From the NCBI RefSeq assembly GCF_056746865.1, contig NZ_CM163382.1: a stretch of DNA of 64,000 bases. One strand, given 5' to 3'. A program made the translations under genes and the position numbers. How positions within the stretch are numbered: position 1 is the stretch's first letter; every line of letters starts with the position of its first letter. The notes under the pieces are model-generated. The model saw only the letters and a list, made by a program, of their open reading frames with translations. It searched no databases and was not told the origin of the DNA. Of the stretch, positions 1 through 64,000 are shown one piece after another.

Positions 1-281
1 CCGAAGTGGGCTATAGTCGGGCGCGAGTAATGAACGGTGGCGTTGATGCCGAAAAAGTGATTGGTATTTCCGGACATTTGCTGGCACCTGAGGTGTGTAT
101 TGTTGTTGGCGCTTCCGGCGCAGCAGCGTTAATGGCGGGCGTACGCAATAGCAAGTTTGTGGTGGCGATTAATCATGACGCCAGCGCGGCGGTATTTTCA
201 CAGGCAGATGTTGGCGTGGTTGATGACTGGAAAGCGGTGCTGGAGGCACTGGTGACAACCATTCACGCAGATTGCCAATAA
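1..281 (+). CDS. ygcQ: Electron-transfer-flavoprotein alpha-like protein, C-terminal part (5' end lies outside the window)
   Basis: ORF 6..281 with ETF-alpha-like C-terminus (GASGAAALMAGVRNSKFVVAINHDASAAVF); position and orientation fit the ygcQ-ygcP-ygcO-ygcN-queD order remembered from K-12. Confidence 0.55.
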   Translation, partial: EVGYSRARVMNGGVDAEKVIGISGHLLAPEVCIVVGASGAAALMAGVRNSKFVVAINHDASAAVFSQADVGVVDDWKAVLEALVTTIHADCQ

Positions 282-427
282 CGTGCTGCCGGATGATCCT
301 GCCTACGGTTCTGGCCTGGGGACTTGTAGGCCTGATAAGACGCGTCAAGCGTCGCATCAGACGCTGAATGTCGGATGTGGCGTGCAGCCTACAAATCACA
401 CAAATTCAATTCGTTACGATTATCCCG

Positions 428-1003
428 TCAAAGCAATTTTTTCGCTAGCGTCCAGACCCCGGTATTCGTGGTGGAAAGCGCCACGACACCTGCGTTAATC
501 GCATTACGCGCATCTTCTTCATCGCACACCAGCCCGCCAGCAATCAGCGGTTGGCGGATTTTCTCCGTCACCCAGCCCAGCACTTTGGGCATACAGCCTG
601 GCAGGATCTCAATACAATCCGGATTCGATTGCGCAACTTGCTTATCAATGTTGTGAAACGAAATTGAATCAACAATAAACAGGCGATGAATACAGAAAAA
701 ACCTTCCGCTCTTGCCGCTTTCAACATTGAGGCTTTGGTACTGATAATGCCGTCCGCCTCAGTCACCAGTTTCAAAAACTGAATCACCACTTCTTTATTT
801 GACGCGCCTTCCAGCAAATCAACATGAATAAAAGCATATTTTCCGGCGTTCTTAATCTTTTTAACGATATTACTGATGGTGCAGATATTGCCGTACAACA
901 CGGAAATAAACTGGCATTCAGAGTCGATTGCCAGTTGCAGGCTGGCATTATCTTTAACGGCAGCAATCACCGGATTCTGGCGGAGCAGGTGTAAGAGGGG
1001 CAT
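428..1003 (-). CDS. ygcP: GlpP-like antiterminator family protein
   Basis: 191 aa ORF; size and position match K-12 ygcP between ygcO and ygcQ. Confidence 0.6.
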   Translation of the reverse strand: MPLLHLLRQNPVIAAVKDNASLQLAIDSECQFISVLYGNICTISNIVKKIKNAGKYAFIHVDLLEGASNKEVVIQFLKLVTEADGIISTKASMLKAARAEGFFCIHRLFIVDSISFHNIDKQVAQSNPDCIEILPGCMPKVLGWVTEKIRQPLIAGGLVCDEEDARNAINAGVVALSTTNTGVWTLAKKLL

Positions 1004-1019
1004 AAATTATCCTTATTAT

Positions 1020-1280
1020 TTATCCAAAACGGTAGGTGATGCCGAATCCGGAAGGCGGATAGCGCCACTGTTGTAGTGTTGATTCGTCGCACAGCAAACG
1101 GCAGGTGCCACACTCCAGGCAGCCGCGATAATCAACGCGTAAGTCACCTTCCGGTGTGAGCGAAAAAAGACCAGCCGGACAAGCGTTAATCAACCGTTGT
1201 ACCGTCTGACGCTCAACGGAGTCAGCCGGAACAATGTGCGGCGCATCGGCAACGCGCCAGAGATTACGGGCTACAGACAT
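1020..1280 (-). CDS. ygcO: Ferredoxin-like protein
   Basis: ORF 1020..1316; internal start MSVARNLWRV gives an 86 aa product with the Cys cluster CLECGTCRLLC. The start is chosen to limit overlap with ygcN. Confidence 0.6.
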   Translation of the reverse strand: MSVARNLWRVADAPHIVPADSVERQTVQRLINACPAGLFSLTPEGDLRVDYRGCLECGTCRLLCDESTLQQWRYPPSGFGITYRFG

Positions 1281-2542
1281 CGCAGACTCATGATAACATC
1301 GCCCGCCAGATGCCACAGGCCGTGACGACGTAAATGACGCCAGAATAACTGGCGCAGCGGTGGAACAGGTTTATCACCCTGATCCCATAAATCACGGGAA
1401 ATATCCTGCATTAACGCAGGCCATGCACGGTACCATCCAGGGCGTTGCAAAAGCGCCGGAACATGCTGATAACGTTGTAGAACATCCCATAGCAGGCTGC
1501 GCTCTATGTTGTGATGATAAAGCGCAAACAGATTTTGCGGCTCGCGGTGCTGGCAGGCGCTTATCAGCGTTTGTGCCGCCGCCTGCGCGCCAGTCAGCGC
1601 CATATCCATGCCGCGCACGGAAATTCCGGTATTGACGCAACTGCGCAACGCATCGCCCAGCAGCAGCCAGCCGTTACCGGCGTATTGCACCGGCATACTG
1701 TGCAAGCCACCTTCTGGCACCAGATGCGCACCATACTCCAGTGATTCCGTGTTTTTGATAAGCGGGCGCACTGCCGGATGCGTTTTAAAGCGAGCCAGCA
1801 GCTCGCTTGCCGGAACACGACTTTGCGTAAGGGAAGAGAGCGGGCAAACAATCCCTAACGAGAGCGTTTGTTGATTAGTATAAAGAAATGTGCCGCCGGG
1901 TAAGTCATCACAGATCCCGCCGCTGAACAGCAACGCTGCGCCTTCGTTATTCTCCAGATGAAAACGTTCTTCAATAGCGGATGTTTCAAGCGCCAGCACT
2001 TCTTTGATCCCCAACGCCATCGCTTCGCCAGCAGGACGAGTCACTAACCCGTGACGTTCAGCCAGGACGCTGTTGGCTCCTTCTGCCAGCACCACATAAC
2101 GGGCGCGGAGAATATCGTCACCACAAATGACACCACACACCCTGCCGTTTTCTTCATACAGCGCATCCACCGTCGCACCGGGGATGCATTCGACACCTTC
2201 TTTTTCGGCTTCGGCAACCAGCCACGGATCGAACCGTGCACGTAATACACTCCAGGATTCACCGCCGGGCTGTAAGCTGGAAAACGTCGTTGCGCCATCC
2301 GGCGTTAACAGGGAAAGGCTTTCGTGAGTGATGCGTCGTTCAAGAGGCGCGGTCAGATGAAATTGTGGGAGGAGTTCCGCGAGCGCCTGGGTATATAAAC
2401 GCCCGCCGGAAAGATTTTTGCTGCCGGGGATTTCAGCGCGTTCCAGTAACAAAACGGATAAACCCGCTCGCGCGCAGCGTAACGCGCAAGCGGTGCCTGC
2501 AATACCGGCACCAATAATAATAATGTCGCAGTCGTCTTCCAT
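1271..2542 (-). CDS. ygcN: FAD-dependent oxidoreductase (FixC-like)
   Basis: ORF 1271..2572; start at MEDDCDIIIIGAGIAGTACAL (Rossmann GxGxxG FAD-binding motif) gives 423 aa. Confidence 0.7.
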   Translation of the reverse strand: MEDDCDIIIIGAGIAGTACALRCARAGLSVLLLERAEIPGSKNLSGGRLYTQALAELLPQFHLTAPLERRITHESLSLLTPDGATTFSSLQPGGESWSVLRARFDPWLVAEAEKEGVECIPGATVDALYEENGRVCGVICGDDILRARYVVLAEGANSVLAERHGLVTRPAGEAMALGIKEVLALETSAIEERFHLENNEGAALLFSGGICDDLPGGTFLYTNQQTLSLGIVCPLSSLTQSRVPASELLARFKTHPAVRPLIKNTESLEYGAHLVPEGGLHSMPVQYAGNGWLLLGDALRSCVNTGISVRGMDMALTGAQAAAQTLISACQHREPQNLFALYHHNIERSLLWDVLQRYQHVPALLQRPGWYRAWPALMQDISRDLWDQGDKPVPPLRQLFWRHLRRHGLWHLAGDVIMSLRCL

Positions 2543-2619
2543 GTCATGCCCCAGATATCCAGAACACAACACCCTAACATAGCGTTACTTAAGGGAAATT
2601 GACCGCCGACACACTCTTA

Positions 2620-2985
2620 TCATTCGCCGCGATAGATGCAACCTGCGGTGCAGGTTTCTTTCACCATAACCGCACTTAACAGCGGAACAACCGGTTTAAC
2701 CTGATCCCAAATCCATTTTGCTAAAACCTCGCTGGTCGGGTTTTCCAGGCCAGGAATATCATTGAGATAATAGTGATCGAGGCGCTCGTAGGTTGGCTTA
2801 AACGCCGCTTTTAGTTCAGCGAAATCGATAATCCAGCCCGTATGCGGATCGACTTCCCCGGTAATTTCCAGTCGCACCATAAAGGAATGCCCGTGCAGGC
2901 GACCACATTTATGCCCTTCCGGGACGTGTGGTAAGCGGTGAGCGGCTTCGAAGGTGAAATCTTTAAATAACGTGGTGGACATCAT
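2620..2985 (-). CDS. queD: 6-carboxy-5,6,7,8-tetrahydropterin synthase
   Basis: ORF 2620..3069; internal start [35 protein letters not shown] gives 121 aa with the QueD/PTPS His/Cys zinc-site pattern. Confidence 0.8.
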
Positions 2986-3099
2986 AATTTCTCTACAGGA
3001 CGATAAAACCGCCGTAGAGTACCGGAAAGGCTGTTTTTTCGCATTATCTAAAACGACTTTGTTGCGCAAAATCGCTGATTTATCTTAATGATTGGCTAA

Positions 3100-3300
3100 A
3101 TTCATTTGTTTTTCATTGGGTTGGTTAATCTGTTTTGTTGTTAAAGACTATTGCTAAAACAGGTTAGTCGATTTGGTTATTAGTTATCGCTATCCCGTCT
3201 TTAATCCACACCGTTCACCCCGTTAACCTTACCTTCTCTTCTGTTTTATGGGCGCTGACAGGGCGCAGAAACAGCTTTGCTTACTGGAACATAACGACGC
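3100..3300 (+). promoter_or_regulatory. AT-rich cysJIH upstream control region (expected CysB-activated promoter)
   Basis: About 230 bp AT-rich non-coding spacer between divergent queD and cysJ. The promoter assignment comes from knowledge of the cys regulon; I did not map individual sites. Confidence 0.3.
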
Positions 3301-5100
3301 ATGACGACACAGGTCCCACCTTCCGCGTTGCTTCCGTTGAACCCGGAGCAACTGGCACGCCTTCAGGCGGCCACGACCGATTTAACTCCCACCCAGCTTG
3401 CCTGGGTTTCTGGCTATTTCTGGGGCGTGCTCAACCAGCAGCCTGCTGCGCTTGCAGCGACGCCAGCGCCCGCCGCAGAAATGCCGGGTATAACTATTAT
3501 CTCCGCCTCGCAAACCGGCAATGCGCGCCGGGTTGCTGAAGCATTACGCGATGATTTATTGGCGGCAAAACTGAACGTTAAGCTGGTGAACGCGGGCGAC
3601 TATAAATTCAAACAAATCGCCAGCGAAAAACTGCTTATCGTGGTGACGTCAACGCAAGGGGAAGGGGAACCGCCGGAAGAAGCCGTCGCGCTGCATAAGT
3701 TCCTGTTCTCCAAAAAAGCGCCGAAGCTGGAAAACACCGCATTTGCCGTGTTTAGCCTCGGCGATAGCTCTTATGAATTTTTCTGCCAGTCCGGGAAAGA
3801 TTTTGACAGCAAGCTGGCGGAACTGGGCGGTGAACGCCTGCTCGACCGTGTCGATGCCGACGTTGAATACCAGGCTGCTGCCATCGAGTGGCGCGCCCGC
3901 GTGGTTGATGTTCTGAAGTCCCGTGCGCCTGTCGCGGCACCTTCGCAATCCGTCGCTACTGGCGCGGTAAATGAAATCCACACCAGCCCGTACAGCAAAG
4001 ACGCGCCGCTGGTGGCGAGCCTTTCGGTTAACCAGAAAATTACCGGGCGTAACTCTGAAAAAGACGTTCGCCATATCGAAATTGACTTAGGTGACTCTGG
4101 CCTGCGTTATCAGCCGGGTGACGCGCTGGGCATATGGTATCAGAACGATCCGGCACTGGTGAAAGAACTTGTCGAACTGCTGTGGCTGAAAGGCGATGAA
4201 ACTGTCACCGTTGACGGCAAAACGCTGACCCTGAGCGAAGCGCTCCAGTGGCACTTTGAACTGACCGTCAACACCGCCAACATTGTTGAGAACTACGCCA
4301 CGCTTACCCGCAGCGAAACGCTGCTGCCGCTGGTGGGCGATAAAGCGAAGTTACAGCATTACGCCGCGACCACGCCGATTGTTGACATGGTGCGTTTCTC
4401 TCCGGCGCAACTGGATGCCGAAGCGCTGATTAATCTGCTGCGCCCGCTGACCCCGCGCCTGTATTCCATCGCCTCCTCGCAGGCGGAAGTCGAGAACGAA
4501 GTGCACGTTACCGTTGGTGTGGTGCGTTACGACGTGGAAGGCCGCGCCCGTGCGGGTGGTGCCTCCAGCTTCCTCGCGGATCGTGTGGAAGAAGAGGGTG
4601 AAGTCCGCGTCTTTATCGAACATAACGATAACTTCCGCCTGCCAGCCAATCCGGAAACGTCGGTGATTATGATTGGCCCAGGCACCGGCATCGCGCCGTT
4701 CCGCGCCTTTATGCAGCAACGCGCCGCCGACGAAGCGCCGGGGAAAAACTGGCTGTTCTTTGGCAACCCGCACTTTACGGAAGATTTCCTCTACCAGGTG
4801 GAATGGCAGCGCTACGTCAAAGAGGGCGTGCTGACGCGTATCGATCTTGCCTGGTCGCGCGATCAAAAAGAAAAAATTTACGTACAAGACAAACTGCGCG
4901 AACAGGGCGCGGAGCTGTGGCGCTGGATCAATGACGGTGCCCACATTTATGTCTGCGGCGACGCTAATCGCATGGCGAAAGATGTTGAGCAGGCACTTCT
5001 GGAAGTGATTGCCGAATTTGGTGGCATGGACACCGAAGCGGCGGATGAATTTTTAAGTGAGCTGCGCGTAGAGCGCCGTTATCAGCGAGATGTCTACTAA
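3301..5100 (+). CDS. cysJ: Sulfite reductase [NADPH] flavoprotein alpha subunit
   Basis: 599 aa ORF with an N-terminal flavodoxin-like segment and a C-terminal FAD/NADPH reductase region ([20 protein letters not shown]); stop overlaps the cysI start. Confidence 0.95.
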
Positions 5101-6812
5101 TGAGCGAAAAACATCCAGGGCCTTTAGTGGTCGAAGGAAAACTGACAGACGCCGAGCGCATGAAGCTTGAAAGCAACTACCTGCGCGGCACCATTGCGGA
5201 AGATTTAAACGACGGTCTGACCGGCGGCTTTAAGGGCGATAACTTTCTGCTGATCCGCTTCCACGGCATGTATCAACAGGATGACCGCGACATTCGCGCC
5301 GAACGTGCTGAACAGAAGCTGGAGCCGCGCCACGCGATGCTGTTGCGCTGCCGTCTGCCGGGTGGCGTGATCACCACCAAACAGTGGCAGGCGATCGATA
5401 AATTTGCCGGTGAAAACACCATTTATGGCAGCATTCGCCTGACCAACCGCCAGACGTTCCAGTTCCACGGCATTCTGAAAAAGAACGTCAAACCGGTGCA
5501 CCAGATGCTGCACTCGGTCGGTCTTGATGCGCTGGCGACTGCTAACGACATGAACCGTAACGTACTCTGCACCTCGAACCCTTACGAGTCGCAGTTGCAC
5601 GCGGAAGCATATGAATGGGCGAAGAAAATCTCTGAACATCTGCTGCCGCGTACCCGCGCGTATGCGGAGATCTGGCTCGATCAGGAAAAAGTCGCCACCA
5701 CCGATGAAGAACCGATCCTCGGTCAGACTTATTTGCCGCGTAAATTCAAAACCACGGTAGTGATCCCGCCGCAGAACGATATCGATCTGCACGCCAACGA
5801 CATGAACTTCGTGGCGATCGCCGAAAACGGCAAGCTGGTGGGCTTTAACCTGCTGGTGGGCGGTGGGCTTTCCATCGAGCACGGCAACAAGAAAACCTAC
5901 GCCCGCACGGCGAGTGAGTTTGGTTATCTGCCGCTGGAGCATACGCTGGCGGTGGCAGAAGCCGTCGTGACGACTCAGCGCGACTGGGGTAACCGTACCG
6001 ATCGTAAAAATGCCAAAACCAAATACACGCTGGAGCGCGTGGGGGTTGAGACGTTTAAAGCGGAAGTGGAGCGTCGCGCGGGGATCAAATTTGAACCGAT
6101 CCGTCCATATGAGTTCACCGGACGCGGCGATCGTATTGGCTGGGTTAAAGGCATTGATGATAACTGGCACCTGACGCTGTTTATCGAAAATGGTCGCATC
6201 CTTGATTATCCTGGGCGTCCGCTGAAAACCGGCCTGCTGGAGATCGCGAAGATCCACAAAGGTGATTTCCGCATTACGGCGAACCAGAATCTGATCATCG
6301 CCGGAGTGCCGGAAAGCGAGAAAGCGAAGATCGAGAAGATCGCCAAAGAGAGCGGGTTAATGAATGCCGTCACGCCACAGCGTGAAAACTCAATGGCCTG
6401 CGTGTCATTCCCGACTTGCCCGCTGGCGATGGCCGAAGCGGAGCGTTTCCTGCCGTCTTTTATCGACAACATCGATAATTTAATGGCGAAACATGGTGTC
6501 AGCGATGAGCATATCGTGATGCGTGTAACAGGCTGCCCGAACGGTTGTGGTCGCGCGATGCTGGCGGAAGTGGGCCTGGTGGGTAAAGCGCCGGGTCGCT
6601 ACAACCTGCATCTTGGCGGCAACCGCATTGGGACACGTATCCCACGGATGTATAAAGAAAACATCACCGAACCGGAAATCCTGGCGTCGCTTGATGAACT
6701 GATAGGGCGCTGGGCGAAAGAGCGCGAAGCGGGTGAAGGCTTCGGCGACTTTACGGTGCGTGCGGGCATCATTCGCCCGGTGCTCGATCCGGCGCGCGAT
6801 TTGTGGGATTAA
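5100..6812 (+). CDS. cysI: Sulfite reductase [NADPH] hemoprotein beta subunit
   Basis: 570 aa ORF with siroheme/4Fe-4S Cys motifs ([26 protein letters not shown]); start overlaps the cysJ stop at 5100. Confidence 0.95.
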
Positions 6813-6870
6813 CCATCAGCCCGGTCTTGTAGGCCTGATAAGACGCGTGAGCGTCGCATCAGGCAAGGCA
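6813..6870. repeat. REP-type palindromic element in the cysI-cysH spacer
   Basis: Sequence gtaggcctgataagacgcgtgagcgtcgcatcaggc; near-identical copies occur at about 290-370 and 48550-48690. Confidence 0.5.
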
Positions 6871-6885
6871 AACAGTGAGGAATCT

Positions 6886-7620
6886 ATGTCCAAACTCGAT
6901 CTAAACGCCCTGAACGAACTGCCGAAGGTAGATCGCATTCTGGCGCTGGCAGAAACTAACGCCGAACTGGAAAAACTGGACGCTGAAGGCCGCGTTGCCT
7001 GGGCGCTGGATAATCTGCCCGGTGAATATGTACTTTCTTCCAGTTTCGGCATTCAGGCGGCGGTGAGCCTGCATCTGGTGAATCAGATTCGCCCGGATAT
7101 TCCAGTGATCCTCACCGATACGGGTTACTTGTTCCCGGAAACCTACCGCTTTATTGACGAGTTAACGGACAAACTCAAACTCAACCTGAAAGTGTACCGT
7201 GCTACCGAAAGCGCAGCCTGGCAGGAAGCACGCTACGGTAAACTATGGGAGCAGGGCGTTGAAGGCATTGAAAAGTACAATGACATCAACAAAGTCGAAC
7301 CGATGAACCGGGCGCTGAAAGAACTGAATGCGCAAACGTGGTTTGCTGGCCTGCGCCGCGAACAATCCGGCAGTCGCGCCAATTTACCGGTGCTGGCAAT
7401 TCAGCGTGGCGTATTTAAAGTGCTGCCGATTATCGACTGGGATAACCGAACGATATATCAGTATCTGCAAAAACATGGCCTGAAATATCACCCATTATGG
7501 GATGAAGGATATTTATCGGTCGGTGATACCCATACAACCCGTAAATGGGAACCCGGCATGGCGGAAGAAGAAACGCGTTTCTTTGGCTTAAAAAGAGAAT
7601 GTGGGTTACACGAAGGGTAA
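6886..7620 (+). CDS. cysH: Phosphoadenosine phosphosulfate (PAPS) reductase
   Basis: ORF 6733..7620; start at [15 protein letters not shown] gives 244 aa with the C-terminal ECGLH motif of PAPS reductases. Confidence 0.95.
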
Positions 7621-7637
7621 ATATTGCCGGATAAATT

Positions 7638-7676
7638 AAACGCCTCTGTCAGAAATGATGGGGGCGTTTTTATTTT
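7638..7676 (+). terminator. Probable intrinsic terminator after cysH
   Basis: Stem aacgcc...ggcgtt followed by a T-run (ggcgtttttatttt) about 20 bp after the cysH stop. Confidence 0.4.
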
Positions 7677-7883
7677 GCGAGCAGCATTCCTGATTTTAAA
7701 CGTGAACGCCGCTGGAAGAATTATCAGGTATAGAATGGCGTTGGGTGCTTGAGGCTGTCTGGCGTTAAGCATTCGCGAGGTTCCAGATGGACAAAAGCCC
7801 CAGGCGATATTTCTATCAACCTGAGGCCAGCGTTCGAACCTAAGCAATTCGAATGTTAGTCTCTTCTTTGCAGGGAGGCAAGA

Positions 7884-8036
7884 CATGCTGACAAAATATG
7901 CCCTTGTGGCAATCATCGTACTGTGTTGTACAGTACTGGGATTCACGCTGATGGTAGGCGACTCGTTGTGTGAGTTGAGTATCAGAGAACGTGGTATGGA
8001 GTTTAAGGCAGTTCTCGCTTACGAATCGAAGAAGTA
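7884..8036 (+). CDS. hokX: Hok/Gef-family small membrane toxin (type I toxin-antitoxin locus)
   Basis: 50 aa ORF ([50 protein letters not shown]) with a hydrophobic N-terminus and conserved Cys, typical of Hok proteins; SD ggagg 6 nt upstream. Absent from the ORF track because it is under 60 aa. Confidence 0.6.
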
Positions 8037-8058
8037 GCCACCACGCGGGGGTAAAACC

Positions 8059-9397
8059 CATAAGCGCTAACTTAAGGGTTGTGGTATTACGCCTGATATG
8101 ATTTAACGTGCCGATGAATTACTCTCACGATAACTGGTCAGCAATTCTGGCCCATATTGGTAAGCCCGAAGAACTGGATACTTCGGCACGTAATGCCGGG
8201 GCTCTAACCCGCCGCCGCGAAATTCGTGATGCTGCAACTCTGCTACGTCTGGGGCTGGCTTACGGCCCCGGGGGGATGTCATTACGTGAAGTCACTGCAT
8301 GGGCTCAGCTCCATGACGTTGCAACATTATCTGACGTGGCTCTCCTGAAGCGGCTGCGGAATGCCGCCGACTGGTTTGGCATACTTGCCGCACAAACACT
8401 TGCTGTACGCGCCGCAGTTACGGGTTGTACAAGCGGAAAGAGATTGCGTCTTGTCGATGGAACAGCAATCAGTGCGCCCGGGGGCGGCAGCGCTGAATGG
8501 CGACTACATATGGGATATGATCCTCATACCTGTCAGTTCACTGATTTTGAGCTAACCGACAGCAGAGACGCTGAACGGCTGGACCGATTTGCGCAAACGG
8601 CAGACGAGATACGCATTGCTGACCGGGGATTCGGTTCGCGTCCCGAATGTATCCGCTCACTTGCTTTTGGAGAAGCTGATTATATCGTCCGGGTTCACTG
8701 GCGAGGATTGCGCTGGTTAACTGCAGAAGGAATGCGCTTTGACATGATGGGTTTTCTGCGCGGGCTGGATTGCGGTAAGAACGGTGAAACCACTGTAATG
8801 ATAGGCAATTCAGGTAATAAAAAAGCCGGAGCTCCTTTTCCGGCACGTCTCATTGCCGTATCACTTCCTCCCGAAAAAGCATTAATCAGTAAAACCCGAC
8901 TGCTCAGCGAGAATCGTCGAAAAGGACGAGTAGTTCAGGCGGAAACGCTGGAAGCAGCGGGCCATGTGCTATTGCTAACATCATTACCGGAAGATGAATA
9001 TTCAGCAGAGCAAGTGGCTGATTGTTACCGTCTGCGATGGCAAATTGAACTGGCTTTTAAGCGGCTCAAAAGTTTGCTGCACCTGGATGCTTTGCGTGCA
9101 AAGGAACCTGAACTCGCGAAAGCGTGGATATTTGCTAATCTACTCGCCGCATTTTTAATTGACGACATAATCCAGCCATCGCTGGATTTCCCCCCCAGAA
9201 GTGCCGGATCCGAAAAGAAGAACTAACTCGTTGTGGAGAATAACAAAAATGGTCATCTGGAGCTTACAGGTGGCCATTCGTGGGACAGTATCCCTGACAG
9301 CCTACAAAACGCAATTGAAGAACGCGAGGCATCGTCTTAACGAGGCACCGAGGCGTCGCATTCTTCAGATGGTTCAACCCTTAAGTTAGCGCTTATG
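8059..9397 (+). mobile_element. IS186 (IS4 family) insertion sequence
   Basis: 23-bp terminal inverted repeats cataagcgctaacttaagggttg (8059-8081) and its reverse complement (9375-9397), flanked by duplicated ggggtaaaacc; total 1339 bp. Confidence 0.8.
8108..9226 (+). CDS. insL: IS186 transposase
   Basis: 372 aa ORF filling the space between the inverted repeats; recognised as the IS186/IS4-family DDE transposase from memory. Confidence 0.85.
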   Translation: MPMNYSHDNWSAILAHIGKPEELDTSARNAGALTRRREIRDAATLLRLGLAYGPGGMSLREVTAWAQLHDVATLSDVALLKRLRNAADWFGILAAQTLAVRAAVTGCTSGKRLRLVDGTAISAPGGGSAEWRLHMGYDPHTCQFTDFELTDSRDAERLDRFAQTADEIRIADRGFGSRPECIRSLAFGEADYIVRVHWRGLRWLTAEGMRFDMMGFLRGLDCGKNGETTVMIGNSGNKKAGAPFPARLIAVSLPPEKALISKTRLLSENRRKGRVVQAETLEAAGHVLLLTSLPEDEYSAEQVADCYRLRWQIELAFKRLKSLLHLDALRAKEPELAKAWIFANLLAAFLIDDIIQPSLDFPPRSAGSEKKN

Positions 9398-9419
9398 GGG
9401 TAAAACCCCGCGTATTGAA

Positions 9420-9580
9420 TTGTGATGGTTTGGTCTCCTGCACCCTTTTTTAATTTATATTGTTTATGTGAATATTATGCCTATGTTTATTATTCATATA
9501 TATTACTGATGAAAATTATTTGATTATTCATAATGTAAATATTTTATTGGACGATATATATCACAGATAATTTTTAATAT
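9420..9580 (+). promoter_or_regulatory. Extremely AT-rich cas3 upstream region (likely H-NS-silenced promoter)
   Basis: About 160 bp of more than 80% A+T immediately upstream of cas3; cas promoters in E. coli are known H-NS targets. Confidence 0.35.
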
Positions 9581-12280
9581 ATGCGTAAATATCCTTTAAG
9601 TTTACTGAAGGATAAAAATATTGTGACTTTTTTTGATTTCTGGGGAAAAACCCGACGCGGCGAGAAAGACGGGGGCGACGACTATCACCTTCTTTGCTGG
9701 CATTCGCTGGATGTAGCCGCGATGGGCTATTTAATGGTTAAAAGCAATTGCTTCGGACTGGCTGACTATTTTCGTCAATTAGAGATTTCTGACAAGGAAC
9801 AGGCGGCTCAATTTTTCGCCTGGTTGTTGTGCTGGCACGATACTGGTAAATTTGCCCGCTCATTTCAGCAACTTTACCTGCACCCGAAACTCAGGGTTCC
9901 GGAAGGTGCTAGAAAAAATTACGAAAAAATCTCTCATTCAACGCTGGGCTACTGGTTGTGGCATCATTATTTAAGTGAATGTCAGGAGTTACTTCCTTCC
10001 TCTTCACTCTCTCCCCGCAAACTTACACGTGTAATAGCGATGTGGATGCCCATAACTACCGGGCATCATGGTCGCCCGCCTGACCGTATTGATGAACTGG
10101 ATAATTTTCTGCCTGAAGACAAAGCTGCCGCGCGAGATTTTCTTCTTGAAATCAAACCACTGTTTCCGCTCATAGAGATCCCCGCATTCTGGGATGATGA
10201 TGAGGGCATTGAACTTATAAAACACCTTTCCTGGTATATCTCTGCAACCGTCGTACTCGCAGACTGGACGGGATCGTCAGCGCGGTTTTTTCCACGCGTT
10301 GCACAGGCAATGGATATTAAAGATTACTGGCAGAAGGCTTTAGTTCAGGCTCAAAACGCCTTAACCGTCTTTCCTCCAAAAGCACAAACCGCGCCTTTCA
10401 CCGGAATTAATACGCTGTTTCCTTTTATTGAGAATCCGACACCGTTACAGCAAAAGGTGCTGGATCTGGATATCAGCCAGCCAGGGCCACAGTTATTTAT
10501 TCTGGAAGATGTGACTGGCGCAGGTAAAACGGAAGCGGCGCTTATCCTGGCGCACAGGTTGATGGCTGCGGGTAAAGCGCAGGGTTTGTTTTTTGGCCTG
10601 CCAACAATGGCAACGGCCAATGCCATGTACGATCGACTGGTCAAAACCTGGCTTGCTTTCTATTCGCCAGAGTCCCGCCCCAGCCTGGTGCTGGCACACA
10701 GTGCCCGAACATTAATGGACCGCTTTAATGAATCACTCTGGTCCGGTGATTTAGTCGGGTCAGAAGAACCGGATGAACAAACGTTCAGTCAGGGATGTGC
10801 GGCCTGGTTTGCCGACAGTAACAAGAAGGCGCTACTGGCTGAAATTGGCGTCGGCACGCTGGATCAGGCGATGATGGCTGTGATGCCGTTCAAACATAAT
10901 AATCTGCGGCTTCTGGGACTGAGTAACAAAATCCTGCTGGCTGATGAGATCCATGCCTGTGACGCTTACATGTCATGCATTCTTGAAGGGCTGATCGAGC
11001 GGCAGGCGCGTGGCGGAAACAGCGTCATTTTGCTTTCTGCCACGTTATCTCAACAGCAGTGCGACAAACTCGTTGCTGCCTTTGCGCGTGGTACAGAGGG
11101 CCAGCAAGAAGCTCCGTTCCTGGAAAAGGATGATTACCCCTGGCTGACGCACGTTACGAAATCCGATGTGCATTCACACCGGGTAGCGACGCGCAAAGAC
11201 GTTGAGCGTAGCGTGAGCGTGGGTTGGCTTCATAGCGAACAAGAATGTATTGCGCGTATCGAATCGGCAGTAAGTCAGGGGAAATGCATCGCCTGGATCC
11301 GGAATTCTGTCGATGACGCTATTAAGGTTTATCGTCAGTTGCTTGCCCGCGGCGTCATTCCTGCTTCCAGCCTTTCTCTGTTTCATAGCCGCTTTGCTTT
11401 TAGCGATCGCCAGCGAATTGAAACGGAAACGCTGGCACGCTTCGGTAAAGAAGATAGCTCACAGCGTGCCGGAAAAGTCCTCATTTGTACTCAGGTCTTA
11501 GAGTCGAGCGTTGATTGCGATATGGACGAAATGATTTCCGACCTGGCCCCTGTTGATTTGCTGATCCAGCGAGCGGGGCGATTACAGCGGCATATCCGCG
11601 ATATTAATGGTCAGTTAAAGCGTGACGGAAAAGACGAGCGTTCCCCTCCTGAATTGCTGATTCTGGCCCCCGTCTGGGACGACGCTCCAGGTGACGAATG
11701 GTTCGGCAGTGCCATGCGTAACAGTGCATATGTCTATCCCGATCATGGACGAATCTGGCTGACGCAGCGTGTACTGCGTGAGCAAGGCGCTATTCAAATG
11801 CCACACGCAGCCCGCCTTCTTATTGAATCAGTCTACGGTGAGGACGTGGTAATGCCGGAAGGATTTGCCCGCAGCGAGCAGGAGCAAGTGGGCAAATATT
11901 ACTGCGATCGCGCAATGGCTAAAAAGTTTGTGCTGAACTTCAGGCCTGGCTATGCCGCCAATATCAACGATTACCTTCCGGAAAAGCTGTCGACACGTCT
12001 GGCGGAGGAGTCTGTTTCCCTGTGGCTGGCTACCTGTATTGCCAGTGTGGTGAAGCCTTATGCCAACGGTGCTCACGCATGGGAAATGAGCGTTGTCAGA
12101 GTGCGTCGAAGCTGGTGGAAAAAACATCGGGATGAGTTTTCTTTACTGGAAGGGGAAGCGTTCAGGCAGTGGTGCATTGAACAGCGGAAAGATCCGGAGA
12201 TGGCAAACGTGATTTTAGTTACCGATGACGAAAGTTGCGGGTATTCGGCTATGGAAGGATTGACTGGCAAGGTTGGTTGA
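9581..12280 (+). CDS. cas3: CRISPR-associated nuclease/helicase Cas3 (type I)
   Basis: 899 aa ORF with an N-terminal HD domain (HSLDVAAM...HDTGKF), helicase Walker A (DVTGAGKTEA) and a DExH box (LLADEIH). Confidence 0.9.
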   Translation: MRKYPLSLLKDKNIVTFFDFWGKTRRGEKDGGDDYHLLCWHSLDVAAMGYLMVKSNCFGLADYFRQLEISDKEQAAQFFAWLLCWHDTGKFARSFQQLYLHPKLRVPEGARKNYEKISHSTLGYWLWHHYLSECQELLPSSSLSPRKLTRVIAMWMPITTGHHGRPPDRIDELDNFLPEDKAAARDFLLEIKPLFPLIEIPAFWDDDEGIELIKHLSWYISATVVLADWTGSSARFFPRVAQAMDIKDYWQKALVQAQNALTVFPPKAQTAPFTGINTLFPFIENPTPLQQKVLDLDISQPGPQLFILEDVTGAGKTEAALILAHRLMAAGKAQGLFFGLPTMATANAMYDRLVKTWLAFYSPESRPSLVLAHSARTLMDRFNESLWSGDLVGSEEPDEQTFSQGCAAWFADSNKKALLAEIGVGTLDQAMMAVMPFKHNNLRLLGLSNKILLADEIHACDAYMSCILEGLIERQARGGNSVILLSATLSQQQCDKLVAAFARGTEGQQEAPFLEKDDYPWLTHVTKSDVHSHRVATRKDVERSVSVGWLHSEQECIARIESAVSQGKCIAWIRNSVDDAIKVYRQLLARGVIPASSLSLFHSRFAFSDRQRIETETLARFGKEDSSQRAGKVLICTQVLESSVDCDMDEMISDLAPVDLLIQRAGRLQRHIRDINGQLKRDGKDERSPPELLILAPVWDDAPGDEWFGSAMRNSAYVYPDHGRIWLTQRVLREQGAIQMPHAARLLIESVYGEDVVMPEGFARSEQEQVGKYYCDRAMAKKFVLNFRPGYAANINDYLPEKLSTRLAEESVSLWLATCIASVVKPYANGAHAWEMSVVRVRRSWWKKHRDEFSLLEGEAFRQWCIEQRKDPEMANVILVTDDESCGYSAMEGLTGKVG

Positions 12281-12371
12281 GATGCCTGCGACAGGGCTCT
12301 CTGAATAGTTGATACACCGAAAAGGATGGAATGATGGACAACCGACCTAGGATGGTCTTTTTTACGAGAGG

Positions 12372-13940
12372 ATGCGTATGAACTCGTTTTCACTTCTGAC
12401 AACCCCGTGGTTGCCCGTTCGTTATAAAGACGGAACGACAGGCAAACTGGCGCCTGTCGATCTGGCGGATGAAAATGTTGTCGATATTGCTGCGCCACGG
12501 GCAGATCTCCAGGGAGCGGCATGGCAGTTTTTGCTGGGGCTACTACAAACCAGCTTTGCGCCAAAAGATCATCGTCGTTGGGATGATATCTGGGAAGACG
12601 GACTGGAATCTGAAAAGCTACGGGAAGCATTGCTGTCCTTAGAACACGCTTTCCAGTTTGGGCCAGATTCCCCTTCATTTATGCAGGATTTCGAGGCGCT
12701 CACAGGAGATAAAGTTCAGGTCGCTTCGCTACTGCCTGAGATTCCCGGCGCTCAAACAACGAAGTTTAATAAAGACCACTTTATCAAGCGTGGTGTAACG
12801 GAATACCTGTGCCCACATTGTTCTGCGTTAGCTCTGTTCTCCCTACAGTTAAATGCGCCGTCAGGTGGTAAAGGCTACCGCACCGGTTTACGCGGCGGTG
12901 GGCCGATGACCACTCTGATTGAATTACAGGAATATCAGGGCAATCAACAAACGCCCTTGTGGCGCAAACTGTGGCTCAATGTGATGCCGCAGGACGAAGC
13001 CGACTTACCGCTACCCAAAAAATTTGACGATCTGGTTTTCCCCTGGCTTGGCCCGACGCGTACCAGCGAACTGGCCGGTGCGGTGGTAACCGATGATCAG
13101 GTTAATAAACTCCAGGCGTACTGGGGAATGCCGCGGCGTATTCGTATTGATTTTAATACCACGACAGTCGGCAACTGCGATATTTGCGGCGAGCAGAACG
13201 ACGCGCTCCTGAGCCTGATGACGACCAAAAATTACGGCGCGAATTATGCCATGTGGCAGCATCCCTTAACGCCTTACCGTGTACCCCTTAAAGAGGGCGG
13301 CGAGTTTTACTCGGTCAAACCACAACCAGGCGGTTTAATCTGGCGCGACTGGTTAGGCCTTATCGAAACGGGTAAATCAGAAAACAATACGGAACTTCCC
13401 GCGCTGGTGGTGAAACTCTTTAATGCCAGCAGTCTCAAGCAGGCAAAAGTGGGCCTGTGGGGATTTGGTTATGATTTTGACAACATGAAAGCGCGCTGTT
13501 GGTACGAACACCATTTTCCGCTGCTGCTCGATAAAAAAGAAGGCCAGATACCGAAGCTGCGGCTGGCTGCGCAAACGGCTTCACGGATTCTGAGTCTGTT
13601 ACGGAGTGCATTGAAAGAAGCGTGGTTCTCCGATCCAAAAGGTGCACGGGGTGATTTCAGTTTTGTGGATATCGACTTCTGGAACAAAACTCAGCATCGC
13701 TTCCTGAGGTTAGTGCGCCACATTGAAGAAGGTCAGGATGCGGATGAATTACTCAGCAAATGGCAAAAGGAAATTTGGTTATTCGCGCGTCAGGATTTTG
13801 ACGAGCGTGTCTTCACCAATCCATATGAGCCCGTTGATTTGAAACGCGTCATGACCGCGCGCAAGAAATATTTTACAACATCGGCGGAGAAGCAAAATGC
13901 TAAAGCCGCCAGGGAGAAAAAGCAGGAGGCTGCTGAATGA
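12372..13940 (+). CDS. cse1: Cascade large subunit Cse1 (CasA), type I-E
   Basis: 522 aa ORF directly after cas3; the central segment GKGYRTGLRGGGPMTTLIELQ resembles the conserved Cse1 glycine-rich region. Confidence 0.85.
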   Translation: MRMNSFSLLTTPWLPVRYKDGTTGKLAPVDLADENVVDIAAPRADLQGAAWQFLLGLLQTSFAPKDHRRWDDIWEDGLESEKLREALLSLEHAFQFGPDSPSFMQDFEALTGDKVQVASLLPEIPGAQTTKFNKDHFIKRGVTEYLCPHCSALALFSLQLNAPSGGKGYRTGLRGGGPMTTLIELQEYQGNQQTPLWRKLWLNVMPQDEADLPLPKKFDDLVFPWLGPTRTSELAGAVVTDDQVNKLQAYWGMPRRIRIDFNTTTVGNCDICGEQNDALLSLMTTKNYGANYAMWQHPLTPYRVPLKEGGEFYSVKPQPGGLIWRDWLGLIETGKSENNTELPALVVKLFNASSLKQAKVGLWGFGYDFDNMKARCWYEHHFPLLLDKKEGQIPKLRLAAQTASRILSLLRSALKEAWFSDPKGARGDFSFVDIDFWNKTQHRFLRLVRHIEEGQDADELLSKWQKEIWLFARQDFDERVFTNPYEPVDLKRVMTARKKYFTTSAEKQNAKAAREKKQEAAE

Positions 13941-14473
13941 GTATTGTAAAAGAGGAGCACAAAGCCACGCTGCGTAAATGGCACGAAGAGTTGCAGGAAA
14001 AACGCGGCAATCGTGCCAGTCTGCGGCGTAGCACAACGGTTAATGATGTTTGTCTGTCAGAAGGGTTTCGTTCTCTGCTGATGCAGACCCACACTTTGTG
14101 GAAAATTGAAGCACAAGAGTGGCGTTTTACCGCACTGGCGCTGGTCGCCGCAGTTAGCGCCAATGTTAAAGCTATTGATGAACGGCAGCCTTTTGCCGCG
14201 CAGCTGGCGGCGGTAATGTCGGAGGGGCGTTTTACTCGCCTGTCGGCAGTAAAAACGCCTGATGATTTACTGCGTCAGTTACGTCGCGCGGTCAAATTAT
14301 TAAATGGTTCCGTCAATCTTATCTCTTTGGCAGAAGATATTTTCCGCTGGTGCCAGGAGAGCGACGACCTGCTCAATCATCACCGCCGCCAGCAGCGGCC
14401 AACAGAATTTATCCGTATCCGCTGGGCGCTGGAATATTACCAGGCTGGCGACGCCGATAACGAACAAAATTAA
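13937..14473 (+). CDS. cse2: Cascade small subunit Cse2 (CasB), type I-E
   Basis: 178 aa basic helical protein; 4-nt overlap with the cse1 stop. Confidence 0.85.
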   Translation: MSIVKEEHKATLRKWHEELQEKRGNRASLRRSTTVNDVCLSEGFRSLLMQTHTLWKIEAQEWRFTALALVAAVSANVKAIDERQPFAAQLAAVMSEGRFTRLSAVKTPDDLLRQLRRAVKLLNGSVNLISLAEDIFRWCQESDDLLNHHRRQQRPTEFIRIRWALEYYQAGDADNEQN

Positions 14474-14487
14474 TAAAGGACTATCTC

Positions 14488-15543
14488 ATGACGACATTTA
14501 TTCAGCTTCATTTGTTAACCGCTTACCCTGCTGCCAACCTTAACCGTGATGACACCGGTGCGCCAAAAACTGTGGTACTGGGTGGAGCAACGCGTCTGCG
14601 CGTTTCCTCACAAAGTCTGAAACGTGCGTGGCGCACTTCTGCACTTTTTGAACAGGCACTGGCGGGCCATATTGGTATTCGCAGTGGGCGTATTGCGCGT
14701 GAGGCGGCAACTATCCTGATTGAGAAAGGCATCGAAGAGAAAAAAGCCATCGAATGGGCGGCAAAAATTGCGGATTATCTTGGGAAAGCTAAAAACGACA
14801 AAAAACCAAAAGATCCGCTCACTAACGCCGAAACTGAACAGCTAGTCCATATCAGCCCGGCAGAATTTGACGCCGTAAAAGCGCTGGCCCATCAACTGGC
14901 CGAAGAAAAGCGCGCGCCAAAAGAGGAAGATCTCGCTTTGTTACGTAAAGATCGCATGGCGGTAGATATCGCTATGTTTGGTCGTATGCTGGCGAATAAA
15001 CCCGAATTTAATGTTGAAGCCGCCTGCCAGGTCGCGCATGCATTTGGTGTCAGTGAAACGATTGTCGAAGATGATTTTTTCACCGCCGTTGATGATTTGC
15101 GCCAGGCTTCTGAAGATGCCGGTGCCGGGCATCTTGGTGAAACCGGATTCGGTTCTGCGCTGTTCTACACCTATATCTGCATCGATAAAGATCTGCTGGT
15201 CGAAAACCTCGGCGGTGACGAAGCGTTAGCTAATCAGACCTTGCGCGCCTTTACGGAAGCCGCACTTAAAGTCTCCCCAACCGGCAAACAGAACAGCTTT
15301 GCCAGCCGTGCCTACGCCTCCTGGGCGCTGGCAGAAAAAGGCACTGAACAACCACGCTCTCTGGCGGCGGCTTTCTATGAACCCATTAATGGCACCCGGC
15401 AGTTAGATGTGGCGGTGCAGCGTATTACAACGCTTCGCGAAAATATGAATACGGTCTATGAACAGAAGACCGAATGCGCAAGCTTTGACGTGATGAACAA
15501 ACAGGGAAGCATGAAGGACGTGCTGGACTTTATCTGCGCGTAA
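14488..15543 (+). CDS. cas7: Cascade backbone subunit Cas7 (CasC/Cse4), type I-E
   Basis: 351 aa ORF with N-terminus MTTFIQLHLLTAYPAANLNRDDTGAPKTV...LRVSSQSLKRAWR matching the Cas7e N-terminal consensus. Confidence 0.85.
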   Translation: MTTFIQLHLLTAYPAANLNRDDTGAPKTVVLGGATRLRVSSQSLKRAWRTSALFEQALAGHIGIRSGRIAREAATILIEKGIEEKKAIEWAAKIADYLGKAKNDKKPKDPLTNAETEQLVHISPAEFDAVKALAHQLAEEKRAPKEEDLALLRKDRMAVDIAMFGRMLANKPEFNVEAACQVAHAFGVSETIVEDDFFTAVDDLRQASEDAGAGHLGETGFGSALFYTYICIDKDLLVENLGGDEALANQTLRAFTEAALKVSPTGKQNSFASRAYASWALAEKGTEQPRSLAAAFYEPINGTRQLDVAVQRITTLRENMNTVYEQKTECASFDVMNKQGSMKDVLDFICA

Positions 15544-15553
15544 GGGGCGGCTA

Positions 15554-15628
15554 ATGAGCCAATATTTGATTTTTCAGCTTCATGGGCCAATGGCATCCTG
15601 GGGCGTCGATGCCCCGGCGAAGGGAACA
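15554..15628 (+). pseudogene. cas5: 5' fragment of cas5 (casD); coding similarity ends after about 25 codons
   Basis: Translation MSQYLIFQLHGPMASWGVDAPAKG matches the Cas5e N-terminus (MxxYLIxxLxGPMxxWG), but the remainder (TIQHHTRPVIARILRVLKSILYTFLYTF...) is non-Cas-like and runs into repeats. No cas6e/cas1/cas2 follow. Confidence 0.6.
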
Positions 15629-15685
15629 ATACAACATCACACAAGGCCAGTAATAGCGCGAATCCTGCGAGTTCTAAAATCAATT

Positions 15686-15709
15686 CTATACACATTTCTA
15701 TACACATTT
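15686..15709. repeat. 12-bp tandem direct repeat (tctatacacatt x2) at the element's left end
   Basis: Exact tandem duplication read directly from the sequence. Confidence 0.4.
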
Positions 15710-16113
15710 ATCCCTCGCTTGAGGGTTATGCGTCATCGTTATCGGCTATCTCGCTGGTGGATGATCACGGATGGCCTGATATCTACAGCCGCCTTAAAAA
15801 GCTGTACCCGACAAGCATTACTGCGTATCGGGTTCGTTCGCTCTTTCTACTCGTGGCAGATGAGTTTATCGGTGTGATTTTATCGGGCGAGGGTATTGTA
15901 TCAGGCATCCCCTTTTCTATGCAGATTTGCATAGTTCCGAATGGTGGCGTTATGGAAGCCTCCCATATCAGCATCATGCCCACCAGCGTGAAGTATTTTT
16001 TTATTTCGCGGGTGTAAAAATTTGACGAGGCGGGCGGTCCCATAAGCAATGGATTGTAGGGATTTCGCTCCCCCCCTCCTGAATGCAATTTTTCGTATAT
16101 ATATACAAAACAG

Positions 16114-16269
16114 TGCGGGTTATGCGGGTTACCGGGTTATCTTAGTATGCTAACTATTTTTTGTTCTTTAGTATCAATATGTTGCAAAATACACTGTTCA
16201 TTATTCAAGCATCACATAACCCGCAAAACATCCCAAATAACCCGCAAACGCCCCAAAATAACCCGCAAA
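16114..16269. repeat. Iteron cluster A (crr-like cis replication region)
   Basis: Three direct copies gcgggtta(t/c) at 16114-16140, an AT-rich spacer of about 75 bp, then three inverted copies ataacccgcaaa at 16216, 16237 and 16258 (21-bp spacing). Confidence 0.6.
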
Positions 16270-16876
16270 CACATTGCTGAAAGCAGGGGTTGATAGTTCC
16301 ACTGGTGCCACAGAACGGCTGAATACGGTAACTGTTGCTGGTGGTCTGTCCTGTTGTCGTTCCAGTCTCATCAAATTGAGAGGCAAGACAAAGTGCATTT
16401 TTGCACTATAGCCAAAGCCTCATAAAACAGAGTTACCCCCACAGGCTGGCAAACCATTACCCAACGCAATTAAGTGCGTCAGAATCGATTACAGCGCGTT
16501 CCTGTGGCACGTTGTTGCCGTTCTCAGCAGTGAAAGGAGAGAGTGAAAAGCGCATATCTATTACTGTTGAGGGGTGTAGCGGCATATATCGCGAATATCC
16601 ACGCCCTTAATCCCGATACCGTCACGGCGCATTGAGATCCACCAGAAGATTAAGATAGTTTTTACCTGAAATTATCCAAATAATTGTTTTAACTGATTAA
16701 TTTTTCGAATATCTATTGTTAGGGAATAAATCATCAGATACACCATAAAACGACATCTTTCAGGGTGTAGAAGATGCAAAGCCGGTACTGAAGAAAAGAC
16801 AAAGAATATGAATGGCTGGCCACACGATGGAAGGATTGTCCATTGAAGGATAAATCCCCGTGGTACAAGTTTTGGT

Positions 16877-16900
16877 AAGCCCGCAGCGCGGGCTTTTTTG
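16877..16900 (+). terminator. Intrinsic terminator (aagcccgc-agc-gcgggctt + T6)
   Basis: Perfect GC-rich hairpin followed by tttttt; ends a roughly 250 bp region without a convincing ORF. Confidence 0.5.
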
Positions 16901-16971
16901 TGGACGAAACAAAAGTCAGTGCTACATTCATTGACGCCACATCGAGGTGGCTTATAGATGGAAATTTCACA

Positions 16972-17133
16972 ATGAAAAAAGCATTTGCTGCACTGTTCGT
17001 TTTGTTGTCTCTGGTAGCTTCAACTCAGGCCTTTGCCGGTCGTTGTCAGCACGACAGCGATACTGCCGCTGACGGCTCCCGCTGCGGTGGGCGTTCTGCG
17101 GATTCCCGCCCGGGCGGCGGTGGCATTCGTTAA
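16972..17133 (+). CDS. Small secreted Gly/Arg-rich protein (hypothetical)
   Basis: 53 aa: MKKAFAALFVLLSLVASTQAFA signal peptide followed by a Gly/Arg/Cys-rich tail; the internal start of the 16900..17133 ORF is preferred because of the signal peptide. Confidence 0.35.
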   Translation: MKKAFAALFVLLSLVASTQAFAGRCQHDSDTAADGSRCGGRSADSRPGGGGIR

Positions 17134-17138
17134 AAACA

Positions 17139-17160
17139 AGGCCGCGAAAGCGGCCTGTTT
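17139..17160. terminator. Bidirectional intrinsic terminator between convergent genes
   Basis: Hairpin aggccgc-gaaa-gcggcct with A/T-rich flanks on both sides, between the 16972..17133 (+) and 17163..18014 (-) genes. Confidence 0.5.
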
Positions 17161-17162
17161 GA

Positions 17163-18014
17163 TCACTGTGCAGTTTTCGCTGATCGATTTTCAGCTCTAA
17201 ATTCAAGAACCGTTTCAATATTTCTTTCCTTCAGCATATCAATAACATTTTTATTCATTTGACTATCACTGGTTAATAACTGGTAAACGTTGCTTCTCTC
17301 TTTATCAGAATTTTCTTTAACAGCTGCTTTGCATGCCAAATGCTTATTGAAATTTTCTACATCGCTAGTACAGGAATTTACGGCTGCTGATGAAATATCA
17401 GACGCTGAAGAAACACCATCATCCAAACGTTTTATAGCATTTTCTATACATGAGTTAAGGGAATAAACGACAACTGAGCGATACCCTTCAGACGCACACC
17501 ATTCTAAATTTCTTGAAGGATCGAGTGGTTTTACTTCGCTGGATTGAATTAACTTGTCAAAAACTGACTTATATTCAATCTGTTTTTTATCTATAGCCCA
17601 TACTTCAGTAGCTGATTTATAATTCCCCGTATGCCTATTAACATCAAATCCATGTTTTATAAGCAAATCTGCCCATGAAAGATTTATTGATTCATTGTTA
17701 TGAGGCCATTTTCCTGTCAGAACCGCCCCCATAGACCCCATATATCCGCCATATGATGGTATAGCACCATGGCTCAGTAACTTCTCAGCAACCACAGGGC
17801 AATTAATTACATAAGAGGCGTAAAGCCCATTCCATAAAGCCCCTCTATAGTAATCGCCACGATTAGGTTCTTTTAAGTCGATAGCCTTTGATAATTGTTC
17901 ACACGTTTTGCATGCATCAAAGTTATCCTTATTGCATTGCAATGAACTGGCGGCTGTAGGATTTACAGAGACTATTGAAAGCACTATGCCAAAAAACAAA
18001 TTTATTTTTTTCAT
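17163..18014 (-). CDS. Secreted Cys-rich protein of unknown function (third gene of cargo operon)
   Basis: 283 aa; N-terminal signal peptide MKKINLFFGIVLSIVSVNPTAAS, multiple Cys pairs, possible ankyrin-like helical repeats (weak); start lies 1 nt after the stop of the 1129 aa gene. Confidence 0.7.
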   Translation of the reverse strand: MKKINLFFGIVLSIVSVNPTAASSLQCNKDNFDACKTCEQLSKAIDLKEPNRGDYYRGALWNGLYASYVINCPVVAEKLLSHGAIPSYGGYMGSMGAVLTGKWPHNNESINLSWADLLIKHGFDVNRHTGNYKSATEVWAIDKKQIEYKSVFDKLIQSSEVKPLDPSRNLEWCASEGYRSVVVYSLNSCIENAIKRLDDGVSSASDISSAAVNSCTSDVENFNKHLACKAAVKENSDKERSNVYQLLTSDSQMNKNVIDMLKERNIETVLEFRAENRSAKTAQ

Positions 18015-18015
18015 C

Positions 18016-21000
18016 CTATTTCATCTGCTCTTCAACTTTATTTAGTAATGGTGATATCGCCCACAGATTCTGAAAAGGTAGCATTTTACGGACAGCGTGG
18101 GTTTGCTGGCTGTCAAATTCTCCGTTAAGTACACCATTTGCAACCGTCGCGGCATCACCGCCAAGATCAAAGGTAGGACCAAGTAAAGCACCAATAGCAT
18201 TACGACTCTGAAACCTTGATACCGGAGGCGCACCAAACATCGCGCCAAGACCAAACCTACCGCCGCTTATGTTCTCAACGGTATTCAGCGGCTCAGAGAG
18301 CCAGCCAAGCATTCCGCCCCGGTCGATCCCCTCTTTCACAAGGTTATTCCAGCTGTAGTCGATATCGCGACCGCTTAACTTCTGTTTCATCATATAGACC
18401 ATTGAGCCAAGCGCAATCGTGCCAAGCGCACCAAGATAGAATGAAGCATCGCCCTGCTGGATACCAGATACCAACACCCTGTTATGCTGTGCGAAGATAA
18501 ACGTTTTGAACTGCGTGATCATCTTCCAGCCTTCTTTACTAAAAAACAGCGGTGTATCACCTACGCCAGGCGTTACAATCACTGAGTCTACATCTTTCAG
18601 CACTGCAGACTGGAAAATCTCTCTAGCGAAACGGTCATCCCACAGATGACTATGCCCGGTTAACAGCCCGTCCATATCCTCTCCGTGCTTCCCGAATTGC
18701 TCCCCGATTCGGCGCAGAACATCTTCATTGATGCCGACCTGTGCCATCTTCCGCATTTCACTTTTGGCGAGCGTGCCACCAGCAGAAACCTGGCGAGCCG
18801 CGTCAAGTATCCTCGACTGCACTATCATCCCGGACCATGATTTAAGTGCGCTGTTCCACTGATTCATCAGCGTCCAGTTACCGAATTTCTGCGTCATCCA
18901 GTTCAGGCCTCGCTCAGCGGCGCTTCTCCGGCTATAGGGGTCAGTAAGATCCGCTATAGCCTTTGTACGCGTAGACAGGACATAATCAAGCCCAACGGCC
19001 ATTTCTCGCAAATCCCTGGTTGCAATTTTCACTGAGTCCATATTTTTAAGCATGCTTACCATTGGTCCGAGAGATTTTCTCAGGCCATGCTGCATCATCG
19101 GTCGCATCAGATCAGTTGCAGCGGAGACGGTCATTCCACCAAGCAAACGGAGGAAGTTAATATTCCTAGCAACTCGCCCGGCACGAACAAAGAAACTGCG
19201 TGGATCTTGAGGTGCGCCGTAAGTACCAAGCAGTCGGTCACGCATAGCCGTAATATCCCTAATATCAGCCTCCCGTTGCTTCTCAAGAGCTGCACGTCGT
19301 TTAGGTGTTTTAGCCTCTTTTATTAGCCGGGTATATTCCTCACTAACCTGACGGATTTGCTCCCCCATATCTTTACGGCCAAACTGCGCAGTCAGCTCAA
19401 TTTCTGGTGCCACCTGCCGGAGATAACTTTCCATGATGTAGTTAACATCTGATTCAAGAAAATCTTCTATACGCTCATCAGGAATAAGCAGCGTTCGGCT
19501 TTTAGTGAAACCAGCCCGACCAACGAGTCTCTCTGGGATAATATCGGCTGGTACAAGCCCGGAAGGTGCGCCTATTATTTTATTCACGATCTCGTCAGCA
19601 GCGTCCTCTGCTTCCTCTCGGGATAGAGGCTCCATCTGCTTCAGTGCTCGCTCGCGGCTTGCATTCAGCCTTGTGGTTGAATTTGCCCGTTTTTGCAGTC
19701 GGCGAAGCTCAGAACGATATTTCCGTGGATTATCCAGCAACTCCATATGGCGCTGATAGACAGGAAGCTCACTCTTTGCCTGCGCTATATCATCAAGGCG
19801 TGTTTTAAGGTCAGAGCTTTCTTTCATCATTCTTGCCTGAAGTTTTTCTGATGAAGTCTCGGCCAACTCTTTTTCTATTCTTGTAAGACGCGCCTGTGTG
19901 TCAGTCTCCTGAGATATAAGCTTATTTCGTTTATCCAGTTCTTCCATGAGTAGAATTTTTTTACCAGACCATTTCTCCGCTTCAGCGATTTCACTAGCGA
20001 GAGCATCAGCGCGCGGTGCCGATTCCTCTGCAGTTTTTAGCAATGAATTTATCCTTTCAATTCGCTGACCTGCTTTGTCAGCACCTTTGGCACTAATCCC
20101 TTGTATCCAGTTGGCAATTCGCCCTCTGAATTCAGTGCGGTCGGAAAGTATCTTATCGAACTTATAAATGCGGGGAAGATAACTTTTCGCCGTCACGACA
20201 TCGATATCCTCAGGAAGGATCCCCAGTTCCTGCATACGGGCTTTTGTGGTCTCGAAAATGGGGCGGATTCTGGCGGCTGCTTGTGAAACCTCAGGAATAT
20301 CACTCTGATCACCACGGCGCATAGCCATGCCAACAGCTTCATTGAAATCAATAAAGCTCATCCTCTTCACGCCGCGGGCGCTGACAGATTTGCTGTACTG
20401 CTGGTAAGCATCACGAGTGGCTTCCATCTGCTTATAAAGCATGGCGTCGTATTGCTTAATCTTAGTCTCGACTGCCGTAAACGTAGCCAACCCCTCATCA
20501 TTTTTGGCGAAGAAATAGTTATTTTCGGCAAGCTGCTGGTTAATCTGACGGGAGACAAGAGATGGTGATTGCGCCAAGCGGCCAGCAGGAGTGACACTCA
20601 ACGTTTTGTTAGCAAGTCCAAGTCCAGCGAGCTGTTCCTGATCGAGTGTGGTATTGAAAACCTGAGCTGCACCAATGCTTTGAGGAGAATCCATACCTCG
20701 CAAATGATTACCTACTGAGTTAACCACTGCCTCGCGCGCGCTAGGTCCAGCAAGTAGCTGTGCACCAGCACCAAGGATCCCACCAACGAGAGCATCAACA
20801 ACAACGTTCGATACGCTCTCCATCGGTGAGCGAGCTTCCTGAGTGGCCTGCAATGCGGCCTCTGAAGCAACACTGCCAGCAGCATTGGCTAAAGCAAAAC
20901 GTCCGGCTGTTTCTGCAATACGACCGCCACGAACGACAGCGCCGAACGGAATAAACATAGAAATCGCATTGAATGGATCTGCTAATCTCATTGCTACAGA

Positions 21001-21405
21001 AGAGACTGTACCAGCAAATCCCAAGCCTGAATTGTATTCCATGTCAGCTCTCTGCTGATCGATTCGATGTTTAATTGCCATTGTTTCTTCAGGCGAACCG
21101 GAGTTGATAAACGAATCTGCAAAATCTTCATAGCCTTTAATATCTGCTGCATCGTTATCAAATGGGTTATATCCTTCAATCCTGTCAAACTGACTGAAAG
21201 GAGCACTGGCAATAAAGCTACCCAGCGTGTTATCTATACGAAATGCTGCTTGTCTAGACCTTTGAACGCGTTGATCACTGGTAAATGGGTTCACAGCAGA
21301 AAGCAAAGAAGGTGTTTCCATATAGAAATTACTGTCATCAGGTGCTGCTATTTGCTGAATATCCTCGCCAAGCAACTCTTTAGGATCCTGTTCATATATC
21401 GGCAT
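18016..21405 (-). CDS. Very large protein of unknown function (1129 aa; second gene of cargo operon)
   Basis: Long uninterrupted ORF; small-residue-rich hydrophobic segments (GAGAQLLAG, GALGTIALGSMVYMM, GLGAMFGAPP), long coiled-coil-like Glu/Lys/Arg/Gln-rich stretches, no P-loop or HExxH motif. Start codon overlaps the stop of the upstream 915 aa gene (TAATG). Confidence 0.75.
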   Translation of the reverse strand: MPIYEQDPKELLGEDIQQIAAPDDSNFYMETPSLLSAVNPFTSDQRVQRSRQAAFRIDNTLGSFIASAPFSQFDRIEGYNPFDNDAADIKGYEDFADSFINSGSPEETMAIKHRIDQQRADMEYNSGLGFAGTVSSVAMRLADPFNAISMFIPFGAVVRGGRIAETAGRFALANAAGSVASEAALQATQEARSPMESVSNVVVDALVGGILGAGAQLLAGPSAREAVVNSVGNHLRGMDSPQSIGAAQVFNTTLDQEQLAGLGLANKTLSVTPAGRLAQSPSLVSRQINQQLAENNYFFAKNDEGLATFTAVETKIKQYDAMLYKQMEATRDAYQQYSKSVSARGVKRMSFIDFNEAVGMAMRRGDQSDIPEVSQAAARIRPIFETTKARMQELGILPEDIDVVTAKSYLPRIYKFDKILSDRTEFRGRIANWIQGISAKGADKAGQRIERINSLLKTAEESAPRADALASEIAEAEKWSGKKILLMEELDKRNKLISQETDTQARLTRIEKELAETSSEKLQARMMKESSDLKTRLDDIAQAKSELPVYQRHMELLDNPRKYRSELRRLQKRANSTTRLNASRERALKQMEPLSREEAEDAADEIVNKIIGAPSGLVPADIIPERLVGRAGFTKSRTLLIPDERIEDFLESDVNYIMESYLRQVAPEIELTAQFGRKDMGEQIRQVSEEYTRLIKEAKTPKRRAALEKQREADIRDITAMRDRLLGTYGAPQDPRSFFVRAGRVARNINFLRLLGGMTVSAATDLMRPMMQHGLRKSLGPMVSMLKNMDSVKIATRDLREMAVGLDYVLSTRTKAIADLTDPYSRRSAAERGLNWMTQKFGNWTLMNQWNSALKSWSGMIVQSRILDAARQVSAGGTLAKSEMRKMAQVGINEDVLRRIGEQFGKHGEDMDGLLTGHSHLWDDRFAREIFQSAVLKDVDSVIVTPGVGDTPLFFSKEGWKMITQFKTFIFAQHNRVLVSGIQQGDASFYLGALGTIALGSMVYMMKQKLSGRDIDYSWNNLVKEGIDRGGMLGWLSEPLNTVENISGGRFGLGAMFGAPPVSRFQSRNAIGALLGPTFDLGGDAATVANGVLNGEFDSQQTHAVRKMLPFQNLWAISPLLNKVEEQMK

Positions 21406-24152
21406 TATTTGCCCCCTGCGTATATATTGCTCGGAAGGTAATTGGCTGAACCATAACCGAATGGTTTGGTCAGATCTGGAGGAGTATATCCATCTTTATT
21501 GCTGAACTGCGGCAGCGGATTGCCTTCTCTCCGCACTCTAGCCTCATCAACACGCTGTTGCTGGAACTGAATGGTTTGCCTGTACATTGGAGATGTCAGC
21601 TGATCCGGCTTGAAACGAACAGGGAGACCATTTTCTCCAATATAATTTCTCGGTTCTATCGCTCCGTTTGCGTCAGGCTGTAAAACCATAACAGCATAAC
21701 TCCTATCCCTTGCCGTAAGGCCATCAGAAACAAGTATTAAGTCCGTATCACTGCGAGGACCGCCAAAGGATTTTGATTTAAGCTCGCGTTTTTCCTGCTC
21801 CCACTGCCCCTGTATCCAGTTACCAGCACCATTATTTACTCCGTACAATGCCTCAGGTGCATACTTCATAACCTCTGCTTTGCCATTAACCGTAGAAACT
21901 CCCCAGGTGGTTCTGATCATGGCATTGGTCATTTTCTCAGCCTGTTCTGCATCGCCACCTGTCTGTACAAAGTTAGCATCGTAAATTGTCTGGTAATCTC
22001 GCTGATAGGCCGCATTTGATTTTCCTGGATCGGTAATATCCGGAGACCACGAACCAAAGGAAGTCAGACTGCTGGCGTTATTTTGTGCAGCAGTTACCCT
22101 CGCCGCGACATATTTTTTGTCTCGCATGGCAGTGGAAAGCATCTGTTTCATTCGGTCATCCTGTTGGAACACCTGACTGTAAGCCATATCAACAGCCTTA
22201 TCCTCCGGCACGCCAGCGCGGGAATAATCGTAAACCTTGCCATAAAATGCCATCGTACTTTTATCAAGTGTTGCCGCTGCCGCCGGATTATTATCGAATA
22301 ACTGACCGTAGAATTTTGCCATCGGGACAACCAGCGCAGGATCTCTTGATGTTGCTCCACTGTTAAGCATTGTTTTAACCTGAGTTGGTATCATGCCGCT
22401 TTTAGTTGTGACGGTGACCAGTGTATTGATGCTCTGCGGATCAGATATGGAAAACGAAGGCGCGATATCCTGCGCGAAATAACGGTCTACCGCTGCCTGA
22501 TTGTTTTTGTCGTTCGGGTCCAGCGGGAAGTTATTTTGCATTGAAGACACGAACCTGTTTCTTCCCTGCTGAATCTCCCACTCCCTATCCATCTCTTTAA
22601 ATTTGGCCTGCATTTTCTCCCAGCGTTGCTGGTTAGCAGCAAATCCAGGAGCATTTGGATCCTGTGGACGTAAACGTTCAAGAATGTCTTGTCGTCCTTC
22701 TGGAGTGAGGTCTTTAGCGGCACCAATGACACCTCCATATTGTATCTGCGCCTGCATATCCTTCCACTTCATAGCGCCAATGCGCGGACCATTGGCCCGG
22801 ATAAAATCGTCCTCAGAAGGTAACTTCTCAGGTTTCAATCCTTCATCAAGGGCTGAATATGCATCTTTAACTACGGTGCTAAGCTGGTCCGCATACTGCT
22901 GGCGGTACTGATTTCTCAGCTCATTAGCCTGCCTCAATGCCTGTATTTGCATTTGAGGGCTCATAGCATCAAATGCCGCATTGCCCGTATAACGCTTAGG
23001 TGAATCAAGGTTAGTTAGACCAAGGGCTGCCGAGATACCAGTTTCAAGCTGTTCGGTGCTATAAGGCATACTGCCATTTTCGTGTTTAATAATCCCAGCA
23101 CATAAAGCAGCTAGTGTCTTTGGGTTAGAGATATCAAGCTGATCATTCTCCCCAACACCAAGCTCACCACACAATGCCCTAATATAAGCATCAGTATTAT
23201 TACCATCACTAGCCGGAGCATAGCGATTAACAATCTCGCTAACGGTGTCATAGCCTTGACGCTGGTAAGACAACATATTTTTACCCAACGCGCGGATTCC
23301 ATGCTCAGGGGTAGCAAACGTTGCAAAACGTCCATCGCTACCGATCTGACCTTCCCACGGGTTAGATTTGCTCGCTTCAATATTACCAGGGTTATTATTA
23401 CGTAAACCACGAGCATCCAATGAATTACCATGTGATATTGCACGACTCACACCATCAAGATCCCCTGGCTCTCCATTAACCTGAAGAAACTCGTTGTATT
23501 TTTGAGCGATATTTCCTATCCATGCTTGCTGCCCCATTTGTTCCTTGAGCTGAGTTTTCTGCTGAACACGCCACTCATCAGGAAGCCCATGCGCATCAGC
23601 GTATTGATCAATAGATTCAAATCGCTGCTTGGCTAAATCGACAAATGCTTGGTTATAGCTATATAGCCCCGCAGACTGAGTGACAGCCAATGCATTTCCT
23701 GACAAATACGTTTGATCTTGGAATTGCTGAAACTGCCCAACTTCATATCGACGTGCCTGATTGTAATAAGACTGCATAGACTGCTGGAGTTGAAAGGATA
23801 ATTTATTCCTTTCCTCACTTTCAGGGATTGAGCCTAATAATGCCTGAGCCCTTTCCTGCATATTTTTCATAACAGCGTCACTCTGACCAAGAGCGTTTTT
23901 ACCCTGTTTAGAAATCAGCCCATTTTCAGGGTTGTTAATCTGGTCATCTGCAAATTGGTTAAATTGCAGTAACGCCTCCTGGGCCATAGCAACATTCGCT
24001 TTCTGCCTGGCTTCACCATATGCCACCGCATACTGATCTGCGACATTCGCCAGCACCTGACCTGCTTGAGGAACATCGAAGGTCTGAAAACCACCGGTTT
24101 GCACACCACGACTTTGCACCTGGCGTCCGGATGTAGTAGGAACAACAAGCAT
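21405..24152 (-). CDS. Very large protein of unknown function (915 aa; first large gene of cargo operon)
   Basis: Long ORF preceded by strong SD (AGGAGGT 6 nt upstream); Gln/Ala-rich helical protein with a central block RNNNPGNIEASKSNPWEGQIGSDGRFATFATPEHGIRALGKNMLSYQ that looks like a conserved domain I cannot assign. Confidence 0.75.
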   Translation of the reverse strand: MLVVPTTSGRQVQSRGVQTGGFQTFDVPQAGQVLANVADQYAVAYGEARQKANVAMAQEALLQFNQFADDQINNPENGLISKQGKNALGQSDAVMKNMQERAQALLGSIPESEERNKLSFQLQQSMQSYYNQARRYEVGQFQQFQDQTYLSGNALAVTQSAGLYSYNQAFVDLAKQRFESIDQYADAHGLPDEWRVQQKTQLKEQMGQQAWIGNIAQKYNEFLQVNGEPGDLDGVSRAISHGNSLDARGLRNNNPGNIEASKSNPWEGQIGSDGRFATFATPEHGIRALGKNMLSYQRQGYDTVSEIVNRYAPASDGNNTDAYIRALCGELGVGENDQLDISNPKTLAALCAGIIKHENGSMPYSTEQLETGISAALGLTNLDSPKRYTGNAAFDAMSPQMQIQALRQANELRNQYRQQYADQLSTVVKDAYSALDEGLKPEKLPSEDDFIRANGPRIGAMKWKDMQAQIQYGGVIGAAKDLTPEGRQDILERLRPQDPNAPGFAANQQRWEKMQAKFKEMDREWEIQQGRNRFVSSMQNNFPLDPNDKNNQAAVDRYFAQDIAPSFSISDPQSINTLVTVTTKSGMIPTQVKTMLNSGATSRDPALVVPMAKFYGQLFDNNPAAAATLDKSTMAFYGKVYDYSRAGVPEDKAVDMAYSQVFQQDDRMKQMLSTAMRDKKYVAARVTAAQNNASSLTSFGSWSPDITDPGKSNAAYQRDYQTIYDANFVQTGGDAEQAEKMTNAMIRTTWGVSTVNGKAEVMKYAPEALYGVNNGAGNWIQGQWEQEKRELKSKSFGGPRSDTDLILVSDGLTARDRSYAVMVLQPDANGAIEPRNYIGENGLPVRFKPDQLTSPMYRQTIQFQQQRVDEARVRREGNPLPQFSNKDGYTPPDLTKPFGYGSANYLPSNIYAGGK

Positions 24153-24248
24153 CAGTAACCTCCTATTTTGAATCGGGAGTCAGAATTCATAAAACCTGAG
24201 TTAGATAACATTGGCGTCCCTCTGCTTTGATGCTGTACCAGCGATTCA

Positions 24249-24455
24249 TTACTCACCCCCCGATGCAAAACCATTCTGATTAAGCCAGGCGTTTACGGCA
24301 TGTCTGACAATCTGCGCCACGCCTGGTAATGGCTGATCAGGGTGATTGTTCACATGGTCGATTCTGTACTGCTTAAGGCGCATCACGGTCTGTGCATCCA
24401 GATGAACGGAACCACCTCTGACATCGCCTGTGTTCAGGTCGTTAATACAATTCAC
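24249..24455 (-). CDS. Small protein (68 aa), possible DNA-binding/leader gene upstream of cargo operon
   Basis: ORF with SD (agagga) upstream and the same strand as the operon; not otherwise supported. Confidence 0.4.
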   Translation of the reverse strand: MNCINDLNTGDVRGGSVHLDAQTVMRLKQYRIDHVNNHPDQPLPGVAQIVRHAVNAWLNQNGFASGGE

Positions 24456-24555
24456 AGCAATTTCCTCTTACTGACTAAACTATGCACATTATTGATCTGA
24501 AAAAGTGGTAGATAAACATATTTCTATCACAAAAACAGATTAATTGATTTCAGCC

Positions 24556-24580
24556 AAAAAAAAGCCGGATTGCTCCGGCT
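24556..24580 (-). terminator. Intrinsic terminator on minus strand (agccggagcaatccggct + T8)
   Basis: Hairpin followed by eight T on the minus strand, placed between the IS200/IS605 element and the cargo operon. Confidence 0.45.
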
Positions 24581-24785
24581 CTGTGCTTACTTCTGGTAGT
24601 TACGCCATACTGATTTCCCGATCCCATCTATCCCCATTTCTTTTTCAGTGCGTTTAAGCGACCGTTTCAGGTCTTCTAAATTATCCGGTTGCTTCGGTGG
24701 CCTCTGTGCCTTCCTGGAACATTCCAGTCGTCGCATTGATATTTGACATCCTCCACGCCCTGAAGGACGTGGATTCCTGCTACGT

Positions 24786-25994
24786 TCAGGCTGTCGCCTG
24801 AATCATTTCGGTGGGTTCCTGCTTCAACGGGCGGCCTGACTGCACCATCCCTCCACAGGCAAGAACGGCGTGCCCCGCCGCTAAAATGTTACGAGCGCCG
24901 TTTACATCGGCGTTCGCTGTATATCCACATACCTGGCATCTGAATTGACTTTGTGACAGGCGATTTTCTTTCGCTGTATGACCACAGCACGCGCAACGCT
25001 GGCTTGTGTACGCTGGCGGAACAGCAAGCACCTGACCGCCACACCAGAGCTGCTTGTACTCAAGCTGACGGCGCATTTCATACCAGCCCTGATCCAGTAT
25101 CGAACGGTTTAAACCTGATTTTGCCCGGACATTGCGCCCCGGCTGGCTGACCGTACCCGAGGCTGACTTTGACATGTTGCTGACCTTCAAATCCTCAATG
25201 ACTATCATTGCGTGGTTTTTGCTGATGGTCGTTGTGACTTTGTGAAGGTAGTCCCTGCGGATATTTGCGATACGGGAATGCAGTCGCTGTATTTTGCGTT
25301 TCTGCTTCTGCCAGTTGTTGCTGAATTTAACCTTGCGGCTTAACTGGCGCTGAAGTCTCGCCAGCTTCTTCTGGTTTTTATGAAAACTGTTTACAGGCTC
25401 AAAGACCGTGCCATCTGACAGCGTGGCGAGTTTAGCCACGCCAGCATCCAGCCCGACCATTAATGCTGAAGGGTGAACCGGAGTTGATACTTCACTTTCT
25501 GTCTGAATACTGATGTACCACTTACCGCAGGACTGGCTGACAGTGACATTTTTCACAACACCCGTGACCTGACGGCTGTTCCGGTAGCGCATCCAGCCCA
25601 GTTTCGGCAGAAAAATACGGCTGTTTTCCTGATCGAGCTTAACACCCTGCGGATAGCGGAATGCATCATGCTGTCCCCGCTTTTTGAATCGGGGAAAAGC
25701 GGCACGCTTCTGAAAGAAATTTTTGTAGGCTCGCTCAAGGTCTTTCAGTGACTGCTGCAATGGCTGTGAGGGAGAATCTTTAAGCCATTGCGTTTCAGTA
25801 GCATTTTTCCATTCAACCAGCCAGGAAGTCATCTTTGCATAAGAAATATATTTGTTCCCGGCCTCATGATTCTCATTCTGAAGCGCCAGAGCACGATTGA
25901 AAACGAAACGACATGCGCCCGCGAAGCGCCTCATTTCACGCTCCTGTTTTCCATTTGGTCTTAACTGGAATTTGAAAGCTTGTAGTCGTTTCAT
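24786..25994 (-). CDS. tnpB: TnpB (OrfB) RNA-guided nuclease-like protein of IS200/IS605 family
   Basis: 402 aa with a C-terminal zinc finger (CACCGH...CQVCGY) and RuvC-III-like motif (DVNGARNI). Confidence 0.85.
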
Positions 25995-26016
25995 ATGCCA
26001 AATTATACTTTGGCCT

Positions 26017-26433
26017 ATGAAAAAAGAAACCGATATCCGACGTGGAAGGCACTGTGTCTTCCTGATGCACGTTCACCTGGTCTTTGTTACCAAGTACCGA
26101 CGCCAGATTTTTGACCATGACGCAATAGAAAAACTACGCACTTACTTTTCAAGTGTATGTGCTGATTTTGAAGCTGAACTGGTTGAAATGGATGGAGAAC
26201 GAGATCACGTTCACCTGCTAATTAACTATCCTCCCAAATTGGCGATATCCACCCTGGTGAACAGTCTCAAGGGCGTATCGAGTAGATTATTGCGACGAGA
26301 TCGACCAGATATTGCAGTCAGGTATTACTACAAAGGCGTTTTATGGAGTCCCAGCTATTTTGCCAGTAGCTGCGGAGGTGCGCCAATATCCATCATCCGC
26401 CAATACATTGAACAACAGCAAACACCTAGTTAG
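26017..26433 (+). CDS. tnpA: IS200/IS605 Y1 (HUH) transposase TnpA
   Basis: Internal start MKKETDIRRG of ORF 25897..26433; HUH motif HVHLVF and the catalytic-Tyr region YYYKGVLWSPSYFASSCGG. Confidence 0.85.
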   Translation: MKKETDIRRGRHCVFLMHVHLVFVTKYRRQIFDHDAIEKLRTYFSSVCADFEAELVEMDGERDHVHLLINYPPKLAISTLVNSLKGVSSRLLRRDRPDIAVRYYYKGVLWSPSYFASSCGGAPISIIRQYIEQQQTPS

Positions 26434-26516
26434 GTGGAAAACCGCGCCTTATATCCCCGACCTGAAGGACGGGGCTTTACGGCGCACTGGGTAATTACTC
26501 TGTTCGCTGTTGTGAA

Positions 26517-26942
26517 TTAAAACGGTATCCCGTCCCCGTACGGATCATCGTGCTGGCCTGTCTGTTGCTTTGCCCTGTTCAGTGCATCAGTAGCCTGCCC
26601 CTGCTGGCCTTTTTTGCCGCCCGGTCGCGCCGTTCGCGCACTGATTACGCTGTCTGCGATAACCTGCCATCCCTGCCTCGTTTCGCCGTTCTGGCCCGTC
26701 CACCAGCTCACCTGCATGTTACCGGCCACGCTCACCAGTTCGCCTTTGTGGTGTTTTGCCAGTGCGTCAGCCTGTCTGCCAAACGCCAGGACGGATAACC
26801 ACATCGTCGCCGTTCCGTCATCTGTCTGATTGCATGGAAGGGGGACCGCCATACTCGCCATCGCCATTTGTGTGCCCTTGCTGGTGGTCTTTAACTGCGG
26901 GTCAGCCACCAGCCGCCCGTAAGCTGATATTTGCGCCGTCAT
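26517..26942 (-). CDS. ssb: Single-stranded DNA-binding protein
   Basis: 141 aa OB-fold-like protein with a Gly/Gln-rich tail ending in the acidic tip DDPYGDGIPF (SSB C-terminal D..IPF signature). Confidence 0.85.
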   Translation of the reverse strand: MTAQISAYGRLVADPQLKTTSKGTQMAMASMAVPLPCNQTDDGTATMWLSVLAFGRQADALAKHHKGELVSVAGNMQVSWWTGQNGETRQGWQVIADSVISARTARPGGKKGQQGQATDALNRAKQQTGQHDDPYGDGIPF

Positions 26943-27002
26943 GCTGTTTGTTCTCCGGTTTTAACGTGATAGTTACGCTTGTTTACACTCTTACAGTGAA
27001 AT

Positions 27003-27130
27003 TTTGCGGGTTACAATCGCACATTTGCGGGTTATAACTGCCGTTTTGCGGGTTACGTGCGGGTTATTAATTTCCTTTTTAATCATTCAGTTAATTAACT
27101 TATGCACAGGATAACCCGCATAACCCGCAA
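27003..27130. repeat. Iteron cluster B (candidate replication origin next to primase gene)
   Basis: Four direct copies (t)gcgggtta at 27003-27067, an AT-rich spacer, then two inverted copies ataacccgca at 27111-27129; same 9-mer as cluster A. Confidence 0.6.
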
Positions 27131-27152
27131 CTTTTTACCTCACACAGGGAAG

Positions 27153-29279
27153 TTAATCTTCTGCTTCAGGCTGGAACATCAGCACGTAAAAAATATGTTG
27201 CTTCCCGCCAATCCTGCCGAGCGCCTTTTTCTTGTAACGGCGGTCGCCTCCCGCTTCCAGCATTCCGGCTGCACTCAACGCGCGGGCAAAGTGAGACGGA
27301 TTAAATCCCTGTGCTATCTCACCCTCAAACACATGCGGGAACGTGTAAAAACGGAACTCGTCATCTTCGTTTCTGATACTCCCCTTTCTGTATCCGGCAA
27401 GGTCTTTAATCGGTAAATCACGCTCGTCGCTGTTTGGATAGGGAAGGTATCGACTGAACCCGAACGACGACAAAAACGCCTCAGCCTGTTCAACCATCTG
27501 TTTAAACTCCCTGTTCCCCGTGCCGAACTCCTTCACCCAGGCATTAAAATTATGCTGAATGGCATCGCGGCATTCCTGCTCATCCCAGCCAGTAACATGA
27601 CCGGAAAGTACAAGCGCGGCCTCCAGTATGGCGAATCGTTCCCCCACACGGTGAACCTGTTCGCCGTAGCTCTCCGGTATCAGGTTGCGCCACCGCTCGC
27701 GACATGCCCTTACCGCGTCCTTTGCCTCCTGCTGGTGTTCTGCCAGCCATTTAACCCACTCACGACCTGCCGCCCCGTGATTTTCTGTCCAGGCATCTTT
27801 TAACGCGTCTGCGTGCGCCTTTCCGGTGCTGTATTCGTGAAACTGCGAGGCCTTTTCCATCGGCACGTTAAGCAGACGGACAAGCTGCCCCGCTTTAATT
27901 TTTATCCCTTCCGTTTTGAGGAATGTTTCAACGTCCATTTCTCCGGTGCTGATTGCCACCGTGCGCCAGTGTTTTATCTCCCTGTTGCCGCCGTCCTTCG
28001 CCCCCTGTAATTTCCCCGAACCGTTAAACAGCGTATAGGCTGACGTGGACACCTCCCGCGCGTTTCCGGCCTGGCCTATTTCATCCAGGGGTAACAGCCC
28101 GTCATTATGTGCTTCGGCCTCGTTGGCGATACCTAACGCCGTTCCGTACCAGGTCAGCCGTTGCGCGTCCGGCTCTCCCCATAAACTTGATGCAATGTTC
28201 TGTGTGGTGGTTTTACCTGCTGATGATTGCTCAAAAAGATGAACCCCGAAGCCGTCAGCACCCACCAGCCCGATTAATGGTGCAGATAGCGATACCGCCA
28301 CACCCAGCATCATGGACGGATTACCACCAGCCAGCCGTGCCACGGTATCGCGCCAGCCCTCCGCTGTTCCCGCCACGGAATAGCCATTAACAGCGGCAGT
28401 TTTTCCGGTAAACAGGATGGGTTTCTCTGATTCACCGATGATCGAACCATCCGGCATGATGTACGCACCAAAATGCCACCCCGTTGTTGTGCTTAACTGC
28501 CATTCCTCATGGTTTCCGCTTAACTGCATCCAGTCAGCCAGGATAGCCCTGTATTTGCCGTTGGTCGTCACGTTAAGGCCGTGGTCTTTCAGCAACCGCC
28601 AGCCGTCACGGTCACCAATGCCTCCGCACGGGACCGCCATTGTAATGACCTCATGGTTTGCTGGTTTTTTCCAGCGCATCACGCGGTAATGCTCTTTGCC
28701 GATTGTTCCTGTTCCCAGTAGTTCAAGCGGAGAACATAACCACGTCTCAGGCCGGATAATTTCGCCTGACTGCTTGTCCACTTTGGGCGTTACCCAGAAA
28801 ACACCATCGACGCGACTTTCAACACGAGGCTTTAATTCGTCATCATAATTTCCGGTGAAATTTGTCTTCGCCGGAAGGTTGATCACCAGACTGTTACCGC
28901 GTTCCGCATCATACTTCAGTCCAGCCATGCGCGGAGTCCAGTCCTCCGGCTGCTGATCAACAAAGCTGCGGTAGCAACGCGCCTCCTTCACACCCGCCAC
29001 TGCAAGCAGTGTCGCTATCTGTGTAAGGTGCTGCTCTGATATTTCACCAGCACGATAAATGCGCACGTAATAGCGTCCTTTGTCGATGATTTGCGTGTCT
29101 GCCAGACTCGCCAGTTGTTCCGGTCCAAGAATAACTGGATGTGTATCATCTGCCGCAATATGCTTTCCGGCCCATTCGCTCCACTCTTTCGCATGTGCCC
29201 AGGCATCACTACCCGCAAAGATAATCACCTCCGTCATTTTGTCTTTCGGCTGGTGCTTTAAATTCGGTGCGCGTTTCAT
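27153..29279 (-). CDS. Primase-helicase (TOPRIM-like N-terminus, P-loop NTPase of the DUF927/D5 type), P4 alpha-like replication protein
   Basis: 708 aa; N-terminal TOPRIM-like segment (VIIFAGSDAWAHAK...PVILGPEQ) and Walker A EQSSAGKTT; iterons lie immediately downstream. Confidence 0.75.
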   Translation of the reverse strand: MKRAPNLKHQPKDKMTEVIIFAGSDAWAHAKEWSEWAGKHIAADDTHPVILGPEQLASLADTQIIDKGRYYVRIYRAGEISEQHLTQIATLLAVAGVKEARCYRSFVDQQPEDWTPRMAGLKYDAERGNSLVINLPAKTNFTGNYDDELKPRVESRVDGVFWVTPKVDKQSGEIIRPETWLCSPLELLGTGTIGKEHYRVMRWKKPANHEVITMAVPCGGIGDRDGWRLLKDHGLNVTTNGKYRAILADWMQLSGNHEEWQLSTTTGWHFGAYIMPDGSIIGESEKPILFTGKTAAVNGYSVAGTAEGWRDTVARLAGGNPSMMLGVAVSLSAPLIGLVGADGFGVHLFEQSSAGKTTTQNIASSLWGEPDAQRLTWYGTALGIANEAEAHNDGLLPLDEIGQAGNAREVSTSAYTLFNGSGKLQGAKDGGNREIKHWRTVAISTGEMDVETFLKTEGIKIKAGQLVRLLNVPMEKASQFHEYSTGKAHADALKDAWTENHGAAGREWVKWLAEHQQEAKDAVRACRERWRNLIPESYGEQVHRVGERFAILEAALVLSGHVTGWDEQECRDAIQHNFNAWVKEFGTGNREFKQMVEQAEAFLSSFGFSRYLPYPNSDERDLPIKDLAGYRKGSIRNEDDEFRFYTFPHVFEGEIAQGFNPSHFARALSAAGMLEAGGDRRYKKKALGRIGGKQHIFYVLMFQPEAED

Positions 29280-29578
29280 TTCTTGCCCCTGAATGCGTTA
29301 ATCATGTTCTTTATTACCTGAATATTTGCCCGTGCTTTCTCTTTACTGGTGGGCTTACTGCGTGGTGCTGCACATACCAGTGAAAAATCACGCCGGAACT
29401 GATGAACGGGCATCACACAGTCATAGTCGTACCCTGCGCGGCGGTATGTAATGTGCCGTTCATACACGGAATTAATAACCACGCTGTCGCCATATTTATC
29501 CCGGAAAATATCCCCGATCCTGATTTTCGGATGAGTCTGTCCGCTGGCATTTAAGCCAGTAAATTTAATCTTCTTCAT
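29276..29578 (-). CDS. Hypothetical protein (100 aa), translationally coupled to primase gene
   Basis: ORF whose stop overlaps the primase start; no recognisable motif. Confidence 0.5.
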   Translation of the reverse strand: MKKIKFTGLNASGQTHPKIRIGDIFRDKYGDSVVINSVYERHITYRRAGYDYDCVMPVHQFRRDFSLVCAAPRSKPTSKEKARANIQVIKNMINAFRGKK

Positions 29579-29580
29579 GT

Positions 29581-29838
29581 TTATTTCCCGGTGTGAGGTT
29601 CTTCTTTATATTTATGGGCTAACAAATCTGGTAATTGCCTGTATTTATCCTCGGCAATATATTCAGAATAATCGACAGCACTGTTCAGTATATCTAACGC
29701 CGTTTCATGCTCCAGATTCGAAACTATAAGGAACGTTGCTACTTTTAGCATATTCGCGATATGCAAAAGAGCATCAATTTCATTTTTTGGCGCTTCACTG
29801 AATTTTTGCTCCAGAAGAATAAATCGTTCATCACGCAT
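29581..29838 (-). CDS. Hypothetical protein (85 aa)
   Basis: ORF in the same operon, 2 nt upstream of the next gene. Confidence 0.5.
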   Translation of the reverse strand: MRDERFILLEQKFSEAPKNEIDALLHIANMLKVATFLIVSNLEHETALDILNSAVDYSEYIAEDKYRQLPDLLAHKYKEEPHTGK

Positions 29839-30034
29839 AGTATTCCCCCTGACGGATGCGGGCAGTAAATACCATCACGCAGCCAGCCGGGGATTGCTGG
29901 CGTGCTTCCTGTTCGCTGGTGGCCACGATGGTAATCACACGCGGTTTTGCGGCGCTCAGGGCGATAAAACGCCAGGCGAATTTATTCAGGTTGTGCGAAT
30001 CCCGCCCTTGCGGGTGTATGGTATGATTTCTCAT
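29831..30034 (-). CDS. Hypothetical protein (67 aa), first gene of replication operon
   Basis: C-terminal part of the spurious 415 aa ORF 29831..31078; start ATG at 30034 is preceded by GAGGT and overlaps the next gene by 8 nt. Confidence 0.45.
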   Translation of the reverse strand: MRNHTIHPQGRDSHNLNKFAWRFIALSAAKPRVITIVATSEQEARQQSPAGCVMVFTARIRQGEYYA

Positions 30035-30130
30035 AGCTACCTCGATACTCTCGTTATCGTTGGTGGTTAGAAGCCCTGCGAGTGGTAACGACACTTGCGG
30101 GGCTTTGTTTTTTGTTGCACTTACTGTTAA

Positions 30131-30174
30131 TGTACGTACGTAATATTGATGATAATAGGAGTTACGTACGTACA
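30131..30174. promoter_or_regulatory. Operator: inverted repeat tgtacgtacgtaa-N18-ttacgtacgtaca in divergent promoter region
   Basis: 13-bp arms, each containing the self-complementary octamer GTACGTAC; the right arm overlaps the start codon of the RHH gene. Confidence 0.5.
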
Positions 30175-30365
30175 TGTCAACATTAAAGCGGGATAAATCA
30201 CCACGCGGCGAGGGATGGTCGCCGACATTCCAGATACGAATTAGCAAAGAACTACGCCAGCAAGTAAACGAGGCAGCAACCGCCGATGGCCTAACCCTCG
30301 GCAATTGGTTTAAAGAATTAGCTCGTGCCGAACTAAAGCGACGCGGCATTGAACCTAAAGGCTGA
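30174..30365 (+). CDS. Ribbon-helix-helix (Arc/Mnt/CopG-like) DNA-binding protein, candidate repressor
   Basis: 63 aa; FQIRISKELRQQVNEAATADGLTLGNWFKELARAEL fits the beta-strand/helix/helix RHH pattern; it sits on the palindromic operator. Confidence 0.55.
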   Translation: MSTLKRDKSPRGEGWSPTFQIRISKELRQQVNEAATADGLTLGNWFKELARAELKRRGIEPKG

Positions 30366-30551
30366 TGTATGACTGAAAAGCAGACCGATAACAAACTTTC
30401 TCTACCAGAGAATAAACCAGCAGGCTTCTTACCAAGAAAAATCCTTGATGAGATCAAACGCCGCCAGCGGCGCAAGGCCAAAGAGCAGGAGTAACCATCA
30501 CCAGCGCCGTGGTGCGGTGAACTGTGGCGCACAGGGTTACAGGTATCTACG

Positions 30552-30749
30552 ATGACTGACAAATCATTAAAGAAATTATCCTCATCCAGGAAAAAACAAC
30601 GCAAAAATGCGGTAAGCGAACAAGAACAGGAAAGATTTGCGCCATGTGCGTTTGTCCTTGAGAAGTTCTTAAAAGAGTACAGGCGCACAAAAATGGAATC
30701 GCATACCTGGAAAACATCGCAGTATGGCGATGCTAAAGAGCAGGAATAG
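30552..30749 (+). CDS. Hypothetical basic protein (65 aa)
   Basis: ORF only; weak support. Confidence 0.3.
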   Translation: MTDKSLKKLSSSRKKQRKNAVSEQEQERFAPCAFVLEKFLKEYRRTKMESHTWKTSQYGDAKEQE

Positions 30750-30917
30750 CCCACCAGCAAGCCAGCACACTGATCACATTGCCCACCAGCCGCAAATCTG
30801 GCATTGTTGGCGATGCGTTTGATTTCCTTTGTTCCCACTGGCGACCTATCCCGGTCGCCTTTGTTTTGCCTGTTATCCAGCAACGGGGCGCTTTTTCTTT
30901 CTGTAACGTTCGGATCG

Positions 30918-31475
30918 TTACACATTGCTTTCACCCTCCAGAAAATCAGGCTGATATTTACGCCATAGCGCCCGCTCTTCTCGTTCCAGTGCATCTTTTG
31001 CCTCTTTGCATTGCTGTAACCTGTAACCGCGTTTGCTGGCTTCCTGTTGATATGCAGCCTGACGTTTACTGAAATCATTCAGCATGGCAAACGGAACACC
31101 ATAACCCCCCGTTTTGCGGATTGAAGGAATCACCTCGCGGAATACCCAGTTACTGAAACGGTGCGCAAATGTGCCTGGTGTGGAAGCTTTACGGCTGCGG
31201 GCGATCAGTTTGTAGAAACCTGATTCAGAGACAACATTCCAGCTTCTGGCACCACCACGCTTACCGGAATGACCCTCGGTTAAAGCTAGGGTCATTACCT
31301 CATCGTTATCCAGAACTGAAACGGCATCAGTAACATTGCTGATTTCCAGCGCGGCACACACATCAGCGCCAACAAACCACGGCTCGCCGTTGATACTCAC
31401 TATGCGCACCTGAATGTCATCGAATTTAATGACAGAGATTTCAGTGCGACCGGCATAAAAGACAGGTTTACGCAT
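30918..31475 (-). CDS. Bro-N domain protein (phage antirepressor-like)
   Basis: 185 aa; N-terminal Bro-N-like segment FDDIQVRIVSINGEPWFVGADVCAALE. Confidence 0.7.
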   Translation of the reverse strand: MRKPVFYAGRTEISVIKFDDIQVRIVSINGEPWFVGADVCAALEISNVTDAVSVLDNDEVMTLALTEGHSGKRGGARSWNVVSESGFYKLIARSRKASTPGTFAHRFSNWVFREVIPSIRKTGGYGVPFAMLNDFSKRQAAYQQEASKRGYRLQQCKEAKDALEREERALWRKYQPDFLEGESNV

Positions 31476-32292
31476 GGCTGCTCACCTCCATGCGGCGGGC
31501 TAACCAGCGTTGCGAAAGACGAATTAATTCAGCTTTCCGCTGGTGGTAGTCCTGGCCTAACTCAATCAGCGTGATATTGCTCTGCTCAAGGTAAGAAAGG
31601 TGCTCAAGCTGCAGCGTGCTCATGTGGTCGCGTGGTTCGCCTGTGATGCCGTTCGCCTGCGCCCACTGTTTTGCATTCATGCCACCCAGCACGATACGCG
31701 CCAGCATATTGGCTTCCGTGGTGTAGTGGTGCTGGAGCGTGTTTTTACCCAGTTCAGCCCGGTACGCCTCCAGCGCGGCACACATTGGCTTAAAGTAGCT
31801 GGCTACGGTGATACGGGCTTTCAGTTCCCGGCGTAACGCTGCGGAACGTACAGGCGCTACCTTGTGTAGCTCCTCCTCGCATTTGATGAAGTACTGACGA
31901 ACGGCGCGGCCCTGTTCGGTGCGTTCGATCATTGCCAGTTCTTTCGCCATTCCGACACTTAACAGATAGTCTTTACCGGGTCTGCCAGAGTGCTTAATCT
32001 TGCTGTAAGCCTCGCCATTCGGGCTTTTCCCCAAATTTGGGGAAATTGTTTTATGGACTGAGTAATCGTACCCAATGGTGAAGTCATATTCAGAGATACG
32101 ATCAGTGATCCATGTAGAGAAGTCTTTTCCCACGCCCAACGCTTTGTGTAACGCTTTTGCGCTAACAACAGCGGCTTCACGCCCGCCAATAACGCCGGAA
32201 ATAACCGGGATAATTTCGCCGAAATTTTGCAGATTCTGGTTTTCAGGCCGAACAAAGCCCTGCCCCTGTACGGGCGTTTTTCGCAGTTTCAT
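31468..32292 (-). CDS. Phage antirepressor-like protein (Ant/KilAC-type)
   Basis: 274 aa; resembles prophage antirepressor proteins (ALHKALGVGKDFSTWITDRI); start overlaps the Bro-N gene. Confidence 0.55.
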   Translation of the reverse strand: MKLRKTPVQGQGFVRPENQNLQNFGEIIPVISGVIGGREAAVVSAKALHKALGVGKDFSTWITDRISEYDFTIGYDYSVHKTISPNLGKSPNGEAYSKIKHSGRPGKDYLLSVGMAKELAMIERTEQGRAVRQYFIKCEEELHKVAPVRSAALRRELKARITVASYFKPMCAALEAYRAELGKNTLQHHYTTEANMLARIVLGGMNAKQWAQANGITGEPRDHMSTLQLEHLSYLEQSNITLIELGQDYHQRKAELIRLSQRWLARRMEVSSHA

Positions 32293-32367
32293 AAAAACTC
32301 CGCTATCGAATTAAGTTACTTTTTATTTGCTAGTGGATAGCTTGGGCAATAACCCGTAGCTATTTAA

Positions 32368-32565
32368 TCAGGCAGCCGTTCCGCGTGATTCGGCAATACG
32401 CTGATTGATCCATTCGTCAATTTCACTTTCAACGAAAGCAATCGCTCGCGAGCCAATTTTAACTGATGCAGGAAATTTACCTTGCCCCATAAGGCGATAA
32501 ATCCATGCCTTGCTATATCCAGTTCTACGCTGAACTTCTGTTAAACGAATAAGCGTATTTGACAT
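32368..32565 (-). CDS. alpA: AlpA-family transcriptional regulator / excisionase-like protein
   Basis: 65 aa with the MerR-like HTH pattern of AlpA (LIRLTEVQRRTGYSKAWIYRLM...SEIDEWINQR). Confidence 0.8.
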   Translation of the reverse strand: MSNTLIRLTEVQRRTGYSKAWIYRLMGQGKFPASVKIGSRAIAFVESEIDEWINQRIAESRGTAA

Positions 32566-32668
32566 CTATTTACCTCATAACGTCTACTCAATTTGACGAG
32601 GTAATCATGGCACAGAAATAACGAATATTTTCATACCCTCAGGCCTAATGGTTACCGGAAGGAAATTA

Positions 32669-32777
32669 ACCCTAAGGGTGATGGTAATCGGGAGGAAATC
32701 TACCCTAAGGGTGATGGTAAAATTGACGGGGAAGATAAAAAAATACCCTCAGGGTAACAGTAAATCACCCTCAGGGT
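32669..32777. promoter_or_regulatory. Array of four palindromic sites ACCCT(A/C)AGGGT upstream of alpA
   Basis: Copies at 32669, 32702, 32745 and 32767; the first two are embedded in a longer direct repeat (accctaagggtgatggtaa). Confidence 0.45.
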
Positions 32778-32792
32778 ATGCGGTATGGTGCG

Positions 32793-33596
32793 TTAATCCG
32801 GCTTTGCGTTCTTTTGGCTGTTGTCTCGGTTAATAGGGCAGGCAGTCCTCTCTATGAGCGTTGCAAGAGCATTACTTGCCCCCCACTGCTTAAGCTCCCT
32901 AGTTATCGCTTCTTGATTTCCCCTGGTGGCAAAATCATTTTCTGGATCGTAATTGGCCCACTCTCTGTTTCTAATCTCAATAGCCTTAGCTAATGGGTCT
33001 TTATCCCAGTATTTATATAAGTGTATCGGGCGCTCTTGCTCTAACTGCTCTATCCTTGCCCTTAACTCTGCGTTTTCTCTTTCCAGCATTGCGATTTGGG
33101 ATAATAAATCATCCTCTGTACGCAACTCTTTCTTTTCAATATCGCGTCCTTGTACCTCGTCATTTTCAGAAGAGTTAGCGCCTTCCAGCTTCGTTAACGC
33201 GTCAAGGACATCGGGAAAAATTGCGAAAATTTCACCCCTTATAAATCCAATGTTCTCAAATTCGGGATCTTCCCAATAACCGGACACCAGAAAACCATTT
33301 TCATCCCTCTCACCAGGTAAACAACCATGTTTCCGAACCGCATCCAGATTTCTATAAAGAACATCATAATCAAATTCATCCCGATACGGGTTACAAAAAG
33401 ATTCCAACAGCTTAAATTCATTTACTGTGTACAGGCGGATATGTTCTCCGCTTATTCTCCTGAGTATCCAAGTTATGAGATCTGAAACATCATAATCATC
33501 ACCAGCGACCTTAAGCACGACCTCAAGAAATTCACGTAAAGAAATAAAATCTTTTTTGTATTCGTTTAATTCGGCATGAATATCAATCATACGCAC
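32793..33596 (-). CDS. Hypothetical protein (267 aa) between integrase and alpA
   Basis: Acidic protein with a coiled-coil segment (IAMLERENAELRARIEQLEQE); no catalytic motif recognised. Confidence 0.6.
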   Translation of the reverse strand: MRMIDIHAELNEYKKDFISLREFLEVVLKVAGDDYDVSDLITWILRRISGEHIRLYTVNEFKLLESFCNPYRDEFDYDVLYRNLDAVRKHGCLPGERDENGFLVSGYWEDPEFENIGFIRGEIFAIFPDVLDALTKLEGANSSENDEVQGRDIEKKELRTEDDLLSQIAMLERENAELRARIEQLEQERPIHLYKYWDKDPLAKAIEIRNREWANYDPENDFATRGNQEAITRELKQWGASNALATLIERTACPINRDNSQKNAKPD

Positions 33597-33718
33597 ACCT
33601 CAGCGTCCTCTACTGTAGTGGCTGTGCCAGCCCGTCGAGGTATACGGTTTTTCGGGAGCGACCCTAGACACAGCTTTTTCTTTCGTCGCTCAAAGTCTAC
33701 TACTGTATACTCAACCAG

Positions 33719-34972
33719 TCATCCACATTTTCCGAACTTGCCATGCACCACGTTGCCGCCCTGTTCCAGTGAGTCCATATAGTCGGCGTACCACTGGAGC
33801 ATCTCGCGCCGCCCGTCCAGATATTGCGCATGATTGTACGTGCCACGAATTGAGTTCTTATCAACGTGTGCAAGCTGCGTTTCTATCCACGCGGTGTTAT
33901 AGCCCTGCTCATGTAAAATCGTGCTCATCGTGTGCCGGAACCCATGACCAGTAACGCGCCCAGAATAGCCAATACGACGAATAAGCACGTTCATCGCCAT
34001 TTCACTCATCGGCTTACTGTGCTGGATTCGACCAGGGAAAATAAACTGATACTGCCCCGTCATGTGTTTTAACTGTTCCAGAATAGCGATCGCCTGTTCT
34101 GAAAGCGGCACACAATGAGGACGGCGCATCTTCATTCGTTCTTTAGGCACTTCCCACAAACGATTATCAAAATCGATCTCCTGCCATTCTGCCTGTCGTA
34201 ATTCCCCTGGCCGGAGCCCTGTCAGAATCAATAATCGCATACCCAGCTTGACGATCTGGCTTCCGGTGTACGTATTAAGAACGCGGAAAAATTCCGGCAG
34301 TTCGTCGGCCTTCAAATAGGCATAATGCTCTTTTTTGTGTGGAGCAAATGCGCTTGCCAGATCTGGTGCGGGGTTATATTCAGCGCGTCCGGTGATGATT
34401 GCGTACCGGAACACCTCGCCGCATCGCTGGCGAACCTTACGCAATTTTTCGGTCGCCCCACGGTCATTAAGACGGGAGAGAACCGCAAGCAACTCCATTG
34501 GCTTAATTTCTGCGATCGGCCTGCCGCCAATGTACGGAAAAACGTCTTTTTCAAACGTCTCGATCATTTCCTCGGCGTATGACGATGACCACCTGTCGAT
34601 CCGCTTTTCATACCATTCGCGAGCGATACCCTCAAAAGTATTGCCAAATTTGCTCGCCTGTTCTCGCTTTTGAGCTTTTCTGGCCTCACTTGGATTTATA
34701 CCACCAGCAAGAAGCCTTTTAGCCTCATCCCTTGCCGCTCTGGCATCAGACAGAGACACATCAGGGTACACGCCCAACGACAACATTTTGGGCTTTCCTG
34801 CAAATCTGTAACGTAGTCGCCACCCTTTCGAGCCGTTCGGCTCAATGAGTAACGAAAGCCCGTTACCGTCATTGAGTGTATAAGCCTTTTCTTTCGGCTT
34901 CGCGCGCCTGATAGCAAGGTCTGAAAGCAGCATGTGTATAGCTCCAAAAAATAAATTTTGTCCTATACGCAT
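33719..34972 (-). CDS. int: Tyrosine site-specific integrase (P4 / CP4-57 IntA family)
   Basis: 417 aa with an N-terminal arm-binding-like domain and a C-terminal catalytic region (HGFRHT, LAHVDKNSIRGTYNH); adjacent to the tRNA 3' end. The true start may be the internal MLLSDLAIRR. Confidence 0.9.
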   Translation of the reverse strand: MRIGQNLFFGAIHMLLSDLAIRRAKPKEKAYTLNDGNGLSLLIEPNGSKGWRLRYRFAGKPKMLSLGVYPDVSLSDARAARDEAKRLLAGGINPSEARKAQKREQASKFGNTFEGIAREWYEKRIDRWSSSYAEEMIETFEKDVFPYIGGRPIAEIKPMELLAVLSRLNDRGATEKLRKVRQRCGEVFRYAIITGRAEYNPAPDLASAFAPHKKEHYAYLKADELPEFFRVLNTYTGSQIVKLGMRLLILTGLRPGELRQAEWQEIDFDNRLWEVPKERMKMRRPHCVPLSEQAIAILEQLKHMTGQYQFIFPGRIQHSKPMSEMAMNVLIRRIGYSGRVTGHGFRHTMSTILHEQGYNTAWIETQLAHVDKNSIRGTYNHAQYLDGRREMLQWYADYMDSLEQGGNVVHGKFGKCG

Positions 34973-35097
34973 TACTATACACTTCTGTGTGTAGATTCTG
35001 GTAGTTGTGAGTAGACGTTAATAAGCTATGAAAATGGCTGAAAGGCTTGATATTCGTGGATTTGATGGACTTCAGTAGACGTTGAGAAATGTTTGTT

Positions 35098-35171
35098 TGG
35101 AGCGGGCGAAGGGAATCGAACCCTCGTATAGAGCTTGGGAAGCTCTCGTTCTACCATTGAACTACGCCCGC
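35098..35171 (-). tRNA. glyU: tRNA-Gly (anticodon CCC)
   Basis: Reverse complement reads GCGGGCGTAGTTCAATGGTAGAACGAGAGCTTCCCAAGCTCTATACGAGGGTTCGATTCCCTTCGCCCGCTCCA: cloverleaf-compatible, anticodon loop CTTCCCAAG, T-loop GGTTCGATTCC, 3' CCA. Confidence 0.9.
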
Positions 35172-35249
35172 TTCGAGATGCGTAAGGCATTATAAACCTT
35201 ACGCTCTCCTTAGCAAGTGCCGCGCTGCTGACTGCTGATTAATTCGCCA

Positions 35250-36026
35250 TCAGCATTTTGGCTTGCTGCCCTGAGGCGGCAAGTAACGCAGCGGATCAAT
35301 TGCCGTAGCACGGTAACGAATCTGGAAATGCAGGCGAACCGATGCCGCATCAGTGCTCCCCATAGTGGCGATTTTTTGCCCAGCCTTCACGCTTTGCCCA
35401 TTATTTACCAGCATCGTGTCATTATGGGCGTAAGCCGTAATGTAATCTTCACTGTGTTTAATCATGATGAGATTACCGTAGCCACGCAGCTGGTTGCCCA
35501 CATACACCACCTTTCCTGCACCCGCGGCGTAAATAGGTGTACCCCGTGGAGCTGAGATATCAATCCCTTTATTGCCGCCATCAGCTGTCGAATACGGCAT
35601 GATAACTTTCCCTGTCGTTGGCCATAACCAACAACGTTGCCCTACTGGCGGCCAGGAAGATTTCGGTACTGCTGATGACGGTGTAACCGATGCGGTTTTG
35701 GTCGTTGATTTGGCGGTTGATTTACGTGTACTGCTACTTTTCGCCCCACCCAGTTTTAGTTTCTGACCAACTTCAATGGTGTAAGGGGGGGAAATGCCGT
35801 TCAGTCGCGCCAGCTCTTTTACGCTGGTTCCCGTGGTGCGCGAAATACGATATAGCGTATCCCCCCGTTTCACGGTGTAAACGGAGCCGGAATACGTTCC
35901 TGTATCGGATGATTTGCTACCCGAGCAGCCCGCCAAAAGCAGTCCAACCGATAACAACATCACGATACCCAGAGATTTTTTATTCAGGCGTCCCGCACTC
36001 AAAATCTTTCCTCGCTTAAAAAACAA
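35250..36026 (-). CDS. ygeR: LysM-domain M23 peptidase lipoprotein
   Basis: Lipoprotein signal (LLLAGCSG), LysM (YTVKRGDTLYRISRTTGTSVKELARLNGI) and M23 motifs (HLHFQIR). Confidence 0.8.
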   Translation of the reverse strand: MFFKRGKILSAGRLNKKSLGIVMLLSVGLLLAGCSGSKSSDTGTYSGSVYTVKRGDTLYRISRTTGTSVKELARLNGISPPYTIEVGQKLKLGGAKSSSTRKSTAKSTTKTASVTPSSAVPKSSWPPVGQRCWLWPTTGKVIMPYSTADGGNKGIDISAPRGTPIYAAGAGKVVYVGNQLRGYGNLIMIKHSEDYITAYAHNDTMLVNNGQSVKAGQKIATMGSTDAASVRLHFQIRYRATAIDPLRYLPPQGSKPKC

Positions 36027-36346
36027 GACGCCATATCATAGCAGCCAGCCTCTGGATACCCAATCTCTTGCTTCTGGAAAAACGCGGTAATAGAGAAAGA
36101 GGTTAATTTCATTTGGCAAAGGGAAGTATCATCAGCAAAATATTCGCTGCAGAGGTATCGAATTTCCTGACTTTTTTACCCTATTTCCCATCCTGATGCG
36201 TAATAATCCTGATTTATCACATTGATTTTATCGCCACTCATATTGATACGTATCACTGCCCCTATTCAGGGTCCTGTTTCGTATCATATCTGTGTTTTTT
36301 TAACATCATCACACTTCCTTCCTCCCTTAACGCTTATCGTCGTTTC

Positions 36347-36362
36347 TGGCGTAAATCTTGCC
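36347..36362 (+). promoter_or_regulatory. Candidate sigma54 (-24/-12) promoter upstream of xdhA
   Basis: TGGCGTAAATCTTGCC matches the TGGC-N7-TTGC consensus about 95 bp upstream of the xdhA start; a sigma54 activator (ygeV) is encoded nearby. Confidence 0.4.
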
Positions 36363-36456
36363 TGCTTAGACTAAATCTTTGCCATAAGAACCAAATGTTC
36401 AAATCGAGGGGATTTCTATGGAAGCGCGGGAAGCAACCGCTACAGGTGAATCATGC

Positions 36457-38715
36457 ATGCGCGTAGATGCCATTGCTAAGGTCACCGGGCGGGCACGATA
36501 TACTGACGATTATGTTATGGCGGGCATGTGTTACGCGAAATATGTACGTAGCCCTATCGCACATGGTTATGCCGTAAGTATTAATGATGAACAAGCCAGA
36601 AGTTTACCGGGCGTACTGGCGATTTTTACCTGGGAAGATGTGCCTGATATCCCATTCGCTACAGCTGGGCATGCCTGGACACTTGACGAAAACAAGCGCG
36701 ATACCGCCGATCGTGCCCTGCTAACTCGCCATGTTCGTCACCATGGTGACGCCGTTGCCATCGTCGTGGCCCGTGATGAACTCACGGCAGAAAAAGCGGC
36801 GCAATTGGTCAGCATTGAGTGGCAAGAATTACCCGTTATCACCACCCCAGAAGCGGCGCTGGCTGATGACGCTGAACCAATCCATAATGGCGGCAATTTA
36901 CTAAAACAAAGCACGATGACGACGGGCAATGTCCAACAAACAATCGATGCCGCCGACTACCAGGTACAGGGGCACTATCAGACGCCGGTCATTCAACATT
37001 GTCACATGGAAAGCGTGACATCGCTGGCATGGATGGAGGATGACTCGCGAATTACCATCGTTTCCAGCACCCAGATCCCGCACATTGTTCGCCGTGTGGT
37101 TGGTCAGGCGCTGAATATTCCCTGGTCATGCGTACGAGTCATCAAACCGTTTGTCGGTGGCGGTTTTGGTAATAAACAGGATGTACTGGAAGAGCCAATG
37201 GCAGCATTCCTGACCAGCAAGCTTGGCGGCATTCCGGTGAAAGTTTCCCTTAGCCGTGAAGAGTGTTTCCTCGCAACCCGTACCCGCCACGCTTTTACTA
37301 TTGACGGGCAAATGGGCGTGAACCGCGACGGAACATTGAAAGGTTATAGTCTGGATGTTCTGTCTAACACCGGCGCTTATGCATCTCACGGGCACTCCAT
37401 CGCTTCTGCAGGGGGGAATAAAGTCGCTTACCTTTATCCTCGTTGTGCCTACGCTTACAGTTCAAAGACCTGCTATACCAACCTCCCCTCGGCTGGTGCG
37501 ATGCGTGGTTATGGCGCGCCACAAGTCGTATTTGCCGTTGAGTCTATGCTTGATGACGCCGCGACAGCGTTAGGTATTGATCCTGTTGAAATTCGTTTAC
37601 GCAACGCCGCCCGCGAAGGAGATGCTAATCCGCTCTCGGGCAAACGTATTTACAGCGCAGGGTTGCCGGAGTGTCTTGAAAAAGGCCGGAAAATCTTTGA
37701 ATGGGAAAAACGCCGTGCAGAATGCCAGAACCAGCAAGGCAATTTACGCCGCGGCGTTGGCGTCGCCTGTTTTAGCTACACCTCTAACACCTGGCCTGTC
37801 GGCGTAGAAATTGCTGGCGCGCGCCTGTTGATGAATCAGGATGGAACCATCAACGTACAGAGTGGTGCCACGGAAATCGGCCAGGGTGCCGACACCGTGT
37901 TCTCGCAAATGGTGGCAGAAACCGTGGGGGTTCCGGTCAGCGACGTTCGCGTTATTTCAACACAAGATACCGACGTTACGCCGTTCGATCCCGGTGCATT
38001 TGCCTCGCGCCAGAGCTATGTTGCCGCGCCCGCGCTGCGCAGTGCGGCACTGTTATTAAAAGAGAAAATCATCGCTCACGCCGCTGTCATGCTACATCAG
38101 TCAGCGATGAATCTTACCTTGATAAAAGGCCATATCGTGCTGGTTGAACGACCGGAAGAGCCGTTAATGTCGTTAAAAGATTTGGCGATGGACGCTTTCT
38201 ACCACCCTGAACGCGGTGGGCAGCTCTCTGCCGAAAGCTCCATCAAAACCACCACTAACCCACCAGCGTTTGGCTGTACCTTTGTTGATCTGACGATCGA
38301 TATTGCGCTGTGCAAAGTCACCATCAACCGCATCCTCAACGTTCATGATTCGGGCCATATTCTTAATCCGCTACTGGCAGAAGGTCAGGTACACGGCGGA
38401 ATGGGAATGGGCATTGGCTGGGCGCTATTTGAAGAGATGATCATTGATGCGAAAAGCGGCGTGGTCCGTAACCCCAACCTGCTGGATTACAAAATGCCGA
38501 CCATGCCGGATCTGCCACAACTGGAAAGCGCGTTCGTCGAAATCAATGAGCCGCAATCCGCATACGGACATAAGTCACTGGGTGAGCCACCAATAATTCC
38601 TGTTGCCGCTGCTATTCGTAACGCGGTGAAGATGGCTACCGGTGTTGCAATCAATACACTGCCGCTGACGCCAAAACGGTTATATGAAGAGTTCCATCTG
38701 GCAGGATTGATTTGA
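36457..38715 (+). CDS. xdhA: Xanthine dehydrogenase molybdenum-binding subunit
   Basis: ORF 36418..38715; start at MRVDAIAKVTGRARYTDD gives 752 aa, a molybdopterin-binding aldehyde-oxidase/xanthine-dehydrogenase-type protein. Confidence 0.9.
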   Translation: MRVDAIAKVTGRARYTDDYVMAGMCYAKYVRSPIAHGYAVSINDEQARSLPGVLAIFTWEDVPDIPFATAGHAWTLDENKRDTADRALLTRHVRHHGDAVAIVVARDELTAEKAAQLVSIEWQELPVITTPEAALADDAEPIHNGGNLLKQSTMTTGNVQQTIDAADYQVQGHYQTPVIQHCHMESVTSLAWMEDDSRITIVSSTQIPHIVRRVVGQALNIPWSCVRVIKPFVGGGFGNKQDVLEEPMAAFLTSKLGGIPVKVSLSREECFLATRTRHAFTIDGQMGVNRDGTLKGYSLDVLSNTGAYASHGHSIASAGGNKVAYLYPRCAYAYSSKTCYTNLPSAGAMRGYGAPQVVFAVESMLDDAATALGIDPVEIRLRNAAREGDANPLSGKRIYSAGLPECLEKGRKIFEWEKRRAECQNQQGNLRRGVGVACFSYTSNTWPVGVEIAGARLLMNQDGTINVQSGATEIGQGADTVFSQMVAETVGVPVSDVRVISTQDTDVTPFDPGAFASRQSYVAAPALRSAALLLKEKIIAHAAVMLHQSAMNLTLIKGHIVLVERPEEPLMSLKDLAMDAFYHPERGGQLSAESSIKTTTNPPAFGCTFVDLTIDIALCKVTINRILNVHDSGHILNPLLAEGQVHGGMGMGIGWALFEEMIIDAKSGVVRNPNLLDYKMPTMPDLPQLESAFVEINEPQSAYGHKSLGEPPIIPVAAAIRNAVKMATGVAINTLPLTPKRLYEEFHLAGLI

Positions 38716-38725
38716 GGATAACATC

Positions 38726-39604
38726 ATGTTTGATTTTGCTTCTTACCATCGCGCAGCAACCCTTGCCGATGCCATCAACCTGCTGGCTGACAACCCGCAG
38801 GCCAAACTGCTCGCCGGTGGCACTGACGTACTGATTCAGCTCCACCATCACAATGACCGTTATCGCCATATTGTTGATATTCATAATCTGGTGGAGCTGC
38901 GGGGAATTACGCTGGCGGAAGATGGCTCACTACGTATCGGCTCTGCAACGACATTTACCCAGCTCATTGAAGATCCTGTAACTCAACGTCATCTCCCAGC
39001 GTTATGTGCTGCGGCCTCATCCATTGCCGGACCGCAGATCCGTAACGTCGCTACCTACGGTGGAAATATTTGCAACGGTGCTACCAGCGCAGATTCTGCC
39101 ACGCCAACGCTAATTTATGACGCGAAACTGGAGATTCACTCCCCGCGCGGTGTTCGTTTCGTCCCGATTAATGGCTTTCACACTGGGCCGGGCAAAGTGT
39201 CTCTTGAGCATGACGAAATCCTTGTCGCCTTTCATTTTCCGCCCCAGCCGAAAGAACACGCGGGCAGCGCGCATTTTAAATATGCCATGCGCGACGCAAT
39301 GGATATTTCAACGATTGGCTGCGCCGCACATTGCCGACTGGATAACGGCAATTTCAGCGAATTACGTCTGGCATTTGGTGTTGCCGCGCCAACGCCGATT
39401 CGCTGCCAACATGCCGAACAGACTGCACAAAATGCGCCATTAAACCTGCAAACGCTGGAAGCTATCAGCGAATCTGTCCTGCAAGATGTCGCCCCGCGTT
39501 CTTCATGGCGGGCCAGTAAAGAGTTTCGTCTGCATCTCATCCAGACGATGACCAAAAAAGTGATTAGCGAAGCCGTCGCCGCGGCGGGGGGAAAATTGCA
39601 ATGA
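38726..39604 (+). CDS. xdhB: Xanthine dehydrogenase FAD-binding subunit
   Basis: 292 aa CO-dehydrogenase-flavoprotein-like ORF; synteny. Confidence 0.9.
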
Positions 39605-40080
39605 ATCACAGCGAAACAATTACCATCGAATGCGCCATTAACGGGATCCCTTTTCAGCTTCACGCCGCACCAGGCACGCCGCTCTCGGAATTACTCCGCG
39701 AACAAGGACTGCTAAGTGTCAAACAAGGGTGCTGCGTGGGTGAATGTGGTGCCTGTACGGTGCTGGTCGACGGCACAGCAATAGACAGTTGCTTATACCT
39801 TGCCGCCTGGGCTGAAGGAAAAGAGATCCGCACGCTGGAAGGTGAAGCGAAAGGCGGAAAACTTTCTCATGTTCAGCAGGCTTATGCGAAATCCGGCGCA
39901 GTGCAGTGCGGGTTTTGTACGCCTGGCCTGATTATGGCTACCACAGCAATGCTGGCGAAACCACGCGAGAAGCCATTAACCATTACGGAAATTCGTCGCG
40001 GACTGGCAGGAAATCTTTGTCGCTGCACGGGGTATCAGATGATTGTAAATACAGTTCTGGATTGCGAGAAAACGAAGTAA
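39601..40080 (+). CDS. xdhC: Xanthine dehydrogenase iron-sulfur subunit
   Basis: 159 aa with 2Fe-2S motifs ([12 protein letters not shown] and CGFCTPG). Confidence 0.9.
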
Positions 40081-40119
40081 AAGGATATCCGGCCTGAATT
40101 CAGGCCGGATTCACTGAGG

Positions 40120-41898
40120 TTATGTGTTTAACAACTCATATTTCTTAATCTTGCGATAGAGCGTAGCAATGCCGATGCCCAGTTCATCAGCAACTTGCTT
40201 CTTGCTGTTATGACGTGAAAGCGCCTCGCGGATCATTTGCTTTTCCATCTCCTCCAGCGCCGTGCCGCCCGCATCATCGAGTGCCAGGTGCGCCTCGCTG
40301 ACCTCTGTTACATCACTTTGCTCCGTTGTGCCATTATTCAGCAGATTTGGTGGCAATAGCGTGCTGTCGATAACTTCACCTGAAGGAACAACGTTAACCA
40401 GATATTCCATCAAATTGCTTAACTCGCGCAGGTTTCCGGGCCAACGATGCTTACGCAATATTTCGACGACATCGGGAGCAATGCCAGGATAAACCGATCC
40501 CAGACGACGGGTATGCAGATGTAAAAAGTAATGCACCAGTAGTTCAATATCTTCCTGACGTTCACGCAGCGGTGGCAGAGTTATCGGGATAACATTAAGT
40601 CGGTAGAAGAGATCTTCGCGGAATTTACCTTCGGCAATGAACTGGGCCAAATTCTGGTTAGTTGCAGAAATGATGCGAATGTCGACTTGTATTGGGCTAC
40701 TGGCACCAATCGGCAGAATTTCACGCGCCTCAATAGCGCGCAGTAATTTAGCCTGCAACATTAATGGCATATCACCTATTTCATCGAGAAACAGCGTGCC
40801 CGTATTCGCCGCCTGAATCAACCCTGTTTTACCGTTGGCAGAAGCGCCAGTAAATGCGCCTTTAACATAACCGAACAGTTCGCTCTCCAGAAGCTGCTCC
40901 GGAATCGCGGCACAGTTGATAGCAATAAAGGGTTTATTCCGTCTTCCGCTCAACTTATGGATTGCACGGGCGACAACTTCTTTACCCGTGCCGCTTTCAC
41001 CAACCACCATAACGCTGGATGGGCTGGGTGCAATACGGCTAATGAGTCGTTTTAATTGCCGCATAACACGGCACTCGCCAACCAATTGTTCAATATGCGG
41101 TTCATCAGGTGCATTTGCTACAGAAAAACTGGTATGCGATTGGTGAAACGCCATTAAAAATAATTGTCGGCCCTGAATGTTATGCAATTGACCAATGATT
41201 AATTCACTTTTATCGTCCCACGAAACAATATGCTGCATATGTCCATGGGTAAAATTACTCTCAAATGTTAATGGTCTGAAACGGATAGGTTTCCCAATAA
41301 TATTATTTTGTACAACACCAAGTGTTTTTAAGGCAGTCTGATTAACAAACTGAACCCGACTTTCATCATCAACAACTAATACGCCCTGATCCATATTATC
41401 GATCATGGTCGCGAATATTTTACTGATGTTATCTCCTGGCCCCTGATCCTCCAGAAGTTTCGAAACAAAAATGGTGGATATATGGCGAACATAATCAGAA
41501 AATTCGCGTAAATTATCACTGATATGCTCTTGTTGCTCGTGGGTAACGGCAATCAAACTTATCACCCCAACACAACGATCCTGTAAAATGACAGGCGTAC
41601 CCAGAAATGCTTTTTCGCGGCAATTTTCTTTACTATCGCAACCTTCACAAAGGGGATCGAAGCGAGACTGTGTCACAACTTTTTCAGTTTTCGTTTCCAG
41701 GACGTGGCGGAGCAGGCGTGAGTTGCCGCTCAACTGGCGACCAAGAAACTTCCCATACGCGCCCGTTCCGGCGACGCGACACAAGTTTTCATCAACGATC
41801 TCAACCTCAAGCTGCAAAACGCTGGCAAGCATTCTGGCAAAACGCTGAATTGTCGGTTGAATTTGCATCAATACTGACTGCGTAGTAGCAAGCTCCAT
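40120..41898 (-). CDS. ygeV: Sigma54-dependent transcriptional activator
   Basis: 592 aa; AAA+ Walker A GESGTGKE, the GAFTGA sigma54-contact motif, and a C-terminal HTH. Confidence 0.9.
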   Translation of the reverse strand: MELATTQSVLMQIQPTIQRFARMLASVLQLEVEIVDENLCRVAGTGAYGKFLGRQLSGNSRLLRHVLETKTEKVVTQSRFDPLCEGCDSKENCREKAFLGTPVILQDRCVGVISLIAVTHEQQEHISDNLREFSDYVRHISTIFVSKLLEDQGPGDNISKIFATMIDNMDQGVLVVDDESRVQFVNQTALKTLGVVQNNIIGKPIRFRPLTFESNFTHGHMQHIVSWDDKSELIIGQLHNIQGRQLFLMAFHQSHTSFSVANAPDEPHIEQLVGECRVMRQLKRLISRIAPSPSSVMVVGESGTGKEVVARAIHKLSGRRNKPFIAINCAAIPEQLLESELFGYVKGAFTGASANGKTGLIQAANTGTLFLDEIGDMPLMLQAKLLRAIEAREILPIGASSPIQVDIRIISATNQNLAQFIAEGKFREDLFYRLNVIPITLPPLRERQEDIELLVHYFLHLHTRRLGSVYPGIAPDVVEILRKHRWPGNLRELSNLMEYLVNVVPSGEVIDSTLLPPNLLNNGTTEQSDVTEVSEAHLALDDAGGTALEEMEKQMIREALSRHNSKKQVADELGIGIATLYRKIKKYELLNT

Positions 41899-42374
41899 AG
41901 CTTTACCTTCCAGACTTACTTAAAAGTCGATCATTGAAGACGTTGATGGTTCATAGATCATGATGATATTAACTCAGGCGAAATTGGCTTTGATAAAAAC
42001 ATAAGATTTTTATCACTTTCTAATGAAATTATGGAAGAGATATCACATTTCTATATCAATATGAGAATTACGGCGGTGAGTTTATCAAACTGACGAGGGA
42101 TAACCTGCCCCTTTATCTTATTTCTGATACTTAGCAGCAAATAAATAACGCGATAAAAAAAGCCAAACGTTTTCGTATTTTACAAACAACCAGAAGCTGG
42201 CATCAATTTGTGATCAACCCCACACATTACCCGTCAAATTAGTCTTTTGCAGCCGCTTGGATAATTCTGGCATAGTTATTGTTAGTCCCAGGTATAGCTG
42301 TGAAAAGACCAATCACTTTTGGCAAATCACAGTGAAATAAACCTCTTTGCCTGTCATTCCACTACCGGGACTTT

Positions 42375-43565
42375 ATGATGAAAACTGTTAATGAGCTGAT
42401 TAAGGATATCAATTCGCTGACCTCTCACCTTCACGAGAAAGATTTTTTGTTAACGTGGGAACAGACGCCAGATGAACTGAAACAAGTACTGGACGTTGCC
42501 GCAGCATTAAAAGCACTGCGTGCTGAAAACATCTCAACCAAAGTCTTTAATAGTGGATTAGGTATTTCCGTATTCCGCGACAACTCCACCCGTACCCGCT
42601 TCTCTTATGCTTCCGCGCTTAACCTGCTCGGCCTCGCACAGCAAGATCTCGACGAAGGCAAATCACAAATCGCTCACGGCGAAACCGTGCGTGAAACCGC
42701 CAATATGATCTCCTTCTGCGCCGATGCCATCGGTATTCGTGACGATATGTATCTGGGCGCAGGCAACGCTTATATGCGTGAAGTTGGCGCTGCACTTGAT
42801 GACGGCTACAAGCAGGGCGTACTGCCGCAGCGTCCGGCTTTAGTGAACCTGCAATGCGATATTGACCACCCGACTCAGTCAATGGCTGACCTCGCATGGT
42901 TACGTGAACACTTTGGTTCACTGGAAAACCTGAAAGGTAAAAAAATCGCCATGACCTGGGCCTACTCCCCAAGCTATGGCAAACCGCTCTCTGTACCACA
43001 AGGCATCATCGGTCTGATGACTCGCTTCGGTATGGATGTCACCCTGGCCCATCCGGAAGGCTACGACCTGATCCCGGATGTCGTTGAAGTCGCTAAAAAC
43101 AATGCTAAAGCCTCCGGCGGTAGCTTCCGTCAGGTCACCAGCATGGAAGAAGCCTTCAAAGACGCAGACATCGTTTATCCGAAGTCATGGGCACCTTACA
43201 AAGTGATGGAAGAGCGTACTGAATTGCTGCGTGCGAACGATCACGAAGGCTTAAAAGCACTGGAAAAACAGTGTCTGGCACAGAACGCGCAACACAAAGA
43301 CTGGCATTGTACTGAAGAGATGATGGAACTGACCCGTGATGGCGAAGCCCTGTACATGCACTGCCTGCCAGCTGATATCAGCGGCGTATCCTGCAAAGAA
43401 GGTGAAGTGACTGAAGGCGTATTCGAAAAATACCGTATCGCGACCTACAAAGAAGCCAGCTGGAAGCCTTATATCATCGCCGCGATGATCCTGTCCCGTA
43501 AATACGCCAAACCAGGTGCACTGCTCGAGCAACTGCTGAAAGAAGCGCAAGAACGCGTGAAATAA
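42375..43565 (+). CDS. ygeW: Carbamoyltransferase-family protein
   Basis: 396 aa with the STRTR carbamoyl-phosphate-binding motif (NSTRTRFS). Confidence 0.85.
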   Translation: MMKTVNELIKDINSLTSHLHEKDFLLTWEQTPDELKQVLDVAAALKALRAENISTKVFNSGLGISVFRDNSTRTRFSYASALNLLGLAQQDLDEGKSQIAHGETVRETANMISFCADAIGIRDDMYLGAGNAYMREVGAALDDGYKQGVLPQRPALVNLQCDIDHPTQSMADLAWLREHFGSLENLKGKKIAMTWAYSPSYGKPLSVPQGIIGLMTRFGMDVTLAHPEGYDLIPDVVEVAKNNAKASGGSFRQVTSMEEAFKDADIVYPKSWAPYKVMEERTELLRANDHEGLKALEKQCLAQNAQHKDWHCTEEMMELTRDGEALYMHCLPADISGVSCKEGEVTEGVFEKYRIATYKEASWKPYIIAAMILSRKYAKPGALLEQLLKEAQERVK

Positions 43566-43622
43566 CCCCTCGGGCCGATCAGCTGGTCGGCCCTCTATTT
43601 CCAGAGGCCAAAAGGATAGGAT

Positions 43623-44819
43623 ATGTCCGTTTTCTCATTGAAGATTGATATCGCCGATAACAAATTTTTCAACGGCGAAACATCACCGCTCTTTTCGCAA
43701 AGCCAGGCCAAACTGGCGCGCCAGTTCCACCAGAAAATTGCTGGTTATCGCCCAACACCGCTTTGTGCGCTGGACGATCTCGCAAACCTTTTTGGTGTGA
43801 AGAAAATTCTCGTCAAAGACGAATCAAAACGATTCGGTCTGAACGCCTTCAAAATGCTCGGCGGTGCATACGCCATCGCTCAATTATTGTGCGAAAAATA
43901 TCATCTTGATATCGAAACGCTGTCATTTGAGCACCTGAAAAATGCCATCGGCGAAAAAATGACTTTCGCGACCACCACCGACGGCAACCACGGGCGCGGT
44001 GTGGCGTGGGCAGCACAGCAACTCGGACAGAATGCGGTGATTTACATGCCGAAAGGTTCTGCTCAGGAACGCGTTGACGCCATTCTGAACCTCGGTGCCG
44101 AGTGCATCGTCACGGATATGAACTATGACGATACCGTTCGCCTGACCATGCAACACGCGCAGCAGCACGGCTGGGAAGTGGTGCAAGATACCGCCTGGGA
44201 AGGTTACACCAAAATCCCAACCTGGATCATGCAAGGCTACGCAACACTGGCAGATGAAGCCGTCGAGCAAATGCGTGAAATGGGCGTAACCCCGACACAC
44301 GTTCTGCTGCAAGCCGGTGTCGGTGCAATGGCCGGTGGTGTGCTGGGTTATCTGGTCGACGTCTACAGCCCGCAAAATCTGCACAGCATTATTGTTGAAC
44401 CTGACAAAGCTGACTGTATTTATCGCTCCGGCGTCAAAGGCGACATCGTCAACGTTGGCGGTGATATGGCCACCATCATGGCGGGCCTGGCCTGCGGCGA
44501 ACCTAACCCGCTGGGCTGGGAAATCCTACGTAACTGCGCCACCCAATTCATCTCCTGCCAGGACAGCGTTGCCGCATTAGGTATGCGTGTGCTGGGTAAT
44601 CCGTACGGCAATGACCCGCGCATCATCTCCGGTGAATCCGGCGCTGTCGGTTTGGGCGTTCTCGCAGCGGTTCATTATCACCCGCAACGTCAAAGCCTGA
44701 TGGAAAAACTGGCGCTGAACAAAGATGCCGTAGTGCTGGTTATCAGCACTGAAGGCGACACAGACGTGAAGCACTACCGCGAAGTTGTCTGGGAAGGCAA
44801 ACACGCTGTAGCACCTTAA
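43623..44819 (+). CDS. ygeX: Diaminopropionate ammonia-lyase (PLP-dependent)
   Basis: 398 aa ORF; PLP-dependent fold-type II enzyme-like; synteny. Confidence 0.85.
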   Translation: MSVFSLKIDIADNKFFNGETSPLFSQSQAKLARQFHQKIAGYRPTPLCALDDLANLFGVKKILVKDESKRFGLNAFKMLGGAYAIAQLLCEKYHLDIETLSFEHLKNAIGEKMTFATTTDGNHGRGVAWAAQQLGQNAVIYMPKGSAQERVDAILNLGAECIVTDMNYDDTVRLTMQHAQQHGWEVVQDTAWEGYTKIPTWIMQGYATLADEAVEQMREMGVTPTHVLLQAGVGAMAGGVLGYLVDVYSPQNLHSIIVEPDKADCIYRSGVKGDIVNVGGDMATIMAGLACGEPNPLGWEILRNCATQFISCQDSVAALGMRVLGNPYGNDPRIISGESGAVGLGVLAAVHYHPQRQSLMEKLALNKDAVVLVISTEGDTDVKHYREVVWEGKHAVAP

Positions 44820-44876
44820 TCACCCTATTGGAACTGCTCCCTGCAAAACGGGGAGTAAAAAATCTGGAGAAAAATA

Positions 44877-46088
44877 ATGGCTAAGAATATTCCATTCAAA
44901 CTGATTCTTGAAAAAGCAAAAGATTACCAGGCGGACATGACTCGCTTCCTGCGCGACATGGTTGCTATTCCCAGTGAAAGCTGCGACGAAAAACGCGTAG
45001 TACATCGTATTAAAGAAGAGATGGAAAAAGTCGGCTTCGATAAAGTTGAAATCGACCCGATGGGCAACGTTCTCGGTTATATCGGCCACGGCCCGCGTCT
45101 GGTGGCAATGGACGCTCATATTGATACCGTCGGCATTGGTAACATCAAAAACTGGGACTTCGATCCGTACGAAGGCATGGAAACTGATGAACTGATCGGT
45201 GGTCGCGGTACTTCCGACCAGGAAGGCGGCATGGCCTCTATGGTTTATGCCGGTAAAATCATTAAAGACCTCGGTCTGGAAGATGAATATACCCTGCTGG
45301 TTACCGGTACGGTGCAGGAAGAAGACTGCGACGGCCTGTGCTGGCAGTACATTATTGAACAATCCGGCATTCGCCCGGAATTTGTGGTCAGTACCGAACC
45401 AACCGACTGCCAGGTATACCGTGGTCAGCGCGGTCGTATGGAAATTCGTATTGATGTTCAGGGTGTTAGCTGCCACGGTTCTGCACCAGAACGCGGTGAC
45501 AACGCCATTTTCAAAATGGGTCCGATTCTTGGCGAATTACAAGAACTCTCCCAACGTCTGGGTTATGACGAATTCCTCGGCAAAGGCACCCTCACCGTTT
45601 CTGAAATCTTCTTCACATCCCCAAGCCGTTGCGCTGTAGCAGATAGCTGCGCCGTCTCTATTGACCGCCGTCTGACCTGGGGCGAAACCTGGGAAGGCGC
45701 GCTGGACGAAATCCGCGCCCTGCCTGCAGTACAGAAAGCTAACGCGGTTGTTTCTATGTACAACTACGACCGTCCGTCCTGGACTGGCCTGGTTTACCCA
45801 ACCGAATGCTACTTCCCGACCTGGAAAGTGGAAGAAGATCACTTCACCGTTAAAGCACTGGTGAATGCCTACGAAGGTCTGTTTGGCAAAGCGCCGGTTG
45901 TTGATAAGTGGACCTTCTCAACTAACGGCGTATCTATCATGGGCCGTCACGGCATTCCAGTGATCGGCTTTGGCCCAGGTAAAGAACCTGAAGCGCATGC
46001 ACCTAACGAAAAAACCTGGAAATCTCACCTGGTGACCTGTGCCGCGATGTACGCGGCAATCCCGTTAAGCTGGCTGGCAACCGAATAA
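44877..46088 (+). CDS. ygeY: M20-family peptidase/deacylase
   Basis: 403 aa with metal-binding His/Asp/Glu pattern typical of M20 (HIDTV...DQEGG); synteny. Confidence 0.85.
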
Positions 46089-46140
46089 TTACTCTTCACT
46101 TATTCCCCTCCGGTTCGCCGGAGGGTTTTTGGAGTTTGCT

Positions 46141-47526
46141 ATGCGCGTATTGATCAAAAACGGCACTGTCGTTAACGCAGATGGACAAGCCAAACAGGAT
46201 TTGCTGATTGAAAGCGCGATTGTTCGCCAGTTGGGCAACAATATTTCGCCACAGCTCCCGTATGAAGAAATTGATGCCACTGGCTGTTACGTTTTCCCTG
46301 GCGGCGTGGATGTCCATACGCATTTCAATATTGATGTCGGCATCGCGCGCAGTTGTGATGATTTTTTTACCGGTACCCGCGCAGCTGCGTGTGGCGGTAC
46401 AACAACCATTATTGACCATATGGGATTTGGCCCGAATGGCTGCCGGTTACGCCATCAACTGGAGGTTTATCGTGGTTATGCCGCCCATAAGGCGGTCATC
46501 GACTACAGCTTTCACGGTGTGATCCAGCACATTAATCACGCCATCCTCGACGAAATTCCGATGATGGTCGAAGAAGGACTGAGCAGTTTTAAACTCTATT
46601 TAACCTATCAATACAAACTCAACGATGACGAGGTTTTGCAGGCGTTACGCCGCTTGCATGAGTCCGGCGCGCTGACCACCGTGCACCCGGAAAATGATGC
46701 AGCTATCGCCAGCAAGCGGGCGGAGTTTATCGCCGCAGGGTTAACCGCGCCGCGCTATCACGCCTTGAGTCGCCCTCTGGAATGCGAAGCGGAAGCCATC
46801 GCCCGCATGATTAACCTGGCACAAATTGCCGGTAACGCCCCGCTCTATATCGTGCACCTGTCTAACGGCTTAGGTCTGGATTATCTGCGTCTTGCCCGTG
46901 CGAATCACCAGCCAGTCTGGGTTGAAACCTGCCCACAATATCTCCTGTTGGACGAACGCAGTTACGATACAGAAGATGGCATGAAGTTCATTCTTAGCCC
47001 ACCGCTGCGTAACGTACGCGAGCAGGACAAACTGTGGTGTGGCATCAGCGATGGTGCGATTGACGTGGTAGCGACCGATCACTGCACGTTCTCGATGGCT
47101 CAACGCCTGCAAATTTCTAAAGGCGATTTCAGTCGCTGCCCAAATGGCTTACCCGGTGTGGAAAACCGCATGCAGTTACTGTTTTCCAGTGGCGTAATGA
47201 CGGGACGTATAACACCGGAACGTTTTGTTGAATTAACCAGCGCGATGCCCGCCAGGCTGTTTGGCCTGTGGCCGCAAAAAGGATTATTAGCGCCCGGTTC
47301 CGATGGCGACGTGGTGATTATCGACCCACGTCAGAGCCAACAAATTCAGCATCGCCATCTCCACGACAACGCTGACTATTCGCCATGGGAGGGTTTTACC
47401 TGTCAGGGCGCGATTGTCAGAACTTTATCCCGTGGTGAAACGATTTTCTGTGACGGCACCTTTACAGGCAAAGCCGGGCGAGGTCGTTTCCTGCGACGCA
47501 AACCGTTTGTCCCTCCCGTGCTCTAA
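46141..47526 (+). CDS. hyuA: D-phenylhydantoinase (cyclic amidohydrolase)
   Basis: ORF 46129..47526; start at MRVLIKNGTVVN gives 461 aa with the metal-binding motif GGVDVHTHF. Confidence 0.85.
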   Translation: MRVLIKNGTVVNADGQAKQDLLIESAIVRQLGNNISPQLPYEEIDATGCYVFPGGVDVHTHFNIDVGIARSCDDFFTGTRAAACGGTTTIIDHMGFGPNGCRLRHQLEVYRGYAAHKAVIDYSFHGVIQHINHAILDEIPMMVEEGLSSFKLYLTYQYKLNDDEVLQALRRLHESGALTTVHPENDAAIASKRAEFIAAGLTAPRYHALSRPLECEAEAIARMINLAQIAGNAPLYIVHLSNGLGLDYLRLARANHQPVWVETCPQYLLLDERSYDTEDGMKFILSPPLRNVREQDKLWCGISDGAIDVVATDHCTFSMAQRLQISKGDFSRCPNGLPGVENRMQLLFSSGVMTGRITPERFVELTSAMPARLFGLWPQKGLLAPGSDGDVVIIDPRQSQQIQHRHLHDNADYSPWEGFTCQGAIVRTLSRGETIFCDGTFTGKAGRGRFLRRKPFVPPVL

Positions 47527-47573
47527 CCACTGCCAGGGATCTATACACAATCAAGAATGATGAGTGAGGAAAA

Positions 47574-48506
47574 ATGAGTAAGAAAATTGTTCTCGCCCTG
47601 GGCGGGAATGCGCTGGGCGATGACCTGGCCGGACAAATGAAAGCGGTAAAAATTACTTCTCAGGCAATTGTTGATTTAATTGCCCAGGGACATGAGGTCA
47701 TCGTCACTCACGGTAACGGGCCACAGGTGGGCATGATTAACCAGGCCTTTGAAGCTGCCGCAAAAACTGAAGCGCACTCGCCAATGCTGCCGATGTCTGT
47801 CTGTGTTGCCTTAAGCCAGGGTTATATTGGTTACGATCTACAAAACGCATTAAGAGAAGAACTGCTTTCTCGTGGCATTAATAAACCTGTAGCAACGCTG
47901 GTTACCCAGGTCGAAGTCGATGCTAACGACCCGGCATTCCTCAACCCGACCAAGCCGATCGGTTCGTTCTTTACCGAGCAAGAAGCAGAGCAACTGACAA
48001 AACAGGGTTACACTCTGAAAGAAGATGCTGGTCGCGGCTATCGCCGTGTTGTTGCCTCGCCAAAACCGGTTGATATCATTGAAAAAGAAACGGTTAAAGC
48101 GTTGGTAGATGCAGGCCAGGTGGTGATCACCGTTGGCGGTGGTGGTATCCCTGTTATTCGTGAAGGTAACCACCTGCGTGGTGCCAGTGCGGTTATCGAT
48201 AAAGACTGGGCCAGCGCCCGTTTAGCAGAAATGATTGATGCCGATATGCTGATCATTCTGACTGCGGTAGAAAAAGTGGCCATTAACTTCGGTAAAGAGA
48301 ATGAACAGTGGCTCGATCGCCTGTCATTAAGTGATGCTGAACGCTTTATCGAAGAAGGTCATTTTGCGAAAGGTTCTATGCTGCCTAAAGTGGAAGCTGC
48401 CGCCTCGTTTGCTCGCTCTCGCGCAGGTCGTGAAGCACTGATTACCGTATTGAGCAAAGCGAAAGAAGGGATTGAAGGCAAAACCGGAACGGTGATTTGT
48501 CAGTAA
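47574..48506 (+). CDS. yqeA: Carbamate kinase-like protein
   Basis: 310 aa with an N-terminal amino-acid-kinase motif (IVLALGGNAL). Confidence 0.85.
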   Translation: MSKKIVLALGGNALGDDLAGQMKAVKITSQAIVDLIAQGHEVIVTHGNGPQVGMINQAFEAAAKTEAHSPMLPMSVCVALSQGYIGYDLQNALREELLSRGINKPVATLVTQVEVDANDPAFLNPTKPIGSFFTEQEAEQLTKQGYTLKEDAGRGYRRVVASPKPVDIIEKETVKALVDAGQVVITVGGGGIPVIREGNHLRGASAVIDKDWASARLAEMIDADMLIILTAVEKVAINFGKENEQWLDRLSLSDAERFIEEGHFAKGSMLPKVEAAASFARSRAGREALITVLSKAKEGIEGKTGTVICQ

Positions 48507-48509
48507 TTT

Positions 48510-48720
48510 AAAGGCCGGGTGGGTAATACCATCCGGCCAAAGATTGTCAAGTAAGTGCGCTTTGTTGATGCCGGATGCGGCGCGAGCGCCTTATCCGTCC
48601 TACAAAACATCGCAAATTCAATAGATTGCAATGCACTTGTAGGCCTGATAAGCGTAGCGCATCAGGCAATTTGGCGTTTGTCATCAGTCTCAGGCCGGGG
48701 GGTAATACCATCCGGCCATT
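48510..48720. repeat. REP/BIME-type repeat cluster with flanking hairpins
   Basis: Two near-identical hairpins ggccgggtgggtaataccatccggcc (48516-48541, 48693-48717) flanking REP-like sequence gatgccggatgcggcgcgagcgccttatccg...gtaggcctgataagcg. Confidence 0.6.
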
Positions 48721-48725
48721 TTCAT

Positions 48726-50351
48726 TTAAGCCACTTCCAGCACTTCTTTTGTCGCTTTCACGCCCTGATGCATCAACATCATTAACGCCTCAAGTACGCC
48801 GCCGCCAATTGCCCGGGCTTTATCAGAAACGCTGGTGAAATCAGCCGTTTCACCACGAGGATCGATATCACCAATTTTAAAACCACCGACCACTGCTAGT
48901 CCGTCGTTCAACAAGCCACGCACCATCCCCGTCAACGGTGCTTTAATTTCATGCTCACCAATCCAGGCAATCACATCGCCCTCTTTCACCAGATCGCCTA
49001 ATTTCACGTTGGATCGCATAATGCCTGCAGCAGGAGCACGGATCACCCGTCGGGTGGTATGCCCCATAATATTGCCAGGAACACCGGTATTCTCCTGCGC
49101 ACAACCAGAGTAAATCACCTGACCGAGCCAGTGCCCGCGATTTGTTTCAATTACCGCATGACAATCCTTCCCTGCAATAAAGCCCGGCCCAAGCGCGATT
49201 GTTACTGGTGCCATATCTGCCCGCGTCCCCAAATTCTGTTTCGCCAGAATAGCGTCCACCACGCAAAGCGGTTTCAGTTCATCAAGCAATGAACAGGCGG
49301 GATCTACCATCACAGGGATGAATCCGCGTTCGGTAAGTTTCATCGCTTCCGCAGAGCTGGTTGCCAGGCGGGCAGTGACGCCTTCGACCGTCATTTCGCC
49401 ATCGAACACGGCCTGGGCAAACGCCACGGTACAACGAATCACTGTCGGTTTTTCCACTTCCAACATGATCACTTTAAAACCCGCATGATACAGACGTAGC
49501 GCCACACCACTGGCGATATCCCCCGCACCGCGAATCACCACCAGCTGGTGTCCGGAAGGATGAGAAGGTTTCATCATCAGCCCACCCGGCGCGTTATTTT
49601 TCACCTGTAATATTTCTGCCAGCACGCTGATGGCGATCTCCTGCGGCGTTTCCGCACCTATGTTGTAACCAACGGGCGCATGTAAACGGGCAATATGTTC
49701 TTCAGCCACGCCTTTCTCACGCAATTGACGTAGGAAAAGCTGAACCTTGCGGCGACTTGCCAGCAACCCCAGCCATGCAATGGGCTGTTCAATGAGTTTG
49801 TCGAGGGCTTCACGATCCTGATTATTCGTGGCAATCAGGACAAAATTATCAGGGCGAATATCCAGTGCTTCCACTGCCGCACCAAACGACTCAGCATGGA
49901 GAAGCGTGGTTGATGGTGGGAATAGTTCAGGATTGAGGCTTTCGCGATAAATATCAGCAACGGCAATATCAAATCCTAATAGCGCCGCACTCTGGGCTAT
50001 CGCCCGGTTGACATGCCCCGCGCCAATCAACACCAGACGTGGACGCATACCATGGACGCTGATAAATACTGACATTGCACCTCCACAATCTGACCCGACA
50101 GCATCCGCACCGTTACGAGCCATACGTCCATGGAATAATCGCGGCTTACGTTCCTGCAATGCCTGAAGCGACTCTTCAATCACCTTCCGCTCAACCATTC
50201 CGCCACCAATTGTACCGACGATAGAACCATCGGCGCGCACTAACATTTGTGCAGAATGGCGGGGAGTAGAGCCTCGGCTATCAACAATTTGCGCCATCGC
50301 AAACGGACAATTTTGCTCTTCGAGTTTTGCAGCCTCTGTGAAAATATTCAT
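48726..50351 (-). CDS. yqeB: XdhC/CoxI-like accessory protein of selenium-dependent molybdenum hydroxylase system
   Basis: 541 aa ORF; synteny with the xdh/ygf cluster. Confidence 0.8.
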   Translation of the reverse strand: MNIFTEAAKLEEQNCPFAMAQIVDSRGSTPRHSAQMLVRADGSIVGTIGGGMVERKVIEESLQALQERKPRLFHGRMARNGADAVGSDCGGAMSVFISVHGMRPRLVLIGAGHVNRAIAQSAALLGFDIAVADIYRESLNPELFPPSTTLLHAESFGAAVEALDIRPDNFVLIATNNQDREALDKLIEQPIAWLGLLASRRKVQLFLRQLREKGVAEEHIARLHAPVGYNIGAETPQEIAISVLAEILQVKNNAPGGLMMKPSHPSGHQLVVIRGAGDIASGVALRLYHAGFKVIMLEVEKPTVIRCTVAFAQAVFDGEMTVEGVTARLATSSAEAMKLTERGFIPVMVDPACSLLDELKPLCVVDAILAKQNLGTRADMAPVTIALGPGFIAGKDCHAVIETNRGHWLGQVIYSGCAQENTGVPGNIMGHTTRRVIRAPAAGIMRSNVKLGDLVKEGDVIAWIGEHEIKAPLTGMVRGLLNDGLAVVGGFKIGDIDPRGETADFTSVSDKARAIGGGVLEALMMLMHQGVKATKEVLEVA

Positions 50352-50398
50352 ACCAACCTCAATGGATATCCTTTCAGTAACCCGGAATACCCGGGCCG

Positions 50399-51169
50399 CT
50401 AATTCACAAATCTGCGCGCGATTGCAGGATGTTCTTGTATATCGCCCAGCCAGATTGCCTCTACGTCGTGTTGTTGCAGCGGTTGAAGGAGCTCGCTTTG
50501 CGCAATCGCATTCTCACATTGAGAAAAACGGTTAATGAACCAGACTCGCCGACAACCTTGCGGTACGTTTTTAAATGCGCCCTGAGGGTGGCGAACCAGC
50601 GCAACGAGATCGCTCAGTTGCAAGGTTGCATCAGGTGTTAACCCGGTAATATCAGCAAACTGCGACCAGCGATGGACATTTTCTGTGCTCACTTTCGCGC
50701 CCAAAATATGTCCTCCCATCACAGCAATCACGCAGCAACTGCTTTTGGGTATGCAAGGTTCGTGCTCATCAGGCGCTTTTAACGGCATTCCACGCGAGCC
50801 ATCTGCTTCAATGAGAATTACGTCACACTCTGGTCGTTGCACCAGTGCATCAATCGCTTCTGGCGTAAATCCCTGCACTTTTCCCTGGTTCGCTTTCCAG
50901 CTGTGAAAACAAAATGAAATGGGGGATGTAAGAGACGCATGAGGAAGCATGGCGGGATCACGACAGAAAACCACGGGCCAGTGAGACGTTGGCATAAACA
51001 TATGTGTCGTCGTAGTGATTAACACACGCCTGCCGCTAGCCTGGAGCAGTTCTGCCAGCCAAAAAAGCAAGCTGGTTTTTCCCCCAGCCCCAACAACAGA
51101 AATCACAGTGGGACGTTTCTGCGCGCCTAAATCAATGAATAATGCCGATGGGTCAACTATACTTTTCAC
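50399..51169 (-). CDS. yqeC: Putative selenium-dependent hydroxylase accessory protein
   Basis: 256 aa with a P-loop-like VVGAGGKTS; synteny. Confidence 0.8.
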   Translation of the reverse strand: MKSIVDPSALFIDLGAQKRPTVISVVGAGGKTSLLFWLAELLQASGRRVLITTTTHMFMPTSHWPVVFCRDPAMLPHASLTSPISFCFHSWKANQGKVQGFTPEAIDALVQRPECDVILIEADGSRGMPLKAPDEHEPCIPKSSCCVIAVMGGHILGAKVSTENVHRWSQFADITGLTPDATLQLSDLVALVRHPQGAFKNVPQGCRRVWFINRFSQCENAIAQSELLQPLQQHDVEAIWLGDIQEHPAIARRFVN

Positions 51170-51271
51170 GAGTCTTTATGACCTCTCTGGGATAAATTAT
51201 CCCCAACTTAATCCATCAGGAAGTAACGCAATTATCAGGCGTTATTAGCCCCTATAAATAATGGAACCACT

Positions 51272-51850
51272 ATGTCAGCCATCGACTGTATAATTACCGC
51301 TGCCGGATTATCATCAAGAATGGGGCAATGGAAAATGATGTTACCCTGGCAACAGGGAACAATTCTTGATACAAGTATCAAAAATGCGTTGCAGTTTTGT
51401 AGCCGAATTATTTTAGTCACCGGCTATCGTGGTAATGAACTGCACGAACGTTACGCGAACCAGAGCAATATCACTATTATCCACAACCCAGATTATGCAC
51501 AGGGTTTACTAACATCAGTAAAGGCCGCAGTACCTGCGGTACAAACAGAATATTGTTTTCTCACCCACGGTGACATGCCTACCCTCACCATCGATATTTT
51601 TAGTAAAATCTGGTCGTTACGAAATGATGGCGCAATACTGCCACTCCATAATGGCATTCCCGGCCATCCGATTTTAGTGTCAAAGCCATGCCTGATGCAG
51701 GCAATCCAGCGTCCCAATATCACCAATATGCGTCAGGCACTCCTTATGGGAGAACATTATTCCGTCGAAATAGAAAATGCAGAAATAATTTTAGATATTG
51801 ATACTCCGGACGACTTTATTACAGCGAAAAAAAGGCATACTGAAATTTAG
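51272..51850 (+). CDS. mocA: Molybdenum cofactor cytidylyltransferase (MobA-like)
   Basis: 192 aa nucleotidyltransferase-like N-terminus (IITAAGLSSRMG); synteny (ygfJ). Confidence 0.8.
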   Translation: MSAIDCIITAAGLSSRMGQWKMMLPWQQGTILDTSIKNALQFCSRIILVTGYRGNELHERYANQSNITIIHNPDYAQGLLTSVKAAVPAVQTEYCFLTHGDMPTLTIDIFSKIWSLRNDGAILPLHNGIPGHPILVSKPCLMQAIQRPNITNMRQALLMGEHYSVEIENAEIILDIDTPDDFITAKKRHTEI

Positions 51851-52171
51851 AAAACGTAGTTAAACGATTGCGTTCAAATATTTAATCCCTCCAGCACTCT
51901 TTATCATAATGATAAGGAATCACTGATTTTGAGAAAAGAGAAAAAGTGATAAATGGGCTGGCAATAATAATTTTCAGGAGTGATTTTAATTCTCATTTGG
52001 CACCTGTGAGTTCATTCACAAAAAGCTCCTAAGTTTCGAGCCGCCTCACATTTTTTTATATTTCCCGCCAAACCTGGCAAGAGTGGTGCGATTGTTGCTC
52101 TATCCCCCTAAACCACCGGATTTCTCAACACCGGTCACTCAATGATATCTGTATAAGCTAAGGAGAGGGTT

Positions 52172-55100
52172 ATGGGGGATATTATGCGTCCCATTCCGTT
52201 TGAGGAACTTTTGACGCGCATATTTGATGAATACCAACAACAACGCTCAATCTTTGGTATTCCCGAGCAACAGTTTTACTCACCCGTAAAAGGTAAAACT
52301 GTTAGTGTCTTCGGTGAAACCTGTGCCACTCCCGTCGGCCCTGCCGCTGGCCCGCACACGCAGCTCGCGCAAAATATTGTCACTTCCTGGCTAACTGGCG
52401 GACGCTTCATCGAACTAAAAACCGTCCAAATTCTTGACCGCCTGGAGCTGGAAAAGCCCTGTATTGATGCCGAAGACGAGTGCTTTAACACCGAATGGTC
52501 CACCGAATTTACCCTGCTTAAAGCCTGGGATGAATACCTCAAAGCCTGGTTTGCCCTGCATCTGTTGGAAGCGATGTTCCAGCCATCAGGATCCGGTAAG
52601 TCATTTATCTTTAATATGAGCGTCGGTTATAACCTTGAAGGGATTAAACAGCCGCCCATGCAGCAGTTCATCGATAATATGATGGACGCGTCTGACCATC
52701 CGAAATTCGCACAGTACCGCGATACGCTTAATAAACTACTCCAGGATGACGCATTTTTAGCCCGCCACGGCTTACAGGAAAAACGCGAATGCTTGCAGGC
52801 CTTACCGGCACGCATCCCCACCAGCATGGTACAAGGCGTTACCCTCTCCACGATGCACGGCTGTCCTCCGCATGAAATCGAAGCCATTTGCCGCTACATG
52901 CTGGAAGAAAAAGGGCTCAATACCTTTGTGAAACTCAACCCGACCTTACTGGGGTACGCGCGTGTTCGTGAGATCCTCGATGTCTGCGGTTTCGGTTACA
53001 TAGGCTTAAAAGAAGAGTCATTTGATCACGACCTCAAGCTGACGCAAGCGCTGGAAATGCTGGAACGCCTGATGGTACTGGCAAAAGAAAAATCACTCGG
53101 CTTTGGCGTAAAACTGACTAACACTCTCGGCACCATCAACAATAAAGGCGCACTGCCTGGTGAAGAGATGTATATGTCAGGCCGTGCGCTGTTCCCGCTC
53201 TCCATCAATGTTGCAGCAGTTCTCTCTCGCGCCTTTGACGGCAAACTGCCCATTTCTTATTCCGGTGGTGCCAGTCAGCTGACTATCCGCGATATTTTTG
53301 ATACTGGTATTCGCCCTATTACTATGGCAACCGACCTGCTGAAACCTGGCGGCTATCTGCGCTTAAGTGCCTGCATGCGCGAGCTGGAAGGCTCCGACGC
53401 CAGGGGGCTTGACCATGTTGACGTCGAACGCCTGAACAAACTGGCAGCAGACGCGTTAACCATGGAATACACCCAGAAACACTGGAAGCCAGAAGAGCGT
53501 ATTGAAGTGGCAGAAGACCTGCCGCTGACCGACTGCTACGTTGCCCCCTGTGTTACTGCCTGCGCTATCAAGCAAGATATTCCGGAATACATTCGGCTGC
53601 TTGGCGAACACCGCTATGCTGACGCGCTGGAACTCATCTACCAACGCAACGCCCTGCCCGCCATTACCGGTCATATTTGCGATCACCAGTGCCAATACAA
53701 CTGTACCCGCCTGGATTACGACAGTGCGCTGAATATCCGCGAACTGAAAAAAGTCGCGCTGGAAAAAGGTTGGGATGAATATAAGCAACGCTGGCACAAA
53801 CCCGCCGGTTCTGGTTCACGCCATCCGGTTGCCGTGATTGGTGCAGGTCCGGCGGGTCTGGCAGCAGGTTACTTCCTTGCCAGAGCGGGCCATCCGGTTA
53901 CGCTGTTTGAACGCGAAGCCAATGCGGGCGGCGTAGTGAAAAATATCATTCCTCAGTTCCGTATTCCTGCAGAGTTAATTCAGCACGATATCGATTTTGT
54001 TGCCGATCACGGCGTGAAATTTGAGTATGGCTGCTCACCCGATTTGACCGTTGAACAGTTAAAAAATCAGGGCTTCCACTATGTTCTGATTGCCACCGGC
54101 ACTGATAAAAATAGCGGTGTGAAACTGGCGGGCGACAACCAAAATGTCTGGAAATCACTCCCCTTCCTGCGTGAATACAACAAGGGCACAGCGCTCAAGC
54201 TGGGCAAACATGTGGTCGTTGTCGGGGCGGGTAACACGGCAATGGACTGCGCTCGTGCGGCGTTACGCGTTCCAGGCGTAGAAAAAGCAACGGTCGTTTA
54301 CCGTCGTTCACTGCAAGAGATGCCAGCATGGCGCGAAGAGTATGAAGAAGCGTTGCACGACGGCGTGGAGTTCCGTTTCCTGAATAATCCGGAACGTTTC
54401 GATGCTGATGGCACCTTAACCTTGCGCGTTATGTCGCTTGGCGAACCTGATGAGAAAGGTCGTCGCCGTCCGGTTGAAACCAACGAAACAGTAACACTGC
54501 ATGTAGACAGCCTGATCACCGCCATTGGTGAACAGCAGGATACTGAAGCCCTGAATGCGATGGGCGTGCCGCTGGACAAAAACGGCTGGCCAGACGTCGA
54601 CCATAATGGCGAAACTCGTCTGACTGACGTCTTTATGATCGGCGACGTACAGCGCGGACCATCCTCCATTGTCGCTGCTGTCGGAACCGCGCGTCGGGCG
54701 ACCGATGCCATCCTTAGTCGGGAAAATATCCGTTCCCACCAGAACGATAAATACTGGAACAACGTCAATCCGGCGGAAATCTATCAACGCAAAGGCGATA
54801 TCTCTATCACCCTGGTGGATAGCGACGATCGTGACGCGTTTGTCGCCCAGGAAGCCGCACGCTGCCTTGAATGTAACTACGTTTGCAGCAAGTGTGTGGA
54901 TGTCTGCCCGAACCGTGCCAACGTATCCATTGCGGTCCCTGGCTTCCAGAACCGTTTCCAGACGCTGCACCTCGACGCTTACTGTAACGAATGCGGCAAC
55001 TGCGCTCAGTTCTGCCCGTGGAACGGTAAACCGTACAAAGACAAAATCACCGTCTTCAGCCTGTCGCAAGACTTTGATAACAGCAGCAATCCTGGCTTCC

Positions 55101-55270
55101 TTGTGGAAGATTGCCGGGTACGAGTACGTCTGAATAACCAAAGCTGGGTGTTAAACATCGACAGCGAAGGTCAGTTCAACAACGTACCACCGGAGCTGAA
55201 CGATATGTGCCGCATTATTAGCCATGTCCACCAGCATCATCATTATCTGCTGGGCCGCGTGGAGGTGTAA
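52172..55270 (+). CDS. ygfK: Putative Fe-S/FAD oxidoreductase (selenate reductase-associated)
   Basis: 1032 aa with a dinucleotide-binding motif (VIGAGPAGLAAG) and Cys clusters (CLECNYVCSKCVDVCP, CNECGNCAQFCP). Confidence 0.85.
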   Translation: MGDIMRPIPFEELLTRIFDEYQQQRSIFGIPEQQFYSPVKGKTVSVFGETCATPVGPAAGPHTQLAQNIVTSWLTGGRFIELKTVQILDRLELEKPCIDAEDECFNTEWSTEFTLLKAWDEYLKAWFALHLLEAMFQPSGSGKSFIFNMSVGYNLEGIKQPPMQQFIDNMMDASDHPKFAQYRDTLNKLLQDDAFLARHGLQEKRECLQALPARIPTSMVQGVTLSTMHGCPPHEIEAICRYMLEEKGLNTFVKLNPTLLGYARVREILDVCGFGYIGLKEESFDHDLKLTQALEMLERLMVLAKEKSLGFGVKLTNTLGTINNKGALPGEEMYMSGRALFPLSINVAAVLSRAFDGKLPISYSGGASQLTIRDIFDTGIRPITMATDLLKPGGYLRLSACMRELEGSDARGLDHVDVERLNKLAADALTMEYTQKHWKPEERIEVAEDLPLTDCYVAPCVTACAIKQDIPEYIRLLGEHRYADALELIYQRNALPAITGHICDHQCQYNCTRLDYDSALNIRELKKVALEKGWDEYKQRWHKPAGSGSRHPVAVIGAGPAGLAAGYFLARAGHPVTLFEREANAGGVVKNIIPQFRIPAELIQHDIDFVADHGVKFEYGCSPDLTVEQLKNQGFHYVLIATGTDKNSGVKLAGDNQNVWKSLPFLREYNKGTALKLGKHVVVVGAGNTAMDCARAALRVPGVEKATVVYRRSLQEMPAWREEYEEALHDGVEFRFLNNPERFDADGTLTLRVMSLGEPDEKGRRRPVETNETVTLHVDSLITAIGEQQDTEALNAMGVPLDKNGWPDVDHNGETRLTDVFMIGDVQRGPSSIVAAVGTARRATDAILSRENIRSHQNDKYWNNVNPAEIYQRKGDISITLVDSDDRDAFVAQEAARCLECNYVCSKCVDVCPNRANVSIAVPGFQNRFQTLHLDAYCNECGNCAQFCPWNGKPYKDKITVFSLSQDFDNSSNPGFLVEDCRVRVRLNNQSWVLNIDSEGQFNNVPPELNDMCRIISHVHQHHHYLLGRVEV

Positions 55271-55272
55271 TC

Positions 55273-56601
55273 ATGTTGATTCTGAAGAATGTCACCGCAG
55301 TGCAGTTACACCCGGCGAAAGTGCAGGAAGGCGTTGATATCGCCATCGAAAATGATGTGATTGTCGCTATCGGCGATGCCCTGACGCAACGCTACCCCGA
55401 TGCCAGCTACAAAGAGATGCATGGTCGGATTGTGATGCCGGGAATTGTCTGCTCGCACAACCATTTTTACTCGGGACTGTCCCGCGGAATTATGGCAAAC
55501 ATCGCCCCCTGCCCGGATTTCATCTCAACGCTGAAAAATCTCTGGTGGCGACTCGATCGCGCCCTTGATGAAGAGTCGCTCTATTACAGCGGACTGATTT
55601 GTTCCCTGGAAGCGATTAAGAGCGGATGTACATCGGTTATCGATCACCATGCCTCTCCGGCGTATATCGGCGGGTCGCTCTCCACATTGCGCAACGCATT
55701 TTTAAAAGTTGGCCTGCGCGCGATGACCTGTTTTGAAACTACTGACCGTAACAACGGCATCAAAGAGTTGCAGGAAGGTGTAGAAGAAAACATCCGCTTC
55801 GCCCGTCAGATTGATGAGGCGAAGAAAGCAGCAACCGAGCCGTATCTGGTGGAAGCACATATCGGCGCTCACGCGCCGTTTACCGTGCCGGATGCCGGTC
55901 TGGAGATGCTGCGTGAAGCCGTGAAAGCCACAGGTCGTGGTTTGCATATTCACGCTGCGGAAGACCTTTACGACGTTTCCTACAGTCACCACTGGTACGG
56001 CAAAGACCTGCTGGCACGACTGGCGCAATTCGATCTCATCGACAGCAAAACGCTGGTCGCTCATGGGCTGTACTTGTCGAAAGATGACATCGCCCTACTC
56101 AATCAGCGCGATGCGTTCCTGGTGCATAACGCCCGTTCAAACATGAACAACCATGTCGGCTACAACCATCACCTTAGCGACATCCGCAATCTGGCGTTGG
56201 GAACTGACGGCATTGGTTCGGACATGTTTGAAGAGATGAAATTTGCCTTCTTTAAACATCGCGATGCGGGTGGTCCGCTGTGGCCTGACAGTTTTGCCAA
56301 AGCACTGGCTAACGGCAACGAACTGATGAGCCGCAACTTTGGCGCGAAATTTGGCCTTCTGGAAGCCGGTTACAAAGCCGATTTAACCATTTGCGATTAC
56401 AACTCGCCGACACCGCTGCTTGCAGACAATATCGCCGGGCATATCGCTTTCGGTATGGGCTCAGGCAGCGTTCATAGCGTGATGGTCAATGGCGTGATGG
56501 TCTATGAAGACCGTCAGTTTAACTTCGATTGCGATTCCATTTATGCGCAAGCCAGAAAAGCCGCTGCCAGTATGTGGCGTCGGATGGATGCGCTGGCATA
56601 A
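55273..56601 (+). CDS. ssnA: Amidohydrolase-family protein
   Basis: 442 aa with the metal-binding HxH motif (CSHNHFYSG). Confidence 0.85.
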   Translation: MLILKNVTAVQLHPAKVQEGVDIAIENDVIVAIGDALTQRYPDASYKEMHGRIVMPGIVCSHNHFYSGLSRGIMANIAPCPDFISTLKNLWWRLDRALDEESLYYSGLICSLEAIKSGCTSVIDHHASPAYIGGSLSTLRNAFLKVGLRAMTCFETTDRNNGIKELQEGVEENIRFARQIDEAKKAATEPYLVEAHIGAHAPFTVPDAGLEMLREAVKATGRGLHIHAAEDLYDVSYSHHWYGKDLLARLAQFDLIDSKTLVAHGLYLSKDDIALLNQRDAFLVHNARSNMNNHVGYNHHLSDIRNLALGTDGIGSDMFEEMKFAFFKHRDAGGPLWPDSFAKALANGNELMSRNFGAKFGLLEAGYKADLTICDYNSPTPLLADNIAGHIAFGMGSGSVHSVMVNGVMVYEDRQFNFDCDSIYAQARKAAASMWRRMDALA

Positions 56602-56651
56602 ATGACAAATACCCTCTTCCCGCAGGGAAGAGGGTTAAATAAGGAAAGAAG

Positions 56652-57431
56652 ATGATTGAACAATTTTTCAGGCCCGACTCTGTCGAACAGGCGCTGGAAC
56701 TGAAGCGCCGCTACAAGGATGAAGCCGTCTGGTTCGCCGGGGGCAGCAAACTCAACGCTACACCAACCCGTACCGATAAAAAGATTGCCATTTCCTTACA
56801 GGATCTGGAACTGGACTGGGTTGACTGGGATAACGGTGCACTGCGGATTGGTGCAATGTCTCGCTTGCAGCCACTGCGTGATGCGCGATTTATTCCTGCA
56901 GCACTGCGTGAAGCCCTCGGTTTTGTTTACTCACGCCATGTTCGTAATCAGTCGACCATTGGTGGTGAAATCGCCGCCCGGCAGGAAGAGTCGGTGCTGC
57001 TTCCCGTCCTGCTGGCACTGGATGCTGAACTGGTTTTTGGCAACGGCGAAACGCTGTCAATCGAGGACTACCTGGCCTGCCCATGCGATCGCCTGCTAAC
57101 CGAAATTATCATTAAAGATCCGTATCGCACCTGTGCGACCCGCAAAATTAGCCGTTCTCAGGCAGGTTTAACCATCGTGACGGCAGCCGTTGCAATGACA
57201 GACCACGACGGTATGCGAATTGCGCTGGATGGCGTCGCCAGTAAAGCCCTGCGTCTGCACGATGTCGAAAAACAAAATCTGGAAGGCAATGCACTTGAAC
57301 AGGCTGTCGCCAACGCCATTTTCCCGCAGGAAGATTTGCGGGGCAGCGTGGCCTATAAACGCTATATCACGGGAGTTCTGGTAGCCGACCTGTATGCCGA
57401 CTGCCAACAGGCTGGGGAGGAAGCCGTATGA
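56652..57431 (+). CDS. ygfM: FAD-binding subunit of molybdopterin oxidoreductase
   Basis: 259 aa CO-dehydrogenase-flavoprotein-like; overlaps the xdhD start. Confidence 0.8.
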   Translation: MIEQFFRPDSVEQALELKRRYKDEAVWFAGGSKLNATPTRTDKKIAISLQDLELDWVDWDNGALRIGAMSRLQPLRDARFIPAALREALGFVYSRHVRNQSTIGGEIAARQEESVLLPVLLALDAELVFGNGETLSIEDYLACPCDRLLTEIIIKDPYRTCATRKISRSQAGLTIVTAAVAMTDHDGMRIALDGVASKALRLHDVEKQNLEGNALEQAVANAIFPQEDLRGSVAYKRYITGVLVADLYADCQQAGEEAV

Positions 57432-60298
57432 TCATCCACTTTACTTTAAATGGCGCGCCTCAGGAGCTAACCGTTAATCCAGGCGAAAACGTGCAAAAGC
57501 TGTTGTTTAACATGGGAATGCACTCTGTACGCAACAGTGATGATGGCTTTGGGTTTGCCGGTTCTGACGCAATTATCTTTAACGGTAATATCGTTAACGC
57601 GTCCTTGCTTATCGCCGCACAGTTAGAGAAGGCAGATATTCGTACTGCAGAATCTCTGGGCAAATGGAATGAGTTAAGTCTGGTTCAACAGGCCATGGTT
57701 GATGTTGGCGTGGTGCAGTCTGGTTATAACGATCCAGCTGCGGCTCTGATTATCACCGATCTTCTCGATCGCATCGACGCACCTACCCGCGAAGAGATCG
57801 ACGATGCACTCTCAGGTCTGTTTAGCCGCGATGCTGGCTGGCAGCAATACTATCAGGTCATTGAACTGGCGGTTGCACGTAAAAATAATCCGCAGGCCAC
57901 CATTGATATCGCTCCGACTTTCCGTGACGACCTTGAAGTCATTGGCAAGCATTATCCTAAAACTGATGCCGCGAAAATGGTGCAGGCGAAACCCTGCTAT
58001 GTTGAAGACCGCGTAACGGCTGACGCCTGCGTCATTAAAATGTTACGTAGCCCACACGCTCACGCACTGATTACTCATCTGGATGTCAGCAAAGCTGAAG
58101 CCTTACCGGGCGTTGTTCACGTTATTACTCACCTGAATTGCCCGGATATCTACTATACCCCGGGCGGTCAGAGCGCACCGGAACCGTCACCGCTTGACCG
58201 CCGTATGTTCGGTAAGAAAATGCGTCACGTCGGCGATCGCGTTGCTGCGGTCGTCGCAGAAAGTGAAGAAATTGCGCTCGAAGCACTGAAGCTCATCGAC
58301 GTTGAATATGAAGTGCTTAAGCCGGTAATGTCGATCGACGAAGCAATGGCGGAAGATGCGCCTGTCGTGCACGATGAACCGGTGGTGTATGTTGCTGGTG
58401 CGCCAGATACTCTGGAAGACGATAACAGCCATGCAGCCCAGCGCGGCGAGCATATGATCATCAACTTCCCGATCGGTTCTCGCCCTCGCAAAAATATCGC
58501 CGCCAGTATTCATGGTCATATTGGCGATATGGACAAAGGCTTTGCCGATGCCGATGTGATCATTGAGCGAACCTATAACTCAACGCAGGCGCAGCAGTGC
58601 CCGACTGAAACACATATCTGCTTTACCCGTATGGACGGCGATCGTCTGGTTATCCACGCCTCCACCCAGGTACCATGGCACTTACGCCGCCAGGTCGCGC
58701 GCCTCGTGGGCATGAAACAACATAAAGTTCATGTCATTAAAGAGCGAGTTGGCGGCGGTTTTGGGTCTAAACAGGACATCCTGCTGGAAGAAGTGTGCGC
58801 TTGGGCAACCTGCGTGACCGGGCGTCCGGTACTGTTCCGCTACACCCGTGAAGAAGAGTTTATTGCTAACACCTCTCGTCACGTCGCGAAAGTCACCGTC
58901 AAACTGGGAGCGAAAAAAGATGGTCGCCTGACGGCAGTGAAGATGGATTTCCGCGCCAACACTGGCCCTTACGGCAACCACTCACTCACCGTACCGTGTA
59001 ACGGACCGGCGCTGTCGCTGCCGTTATATCCGTGCGATAACGTCGATTTCCAGGTCACCACCTACTACAGCAACATTTGCCCAAATGGTGCTTATCAGGG
59101 TTATGGCGCACCGAAAGGTAACTTCGCTATCACCATGGCATTAGCGGAACTGGCTGAACAGTTACAGATCGACCAACTGGAAATTATCGAACGTAACCGG
59201 GTACACGAAGGGCAAGAGCTGAAAATTCTCGGTGCAATCGGTGAAGGTAAAGCGCCGACCTCCGTTCCTTCCGCCGCCAGCTGCGCACTGGAAGAGATCC
59301 TGCGTCAGGGTCGCGAGATGATCCAATGGTCTTCACCGAAACCGCAAAATGGTGACTGGCACATCGGTCGCGGCGTCGCCATTATCATGCAGAAATCGGG
59401 TATCCCGGATATCGATCAGGCTAACTGTATGATCAAACTGGAATCGGACGGCACCTTTATCGTTCATTCTGGCGGTGCGGATATTGGTACTGGTCTGGAT
59501 ACTGTAGTGACGAAACTGGCAGCAGAAGTGCTGCACTGCCCACCGCAGGACGTGCATGTTATCTCCGGTGATACCGATCATGCGTTGTTTGATAAAGGCG
59601 CATATGCCTCGTCCGGTACTTGCTTCTCGGGTAACGCGGCGCGTTTGGCAGCGGAAAATCTGCGGGAGAAAATTCTGTTCCACGGCGCGCAAATGTTGGG
59701 TGAGCCAGTGGCAGATGTTCAACTAGCAACGCCGGGCGTCGTTCGCGGCAAGAAAGGCGAAGTTAGTTTCGGGGATATTGCCCATAAAGGCGAAACCGGC
59801 ACCGGCTTTGGTTCACTGGTGGGAACTGGCAGTTATATCACGCCTGATTTCGCCTTCCCGTATGGCGCGAACTTCGCTGAAGTTGCCGTCAATACGCGTA
59901 CGGGTGAAATCCGCCTGGATAAATTCTACGCCTTGCTGGACTGCGGTACACCGGTCAATCCAGAGTTAGCGTTGGGACAAATCTACGGTGCTACCCTACG
60001 TGCTATCGGCCACAGTATGAGCGAAGAAATCATTTATGACGCCGAAGGTCACCCGTTAACGCGTGATTTACGCAGTTATGGCGCACCGAAAATAGGCGAT
60101 ATTCCGCGTGATTTCCGCGCTGTGCTGGTGCCGAGCGACGATAAAGTCGGCCCGTTCGGGGCGAAATCGATCTCGGAAATCGGTGTAAATGGCGCAGCTC
60201 CGGCGATTGCTACCGCAATTCACGATGCCTGCGGCATCTGGTTACGCGAATGGCATTTCACACCGGAGAAAATACTCACCGCGCTGGAAAAAATATAA
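57428..60298 (+). CDS. xdhD: Molybdopterin-dependent oxidoreductase (xanthine dehydrogenase family) with N-terminal Fe-S-like domain
   Basis: 956 aa ORF; aldehyde-oxidase/xanthine-dehydrogenase-like; synteny. Confidence 0.85.
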   Translation: MIIHFTLNGAPQELTVNPGENVQKLLFNMGMHSVRNSDDGFGFAGSDAIIFNGNIVNASLLIAAQLEKADIRTAESLGKWNELSLVQQAMVDVGVVQSGYNDPAAALIITDLLDRIDAPTREEIDDALSGLFSRDAGWQQYYQVIELAVARKNNPQATIDIAPTFRDDLEVIGKHYPKTDAAKMVQAKPCYVEDRVTADACVIKMLRSPHAHALITHLDVSKAEALPGVVHVITHLNCPDIYYTPGGQSAPEPSPLDRRMFGKKMRHVGDRVAAVVAESEEIALEALKLIDVEYEVLKPVMSIDEAMAEDAPVVHDEPVVYVAGAPDTLEDDNSHAAQRGEHMIINFPIGSRPRKNIAASIHGHIGDMDKGFADADVIIERTYNSTQAQQCPTETHICFTRMDGDRLVIHASTQVPWHLRRQVARLVGMKQHKVHVIKERVGGGFGSKQDILLEEVCAWATCVTGRPVLFRYTREEEFIANTSRHVAKVTVKLGAKKDGRLTAVKMDFRANTGPYGNHSLTVPCNGPALSLPLYPCDNVDFQVTTYYSNICPNGAYQGYGAPKGNFAITMALAELAEQLQIDQLEIIERNRVHEGQELKILGAIGEGKAPTSVPSAASCALEEILRQGREMIQWSSPKPQNGDWHIGRGVAIIMQKSGIPDIDQANCMIKLESDGTFIVHSGGADIGTGLDTVVTKLAAEVLHCPPQDVHVISGDTDHALFDKGAYASSGTCFSGNAARLAAENLREKILFHGAQMLGEPVADVQLATPGVVRGKKGEVSFGDIAHKGETGTGFGSLVGTGSYITPDFAFPYGANFAEVAVNTRTGEIRLDKFYALLDCGTPVNPELALGQIYGATLRAIGHSMSEEIIYDAEGHPLTRDLRSYGAPKIGDIPRDFRAVLVPSDDKVGPFGAKSISEIGVNGAAPAIATAIHDACGIWLREWHFTPEKILTALEKI

Positions 60299-60462
60299 GT
60301 AATAAATGGCCGCTTCGGCGGCCTGTTTCTCTGTTTGAACGACGACCAAATAGTGACTGCGAAAATGAGATAAGCCGTTCTCAAGGCGTCCTGCGCCCCA
60401 AATTCGTGGGAATTTATTTTACTGATTCAGATGATCAAATTTACTTTAAAAGGAGTGAAGGG

Positions 60463-61863
60463 ATGTCTGATATAAACCATGCAGGTTCTGACCTTATATT
60501 TGAACTGGAGGATCGCCCTCCCTTTCATCAGGCTCTCGTTGGTGCCATTACCCATCTGTTGGCAATTTTCGTTCCGATGGTAACCCCCGCGTTAATCGTG
60601 GGTGCGGCCTTACAGCTTTCCGCTGAAACAACTGCCTATCTTGTTTCAATGGCGATGATCGCCTCTGGTATTGGTACCTGGTTACAAGTAAACCGCTATG
60701 GCATCGTCGGTTCTGGCCTACTCTCAATTCAGTCAGTCAATTTTTCATTTGTTACGGTCATGATTGCGCTGGGCAGCAGCATGAAAAGCGACGGTTTTCA
60801 CGAAGAGTTAATCATGTCGTCGCTCCTCGGCGTCTCCTTCGTTGGCGCATTTCTGGTTGTCGGCTCTTCTTTTATCCTGCCCTATTTACGTCGGGTTATT
60901 ACGCCTACCGTCAGCGGCATTGTGGTGCTGATGATCGGCTTAAGCCTGATTAAAGTCGGCATTATCGATTTTGGTGGAGGATTTGCAGCCAAAAGCAGCG
61001 GTACATTCGGCAATTACGAACATCTCGGCGTTGGTTTATTGGTTTTGATTGTGGTGATCGGCTTTAACTGCTGTCGCAGTCCGTTGCTACGCATGGGAGG
61101 GATCGCCATTGGGCTATGTGTCGGCTATATCGCATCGTTATGCCTGGGCATGGTGGATTTCAGCAGTATGCGCAATTTGCCGTTAATCACCATCCCACAT
61201 CCGTTCAAATACGGCTTTAGTTTTAGCTTCCATCAGTTCCTGGTGGTTGGCACGATTTATCTGCTTAGCGTGCTGGAAGCTGTCGGCGATATCACCGCCA
61301 CGGCAATGGTTTCCCGCCGCCCCATTCAGGGGGAAGAGTATCAGTCCCGACTGAAAGGCGGCGTGCTGGCAGACGGTCTGGTTTCTGTTATCGCCTCCGC
61401 TGTCGGATCATTACCCTTAACCACATTTGCGCAAAATAATGGGGTTATTCAGATGACTGGCGTCGCTTCACGTTATGTCGGGCGAACCATCGCGGTAATG
61501 CTGGTTATCCTCGGCTTATTTCCGATGATTGGCGGCTTCTTCACGACCATTCCCTCGGCTGTTCTGGGAGGCGCAATGACGTTGATGTTTTCCATGATTG
61601 CTATCGCTGGGATTCGCATCATCATCACCAACGGTTTAAAGCGCCGAGAAACACTTATTGTCGCCACTTCTTTAGGTTTAGGGCTTGGCGTCTCCTACGA
61701 TCCCGAAATTTTTAAAATATTGCCAGCCTCTATTTATGTACTAGTTGAAAACCCTATTTGTGCTGGCGGGTTAACTGCGATTTTATTAAATATTATCCTC
61801 CCTGGTGGCTACCGACAGGAAAACGTTCTGCCTGGTATTACCTCAGCGGAAGAGATGGATTAA
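60463..61863 (+). CDS. xanQ: Xanthine permease (NCS2/NAT family)
   Basis: ORF 60250..61863; start at MSDINHAG (SD aaggag upstream) gives 466 aa, a multi-pass membrane protein. Confidence 0.85.
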   Translation: MSDINHAGSDLIFELEDRPPFHQALVGAITHLLAIFVPMVTPALIVGAALQLSAETTAYLVSMAMIASGIGTWLQVNRYGIVGSGLLSIQSVNFSFVTVMIALGSSMKSDGFHEELIMSSLLGVSFVGAFLVVGSSFILPYLRRVITPTVSGIVVLMIGLSLIKVGIIDFGGGFAAKSSGTFGNYEHLGVGLLVLIVVIGFNCCRSPLLRMGGIAIGLCVGYIASLCLGMVDFSSMRNLPLITIPHPFKYGFSFSFHQFLVVGTIYLLSVLEAVGDITATAMVSRRPIQGEEYQSRLKGGVLADGLVSVIASAVGSLPLTTFAQNNGVIQMTGVASRYVGRTIAVMLVILGLFPMIGGFFTTIPSAVLGGAMTLMFSMIAIAGIRIIITNGLKRRETLIVATSLGLGLGVSYDPEIFKILPASIYVLVENPICAGGLTAILLNIILPGGYRQENVLPGITSAEEMD

Positions 61864-61877
61864 CAGTAAAGGAGTCA

Positions 61878-63197
61878 ATGATGTCAGGAGAACACACGTT
61901 AAAAGCGGTACGAGGCAGTTTTATTGATGTCACCCGTACAGTCGATAACCCGGAAGAGATTGCCTCTGCGCTGCGGTTTATTGAGGATGGTTTATTACTC
62001 ATTAAACAAGGAAAAGTGGAATGGTTTGGCGAATGGGAAGACGGAAAGCATCAAATTCCTGACACTATTCGCGTGCGCGACTATCGCGGCAAACTGATAG
62101 TACCGGGCTTTGTCGATACACATATCCATTATCCGCAAAGTGAAATGGTGGGGGCCTATGGTGAACAATTGCTGGAGTGGTTGAATAAACACACCTTCCC
62201 TACTGAACGTCGTTATGAGGATTTAGAGTACGCCCGCGAAATGTCGGCGTTCTTCATCAAGCAGCTTTTACGTAACGGAACCACCACGGCGCTGGTGTTT
62301 GGCACTGTTCATCCGCAATCCGTTGATGCGCTGTTTGAAGCCGCCAGCCATATCAATATGCGTATGATTGCCGGTAAGGTGATGATGGACCGCAACGCAC
62401 CGGATTATCTGCTCGACACTGCCGAAAGCAGCTATCACCAAAGCAAAGAACTGATCGAGCGCTGGCACAAAAATGGTCGTCTGTTGTATGCGATTACGCC
62501 ACGCTTCGCCCCTACCTCATCTCCTGAACAGATGGCGATGGCGAAACACCTGAAAGAAGAATATCCGGATACGTGGGTACATACCCATCTCTGTGAAAAC
62601 AAAGATGAAATTGCCTGGGTGAAATCGCTTTATCCTGACCATGATGGTTATCTGGATGTTTACCATCAGTACGGCCTGACCGGTAAAAACTGTGTCTTTG
62701 CTCACTGCGTCCATCTCGAAGAAAAAGAGTGGGATCGTCTTAGCGAAACCAAATCCAGCATTGCTTTCTGTCCGACCTCCAACCTTTACCTCGGCAGCGG
62801 CTTATTCAACTTGAAAAAAGCATGGCAGAAGAAAGTCAAAGTGGGCATGGGAACGGATATCGGTGCCGGAACAACTTTCAACATGCTGCAAACGCTAAAC
62901 GAAGCCTACAAAGTGTTGCAACTACAAGGCTATCGCCTCTCGGCATATGAAGCGTTTTACCTGGCCACGCTCGGCGGAGCGAAATCTCTGGGCCTTGACG
63001 ATTTGATTGGCAACTTTTTACCTGGCAAAGAGGCTGATTTCGTGGTGATGGAACCCACCGCCACTCCGCTACAGCAGCTGCGCTATGACAACTCTGTTTC
63101 TTTAGTCGACAAATTGTTCGTGATGATGACGTTGGGCGATGACCGTTCGATCTACCGCACCTACGTTGATGGTCGTCTGGTATACGAACGCAACTAA
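61878..63197 (+). CDS. guaD: Guanine deaminase
   Basis: ORF 61758..63197; start at MMSGEHTLKA (SD ggag upstream) gives 439 aa with amidohydrolase motif VDTHIHYPQ. Confidence 0.9.
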   Translation: MMSGEHTLKAVRGSFIDVTRTVDNPEEIASALRFIEDGLLLIKQGKVEWFGEWEDGKHQIPDTIRVRDYRGKLIVPGFVDTHIHYPQSEMVGAYGEQLLEWLNKHTFPTERRYEDLEYAREMSAFFIKQLLRNGTTTALVFGTVHPQSVDALFEAASHINMRMIAGKVMMDRNAPDYLLDTAESSYHQSKELIERWHKNGRLLYAITPRFAPTSSPEQMAMAKHLKEEYPDTWVHTHLCENKDEIAWVKSLYPDHDGYLDVYHQYGLTGKNCVFAHCVHLEEKEWDRLSETKSSIAFCPTSNLYLGSGLFNLKKAWQKKVKVGMGTDIGAGTTFNMLQTLNEAYKVLQLQGYRLSAYEAFYLATLGGAKSLGLDDLIGNFLPGKEADFVVMEPTATPLQQLRYDNSVSLVDKLFVMMTLGDDRSIYRTYVDGRLVYERN

Positions 63198-63233
63198 TAA
63201 TAAAACTTTAACATCCTCGTGAGGACATCATTA

Positions 63234-64000
63234 TGTCTGGAGACATCCTACAAACACCGGACGCACCAAAGCCACAGGGCGCGCTGGATAATTATTTTAA
63301 AATTACCGCTCGTGGCAGTACCGTTCGTCAGGAAGTACTGGCTGGCTTAACGACCTTTCTGGCCATGGTTTATTCCGTTATCGTCGTTCCGGGAATGCTG
63401 GGCAAAGCAGGTTTTCCTCCCGCAGCTGTGTTTGTTGCCACCTGTCTGGTCGCGGGCTTCGGCTCGTTGCTGATGGGATTATGGGCCAATTTGCCAATGG
63501 CGATTGGTTGCGCGATTTCCTTGACGGCGTTTACCGCATTCAGTCTGGTTCTCGGGCAACAAATTAGCGTTCCTGTCGCACTGGGCGCGGTCTTTCTGAT
63601 GGGCGTCATCTTCACCGCCATTTCCGTAACCGGTGTGCGTACCTGGATCTTACGTAATTTGCCCATGGGGATCGCTCACGGTACAGGTATCGGTATCGGC
63701 CTGTTTCTGCTGCTGATTGCTGCTAACGGTGTGGGAATGGTTATCAAAAACCCGATTGAAGGCTTGCCAGTGGCGCTCGGTGCGTTTACCTCCTTCCCGG
63801 TGATGATGAGCTTGCTGGGGCTGGCGGTCATCTTCGGTCTGGAAAAGTGTCGCGTACCCGGCGGGATCTTGTTGGTGATTATTGCAATTTCGATCATCGG
63901 CTTAATCTTTGACCCAGCGGTGAAATACCACGGTCTGGTGGCGATGCCAAGCCTGACTGGCGAAGATGGTAAGTCTCTGATTTTCAGCCTCGATATTATG
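63234..64000 (+). CDS. ghxQ: Guanine/hypoxanthine permease (NCS2 family), 5' part; gene continues beyond window
   Basis: ORF starting [49 protein letters not shown], hydrophobic throughout, and runs off the 3' end. Confidence 0.8.

Follow-up and report, generated by a model that had tools for sequence, protein, structure and literature searches.

The stretch of DNA analysed here (64,000 nucleotides of contig NZ_CM163382.1, hereafter the window) carries a 19.5-kb E. coli phage-inducible chromosomal island (PICI) with a SaPI/PICI-type replicon, in which twelve copies of a 9-mer, GCGGGTTA(Y), are gathered in two clusters of roughly 150 bp lying 11 kb apart. In our reading, to which we give a probability of about 0.7, the island has a self-loading Rep, cluster B is its canonical origin, and cluster A is a second, inverted origin-type module for the same Rep. 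At the level of sequence, the comparison of relatives shows the architecture of the modules, their conservation, their constant inversion and the covariation of the iterons of both with the Rep C-terminus, and it is very probable that each cluster is an origin module to which Rep binds.

The island and its Rep protein

The element spans positions ~15616–35115 and is inserted at tRNA-Gly(ccc) (Table 1). Homology with the E. coli CS5L island begins at 15616, and an 11-nt repeat is present at both island ends, its second copy falling within the 3′ part of the tRNA gene. We take this repeat as the presumed att core; when a longer tRNA-derived att repeat was sought near the left end, the 11-nt core was the sole match. 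The organization is that of Gram-negative PICIs, with an integrase beside the att site, island-sized DNA (about 10–20 kb) between direct repeats, and a unidirectional gene order of int, regulator, pri/rep, ori and accessory genes, without phage lysis or tail genes. The CS5L island, which is 98.6% identical, has on one strand genes for int, an HTH regulator, AntA/Bro, an Icd-like protein, DUF4222, DUF927, ssb, ProQ and PerC; it lacks the IS200/IS605 copy and has the ProQ/FinO and PerC genes at that place. The cargo operon of the window island encodes proteins of 915 and 1129 residues, which are internal-virion/ejection-type phage proteins, and a third protein of 283 residues. These two are the only ejection-type proteins of the cargo, and capsid and terminase genes are absent from the island. 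Helper-phage induction, with replication and high-frequency transfer, has been tested for its relatives EcCIEDL933 and EcCICFT073 (PMC6092414; 10.1101/2022.09.08.507074).

Table 1. Positions in the window of the island borders, replication modules and neighbouring genes
Feature	Position	Strand	Remarks
Left island boundary and putative att core GGCGAAGGGAA	15616–15626		direct repeat of 35105–35115
phiP27-type cos site	15997–16079		cosN-like core around 16027–16036
(TA)5 box	16096–16105		beside tight copies of module A
Module A, three tight iterons GCGGGTTAT, GCGGGTTAC, CCGGGTTAT	16115–16140	+	9-bp spacing
Module A, AT-rich spacer	16141–16215		75 bp, 72% AT
Module A, three ATAACCCGCAAA copies	16216–16269	-	at 16216, 16237, 16258; exact 21-bp phasing
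Cargo operon between both modules	17163–24152	-	phrog_1044, phrog_342, phrog_6118
IS200/IS605 copy between ssb and cargo	24786–26433	tnpB -, tnpA +	
ssb, first gene beyond module B	26517–26942	-	TIGR00621; annotation of relative
Module B, four TTTGCGGGTTAY copies	27003–27067	+	at 27006, 27027, 27048, 27059
Module B, AT-rich spacer	27068–27110		43 bp, 74% AT
Module B, two tight iterons	27111–27130	-	at 27111, 27120; 22 bp from rep stop codon
Rep, 708-aa DUF927 primase-helicase-like protein	27153–29279	-	SaPI-Rep/SCCmec-Cch type
Tyrosine integrase of island	33719–34972	-	adjoins tRNA-Gly(ccc)
tRNA-Gly(ccc), integration site	35098–35171	-	

The 708-residue protein encoded upstream of cluster B, called a primase-helicase in a first-pass annotation of the window that likened the element to P4, is not of the P4 alpha family but a DUF927, SaPI-Rep/Cch-type helicase. 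Residues 169–436 match Pfam DUF927, the sole other profile match is a weak one to NCBIfam Cch1, and among PDB entries the protein is similar to a 'pathogenicity island protein' (8tch_A, E 2.4e-15) and to the SCCmec Cch helicase (5dgk_A). The P4-family primase signature TIGR01613 was not matched in the profile search; it is present instead in the primases of Rb-3 and ETEC1747, PICI proteins that go with other iterons.

Two inverted origin-type modules and their relatives

Both clusters consist of tight iteron copies, an AT-rich spacer and 21-bp-phased copies on the opposite strand. The first-pass annotation had already described this composition, the position of B directly downstream of a primase-helicase-like gene, that of A at the far end of the element, and the IS200/IS605 insertion and cargo operon between them, and all of these points were recovered here. 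Between the end of the 708-aa gene (stop at 27153) and the ssb start (26942) there is a gap of 210 bp, which cluster B fills, with 4 + 2 oppositely directed iterons around its spacer; three of the four plus-strand copies follow the 21-bp phasing, the one at 27059 being extra. Origins of SaPIs and Gram-negative PICIs have at least two iterons to either side of an AT-rich region, one set opposed to the other, and lie 3′ of rep (PMC9371898, PMC6092414). Cluster B fits this exactly in its position immediately 3′ of the rep ORF, its two opposed iteron sets and its AT-rich centre (PMC6092414), and the window Rep is homologous to the solved staphylococcal pathogenicity-island protein and to Cch, with a Rep-specific iteron type. 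Judged by its sequence, cluster B is thus the already described, canonical PICI/SaPI-type origin (PMC6092414, PMC9371898). The iterons differ from those described in being 9–12 nt long rather than 5–6 nt, and open-access text gave no description of a second complete inverted module, whether abutting the first or lying up to 11 kb away beside cos.

This second module, cluster A, lies ~500 bp inside the left end of the island and has 3 + 3 oppositely directed iterons around a spacer that is a putative melting region by the SaPI/PICI origin paradigm (PMC9371898, PMC6092414). It is not directly 3′ of rep here, a position that it does occupy in EDL933-type relatives. Whole modules A and B are mutually reverse complementary, one arm (57 nt) being 75% and the other (25 nt) 88% complementary. 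Cluster A, an inverted paralogue of cluster B, makes a second origin-type module that is complete in itself. The mirror-image relation was absent from the first-pass annotation. Next to A-type modules, whatever their iteron type, a (TA)5-type box is conserved. In neither cluster did scans for promoters and terminators yield anything beyond shuffles.

Among the columns of far-end A modules that lie outside the search seed, variation is seen in 4 of the 36 belonging to iterons and in 72 of the 148 others (Fisher p = 2e-5). Pairwise differences amount to 2.6% in iteron columns and 19% in spacer columns, the former being about 7 times less variable, and E. coli, Salmonella and Plesiomonas all keep the iteron copy number, the 21-bp phasing and the orientation. 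For the tight pair apparent conservation is inflated, since the IMG/VR loci were picked by an exact 17-nt seed.

The two modules occur among islands in three states, B+A, B+A...A and B...A. In EcCIEDL933 and 13 other loci A is adjacent to B, and the contiguous modules form one quasi-palindromic origin of roughly 320 bp (e.g. EcCIEDL933); in at least 20 other islands they are split by the ssb/packaging/cargo module, always inverted. Wherever a single locus has both, as about 24 loci do, their tight pairs stand on opposite strands. The prototype of capsid-forming PICIs, EcCIEDL933 of E. coli O157:H7 (10.1101/2022.09.08.507074), has a Rep 83% identical to that of the window, the same iteron GCGGGTTAY and modules of both types. 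It differs in having A directly beside B in the rep–ssb gap and its cos flanked by the HNH and terS genes, whereas the window island has the ejection-protein cargo in place of any capsid or terminase genes, and A displaced to the cos end.

In every DUF927-type island visible at full length an A-type module accompanies B, in constant relative orientation, and this co-occurrence in all full-length islands examined is the only observation that points toward a possible cis requirement for the second site. Islands with B only were considered for IMG/VR contigs of the L013 type, but these contigs are simply cut, because the complete genome MB06102 carries a distant A plus cos. Another such contig, L019, stops right after terL and may or may not have an A beyond its end.

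Iteron specificity and the Rep C-terminus

The same architecture is found in seven iteron specificities (GCGGGTTA, GTGGGTTA, GAGGCAAC, GAGACAAC, CGTGGTTC, CTTGTCCC and GGTGGATA), and in four of the seven the distant module bears the island's own iteron, as in Plesiomonas L082 and E. coli L081 and L088. In L088 the distant module has the (TA)n and cos sequence of the window, but its iteron is CTTGTCCC. The iteron directly 3′ of the gene differs with the Rep type: GCGGGTTAY for the DUF927 protein here, GGTAGACAG or CTGTCTAC for the P4-family primases of Rb-3, CFT073 and ETEC1747, and CTCACTTT for a RepA-type island.

Compared with the window protein, the EDL933 Rep, which has the same iteron, is 73–93% identical at the C-terminus and only 30–47% at the N-terminus, whereas the L081 Rep, with another iteron, is 83–93% identical at the N-terminus and only 23–50% at the C-terminus. 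We infer that the C-terminal ~105 residues (nt 27156–27470) form the iteron-recognition domain. Both clusters are most likely read by this domain, because iteron type tracks these residues and the distant and near clusters covary. In P4 alpha the repeats are likewise read by the C-terminal domain, and the same is expected for the window Rep. An AlphaFold model of the C-terminal 150 residues (20-sequence alignment) had a pLDDT of 45, too poor for assigning a fold such as the winged helix that iteron-binding C-terminal domains of SaPI/PICI-type Reps have. As an alternative reader, the N-terminal domain of ~140 residues, common to DUF927 and P4-family primases, was rejected, because EcCICFT073 has the domain yet lacks GCGGGTTA altogether, and because proteins with the same iteron type need not be alike at the N-terminus, nor those with different types unlike.

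An A–cos end module with the GCGGGTTA iteron also occurs in P4-family-primase islands that have their own GGTAGACAG origin (L003, L004, L007, L038 and L056), so that these A modules have no cognate Rep in cis. They are 92–96% identical to the cognate ones, which fits recent module exchange. In L081, two near-identical A copies stand as direct repeats around the accessory region, an arrangement that looks like a recombination product.

Possible roles of the far-end module

Cluster A may act as an enhancer in the manner of P4 crr, form a single origin together with B, or be an additional origin in its own right. In the mechanism that we favour, a self-loading Rep helicase would recognize short iterons flanking an AT-rich spacer, melt the spacer and then load itself there. 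The Rep C-terminal domain would bind both modules, both could be melted and serve helicase loading, and, with the ssb/packaging/cargo module lying between them here and in many capsid-forming PICIs, A and B would act either as two origins or as cooperating halves, via Rep–Rep contacts and DNA looping, as do ori and crr of P4.

The first-pass annotation had proposed a P4-like layout, of which the two sites of one iteron stand, although the element is a PICI and not P4-like. In the P4 GenBank record crr follows alpha directly on its 3′ side, with ori at a distance of 4.7 kb, and type-1 repeats are present in both, direct and inverted; the window resembles P4 in that a single short repeat, present in both orientations, marks two sites separated by kilobases, one of which adjoins the 3′ end of the primase-helicase gene. 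A strict version, with one cluster the origin and the other a cis-acting enhancer required for initiation by looping over 11 kb, would agree with this shared layout and with the constant company and orientation of A and B in the full-length DUF927 islands. We nevertheless consider it unlikely. The Rep is outside the P4 alpha family, being of the DUF927/SaPI-Rep type and not the alpha/TIGR01613 type, the gene content is that of a PICI, and the iteron is GCGGGTTAY, not the type-1 octamer. Nothing resembles the two 120-bp direct repeats of crr, the window sites being inverted paralogues instead. Nor does cluster A look like the different, crr-like kind of site proposed earlier, since unlike a mere enhancer it has full origin architecture with a (TA)5 box, and it abuts B in many relatives.

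A part in packaging was taken seriously for cluster A on account of the nearby cos and the orphan A modules: A would be a cosB-like array for the small terminase or an Rpp-type factor beside cosN, and merely origin-like. Over 82 bp the cos region shares 84.5% identity with the region annotated as the cos site in phage phiP27, and it also matches genome termini of Burkholderia phages. It lies only 78 bp from A in the window and most E. coli relatives, a distance constant in E. coli, and the A–cos module is found in islands with other Rep types. PICI-specific cosB elements, read by Rpp–TerS, exist (PMC6739421), and cluster A has in common with these and with lambda cosB a repeat array, an AT-rich centre and a place beside cosN; in our own reading of the EcCICFT073 sequence, direct and inverted repeats (ATGTCCGGTT) also surround an AT-rich stretch beside its lambda-type cosN. 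We rejected the packaging role as very improbable because of L088, L082, L081 and L086. The distant iterons of L088 follow Rep specificity while the adjoining (TA)n and cos stay unchanged, so that, compared with the window, the array follows Rep and not cos type or terminase; A-type modules lie far from any cos in EDL933, L079, L081, L082 and L087; cos stands without A, and the array is thus dispensable for it, in phiP27 and L086; and A flanks cos on the side of HNH rather than that of terS. That cluster A is instead a functionless leftover, a duplicated origin fragment moved along by PICI module recombination, would account for the orphan modules beside non-cognate primases, the doubled A of L081 and the occurrence of all three arrangement states. 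It is improbable in view of the low variability of the iteron columns relative to the spacer, the copy number, phasing and orientation held across the three taxa, and the distant modules that track Rep specificity in four groups. The probability that the 9-mer belongs to a repeat family of the E. coli host at large, or that it clusters by chance and has nothing to do with the island, is negligible. With one mismatch or less the window has 39 occurrences, whereas shuffles give 14.2 ± 3.5 (0/100 of them reach 39), and the 9-mer clusters at only two places, which hold 12 of the 39 matches; all that speaks for such a family are scattered one-mismatch singles elsewhere in the window. The first-pass annotation had named a widespread host repeat as what would refute it, and suggested looking for the iteron in other genomes. 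A-like sequence is present in 374 and B-like sequence in 251 of 5426 E. coli genomes (5–7%), always chromosomal and with a median of once per genome; every inspected locus is a PICI-type island, and GCGGGTTAY modules do stand beside related DUF927 Reps, e.g. in EcCIEDL933.

Within the favoured reading of two origin-type modules for one Rep, we tentatively propose a more specific and rather doubtful form, in which DUF927 PICIs would have an obligate two-part quasi-palindromic origin with one Rep hexamer per half and looping across 8–11 kb, the distal half also being a recombination joint. If true, a P4 ori/crr-like mechanism would have arisen independently in the SaPI-Rep helicase family, and the distal half would also serve for swapping packaging/cargo modules between islands.

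PICI replication has so far been described as starting from a single origin just after rep. The cluster B type of origin is known, and no published description of the distal module, though it is conserved in relatives, was found in open-access text searched for the iteron string, PICI iterons and cf-PICI ori, where the hits were primers or unrelated work. In a large DUF927-Rep lineage, covering seven iteron specificities and E. coli, Salmonella and Plesiomonas, the islands visible at full length always have a pair of inverted origin-type modules, and the accessory, packaging or cargo module is often placed between the two. For annotation, iteron arrays close to the cos end of PICIs are to be checked against the post-rep array before they are assigned to cos. 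The natural specificity swaps, which map to the last ~105 Rep residues, offer a handle on which residues read the iteron, and the paired modules a testable one on how a self-loading helicase is loaded, be it as two hexamers, with bidirectional initiation or from a distance. As PICIs and capsid-forming PICIs are major gene-transfer vehicles in Enterobacteria, the paired modules may also provide a handle on the exchange of whole packaging/cargo modules between satellites.

The island and its replication protein

The two iteron clusters lie in an island of the Escherichia coli chromosome that adjoins tRNA-Gly(ccc) (see the table of features). A 98.6% identical island is present in CS5L, with genes annotated on one strand only and the order integrase, HTH regulator, AntA/Bro, Icd-like, DUF4222, DUF927 protein, SSB, ProQ/FinO, PerC and two large proteins, which is that of Gram-negative phage-inducible chromosomal islands (PICIs) (PMC6092414). 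The 708-aa replication protein (Rep) has DUF927 as its sole Pfam domain, aligns through residues 214-603 (E 2.4e-15) with 8tch_A, the solved structure of a 'pathogenicity island protein', gives a weaker alignment with 5dgk, the Cch helicase of SCCmec, and has Cch1 as a weak NCBIfam match; on these grounds we assign it to the SaPI-Rep/Cch self-loading helicase type and not to the P4 alpha family. The signature of P4-family primases, TIGR01613, is present in the primases of other PICIs, those of Rb-3 and ETEC1747. In addition, Rep starts with a domain of ~140 residues (MK.APN.K...TEVIIFAGSDAWAHAK...) that is common to otherwise unrelated PICI replication proteins (43-75% identity; L003, L004 and L078, the last being EcCICFT073), occurs in both the DUF927 and the P4-family primase types, and does not track the iteron type.

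Features of the island, in window positions
Feature	Position	Strand	Description
Type I-E cas operon	from 9581		cas3, cse1, cse2, cas7, truncated cas5e
Island	~15616-35115
cas5e/island junction	15616-15626		11-nt att-like core GGCGAAGGGAA
Direct repeats, left end	15672-15704		CTATAC(A/G)CATT(T/A)CTATACAC
phiP27-type cos	15997-16079
Cluster A, tight copies	16115-16140	+	n=3
Cluster A, spacer	between tight and phased copies		75 bp, 72% AT
Cluster A, phased copies ATAACCCGCAAA	16216, 16237, 16258	-	exact 21-bp spacing
Cargo genes	17163-24152		three proteins
IS200/IS605 copy	24786-26433		tnpA, tnpB
ssb	26517-26942	-
Cluster B, copies TTTGCGGGTTAY	27006, 27027, 27048, plus 27059	+
Cluster B, spacer	between + and - copies		43 bp, 74% AT
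Cluster B, tight copies	27111, 27120	-	n=2
rep	27153-29279	-	708 aa
Rep N-terminal domain	28860-29279		residues 1-140
Tandem 33-bp repeat pair	32648-32713		85% identical
Direct repeats, int start	34961-34981		CTATAC... set

Two large cargo proteins encoded between the clusters belong to the podovirus internal-virion/ejection class (phrog_1044, phrog_342) and a third, of 283 aa, looks secreted (phrog_6118), an arrangement akin to that of the 'DNA transfer' genes in EcCIMP1 (PMC11773190). The IS200/IS605 copy takes the position of the ProQ/FinO, hypothetical and frameshifted PerC genes of CS5L, and is an insertion accompanied by their loss. The tandem 33-bp repeats, between the HTH regulator gene and a 267-aa ORF, may be a regulatory operator, and the CTATAC... 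direct repeats, with one set just inside the left end and the other where int begins, resemble arm-type binding sites for an integrase. The cas operon runs into a cas5e that ends after ~23 codons, precisely at the island start, a junction found at ≥80% coverage in no complete E. coli genome. A truncated cas5e is likewise present in strain ETEC1747, with a different PICI directly after it. An integrase-mediated rearrangement is suggested, probably an inversion between the glyU attL and a pseudo-att in cas5e, that would inactivate CRISPR-Cas.

Two origin-type modules in inverted orientation

The first-pass annotation had described two clusters of the same 9-mer (GCGGGTTAY), each with an AT-rich spacer and inverted copies, and both are indeed present. 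The spacers are richer in AT than the whole window (50%), and 12 of the 39 matches to the 9-mer with at most one mismatch fall inside the clusters, the window total comparing with 14.2 ± 3.5 in shuffled sequences. As whole modules, A and B are reverse complements, with arms of 57 nt (75% complementary) and 25 nt (88% complementary).

The origins of SaPIs and Gram-negative PICIs lie immediately 3' of rep and consist of an AT-rich region between two iteron sets in opposite orientation (PMC9371898, PMC6092414). Cluster B, occupying the 210-bp gap from the rep stop codon to ssb, fits this definition and is an ordinary member of the described class. The iteron directly 3' of rep differs by Rep type, being GCGGGTTAY for DUF927, GGTAGACAG for the CFT073 and Rb-3 primases, CTGTCTAC in ETEC1747 and CTCACTTT in a RepA-type island; for CFT073 a functional origin has been demonstrated (PMC6092414).

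The sequence of cluster A marks it as a second origin-type module. The Rep of EcCIEDL933, the prototype capsid-forming PICI (cf-PICI), is 83% identical to that of the window, and the rep-ssb gap of that island holds an A-type and a B-type module that abut as one quasi-palindrome of ~320 bp. The tight pair GCGGGTTATGCGGGTTA was found at 71 loci in a scan of IMG/VR, and those with recognisable genes are without exception PICI- or cf-PICI-like. Spacing separates the two module types sharply, with inverted copies, counted from the tight pair, at +102, +123 and +144 in A and at +62, +73, +94 and +115 in B. A abuts B in 14 loci; in 10 with both visible it lies at the island's far end, and a further 10 contigs have A and B once each, on separate stretches. 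Wherever one locus holds both modules (~24 loci), the tight pair of A and that of B occupy opposite strands. In every case, B stands directly 3' of a DUF927 rep. Contigs of the L013 type seemingly have B only, and the complete genome MB06102 shows their distant A plus cos; among the full-length DUF927-type islands examined, we found none without an A-type module.

Iteron specificity and the neighbouring cos site

Further islands, encoding more distant DUF927 Reps (70-76% identity), have an unchanged architecture and different iterons.

Iterons and module arrangement in islands with more distant DUF927 Reps
Locus	Source	Iteron	Modules
L079	Salmonella	GTGGGTTA	adjacent
L082	Plesiomonas cf-PICI	GTGGGTTA	split; distant module after terL, with no adjacent cos
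L081	E. coli	GAGGCAAC	adjacent; additional A copy at 6 kb
L086	metagenome contig	GAGACAAC	adjacent; far-end cos without array
L087	metagenome contig	CGTGGTTC	adjacent
L088	E. coli	CTTGTCCC	split
L089		GGTGGATA	adjacent

In an alignment of five Reps, the iteron type tracks the last ~105 residues: the EDL933 Rep, which shares its iteron with the window, is 73-93% identical in the C-terminus and only 30-47% in the N-terminus, whereas the L081 Rep, with a different iteron, is 83-93% identical in the N-terminus and only 23-50% in the C-terminus. The shared N-terminal domain was ruled out as the iteron reader, because EcCICFT073 carries it and has GCGGGTTA nowhere.

The segment next to A shares 84.5% identity with the cos region annotated in phage phiP27, and matches the genome termini of Burkholderia phages as well; by the phiP27 match, A stands 78 bp from a cos site. 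This proximity raises the alternative of a packaging role for A, as a cosB-like array, a reading also favoured by the GCGGGTTA A-cos end module of islands that have P4-family primases and GGTAGACAG origins (L003, L004, L007, L038, L056), and by EcCICFT073, in which a lambda-type cos adjoins inverted repeats around an AT-rich stretch. However, the distant module of L088 keeps the (TA)n and cos sequence of the window next to it and yet bears CTTGTCCC iterons, those of its own island; it is thus Rep, and not cos, that the iterons of the distant module track. The A modules of the P4-family-primase islands are 92-96% identical to those of cognate islands, which fits a recent exchange of the end module and not an independent function. 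Outside the 17-nt search seed, far-end A modules are variable in 4 of 36 iteron columns against 72 of 148 others (Fisher p = 2e-5), and pairwise differences amount to 2.6% and 19%, respectively.

The EcCICFT073 repeats, two direct and one inverted copies of ATGTCCGGTT around the AT-rich stretch (L078, 16130-16270) beside one of its lambda-type cosN sites, may be R elements in the PICI-specific type of cosB, reported to be recognised by the Rpp-TerS complex (PMC6739421). Split-origin cf-PICIs have two cos-like sites, one in the HNH-terS gap, as in EDL933, and the other after terL beside A; they are ~2.4-3.5 kb apart (L021, L024, L047, L065 and other IMG/VR loci) and echo the two reported cos sites of EcCICFT073. 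The window's island, with its phiP27-type cos, lacks genes for terminase, HNH and capsid proteins; presumably, an HNH-type cos helper phage or a co-resident cf-PICI packages it.

Comparison with P4 and proposed mechanism

The arrangement had been likened to the bipartite ori/crr layout of P4, in which crr is defined by its requirement in cis. In the P4 GenBank record, crr lies directly 3' of alpha and consists of two direct repeats of 120 bp that contain type-1 repeats, and ori, 4.7 kb away, bears the same type-1 repeats; the layout analogy is thus fair, but the island does not belong to the P4 type, from which it differs in protein family, repeat sequence and crr structure. In the open-access literature on E. 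coli PICIs, cf-PICIs and SaPI Reps, we found no description of a distal or duplicated inverted module, or of such a module covarying with the Rep C-terminus, and a search of open-access text for the iteron string returned nothing relevant.

What the comparison of sequences shows is two complete predicted origin modules of the SaPI/PICI type, with one Rep specificity and mutually inverted, that are either fused or parted by an ssb/packaging/cargo module. In the mechanism we propose, the C-terminal domain of Rep would bind the GCGGGTTAY copies of both clusters, the AT-rich spacers, and perhaps also the (TA)5 box beside A, would melt, and Rep would then self-load. The two modules may fire independently, be two halves joined by Rep-Rep contacts, or act as origin and enhancer. 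In addition, since three states are observed among the islands (B+A, B+A...A as in L081, and B...A), the A copies may also be joints for the exchange of accessory modules.

Follow-up and report, generated by a model that had tools for sequence, protein, structure and literature searches.

The interval 16620-17133 of the DNA analyzed here (the window hereafter being the whole 64,000-nt stretch, from contig NZ_CM163382.1 of NCBI RefSeq assembly GCF_056746865.1) very probably consists of a recombination scar and, behind it, an intact phage moron. A sequence-only reading had placed a candidate small RNA and a small secreted peptide in this interval. We found that the proposed small RNA is most likely what is left of a broken phage gene, namely its last 25 codons and its terminator, and that the peptide is a known, widespread phage moron. 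Overall, the interval is ordinary and already annotated, and the residual interest, which is mild, lies with the orphan conserved mini-domain of the peptide alone.

The window is a piece of E. coli chromosome. Its + strand carries a truncated casD, preceded by cysJIH, a hok/sok locus, and cas3-casA-casB-casC; the casD junction may reflect an inversion at a 7-bp overlap, GGCGAAG. An island of ~19.5 kb extends from ~15616 to the tRNA-Gly(ccc) gene glyU at 35098-35171. The 11-mer GGCGAAGGGAA occurs twice in the window, at 15616 and, within glyU, at 35105, and it therefore bounds the island. Judged by its gene and site content (Table 1), the island resembles PICI-type satellites and has a cos like that of phiP27. 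The element had previously been called P4-type, a designation that held only in part. An integrase, AlpA, and a DUF927 primase are present, but the cos matches phiP27 rather than P2, the general look is that of a PICI, and no Rfam immunity-RNA family was matched. No sid/psu/delta-type open reading frame (ORF) was evident in the island, and no capsid-size or Psu-type family matched any of ~20 ORFs scanned with general profiles. Repeats analogous to those of the iteron region were also seen in the E. coli 042 island and, beside the primase gene, in contig OR845527.

Table 1. Features of the glyU island and of the interval 16620-17133 (window coordinates; a dot marks features given without a strand)
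Feature	Position	Strand	Remarks
att core repeat	15616-15626	.	Island end; copy at 35105 inside glyU
phiP27-like cos	15997-16079	.	~45 nt near-identical to the cos annotated in phiP27
Iteron / AT-rich origin-like region	16114-16269	.	Repeat analysis
Non-coding island backbone	16620-16800	.	AT-rich core ~16640-16760 (23% GC); no family-matching ORF
DUF4760 gene 3' stump	16801-16878	+	25 codons, KEYEWLATRWKDCPLKDKSPWYKFW, plus TAA; tblastn
Intrinsic (Rho-independent) terminator	16877-16899	+	8-bp stem, AGC loop, T6; overlaps the stump stop codon
Candidate promoter	16901-16928	+	-35 TGGACG 16901-16906, 16-nt spacer, -10 TACATT 16923-16928; predicted from sequence
Leader hairpin GCCAC-N6-GTGGC	16936-16951	+	-8.4 kcal/mol; 5 bp, kept across genera
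Pre-peptide gene	16972-17133	+	Predicted signal peptide 16972-17037 (MKKAFAALFVLLSLVASTQAFA); predicted mature part of 31 aa 17038-17130; stop 17131-17133
Bidirectional terminator	17134-17160	.	A-run and T-run border the stem (17139-17156)
Uetakevirus-type internal-virion (ejection) protein cassette	17163-24152	-	Three large genes, 283, 1129, and 915 aa; phrog_6118, phrog_342, phrog_1044
DUF927 primase	27153-29279		SSB also encoded in the island
AlpA gene	32368-32565		Island; int-alpA RNA motif also present
Tyrosine integrase	33719-34972		Island
AntA and antirepressor-like genes			Island
Icd-like domain protein and DUF4222			Island
IS200/IS605 insertion			Island

Positions 16878-23165 are 98.2% identical to a Uetakevirus-type prophage of MINF_2E, and the 17163-24152 cassette is syntenic with epsilon15 gp15-gp18. 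The island backbone at 27100-35000 had no match in Uetakevirus genomes; because this backbone, from int to primase, lacks such a match, we rejected the possibility that the island as a whole derives from a Uetakevirus prophage by deletion. The flanks 15616-17158 and 24079-24742 recur in sister islands, whose ejection-protein cassette is a different one, and the related island of E. coli 042 has no ejection-protein cassette. The prophage identity, the unmatched backbone, and the different cassettes of the sister islands therefore identify 16620-17133 as the left junction of imported prophage DNA in a satellite-like island. The same block also occurs in FDAARGOS_1298 and strain 20. The minus-strand genes had been described as a cargo operon on which the peptide gene converges; a convergent operon is indeed present, and PHROG matches define its content as podovirus internal-virion (ejection) protein genes.

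To the left of the hairpin, the junction carries the end of a dead gene. A tblastn search of 15 neighboring phage and island proteins against 15600-17200 showed that the stump is 100% identical to residues 155-179 of WP_077880104.1 from the BE311 prophage (E 5e-15), a protein of 179 aa whose full length matches PF15956 (DUF4760) with E 5e-30. Only these last 25 residues of the DUF4760 ORF remain in the window: the stump ends with a TAA stop at 16876-16878, the same frame is full of stops upstream of 16801, and DNA homology to the BE311 prophage begins at ~16800. Apart from the stump, the same search recovered a single remnant, a 16-residue relic of a hypothetical protein of strain C5 on the minus strand (16585-16632).

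The hairpin that follows begins inside the TAA stop of the stump. Its stem, AAGCCCGC/GCGGGCTT with an AGC loop at 16877-16895, has 8 pairs (6 of them G-C) and is adjoined directly by a T6 run that reaches 16899, so that the 3' end of the transcription unit bears the G+C-rich stem-loop and U-run of an intrinsic terminator. The folding energy is -13.4 kcal/mol (z -2.3 vs shuffles), in agreement with the earlier description of a strong hairpin plus T6 closing an ORF-poor stretch. Terminator-like sites are not unusually numerous in 15500-18200 (4 found vs 2.7 +/- 1.8 expected), but this hairpin and the one at 17139-17156 are individually strong. In five phages or prophages, a hairpin lies directly 3' of the stop codon of an accessory gene, and the gene differs. 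In MINF_2E and the phage TL-2011b it encodes YafO, in H10407 a hypothetical protein of 125 aa, in BE311 DUF4760, and in BUCT711, a Uetakevirus of Klebsiella, DUF2335. The hairpin sequence is common to the four E. coli copies, and that of BUCT711 has diverged and is weak (-5.9 kcal/mol). Since the same hairpin follows the stops of different genes, it is the terminator of a variable accessory-gene slot. Consistent with this boundary, the block that is at least 97% conserved in E. coli starts exactly at the hairpin, and 16875-17158 is carried by ~500 of 5426 complete E. coli genomes.

Upstream of the stump, the absence of a convincing ORF before the hairpin was confirmed by a scan of both strands over 16200-16970. 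No + strand ORF of at least 25 aa ends at the hairpin, and none of six ORFs of 42-78 aa across 16200-16970 had a PHROG match; two minus-strand ORFs, of 78 and 50 aa, span the hairpin, and both lack a PHROG family. The main alternative, which we regard as very improbable, is that this stretch encodes a genuine regulatory small RNA (sRNA) of ~240 nt, transcribed from a promoter in the AT-rich part near 16632-16659, ending at 16877-16899 with reuse of the stump and terminator in the style of 3'-end-derived sRNAs, and perhaps working with ProQ/FinO. Its terminator is strong, and the + strand has one sigma-70-like site (TTGAGA-16-GATAGT, 16632-16659) that could drive a transcript into the stump; however, chance alone would give more promoter-like sites than there are (6.0 expected, 3 found). 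Sister islands encode a protein of the ProQ/FinO family that might conceivably be linked to such an RNA, but its gene is absent from the window, where an IS200/IS605 element takes its place.

We also found no constraint at the RNA level. Searching the whole window with Rfam 15 at the gathering threshold returned sok, tRNA, and int-alpA alone, with no sRNA or immunity-RNA family in the interval. When matches with E up to 10 were allowed over 15600-17200, the best ones scored less than half the gathering score of their family, with the exception of a chance match to a CRISPR repeat (24.4 vs 38 bits). The putative 246-nt RNA (16660-16905) folds no better than its shuffles (z -0.76). Of 5426 E. 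coli genomes, only 44 hold segment 16270-16800 in full, with identities of 97.6-99.6%, and 16620-16800 is not alignable with the 042 sister island; beyond these ~44 near-identical islands, the sequence is not conserved. Among five sister islands, 16620-16800 varies at 2.8 columns per 100 nt, similar to neighboring DNA, and the most variable segments are precisely the stump (13 variable columns per 100 nt) and the hairpin (29), which would form the 3' end of the RNA. Moreover, the hairpin is degraded in a deleted variant found in at least 12 sister islands, as illustrated by islands E1 and ExPEC XM (-5.3 and -3.9 kcal/mol, z ~0). The stretch therefore shows neither the fold stability nor the conservation with covariation of a structured or conserved sRNA, only near-identical copies being in existence. 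The candidate small RNA is thus not supported, the last 78 nt before the hairpin being a gene stump and the hairpin being one that follows varied accessory genes. As a small-RNA lead, the stretch does not matter; it does illustrate how a gene that was truncated but kept its terminator may pass for an sRNA gene, and such candidates need checking against the 3' ends of known genes.

Outside 16620-17133, the alignment of 16270-16800 to the E. coli 042 island is limited to a 62-nt patch, 16448-16509. Folding of the conserved patch 16436-16524 gave z values of +0.35 and -1.05 on the two strands.

The right part of the interval is occupied by the peptide gene, a + strand ORF of 53 aa with its ATG at 16972 and its stop at 17131-17133, convergent with the minus-strand gene 17163-18014. 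The candidate promoter that lies just downstream of the T6 run falls below the threshold of our promoter scan; its -10 element recurs as TACAAT, TATAAA, or TACGCT in the Klebsiella, Cronobacter, Salmonella, and Pectobacterium copies. In the leader hairpin, 84% of cells are paired across five genera, vs 28-52% when the partner is slid, and two of the five pairs have changed on both sides, as was likewise seen in 37 of 500 shuffles; because there are five sequences, this covariation is only suggestive. The terminator at 17139-17156 belongs both to the peptide gene and to the virion-protein operon converging on it (+ strand -17.5 kcal/mol, - strand -16.8, z about -4.3), and its counterpart is annotated as a terminator in phiV10 and, at the same position, in epsilon15. 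The sequence-only reading of a small gene, with a probable signal peptide, that converges on the neighboring operon is therefore well founded: the gene matches phrog_14503, its conservation is codon-periodic, a signal-peptide layout can be read by eye, and it shares a bidirectional terminator with 17163-18014. The description of the peptide as Cys-rich was overstated, as it has two Cys only, and Gly/Arg/Asp/Ser-rich fits better.

The peptide is WP_000708858.1, identical to TL-2011b gp43 and listed in RefSeq as "hypothetical" or "transmembrane anchored protein"; this accession is annotated at the same position, with the same sequence as in the window, in six E. coli genomes. The match to phrog_14503 covers residues 1-53 of 53 (E 2.3e-40). 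Homologues form 57 clusters from Enterobacterales, comprising Escherichia, Shigella, Klebsiella, Citrobacter, Cronobacter, Franconibacter, Salmonella, Pectobacterium, and Dickeya, and ~9% of complete E. coli genomes carry the peptide. Searches of Pfam, NCBIfam, and PDB sequences with the peptide gave no match. DNA conservation across five genera shows codon periodicity, and in the 20 codons DTAADGSRCGGRSADSRPGG a manual count between the window and a Klebsiella phage gave ~9 synonymous and 0 non-synonymous changes, a pattern that indicates strong purifying selection on the peptide.

The distribution of the gene across phages indicates that the peptide gene is a moron, probably a self-contained one, of epsilon15-like (Uetakevirus) prophages. 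Its slot lies between the ejection-protein operon and the tailspike region, where epsilon15 has the terminator only and where E. coli, Klebsiella, and Cronobacter relatives have the peptide, whether or not further accessory genes accompany it. Outside Uetakeviruses, the gene sits between MuF-like and tail genes in a different type of phage in Pectobacterium, and it adjoins a MobA relaxase in Salmonella. Within the island, the module is dispensable, because 16600-17165 is intact in only 7 genomes vs 44 with the island backbone, and because a 195-bp deletion in sister islands takes out the candidate promoter and most of the peptide ORF.

Two further readings of the peptide gene were weighed, and we consider both highly improbable. 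In the first, the locus would be a type I toxin-antitoxin system in which an RNA from nearby would control the peptide, a small membrane toxin like Hok. Hok/Gef toxins are small proteins that combine a hydrophobic N-terminus with a Cys-containing polar tail, and the peptide, which has a non-coding stretch upstream, resembles them in size, in its hydrophobic N-terminus, and in its polar Cys tail. However, its hydrophobic segment varies freely and has a canonical A-x-A end and its polar tail is invariant, the opposite of what is expected of a membrane toxin. There is no convincing antisense complementarity, the inverted repeats that touch the leader being only A/T-run matches of 76-79%. Hok/Sok-type systems are defined by a conserved hydrophobic core and an antisense RNA to the leader, and neither was seen here. 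In addition, sister islands have lost the peptide gene without compensating change, and the Rfam sok match is at 7743-7900 rather than at the peptide locus.

In the second reading, the true product would be longer, either a 77-aa ORF from a GTG at 16900 or a minus-strand 78-aa ORF at 16734-16970; some gene callers do give N-terminally extended versions of 66-85 aa, and phrog_3117 is a 77-residue profile, but the 77-aa extension would begin within the terminator T-run and is ruled out because single-base indels break its frame upstream of the ATG relative to the Klebsiella phage, the upstream DNA being unalignable in other genera and conservation beginning at the ATG, and the minus-strand ORFs have no family match and cross both the terminator and the candidate promoter.

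Returning to the 53-aa moron peptide, we examined its sequence for likely processing. Read by eye, it has the layout of a signal peptide, with MKK followed by AFAALFVLLSLVA and then by STQAFA before G, and in homologues A/V/S-x-A is retained ahead of G-N/P/R-C. Sec probably exports the peptide, with cleavage after AFA, which would release a 31-residue product with two invariant Cys 12 residues apart. The mature core from Cys25, CQHDSDTAADGSRCGGRSADSRPGG, is invariant or nearly so across genera and the signal peptide drifts. In an AlphaFold model of the full pre-peptide, the N-terminal signal helix alone was confident.

In a profile search, 1.84 billion representative proteins yielded 379 clusters with a motif of ~29 residues at E up to 0.001. 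From these, 223 retrieved sequences gave 157 distinct segments that fit x-G-N-C-x5-D-x-A-x-DGSRCG-x-R-S/A-A-x-x-RPGG, the mini-domain consensus within them being G-N-C-x5-D-x-A-x-D-G-S-R-C-G-x-R-S/A-A-x-x-R-P-G-G. The motif belongs to stand-alone peptides of up to 80 aa in 66 of the 157 segments, occupies the extreme C-terminus of larger proteins in 42, follows directly after a signal peptide in 32, and is internal in the remaining 17, which include a four-Cys variant, CPCPYN..NGSRCGGRSAYSRPGG. In some larger homologues it comes after a membrane segment at the C-terminus, which makes its cellular side ambiguous. A lambdoid prophage has one of the larger proteins in its Q-holin moron slot, so that the mini-domain is found in two moron slots, this one and the Uetakevirus slot next to the ejection-protein genes. 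Of ten larger proteins that were scanned, nine had no Pfam family over the motif. The remaining one, P0170, has chitin-binding (CBM_14) repeats of eukaryote type and is probably a spurious match. A PDB profile search with the motif alignment gave no match, an AlphaFold model of the motif based on 52 sequences reached a mean pLDDT of 78 with no regular secondary structure, and Foldseek of this model against the PDB gave no meaningful match. Our literature searches found no relevant paper on the motif, on the phage "transmembrane anchored protein", or on satellites carrying ejection proteins.

Because the peptide combines a predicted signal peptide with a moron context, our best guess is that it could act in the envelope as a lysogenic-conversion or superinfection-exclusion factor. 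A role in phage-host envelope interactions would be new, if true. A broader and more speculative view, which we consider unlikely, is that the mature peptide is a stand-alone mini-domain and a recurrent moron of several types of temperate phage that could serve as an envelope effector, and whose constant position may anchor the swapping of ejection cassettes. Such swapping, with the moron position as a homology anchor, may occur between prophages and PICI-like satellites.

These observations can be assembled into a model that we regard as very probable. An epsilon15-like (Uetakevirus) prophage would have supplied a block of ~7.4 kb to a PICI-like island at glyU, which has int, AlpA, antirepressor-like genes, a DUF927 primase, and SSB, together with a phiP27-like cos and an iteron-type origin. 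On its left, the block would begin at ~16800, within the DUF4760 accessory gene, of which the last 25 codons and the Rho-independent terminator appear to have survived. In intact phages, this terminator would end a rightward accessory-gene transcript whatever gene is in the slot (YafO, DUF2335, DUF4760, or other). The moron downstream would then be expressed as a unit of its own, from a weak promoter with its predicted -10 at 16923-16928, through a leader with a small hairpin and the 53-codon ORF, to the bidirectional terminator.

As a small-RNA candidate, the 16620-16900 stretch resembles the P4 CI RNA and the P1/P7 C4 immunity RNAs in being a non-coding stretch with a terminator in an element with P4-type int/AlpA, and in nothing else. 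Unlike these RNAs, it has no Rfam sequence or structure match, its 3' part is decayed coding sequence, and it lies ~13-17 kb from the regulatory region of the island (29831-33674). Small RNAs derived from 3'-UTRs or 3' ends do exist, CpxQ and SroC being examples, and the candidate, if real, would similarly use the terminator of a protein-coding gene. Unlike CpxQ and SroC, however, its parent gene is dead, it has no conserved seed or structure, and its terminator decays in sister copies.

For the surrounding island, Gram-negative PICIs such as EcCICFT073 provide a comparison (PMC6739421). The island is like EcCICFT073-type PICIs in having int, AlpA, a primase, a cos of helper-phage type, and accessory genes near the ori/cos end (PMC6739421). 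It is unlike them in that its cos resembles that of phiP27 rather than that of lambda or phage 80, and in that its accessory cargo is a podovirus ejection-protein cassette.

The closest counterpart of the peptide module is that of TL-2011b, whose gp43 (YP_007001994.1, "putative transmembrane anchored protein") is the same protein, encoded in a DNA module 98-99% identical to that of the window. The neighbors also match, with an accessory gene and terminator upstream and a convergent operon with the shared terminator downstream. In contrast to TL-2011b, the element that houses the window copy is a satellite-like island and not a complete prophage, and the accessory gene upstream of it is reduced to the 25-codon stump.

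Phage morons, as known from lambdoid phages and HK97, are autonomous units of promoter, gene, and terminator inserted between conserved phage genes. A promoter of its own is probable for the peptide unit, with 16901-16928 as the candidate. Like morons, the unit has terminators on both sides, recurs in unrelated phage and plasmid contexts, and is absent or present between the same two conserved genes in related phages (missing in epsilon15, present in TL-2011b, BUCT711, and prophages of Cronobacter and E. coli).

At one end of the island, about 45 nt are nearly identical to the cos region annotated in the Stx2e phage phiP27, and this stretch also resembles the genome ends of Burkholderia phage. 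The related island of E. coli 042 keeps it at about 87%. The presence of a phiP27-like cos implies that the island would be packaged by a phiP27-type cos helper. RefSeq 'hypothetical protein' calls span the island end in the window and in three comparison loci, but we consider them probably spurious: these ORFs start in different flanking DNA at every integration site, traverse the att arm repeats and enter the cos region, and a search for a family match to them returned none.

Beside the cos stretch lies an origin-like architecture, which was compared across two further loci. Three copies of a first repeat, GCGGGTTAT, precede the AT-rich spacer, and three copies of a second, ATAACCCGCAAA, follow it at 21-bp spacing (four copies of this type in strain 20 versus three in the window). 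The 042 island has the same repeat layout with different repeat sequences, and contig OR845527 carries GGGTTAY repeats immediately 3' of its primase gene. All these repeats have the look of primase-specific iterons.

At this end of the island, casD (cas5e) is broken off at 15622, and the casD/island junction overlaps the glyU att core exactly over GGCGAAG. When set against K-12 and FDAARGOS_1298, in the latter of which this island end adjoins yqeG, cysJIH and cas3-casC lie in the opposite orientation with respect to xdhA. Together, the exact overlap and the inverted gene order suggest an integrase-type inversion of ~100 kb that would have broken the type I-E cas operon. ETEC1747 (L013) has the same casD junction, where it adjoins another island from this family.

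Features of the island and its junction. Bare coordinates are those of the window; L-numbers are comparison loci in their own coordinates.
Feature	Position	Remarks
casD junction	15554-15626	L013 9305-9420
'Hypothetical protein' calls	15616-16017	L001 11995-12402; L005 6971-7399; L006 1942-2697
phiP27-like cos stretch	15997-16079	
cosN equivalent	about 16027-16036	within the cos stretch; likeness to phiP27 cos
Origin-like architecture	16086-16270	two repeat arrays either side of AT-rich spacer; compared with L009 3700-3900, L015 1640-1940
First repeat array	16114-16140	
Conserved patch	16439-16512	
Relic MRRDGIGIKGVDIRDI	16585-16632	minus strand
Ejection-protein cassette	17163-24742	L001 13546-21798
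Truncated PerC-like ORF	24587-24736	remains beside IS200/IS605-type element
IS200/IS605-type element	within 24743-26490	
TnpB	24786-25994	
Y1 transposase ORF	25897-26433	

Within the backbone, a patch of 62-70 nt, bracketed by CCACAGG...CCTGTGG, is about 84% conserved between the window island and the 042-type island, and the DNA around it is unalignable between the two. No significant folding of the patch was found on either strand. A 16-residue relic, MRRDGIGIKGVDIRDI, derives from a hypothetical gene of roughly 100 aa, of which strain C5 has an intact copy at its yejO locus; the relic is another sign that the backbone is a patchwork of decayed genes. Further along, the IS200/IS605-type element replaces a ProQ/FinO-family gene and its neighbour, both present in sister islands.

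Our literature search found no description of ejection proteins encoded by satellites. We found podovirus ejection-protein cassettes, like gp15-gp18 of epsilon15, in these satellite-like islands. Sister islands have common flanks and different cassettes, a pattern that suggests cassette exchange between the islands and resident Uetakevirus prophages.

Follow-up and report, generated by a model that had tools for sequence, protein, structure and literature searches.

EcCIMP1, a PICI of E. coli MP1, is mobilized by the podovirus Kapi1; its helper-induced excision, replication and packaging have been demonstrated, and it raises superinfection immunity to the podovirus helper with no known defence system inside it (Pick, Stadel & Raivio, ISME J 2025, PMC11773190). 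Downstream of its primase gene lies a complete P22-type ejection cassette (DUF2824, a 225-aa protein, a 439-aa ‘DNA ejection protein’ and a 906-aa gp16-like protein), the role of which was left open by its authors, and a literature search for satellite-borne ejection or internal virion proteins turned up this paper alone. Core proteins of the T7 type are expected to form a stack on the portal and, once ejected, a trans-envelope channel (PMC8954989). A further point of comparison is epsilon15 (Uetakevirus), whose gp14-gp17 genes resemble the cassette described below in its phage setting, where tail tubular A/B, gp13 and gp14 precede it and the tailspike follows.

We analyzed a window of 64,000 nucleotides (contig NZ_CM163382.1, assembly GCF_056746865.1), and consider it probable, at roughly 80%, that the operon within it is the distal part of an internal-core/DNA-ejection module from an epsilon15-like (Uetakevirus-type) temperate podovirus, housed in an EcCIMP1-like PICI satellite. 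The gene layout described in the original prediction was reproduced in full (Table 1): four minus-strand ORFs of 68, 915, 1129 and 283 aa lie at the expected coordinates, base 21405 is common to the stop of the 915-aa gene and the start of the 1129-aa gene (TAATG), the 283-aa gene starts after a 1-base gap behind the 1129-aa stop, and the SD sequence AGGAGGT lies 5 nt 5′ of the 915-aa ATG.

Table 1. Features of the satellite island and of its ejection cassette (positions in the 64,000-nt window)
Feature	Position	Strand	Remarks
PICI-type satellite at tRNA-Gly(CCC) (glyU)	15616..35115	-	delimited by att repeat and annotation of near-identical islands
ori-like region	16114..16269	.	3x ATAACCCGCAAA at 21-bp spacing; inverted TGCGGGTTA copies flank an AT-rich stretch
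Phage-derived segment	16876..24220	-	3′ end of gp14-family gene, two core/ejection genes, 283-aa gene, small divergent gene with terminators
54-aa secreted small protein (phage moron)	16969..17133	+	PHROG 14503 ‘membrane associated protein’
283-aa gene	17163..18014	-	secreted 8-Cys phage accessory protein (predicted); variable slot after core genes
1129-aa gene	18016..21405	-	internal virion (core/ejection) protein at gp16(-gp17) position
915-aa gene	21405..24152	-	internal-core/ejection protein, counterpart of epsilon15 gp15; predicted muralytic domain, residues 247-362
gp14 remnant	24152..24220	-	last 23 codons of T7-gp14-family core gene; carries native SD of 915-aa gene
Capsid-gene remnant	24224..24249	-	first 9 codons (MNRWYSIKA) of ClpP-protease/major-capsid fusion; ATG overlaps 68-aa stop
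68-aa gene	24249..24455	-	conserved island gene; first in the island's virion-gene transcription unit
Upstream region	24456..24582	-	intrinsic terminator 24582-24561, then ~100 nt conserved AT-rich region (terminator scan)
IS200/IS605-type insertion	24743..26490	.	just upstream of cassette unit
TnpB	24786-25994	-	within insertion
TnpA	25897-26433	+	within insertion
SSB	26517-26942		island gene
DUF927 primase	27153-29279		island gene
DUF4222	29276-29578		island gene
BRO-N	30918-31475		island gene
AntA/AntB	31468-32292		island gene
AlpA-type HTH	32368-32565		island gene
int-alpA RNA	33607-33674		Rfam match
int	33719-34972		island gene

The phage-derived segment is 99.4% identical at the nucleotide level, over 7346 bp, to a prophage of strain SBF22 (L001) and to Escherichia phage EC.W1-9 (PP445227; L017), which it also matches in gene order and gene sizes, and this homology ends with the segment on both sides. 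Near-identical copies (99.4-99.9%) are present in over 100 complete E. coli prophages, in which, as in EC.W1-9, the 915-aa gene comes directly after a core gene recognized by the NCBI ‘T7 gp14 family’ model, and the genes for tail tube, capsid, portal and terminase are adjacent. In EC.W1-9 and in the prophages of SBF22 and ECE228 the core genes are clustered between tail-tube and tail fibre/spike genes, in synteny with epsilon15 gp11-gp18. The window, in contrast, holds the distal core genes only, without gp14 and all other virion genes. The earlier remark that the protein sizes recall podovirus internal-core/ejection sets was correct, both giants being assigned by PHROG (1044 and 342) and by the EC.W1-9 synteny, and the statement that the element has no capsid, tail or packaging gene holds as well.

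The operon had nonetheless been put forward as an orphan without assignable function and as the most promising lead to an undescribed system, that is, to anti-phage or host-interaction cargo with a novel mechanism. Pfam gave nothing informative for the 915-, 1129-, 283- and 68-aa proteins, NCBIfam had no match for the cassette proteins, PADLOC defence models matched none of the five proteins, and the RefSeq name goes back to a DUF919 match over a 46-residue coiled coil (E 5e-5); the position in a satellite island would also suit such cargo. Against this, the operon is nearly identical to virion-module genes in a sequenced phage and in over 100 prophages, its giant proteins fall over their full length into PHROG virion families, and it has homology to epsilon15 gp15-gp17; capsid and tail genes are adjacent in the near-identical genomes, which is the very result the original prediction had named as refuting it. 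We regard a novel system as highly improbable. The claim dissolves into standard phage DNA-ejection proteins, leaving a modest but real point about satellites.

The 915-aa protein is covered over its full length by PHROG 1044 (E=0), is homologous to the gp15-type protein of epsilon15-like phages, and is 43% identical over 516 aa to an 843-aa protein that occupies the epsilon15 gp15 position in another island cassette (cassette B, see below). Its residues 247-362 are predicted to form an intact lysozyme-fold domain of the Enc34/PHA02564 type, a type that has been characterized only recently: the PDB matches are Gp29 (9vvp_L, E 5e-35) and the Enc34 endolysin (7Q47, E 4e-15), the HENGS motif aligns with both and its Glu is conserved, making E358 the putative catalytic residue, and a further match of the domain is PHROG 7182 (‘tail injection transglycosylase’). 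The conserved-looking block pointed out earlier in this protein is therefore real, and the accompanying statement that no catalytic motif could be recognized was wrong, because that block opens the muralytic domain.

The 1129-aa protein matches PHROG 342 (‘internal virion protein with endolysin domain’) at E 3e-232, over positions 192-1227 of the 1235 in the profile, and tblastn links it to genes called ‘internal virion protein’ in podophages of Vibrio, Pelagibacter, Sphaerotilus and Mesorhizobium. The protein is helical throughout, and its hydropathy profile has a single strongly hydrophobic stretch (residues 197-220). Phages of the EC.W1-9 type have this single protein where epsilon15 has gp16 and gp17, with no detectable similarity between them. 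The likeness to the T7 gp14/gp15/gp16 ejectosome consists in a three-gene core module with large helical proteins and one peptidoglycan hydrolase in the set, a role for which residues 247-362 of the 915-aa protein are the candidate. In T7, however, the hydrolase is an SLT domain at the N-terminus of gp16, as opposed to the predicted PHA02564/Enc34-type domain within the gp15-position protein here, and neither large protein had a sequence match to T7 gp15 or gp16 in PDB searches. For the 1129-aa protein, single-sequence (phmmer) and profile searches of PDB returned coiled-coil noise only and no T7 chain, and its AF2 model (pLDDT 47) was too low in confidence for a fold search, so that these approaches gave no sequence or confident structural link to gp15/gp16.

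By analogy with these phages, the gp14-family, 915-aa and 1129-aa proteins would be assembled into the procapsid on the portal and, at infection, expelled through the tail to form a trans-envelope DNA conduit, in which the 915-aa protein would cut peptidoglycan with its lysozyme-fold domain and the 1129-aa protein would provide the long helical, membrane-inserting part.

The third product of the operon, correctly described beforehand as secreted and Cys-rich, has an N-terminal hydrophobic signal-like segment and eight cysteines that are invariant in 14 homologues. It belongs to PHROG 6118, a family without functional label, and its homologues form just 22 clusters, all in Enterobacterales. The AF2 model is all-helical (pLDDT 76), and fold searches against PDB, AFDB50 and BFVD revealed only weak ankyrin-like and DUF1311/LprI-like similarities. 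The 283-aa gene is present in EC.W1-9 and SBF22, gives way to other genes in the CS5L island and is missing in most islands; its product is probably a phage accessory periplasmic protein. The adjacent 54-aa gene has terminators on both sides (16877-16895 on the plus and 17156-17139 on the minus strand, by terminator scan), and is shared with the SBF22 prophage and EC.W1-9 but missing in islands L002 and L003.

The surrounding 19.5-kb island has the attributes of a PICI: a site-specific tyrosine integrase, an AlpA-type regulator near int, a primase module with ori-like iterons and a size in the ~10-20 kb range, bearing out its earlier description as satellite-like. The integrase gene lies next to tRNA-Gly, and L002 and L003 have an 18-bp att repeat, TGGAGCGGGCGAAGGGAA, of which the damaged attL of the window retains 11 bp. 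The backbone is related to that of EcCIMP1, with amino acid identities of 66% for the integrase, 78% for the AlpA-type HTH protein, 74% for AntA/AntB and 62% for the DUF927 primase; both elements have DUF4222, Icd-like and PerC genes, measure ~19-20 kb, reside in a tRNA gene and carry a podovirus ejection-protein operon downstream of the primase. They differ in that EcCIMP1 is located at tRNA-Thr and its mobility was shown by experiment, and in that their cassettes are non-homologous. Between strains, the glyU island is more similar than its chromosomal flank, an indirect sign that it may be mobile too. Two related PICI lineages independently carry ejection operons, each from a different group of podoviruses, at the place that capsid or packaging genes occupy in other satellites. 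In DUF927-primase relatives from Pantoea and Winslowiella this slot contains capsid, protease, portal and large-terminase genes, as in capsid-forming PICIs; unlike these, the glyU lineage has lost the capsid gene, with 9 codons left, and has ejection genes instead, and the island in the window lacks genes for capsid, portal, terminase, tail and lysis. The cassette is accordingly not at the accessory end of the element, as had been proposed, but in the capsid/packaging slot, with the ori-like iterons beyond it. A stretch homologous to these iterons directly follows the primase gene in L007 and L008, and an origin function for the region may be inferred. At 11 primase loci from other species we found capsid/packaging or other cargo and no core-protein cassette, so that the cassette-bearing lineage appears to be confined to E. 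coli.

The 68-aa gene, suggested earlier to be an operon leader, is instead a conserved island gene, which precedes the capsid gene in sister islands. Its product (WP_000995640.1; PHROG 4934, without functional label; no Pfam or PDB match) is found in islands of all cargo types, with 91% amino acid identity in capsid-type islands, and about 160 E. coli genomes have the capsid-protease fusion behind this same gene. The AT-rich region upstream of it is 90% identical to its equivalent in the capsid-type island L005, and is presumed to be the promoter of the 68-aa/cassette unit.

The junction between island and phage DNA can be read at the nucleotide level. The 9-codon remnant matches the 5′ end of the capsid fusion gene that L005 has intact (637 aa), the gp14 remnant is identical to the 3′ end of its SBF22 counterpart, which bears the annotation ‘virion core protein, T7 gp14 family’, and the two meet in an illegitimate junction at 24221-24223, with identical sequence in the window, L002, L003, L018 and L019. 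This arrangement of 9 capsid-protease and 23 gp14 codons is common to 45 of 5,426 E. coli genomes, and three alternative cassettes, A, B and C, are found behind it, cassette B having 89% amino acid identity to epsilon15 gp17. In one ancient illegitimate recombination the capsid-protease gene of the island gave way to phage DNA starting 23 codons before the end of gp14, and in later homologous exchanges with co-resident prophages the cassette was swapped. Tandem integration followed by deletion was rejected as a route, since the prophage family integrates next to yfgI, with an unrelated integrase. To judge by its 99.4-99.9% identity to prophage copies, the window cassette is a recent, indeed very recent, transfer from the co-resident prophage type. 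The capture itself has the look of a chance event and not of a designed module, because gp14 is missing in every island and the junction lies inside genes on both sides.

These observations bear on whether the cassette is of any use to the island. That it is an inert phage fragment, overwritten time and again by resident epsilon15-like prophages and hence intact and multiallelic, is a serious contender to which we give somewhat less than an even chance. An illegitimate junction that destroyed the capsid gene, the lack of gp14, the recency of the transfer and the co-residence of islands and prophages would all be expected of such a passenger; obviously fragmentary tail genes occupy the equivalent slot in sister islands, and every island examined has a PerC gene with an annotated frameshift. 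Repeated gene conversion alone could keep the ORFs intact and import variation already purified in phages. For cassette B, however, the 5,426 E. coli genomes yielded no prophage donor of >80% nt identity, yet its island-borne copies differ from one another with a pN/pS of 0.07-0.19, indicating purifying selection, and all large cassette genes examined are intact (16 of 16 for cargo B in the alignment, together with those of L002, L018, L026, L027 and the window). It also speaks against an inert passenger that a second, unrelated ejection set occupies the equivalent slot of EcCIMP1, and that the cassette is preceded by the conserved island upstream region.

As for a function, the chances are about even that the cassette is expressed from a late unit of the island, downstream of the 68-aa gene, upon induction of an epsilon15-like helper, its proteins then working in trans, either inside particles that the helper builds or against helper phage arriving from outside. 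The damaged attL of this copy and the IS immediately upstream count against such a use. More tentatively, and in our view rather unlikely, EcCIMP1-like satellites of temperate podoviruses may deliberately carry an exchangeable ejection cassette that is loaded into helper-built capsids, so that the satellite, and not the helper, sets the DNA-delivery apparatus. If so, it could serve to enter cells with helper-encoded entry exclusion or to spoil helper virions, and the three divergent alleles on one backbone and their mismatch with co-resident prophages would reflect selection to differ from the helper. Satellites are not known to exploit the entry step of the helper cycle; the glyU family offers a natural allelic series with co-resident helper candidates for testing such tampering.

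Two further roles are less probable still. Island-made ejection proteins, perhaps with the periplasmic 283-aa protein, might block entry of helper-type phage DNA or poison helper virions. The superinfection immunity of EcCIMP1, which lacks a known defence system (PMC11773190), invites this idea, as do the secretion of the 283-aa protein, the weak resemblance of its C-terminal half to DUF1311/LprI ‘lysozyme inhibitor’ lipoproteins and two strains in which a B-island and an A-prophage occur together, the island allele differing from that of the prophage. We nevertheless find it improbable: the fold match is weak (E 0.1-0.3), there is no PADLOC match, most islands are without the 283-aa gene, and the EcCIMP1 phenotype has not been linked by experiment to its ejection genes. 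Even less likely is that the 7 kb of helper-identical sequence matters as DNA, by allowing recombination of the island into concatemers of the replicating helper and packaging along with them. This would suit an island without terminase or recognizable pac/cos function, with very high identity to the helper type and with documented frequent exchange with prophages, but any helper segment would do, yet two island lineages, unrelated in their cassettes, both hold ejection genes specifically; moreover, cassette B has no near-identical E. coli helper, and purifying selection on protein sequence would not be required.

A few minor features of the island deserve mention. The IS200/IS605 insertion took the place of the PerC N-terminus and of the 138-aa and ProQ/FinO genes, which L002 and L003 have, without the IS. 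A 415-aa ORF at 29831-31078 was judged spurious.

On sequence grounds, the operon in the glyU island appears to be a set of phage ejection genes carried by an EcCIMP1-like PICI, a kind of element that is already known. All four minus-strand ORFs lie exactly where the original prediction had placed them, with base 21405 common to the 915-aa stop and the 1129-aa start, a 1-base gap between the 1129-aa stop and the 283-aa start, and the expected strong SD, AGGAGGT, 5′ of the 915-aa ATG. Their content, on the other hand, is not that of an operon without assignable function. Among 5,426 complete E. coli genomes searched with megablast, 118 match at least 80% of window 17000-24600, at up to 99.9% identity, and annotations in the matching genomes include “virion core protein, T7 gp14 family”. 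A complete prophage of strain SBF22 contains all three, and there the stop of the upstream gp14-family gene overlaps the 915-aa start; beyond it lie a 155-aa gene, a 2.5-kb gene of tail-tube-B size, a 0.6-kb gene, “capsid staple gp10”, and genes for a Bbp16-type cement protein, major capsid protein, protease, portal and terminase, while a tail fibre and lysis genes follow downstream. Escherichia phage EC.W1-9, an isolate of 40.6 kb, carries the identical array, with 99.4% nucleotide identity to window 16875-24220, and the gene order equals that of gp11-gp18 in Salmonella phage epsilon15. The original prediction of an undescribed system named as its refutation full-length homology to a known virion module with capsid or tail genes adjacent in related genomes; prophages such as that of SBF22 contain just such a module, and the earlier reading is largely overturned. 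A wholly new non-virion system is considered excluded by the virion-module identity of the operon.

Features of the glyU island and of related islands (window positions unless a locus is named)
Feature	Location	Strand	Remarks
casD (cas5e), type I-E	15554-15626		cut after ~24 codons exactly at attL
Island	15616-35115		integrated in tRNA-Gly(CCC)
ori-like region	16114-16269		three ATAACCCGCAAA iterons, 21-bp spacing; inverted TGCGGGTTA copies flank AT-rich stretch
283-aa gene	17163-18014	minus	
1129-aa gene	18016-21405	minus	
915-aa gene	21405-24152	minus	
68-aa gene	24249-24455	minus	
IS200/IS605 element	24743-26490		TnpB 402 aa, minus; TnpA 178-aa ORF, plus
int-alpA RNA motif	33607-33674	minus	Rfam, 46.9 bits; between integrase and next island gene
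PerC-family gene	L002 14837-15062; L003 15453-15678; L018 10369-10594; L019 10779-11002		glyU islands; annotated as frameshifted
Capsid-type set	L005 13107-15356		sister island, ST131 strain 751
“Baseplate hub” gene, PHROG 196	L012 12842-13939; L015 13422-14516		Serratia and Rahnella islands

The 915-aa protein matches phrog_1044 over its full length (PHROGs, E=0), and its central domain (residues 247-399) also matches phrog_7182, “tail injection transglycosylase”. This domain is opened by the block RNNNPGNIEASK, which had been quoted in the original prediction as conserved-looking, in proteins in which no catalytic motif was recognised; it is in fact the start of a lysozyme-fold domain. One match of the domain, with E 5e-35, is to the N-terminus of the 1295-aa Gp29 chain (9vvp); another, with E 4e-15, is to the catalytic part of the endolysin from Hafnia phage Enc34 (7Q47). 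The latter is a PHA02564-family enzyme with a lysozyme fold, muralytic by experiment, with Glu131 as the catalytic residue (PMC8943055). Its RHENGS motif is aligned to IIKHENGS of the 915-aa protein, in which E358 is the putative catalytic Glu. Because of these matches and the phage synteny, the 915-aa product is probably the muralytic ejection protein of an EC.W1-9-type phage. Podovirus ejection proteins form a core on the portal, are expelled at infection and bridge the envelope (reviewed in PMC8954989).

The 1129-aa protein belongs, at E 3e-232, to phrog_342, “internal virion protein with endolysin domain”. Because the match runs over profile positions 192-1227 of 1235, the protein is without the N-terminal enzyme domain of that family; it would represent the large helical partner of the 915-aa protein. 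PDB searches with its single sequence and with a profile found no direct homology to T7 gp16. The 283-aa protein falls into phrog_6118, a family without a function label, with homologues in 22 clusters, all from Enterobacterales. It is secreted-like and Cys-rich, as predicted, having a hydrophobic N-terminus and eight cysteines invariant among 14 homologues. Its model is all-helical (pLDDT 76), and the fold matches are limited to weak ankyrin-like and DUF1311/LprI-like ones. Residues 170-283, a confident helical bundle, weakly resemble DUF1311/LprI “lysozyme inhibitor” periplasmic lipoproteins (E 0.1-0.3); this is far from significant, and is suggestive because the adjacent 915-aa protein has a lysozyme-fold domain. 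In the CS5L island the 283-aa slot is taken by other small genes, and the behaviour of the gene is that of a variable accessory gene of phages. Searches of the operon proteins against Pfam, NCBIfam and PADLOC returned nothing, and the RefSeq name “DUF919” rests on a coiled-coil match of 46 residues.

Near-identical islands, as annotated in other strains, contain, in order, genes for an integrase, a hypothetical protein, an HTH regulator, AntA/AntB, BRO-N, YlcI, an Icd-like protein, DUF4222, a DUF927 primase, SSB, ProQ/FinO, a hypothetical protein and PerC, followed by the 68-aa gene and the cargo. Among described elements EcCIMP1, a 20-kb PICI of E. coli MP1 (PMC11773190), comes closest; the island shares with it 62-78% amino acid identity in the integrase, AlpA-type regulator, antirepressor and primase. 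EcCIMP1 was experimentally excised and transduced by podovirus Kapi1, and adds superinfection immunity against this helper (PMC11773190). In the same slot it carries genes for a DUF2824 protein, a 225-aa protein, a “phage DNA ejection protein” and a 906-aa lytic-transglycosylase protein, the last being 46-52% identical to P22-type gp16 “DNA transfer proteins”; its authors name the ejection-type genes as candidates for packaging (PMC11773190). Primase relatives in other genera are followed by capsid, protease, portal, large-terminase or other virion genes, and the cargo slot is therefore the virion-gene slot of the satellite. The ori-like region sits past the cargo, and its homologue is directly 3′ of the primase in Tenebrionibacter and Winslowiella islands. 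Where a related primase occurs in islands of Serratia and Rahnella, a gene matching the “baseplate hub” family lies just 3′ of it, which is a further instance of a lone virion gene in the satellite slot. The 68-aa gene and its upstream region recur in sister islands, found in E. coli ST131 strain 751 and in some 160 further genomes of the species. There they precede an intact ClpP-protease/major-capsid fusion gene, behind which come a truncated tail gene, a gene for tail assembly and a DUF1441 gene, another odd incomplete virion-gene set in a primase-bearing island.

Phage homology stops at 24220, 23 codons short of the end of the gp14-family gene. Just 5′ of this point, overlapping the 68-aa stop, remain the first 9 codons (MNRWYSIKA) of the same capsid fusion gene. 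The junction sequence, GGTACAGCATCAAAGCRGAGGGACGCCAATGTTAT, is present in 45 of the 5,426 E. coli genomes, and is identical in all islands examined and in four IMG/VR contigs. This identity, together with the capsid-gene remnant, points to one illegitimate recombination that swapped the capsid gene for distal core genes.

Three very different cassettes are found behind the one junction: A (915 + 1129 aa), seen in islands of the window and CS5L only; B (843 + 686 + 918 + 104 aa), present in about 36 genomes and corresponding to epsilon15 gp15-gp17, with 89% identity between its 918-aa protein and gp17; and C (935 + 600 + 824 + 98 aa). They have in common about 70 nt where the gp15-type gene starts; further downstream, common sequence is limited to terminator-containing stretches of 24 bp and 64 bp. 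These shared flanks would be the sites of homologous exchange. Cassettes A and B both occur post-gp14 in complete prophages of the epsilon15-like family. Strains Ec-RL2-1X and 2022E04-002 each harbor a B-island in glyU plus a complete A-prophage elsewhere, and since that of 2022E04-002 is 99.9% identical to the cassette in the window, the latter is best read as an A cassette that has recently displaced B, with a co-resident prophage as the probable source. The distal end of the 2022E04-002 island already has the 54-aa gene of the window and of A-type phages (the SBF22 prophage and EC.W1-9).

Whether the island exploits the cassette proteins is about an even question, to which we assign a probability of about one half. 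Against such use stand the accidental look of the junction, the absence of gp14, a possible passive gene conversion, and signs of decay elsewhere, namely the frameshift annotated in PerC in every island copy examined (either a fixed pseudogene or, as it could also be, a recoding site) and fragmentary tail genes in sister islands. In favour of it, every large cassette gene is intact in every island copy examined, and polymorphisms in the island-borne B copies are strongly biased to synonymous, with pN/pS of 0.19, 0.07 and 0.17 for the three genes; the 686-aa and 918-aa genes together have 49 synonymous vs 19 non-synonymous changes, whereas neutrality would predict about 77% of changes to be non-synonymous. 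These B copies have no donor with >80% nucleotide identity among E. coli prophages, and the ejection genes in the same slot of EcCIMP1 were independently acquired, both of which speak against purely passive maintenance. Also in favour, the cassette lies behind a terminator and an upstream region that is conserved and common to capsid-type islands, and the island varies less between strains than the chromosome beside it: two glyU islands, L002 and L003, are 99.8% identical, compared with 97.8% for their chromosomal flank.

The copy in the window is damaged at two places. The IS200/IS605 element, which adjoins the 68-aa/cassette unit just upstream, has cost it the PerC N-terminus, the 138-aa gene and the ProQ/FinO gene kept in sister islands. 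At attL, the island abuts the truncated casD, with 11 of 18 att-repeat bases left, and roughly 100 kb that normally separates the cas operon from glyU is apparently gone; the crossover inside the att core suggests a possible integrase-mediated deletion at a pseudo-att site. The cas3, cse1, cse2 and cas7 genes 5′ of casD are intact, and the ~100 kb would include the remaining cas genes as well as the CRISPR array and the ETT2 region.

Follow-up and report, generated by a model that had tools for sequence, protein, structure and literature searches.

Downstream of ssb, the 64,000-nt window (the whole stretch of DNA analysed) carries a complete mobile element with two genes, followed on the same strand by a 49-aa open reading frame and a terminator-like stem-loop (Table 1). 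The element is of an already catalogued kind, a close relative of E. coli IS609. Judged by its sequence, it is complete and probably active, belongs to the IS609 type within the IS200/IS605 family and has the build of IS608.

Table 1. Features of the element and its surroundings, in window coordinates
Feature	Position	Strand	Remarks
Complete IS609-type IS200/IS605 element	24743..26490	-	1748 bp; top (active) strand is the minus strand of the window
tnpA, Y1 HUH transposase	26017..26433	+	138 aa; reads toward the left end; Pfam Y1_Tnp, 143.8 bits, E 3.5e-42
tnpB, RNA-guided endonuclease family	24786..25994	-	402 aa, intact; Pfam HTH_OrfB_IS605, OrfB_IS605, Cas12f1-like_TNB
TTAC target tetranucleotide, site A	26491..26494	-	TnpA left cleavage site and presumed TnpB TAM; host sequence, outside the IS
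Left-end 5' segment CCAGTGCGCCGTAAAG	26475..26490	-	last four bases AAAG (26478-26475)
Left DNA guide AAAG	26478-26475	-	adjoins the hairpin foot; assigned by the IS608 guide/cleavage pair AAAG/TTAC
Left-end imperfect hairpin CCCCGTCCTTCAGGTCGGGG	26455..26474	-	
Right DNA guide GAAT	24773..24776	-	adjoins the hairpin foot; role by analogy with IS608
Right-end imperfect hairpin CCACGTCCTTCAGGGCGTGG	24753..24772	-	also the last stem of the predicted RNA
TCAA right cleavage site	24743..24746	-	final tetranucleotide of the IS; the cut lies 10 nt 3' of the hairpin foot
Predicted omega RNA scaffold (tnpB 3' end and right end)	24743..24900	-	sub-threshold Rfam matches and conserved stems
Predicted 16-nt guide AUAUCAAUGCGACGAC	24742-24727	-	extends to 24723 if 20 nt long; part of the flank, within the perC remnant
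PerC-family gene 3' remnant (codons 41-90), the 49-aa ORF	24587..24736	-	Pfam PerC
Native perC terminator-like stem-loop and T-run	24561..24582	-	conserved in L001, L002 and L003

The initial annotation had read this region as an IS200/IS605 element with divergent tnpA (Y1 HUH) and tnpB genes and, near its ends, two similar hairpins with a shared core. The Pfam domains, the hairpins in direct repeat and the TTAC and TCAA ends bear out the family assignment, and the two genes do diverge, with 22 bp between them. A promoter scan gave no sigma-70-like site within that spacer or close to it. TnpA aligns to the IS608 transposase (2a6m, E 5e-21) with its DHVHLL over the DHIHIL motif and its RQYIEQQ over KQYIENQ, which holds the catalytic Tyr; both the His-hydrophobic-His motif and the catalytic Tyr of a Y1 HUH enzyme are present. 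The NCBI pipeline PGAP labels the TnpA of this variant only 'IS200/IS605 family'. TnpB aligns to ISDra2 TnpB (8bf8/8exa, E 1.8e-55), free of gaps over residues 3-95. Its GLDAG, VIEDL and ADVNGARNI sequences lie over the RuvC Asp, Glu and Asp motifs, and both CxxC pairs are present, as is the zinc-ribbon TNB domain.

The architecture is likewise that of the family. Terminal inverted repeats are absent, similar subterminal imperfect hairpins lie in direct orientation on one strand, and insertion is 3' of a fixed tetranucleotide without target-site duplication, the flanks on the two sides being unrelated. A megablast block common to more than 5000 E. coli genomes has its limits at 24743 and 26494, the latter including the TTAC. 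Compared with the IS609 copy at ydcO, the element is identical at 1665 of 1748 positions (95.3%), an identity that goes with a different target tetranucleotide; compared with an E. coli plasmid copy, L004, it is identical at all 1748. Is the element still mobile? Copies 100% identical to it lie in differing flanks on two plasmids (L004 and L024) and occupy three or more different sites overall, one of them on an IncI2 mcr plasmid; this speaks for recent movement. The predicted mode of movement is as a single-stranded circle that enters new TTAC sites. Taken as a whole, the explanation developed here, comprising the identity of the IS, its ends, a predicted RNA-guided TnpB, a deletion and a perC tail, is very probably right.

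Ends, target and guide pairing

The initial annotation, which had given 24587-26480 as the range of the IS and the adjacent ORF, suggested that alignment with related copies would fix its ends. Comparison of the flanks with at least nine other copies and an IS-free relative does so: the sequence is indeed an IS, but its tnpA-side end lies at 26490, followed by TTAC at 26491-26494, and its tnpB-side end at 24743. Homology to the IS-free relative L003 ends at 24742 and picks up again at 26491, and the TTAC of site A is present in L003 as ...CAGAGTAATTAC, followed by AGGGG. Similarity stops directly after TCAA in 15 of the 16 other elements tabulated, the remaining one, L015, being degenerate and unreadable. 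Assignment of the A at 24743 to the flank was considered and rejected; the right end reads ...GTCAA, after which the flank begins with ATATCAATG, the same start as in L003. In every copy with a readable boundary, the left end follows TTAC or TTAT.

The left side of the element thus consists of TTAC, 16 nt ending in AAAG and a hairpin, and the right side of GAAT, a hairpin, AG and TCAA. Both hairpins, which lie where the initial annotation had put them (24753-24772 and 26455-26474), are contained in a 24-nt direct repeat (24752-24775 and 26454-26477) that is 83% identical, and their shared core CTGAAGGACG occurs only twice in the 64 kb, both times at the hairpins, where 0.12 occurrences are expected. 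As single-stranded DNA of the minus strand, the right-end segment folds far better than shuffled sequences (z = -3.5). The left-end segment forms an imperfect hairpin of the same kind, but its fold is no better than that of shuffles (z = -1.2).

How would the transposase select its cleavage sites? In IS608, the guide is formed by the four bases that lie 5' of the foot of the hairpin, AAAG and TTAC form a guide/cleavage pair, and the site cleaved on the right, TCAA, is 10 nt away from the hairpin foot, with contacts involving G-35 and A-34 (PMC3201880). As read from the sequence, the AAAG/TTAC and GAAT/TCAA combinations of the window fit this pairing scheme for the choice of cleavage sites. Those G-35/A-34 contacts, together with what is reported by Barabas et al. 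2008, give GAAT as the right guide of IS608 itself. TnpA would bind the two similar hairpins on the minus strand. Its cuts would fall after TTAC on the left and after TCAA on the right, and each site would be selected through base pairing with the tetranucleotide 5' of the hairpin foot, which is AAAG for the left cut and GAAT for the right.

The target itself varies among IS609-type copies. All copies of the window's type have TTAC in front of the left end. It is found there in the window, L004, L006, L024 and L025, and also in L005 and L021 with a 1-nt boundary ambiguity. In copies with TTAT instead of TTAC as target, the left guide is AAAA instead of AAAG, so that the fourth bases go from C to T and from G to A, respectively. 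Three copies are exceptions: in L005 and L013 the place of the guide is taken by ATAT, which yields a perfect long palindrome, and L019 has AAAG with an apparent TTAT. Because the correspondence between guide and target fails for these copies, we regard it as a trend among members of the IS609 group. The change may extend to TnpB, which differs from IS609 TnpB at 15-20 of 402 residues, among them N14G, S51P, A53G and T56A, and which starts with ATG where IS609 has GTG. In the structure of ISDra2, the last TAM base is contacted at position 56. The switch from TTAT to TTAC may be a natural three-way co-change of target, left DNA guide (AAAA to AAAG) and TnpB residue 56 (A56 to T56). A pair of elements that are 95% identical and have TTAC and TTAT as their targets provides a small, testable set of substitutions for re-tuning the TAM of a TnpB.

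The missing 983 bp

According to the initial annotation, the element simply separates two modules. It is found instead to take the place of 983 bp carried by IS-free relatives, in which the two flanks are non-contiguous. The segment contains a ProQ/FinO-like gene, a gene of 138 aa and the 5' part of perC. It begins right after the TTAC of site A and ends with a second TTAC, site B. The left end of the element adjoins site A, 22 nt after ssb, and the right end adjoins the sequence following site B in perC, 983 bp further on. Both flanks were found in one place in 43 genomes and are approximately 2236 bp apart in every one among the matches listed. In the plasmid collection only distant relatives of the island were found, and the phage collection, searched with the right flank (26495-40000), yielded only a short match in the tRNA region.

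Did the IS-free relatives gain this segment, or did the window lose it? We rejected a gain, since the intact 90-aa perC genes of L001 and L002 show that the 5' half of perC is ancestral. Judging from the flanks, the window copy is not a simple insertion: approximately 1 kb of a chromosomal island has been lost, and with it two island genes (the ProQ/FinO-like gene and the 138-aa gene) and half of perC.

A deletion with the target tetranucleotide of the element at either limit would be the footprint either of two nearby insertions or of a deletion made by the transposase. The most likely route, in which we place moderate confidence, would be insertion of copies at sites A and B in the same orientation followed by homologous recombination between them. 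Ranked second, and less probable, is a deletion made by TnpA from a single IS at site A. The enzyme would cut after the TCAA of the right end while the left guide AAAG captured, on the same strand, the TTAC of site B and not its own TTAC; strand exchange would then join the right end to the site-B flank and release the 983-nt segment as a circle. The limits of the segment are as this route predicts: at site A it starts exactly behind the position of right-end cleavage, and its last bases are exactly TTAC. Its half-reactions would be the normal right-end and normal target cleavages of IS608 (PMC3201880; PMC5027513), and one insertion suffices. In addition, synthetic junction queries against 5426 complete E. 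coli genomes found none with an insertion confined to site A or to site B, the intermediates proposed for the recombination route. Yet the product would be identical to that of recombination between two copies, so that the sequence cannot tell the two apart. Furthermore, the segment has six TTAC sites on that strand, of which site B is the last, and nothing in this route explains the use of the last one; a description of such a reaction was not found in the searchable literature. If true, a loss made by TnpA would constitute an 'adjacent deletion' pathway, and we found none described for IS200/IS605 elements. Recombination between two insertions is the route we prefer.

The predicted omega RNA and the perC remnant

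Several features of the tnpB 3' end and the right end are consistent with a structured RNA. On the tnpB strand, three Rfam models are matched in an E-value-mode search, namely HgcC (24730-24853, E 0.0017), sot0042 and RAGATH-18 (24816-24859); all three matches are below the gathering scores and are used as hints, not as family membership. Structural alignment A1, which comprises only 8 sequences with TnpB identities of 43-100%, gives 39 predicted RNA pairs, 4 of which have changed on both sides, including changes at synonymous sites inside tnpB. Compensatory changes are found in stems upstream of the DNA hairpin, within the tnpB coding sequence. One pair of the right-end hairpin (178/207), the last hairpin of the predicted RNA and one also needed as DNA by TnpA, varies between CG, AU, UG and UA, and all 8 homologues, though they differ in sequence, can form a stem at the stop codon of tnpB. 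The single-sequence RNA fold is modestly better than that of shuffles (z = -1.9), and a possible pseudoknot of ACAUUU with GGAUGU is predicted. The conserved stems and the weak Rfam matches fit an omega RNA, which we consider probable.

In ISDra2, the last ~16 nt of the TnpB RNA come from the flank (PMC8612924), and the position of the guide in the window is predicted from this rule. The functions proposed for TnpB and its RNA are taken by analogy from the same work and from bioRxiv 10.1101/2023.03.14.532601. The initial annotation was probably right to place the guide just outside the tnpB-side end, but not in its position of about 24730-24750, as 24743-24750 is still right-end sequence. TnpB would bind an RNA of the tnpB 3' end and the right end that runs on into the flank, and the guide AUAUCAAUGCGACGAC would direct cutting at TTAC followed by that sequence, the predicted target being TTAC then ATATCAATGCGACGAC. 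In IS-free islands, TTAC with the guide sequence is site B. The same sequence would be the joint left on excision of the IS as well as the IS-free allele in perC, and a TnpB cut at this joint would force repair from an IS-bearing copy.

Alternatively, the element may be a non-functional relic, in which TnpB lacks either a guide RNA or cutting activity and the 3' structure reflects the DNA hairpin of TnpA together with coding constraint. In many E. coli IS609 copies, tnpA is indeed broken (the annotations of L007 and L011 show internal stops), and the Rfam matches fall under threshold. Moreover, IS608 TnpB was inactive in one plasmid interference assay (bioRxiv 10.1101/2023.03.14.532601); therefore, an intact TnpB is no proof of activity. 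We nonetheless consider a relic improbable: tnpA and tnpB are both intact in the window, the identical copies at three or more sites, the IncI2 mcr plasmid among them, indicate recent movement, and the compensatory changes lie upstream of the DNA hairpin, inside tnpB and at synonymous sites. A probably active element with a predicted RNA-guided TnpB is the reading we retain. Literature searches on the activity of IS609 TnpB returned only mention of a protein purified for a screen, without an IS609-specific result, and those on insQ nothing relevant.

What, then, is the 49-aa ORF that the predicted guide enters? The initial annotation had listed it as a possible ORF and proposed to look for its conservation elsewhere. 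The frame is open, as described, but does not represent a separate gene. It matches Pfam PerC (PF06069) with 53 bits (cut-off 22.6) over profile positions 41-88 of 90 where a full-length match would take in ~90 residues, and it is conserved with the C-terminal half of the intact 90-aa PerC homologues found downstream of ssb in L001 and L002. By these comparisons, the ORF is the stretch from Met41 to the stop codon of a 90-aa PerC-family gene, i.e., a truncated remnant. In the closest IS-free relative, L003, perC is annotated as frameshifted and its start is degenerate. The initial annotation noted a terminator hairpin beside the ORF at 24556-24580; a terminator-like stem and T-run lie at 24582-24561 on the minus strand. 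That the remnant works as a small gene, with a short PerC-like protein made from Met41 by read-through transcription from tnpB and the GGAGGA of the IS end as ribosome-binding site, seems very improbable: the 49 codons are open and conserved with the PerC C-terminal half, GGAGGA lies 12 nt upstream of the ATG and the native terminator is kept, but the N-terminal 40 residues are gone, the perC of L003 is already frameshifted with a degenerate start, and 12 nt is a long distance for a ribosome-binding site in E. coli.

For the window, the outcome is mostly tidying: the element is named, its ends are fixed to the base, and the small ORF is shown to be a gene fragment.

Comparison with known systems

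The closest system is IS609 of E. coli (insQ/tnpB and tnpA at ydcO), which shares with the window element its length of 1748 bp, the divergent gene order, the right-end hairpin and the TCAA end. The two differ in that the sampled IS609 copies have a TTAT target and the guide AAAA, whereas the window variant has TTAC and AAAG.

The element that serves as the family's mechanistic model, IS608 of Helicobacter pylori, has co-directional tnpA and tnpB genes, whereas those of the window are divergent. Its TnpA and that of the window have the HUH and Tyr motifs in place, yet the relationship between the proteins is only a distant one (E 5e-21 for TnpA). The two elements share imperfect hairpins in direct orientation and, reportedly, the right guide GAAT. 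Both also have the TTAC target, the left guide AAAG, TCAA 10 nt from the hairpin foot and AG just 3' of the foot, whereas TTAC and the left hairpin foot are 19 nt apart in IS608 and 16 nt apart in the window (PMC3201880 for IS608).

ISDra2 TnpB has the same domain order and the same catalytic motifs as the TnpB of the window. As for ISDra2, an RNA from the tnpB 3' end and the right end, a guide of ~16 nt from the flank and a TAM equal to the TnpA target would be expected. The TAM of ISDra2 is TTGAT, whereas that of the window is predicted to be TTAC, and the RNA of the window, too, is a predicted one. Finally, the 49-aa ORF resembles the PerC/Pch regulators (PF06069) and lies downstream of ssb, as do the intact homologues in related islands, but differs from them in lacking the N-terminal 40 residues and a start region of its own.

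Identity and limits of the element

The element is of a known kind; what is new here are its exact ends, its TTAC target, a 983-bp deletion and the identity of a small ORF. Its assignment to IS200/IS605 in the initial annotation is borne out by the Pfam domains of both products and by alignment: aligned to its IS608 counterpart, TnpA shows both the HUH motif (DHVHLL) and the tyrosine helix (RQYIEQQ), and TnpB, which matches ISDra2 TnpB at E = 1.8e-55, keeps the Asp/Glu/Asp motifs of RuvC as well as both CxxC pairs. The genes are divergent, with a 22-bp spacer, and the tnpA frame proposed earlier is correct, its ATG at 26017 being the annotated start in identical public copies as well. By megablast, the block 24743-26494 is present in 5118 of 5426 complete E. 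coli genomes; the copies that bear a name go under IS609, insQ or 'RNA-guided endonuclease InsQ/TnpB'. The IS609 copy adjoining ydcO is 95.3% identical to the window copy, and those on two E. coli plasmids with different flanks (L004 and L024, the latter an IncI2 plasmid named pEC1266-mcr) are 100% identical. That identical copies occupy several sites argues for recent movement.

Features of the element and of the island around it
Feature	Position	Strand	Details
tnpB	24786-25994	minus	402 aa; Pfam HTH_OrfB_IS605, OrfB_IS605, Cas12f1-like_TNB
tnpA	26017-26433	plus	138 aa; Pfam Y1_Tnp
IS, left side		minus	TTAC / CCAGTGCGCCGT-AAAG / hairpin CCCCGTCCTTCAGGTCGGGG
IS, right side		minus	GAAT / hairpin CCACGTCCTTCAGGGCGTGG / AGGATG-TCAA / flank
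Regions compared for target type	26475-26494; about 25827-25844	minus (codons)	second region is TnpB codons 51-56; compared with L004-L015 and L021-L025, other copies or relatives of the IS
ssb	26517-26942		island gene
DUF927 primase-helicase	27153-29279		island gene
AntA-type protein			island gene
Integrase	33719-34972		island gene
tRNA-Gly(CCC)	35098-35171		adjoins the IS-bearing island

Where does the element begin and end? Nine other copies, and more besides, were aligned as minus-strand sequence, the strand of tnpB. On the right side the nine are alike through ...GGAGGATGTCAA and then unrelated; on the left the copies are alike from CC(A/G)GTGCGCC, always directly preceded by TTAC or TTAT. 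Independently of these, the match to the IS-free locus L003 (E. coli CS5L chromosome), with flanks 98.9% identical to those of the window, stops at 24742 and resumes at 26491. The alignment with related copies suggested in the initial annotation and the IS-free locus thus fix the IS as 26490 down to 24743 (1748 bp); the upper limit first proposed, 26480, fell 10 nt short. The TTAC at 26494-26491 is host sequence. Both hairpins described earlier (24753-24772 and 26455-26474) are real and sit within a 24-nt direct repeat, the ends of IS200/IS605 elements bearing hairpins in direct, not inverted, orientation. For their 10-nt core, 0.12 occurrences would be expected across the 64 kb; there are just two, one in each hairpin. 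Folded as DNA, the segment at the right end is well ahead of its shuffled versions (z = -3.5); the one at the left end gives a similar imperfect hairpin, yet does not outdo its shuffles (z = -1.2).

A 48-nt miniature derivative lies without annotation in the E. coli plasmid NZ_CP058715.1 (23439-23490; L020 151-202) and in NZ_CP178440.1 (30001-30052). It reads TTAC/CCAGTGCGCCGTAAAG-CCCCGTCCTTCAGGGCGTGG-AGGATGTCAA/, the 5' part of the left end and the 3' part of the right end around one shared hybrid hairpin, the form that recombination between the two hairpin cores, with loss of the 1.7-kb interior, would leave.

Several features of the surrounding DNA were recorded. Downstream of the IS, two very large minus-strand ORFs (18016-24152; 1129 and 915 aa) have no informative, well-characterised Pfam match, the 1129-aa ORF giving a weak DUF919 match alone; DNA about 80% identical to this region occurs on large Klebsiella plasmids. 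Type I-E cas genes at about 8-16 kb (about 8100-15550), near the far end of the tRNA-Gly island, run in the order 899, 522, 178 and 351 aa; the 351-aa ORF, the single one given a Pfam search, matches Cas_CT1975. The 9-mer TGCGGGTTA, with 0.6 occurrences expected, is found 11 times, grouped in two clusters that about 11 kb separate. The cluster at 27005-27129, in the gap that parts ssb from the gene for the DUF927 primase, looks like origin iterons; that at 16114-16267, with the repeats mirrored, lies about 0.6 kb past the casC-like ORF, with which the series of large ORFs on that side ends.

The 983-bp deletion and the perC remnant

Both window flanks occur together in one place in 43 genomes (L003 and 42 others), and in every one of the matches listed they are spaced by about 2236 bp rather than abutting. 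Besides the 5' part of perC, the extra 983 bp in L003 carry a gene of the ProQ/FinO family and one for a hypothetical protein of 138 aa. On the L003 minus strand, site A, just after ssb, reads ...CAGAGTAATTAC/AGGGGAAGGCATG..., and site B, inside perC, reads ...AACGGTATTAC/ATATCAATGCGACGACTGG...; in the window, the TTAC of site A is followed by the IS and then by ATATCAATGCG.... One TTAC therefore directly precedes the missing segment, and a second forms its end. Judged by these junction sequences, both ends of the deletion are tied to the element's choice of target.

How was the segment lost? We give an even chance to insertions in the same orientation at A and B, which homologous recombination between the two copies would have resolved into one. 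A single insertion at A followed by a transposase-made deletion is a more doubtful course: the right end would be cut as usual, the left-end guide would capture the TTAC at B, the flank of site B would become attached to the right end, and the intervening 983 nt would leave as a circle. Such a deletion would combine normal right-end cleavage with normal target cleavage; our literature search found no paper on it. Either route gives exactly the observed product, and none of the 5426 complete E. coli genomes has an IS at just one of the two sites. More complex histories take up the remaining probability.

What, then, is the 49-aa ORF (24587-24736, minus strand)? The frame that the initial annotation offered as a possible gene is present, and its conservation was checked; it is the 3' part of perC from Met41 rather than a separate gene. 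It is homologous to PerC of two more distantly related islands (L001 and L002), where an intact 90-aa perC directly follows ssb, its start corresponding to ...ERHHIT/MRRLECSRKAQRPP..., and its Pfam PerC match (53 bits) is limited to profile positions 41-88 of 90. The terminator-like structure noted at 24556-24580 is that of perC itself. Where the IS ends there is a GGAGGA, 12 nt ahead of the ATG, so the fragment could be translated; a separate function is very improbable. In L003 (1988-2213, equivalent to window 24587 onwards) perC is annotated as frameshifted, with a degenerate start. Since this is the closest IS-free relative, the gene was probably decaying before the IS arrived.

Predicted guide RNA and target choice

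TnpB proteins bind an RNA of about 150 nt that corresponds to the 3' end of tnpB plus the right end and whose last ~16 nt are flank-derived and act as guide; the target-adjacent motif (TAM) is the TnpA target (PMC8612924). The TnpB complex cuts the excision joint, and the element is then restored by recombination (bioRxiv 10.1101/2023.03.14.532601). For such an RNA in the window the evidence is of an indirect kind. On the tnpB strand, Rfam gave weak, sub-threshold matches to HgcC (24730-24853, E = 0.0017), sot0042 (24752-24913) and RAGATH-18 (24816-24859). HgcC and sot0042 presumably overlap IS605/IS1341-type tnpB 3' ends. RAGATH-18 is a known TnpB guide scaffold of IS607 elements (PMC11061315).

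The last 190 nt were aligned across eight homologues with TnpB 43-100% identical to the window's; CCUGUGGAG...GCAGGAA, GGAAUCC and AGGAUGUCAA are invariant. RNAalifold predicted 39 pairs, four with both sides changed. One of these belongs to a stem, CGGCG...CGCCG, within the tnpB coding sequence, where G-C becomes A-U in the Klebsiella copies by two synonymous changes. All eight can form a stem across the stop codon of tnpB, from differing sequences, and a predicted long-range pairing, ACAUUU/GGAUGU, just before TCAA, is retained in seven of the eight, in the same place as the pseudoknot of ISDra2. The single-sequence fold is unremarkable (z = -1.9). We consider an omega RNA, the TnpB guide RNA, quite likely to be present. 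Its guide would be 24742-24727, AUAUCAAUGCGACGAC; the stretch first proposed, 24730-24750, overlaps the flank but takes in 8 nt of the right end. The predicted target, TTAC plus guide sequence, coincides exactly with site B as IS-free islands have it. It has no other occurrence in the window, where the sole near match is the right-end/flank junction itself, TCAA replacing TTAC.

Two target types were distinguished. The window copy, L004, L006, L024 and L025 combine target TTAC with left guide AAAG and TnpB Thr56, and L021 from Salmonella fits this group, its left end apparently 1 nt longer. The canonical IS609 group (L007-L012, L014, L015, L022 and L023) has TTAT, AAAA and Ala56. In the IS608 scheme the fourth guide base pairs with the fourth target base (PMC3201880), so C:G to T:A is the expected co-change. 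Five of 402 TnpB positions (start codon, 14, 51, 53 and 56) separate the groups among 10 close IS609-type copies. Window and ISDra2 TnpB align gap-free over residues 3-95, placing residue 56 at S56, which with Y52 contacts the last TAM base in the ISDra2 structure (PMC10097598). Across all 17 tabulated IS609-type elements (the window and 16 others, among them L014 and L021, which are more distant), residue 56 changes in step with the last target base; for residues 51 and 53 the correspondence is incomplete. The T56/A56 difference is a candidate natural TAM switch, a lead rather than proof because the groups are largely two clades. L005, L013 and L019 are exceptions to the guide/target rule. 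At the left ends of L005 and L013 the guide region is CCTTATAT, not CCGTAAAG/A; together with ATATAAGG on the 3' side of the hairpin it makes up a long, perfect palindrome. The expected guide is gone, and these ends may be inactive or recognised in a different mode. Only the deletion route and the TTAC/TTAT switch merit further pursuit.

Comparison with IS608

GAAT is taken as the right guide of IS608, in part on what Barabas et al. reportedly described in 2008. The other part of the basis is the G-35/A-34 contacts (PMC3201880). IS608 is cleaved at TTAC and TCAA and has the left guide AAAG; each guide is the four-base stretch on the 5' side of a hairpin foot, and TCAA lies 10 nt 3' of the right foot, which A and G directly follow (PMC3201880). 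The window element matches in the cleavage-site sequences, left guide, guide placement, TCAA distance and the A and G after the foot. The sole difference among the points compared is the distance from TTAC to the left foot, 19 nt in IS608 versus 16 nt in the window.
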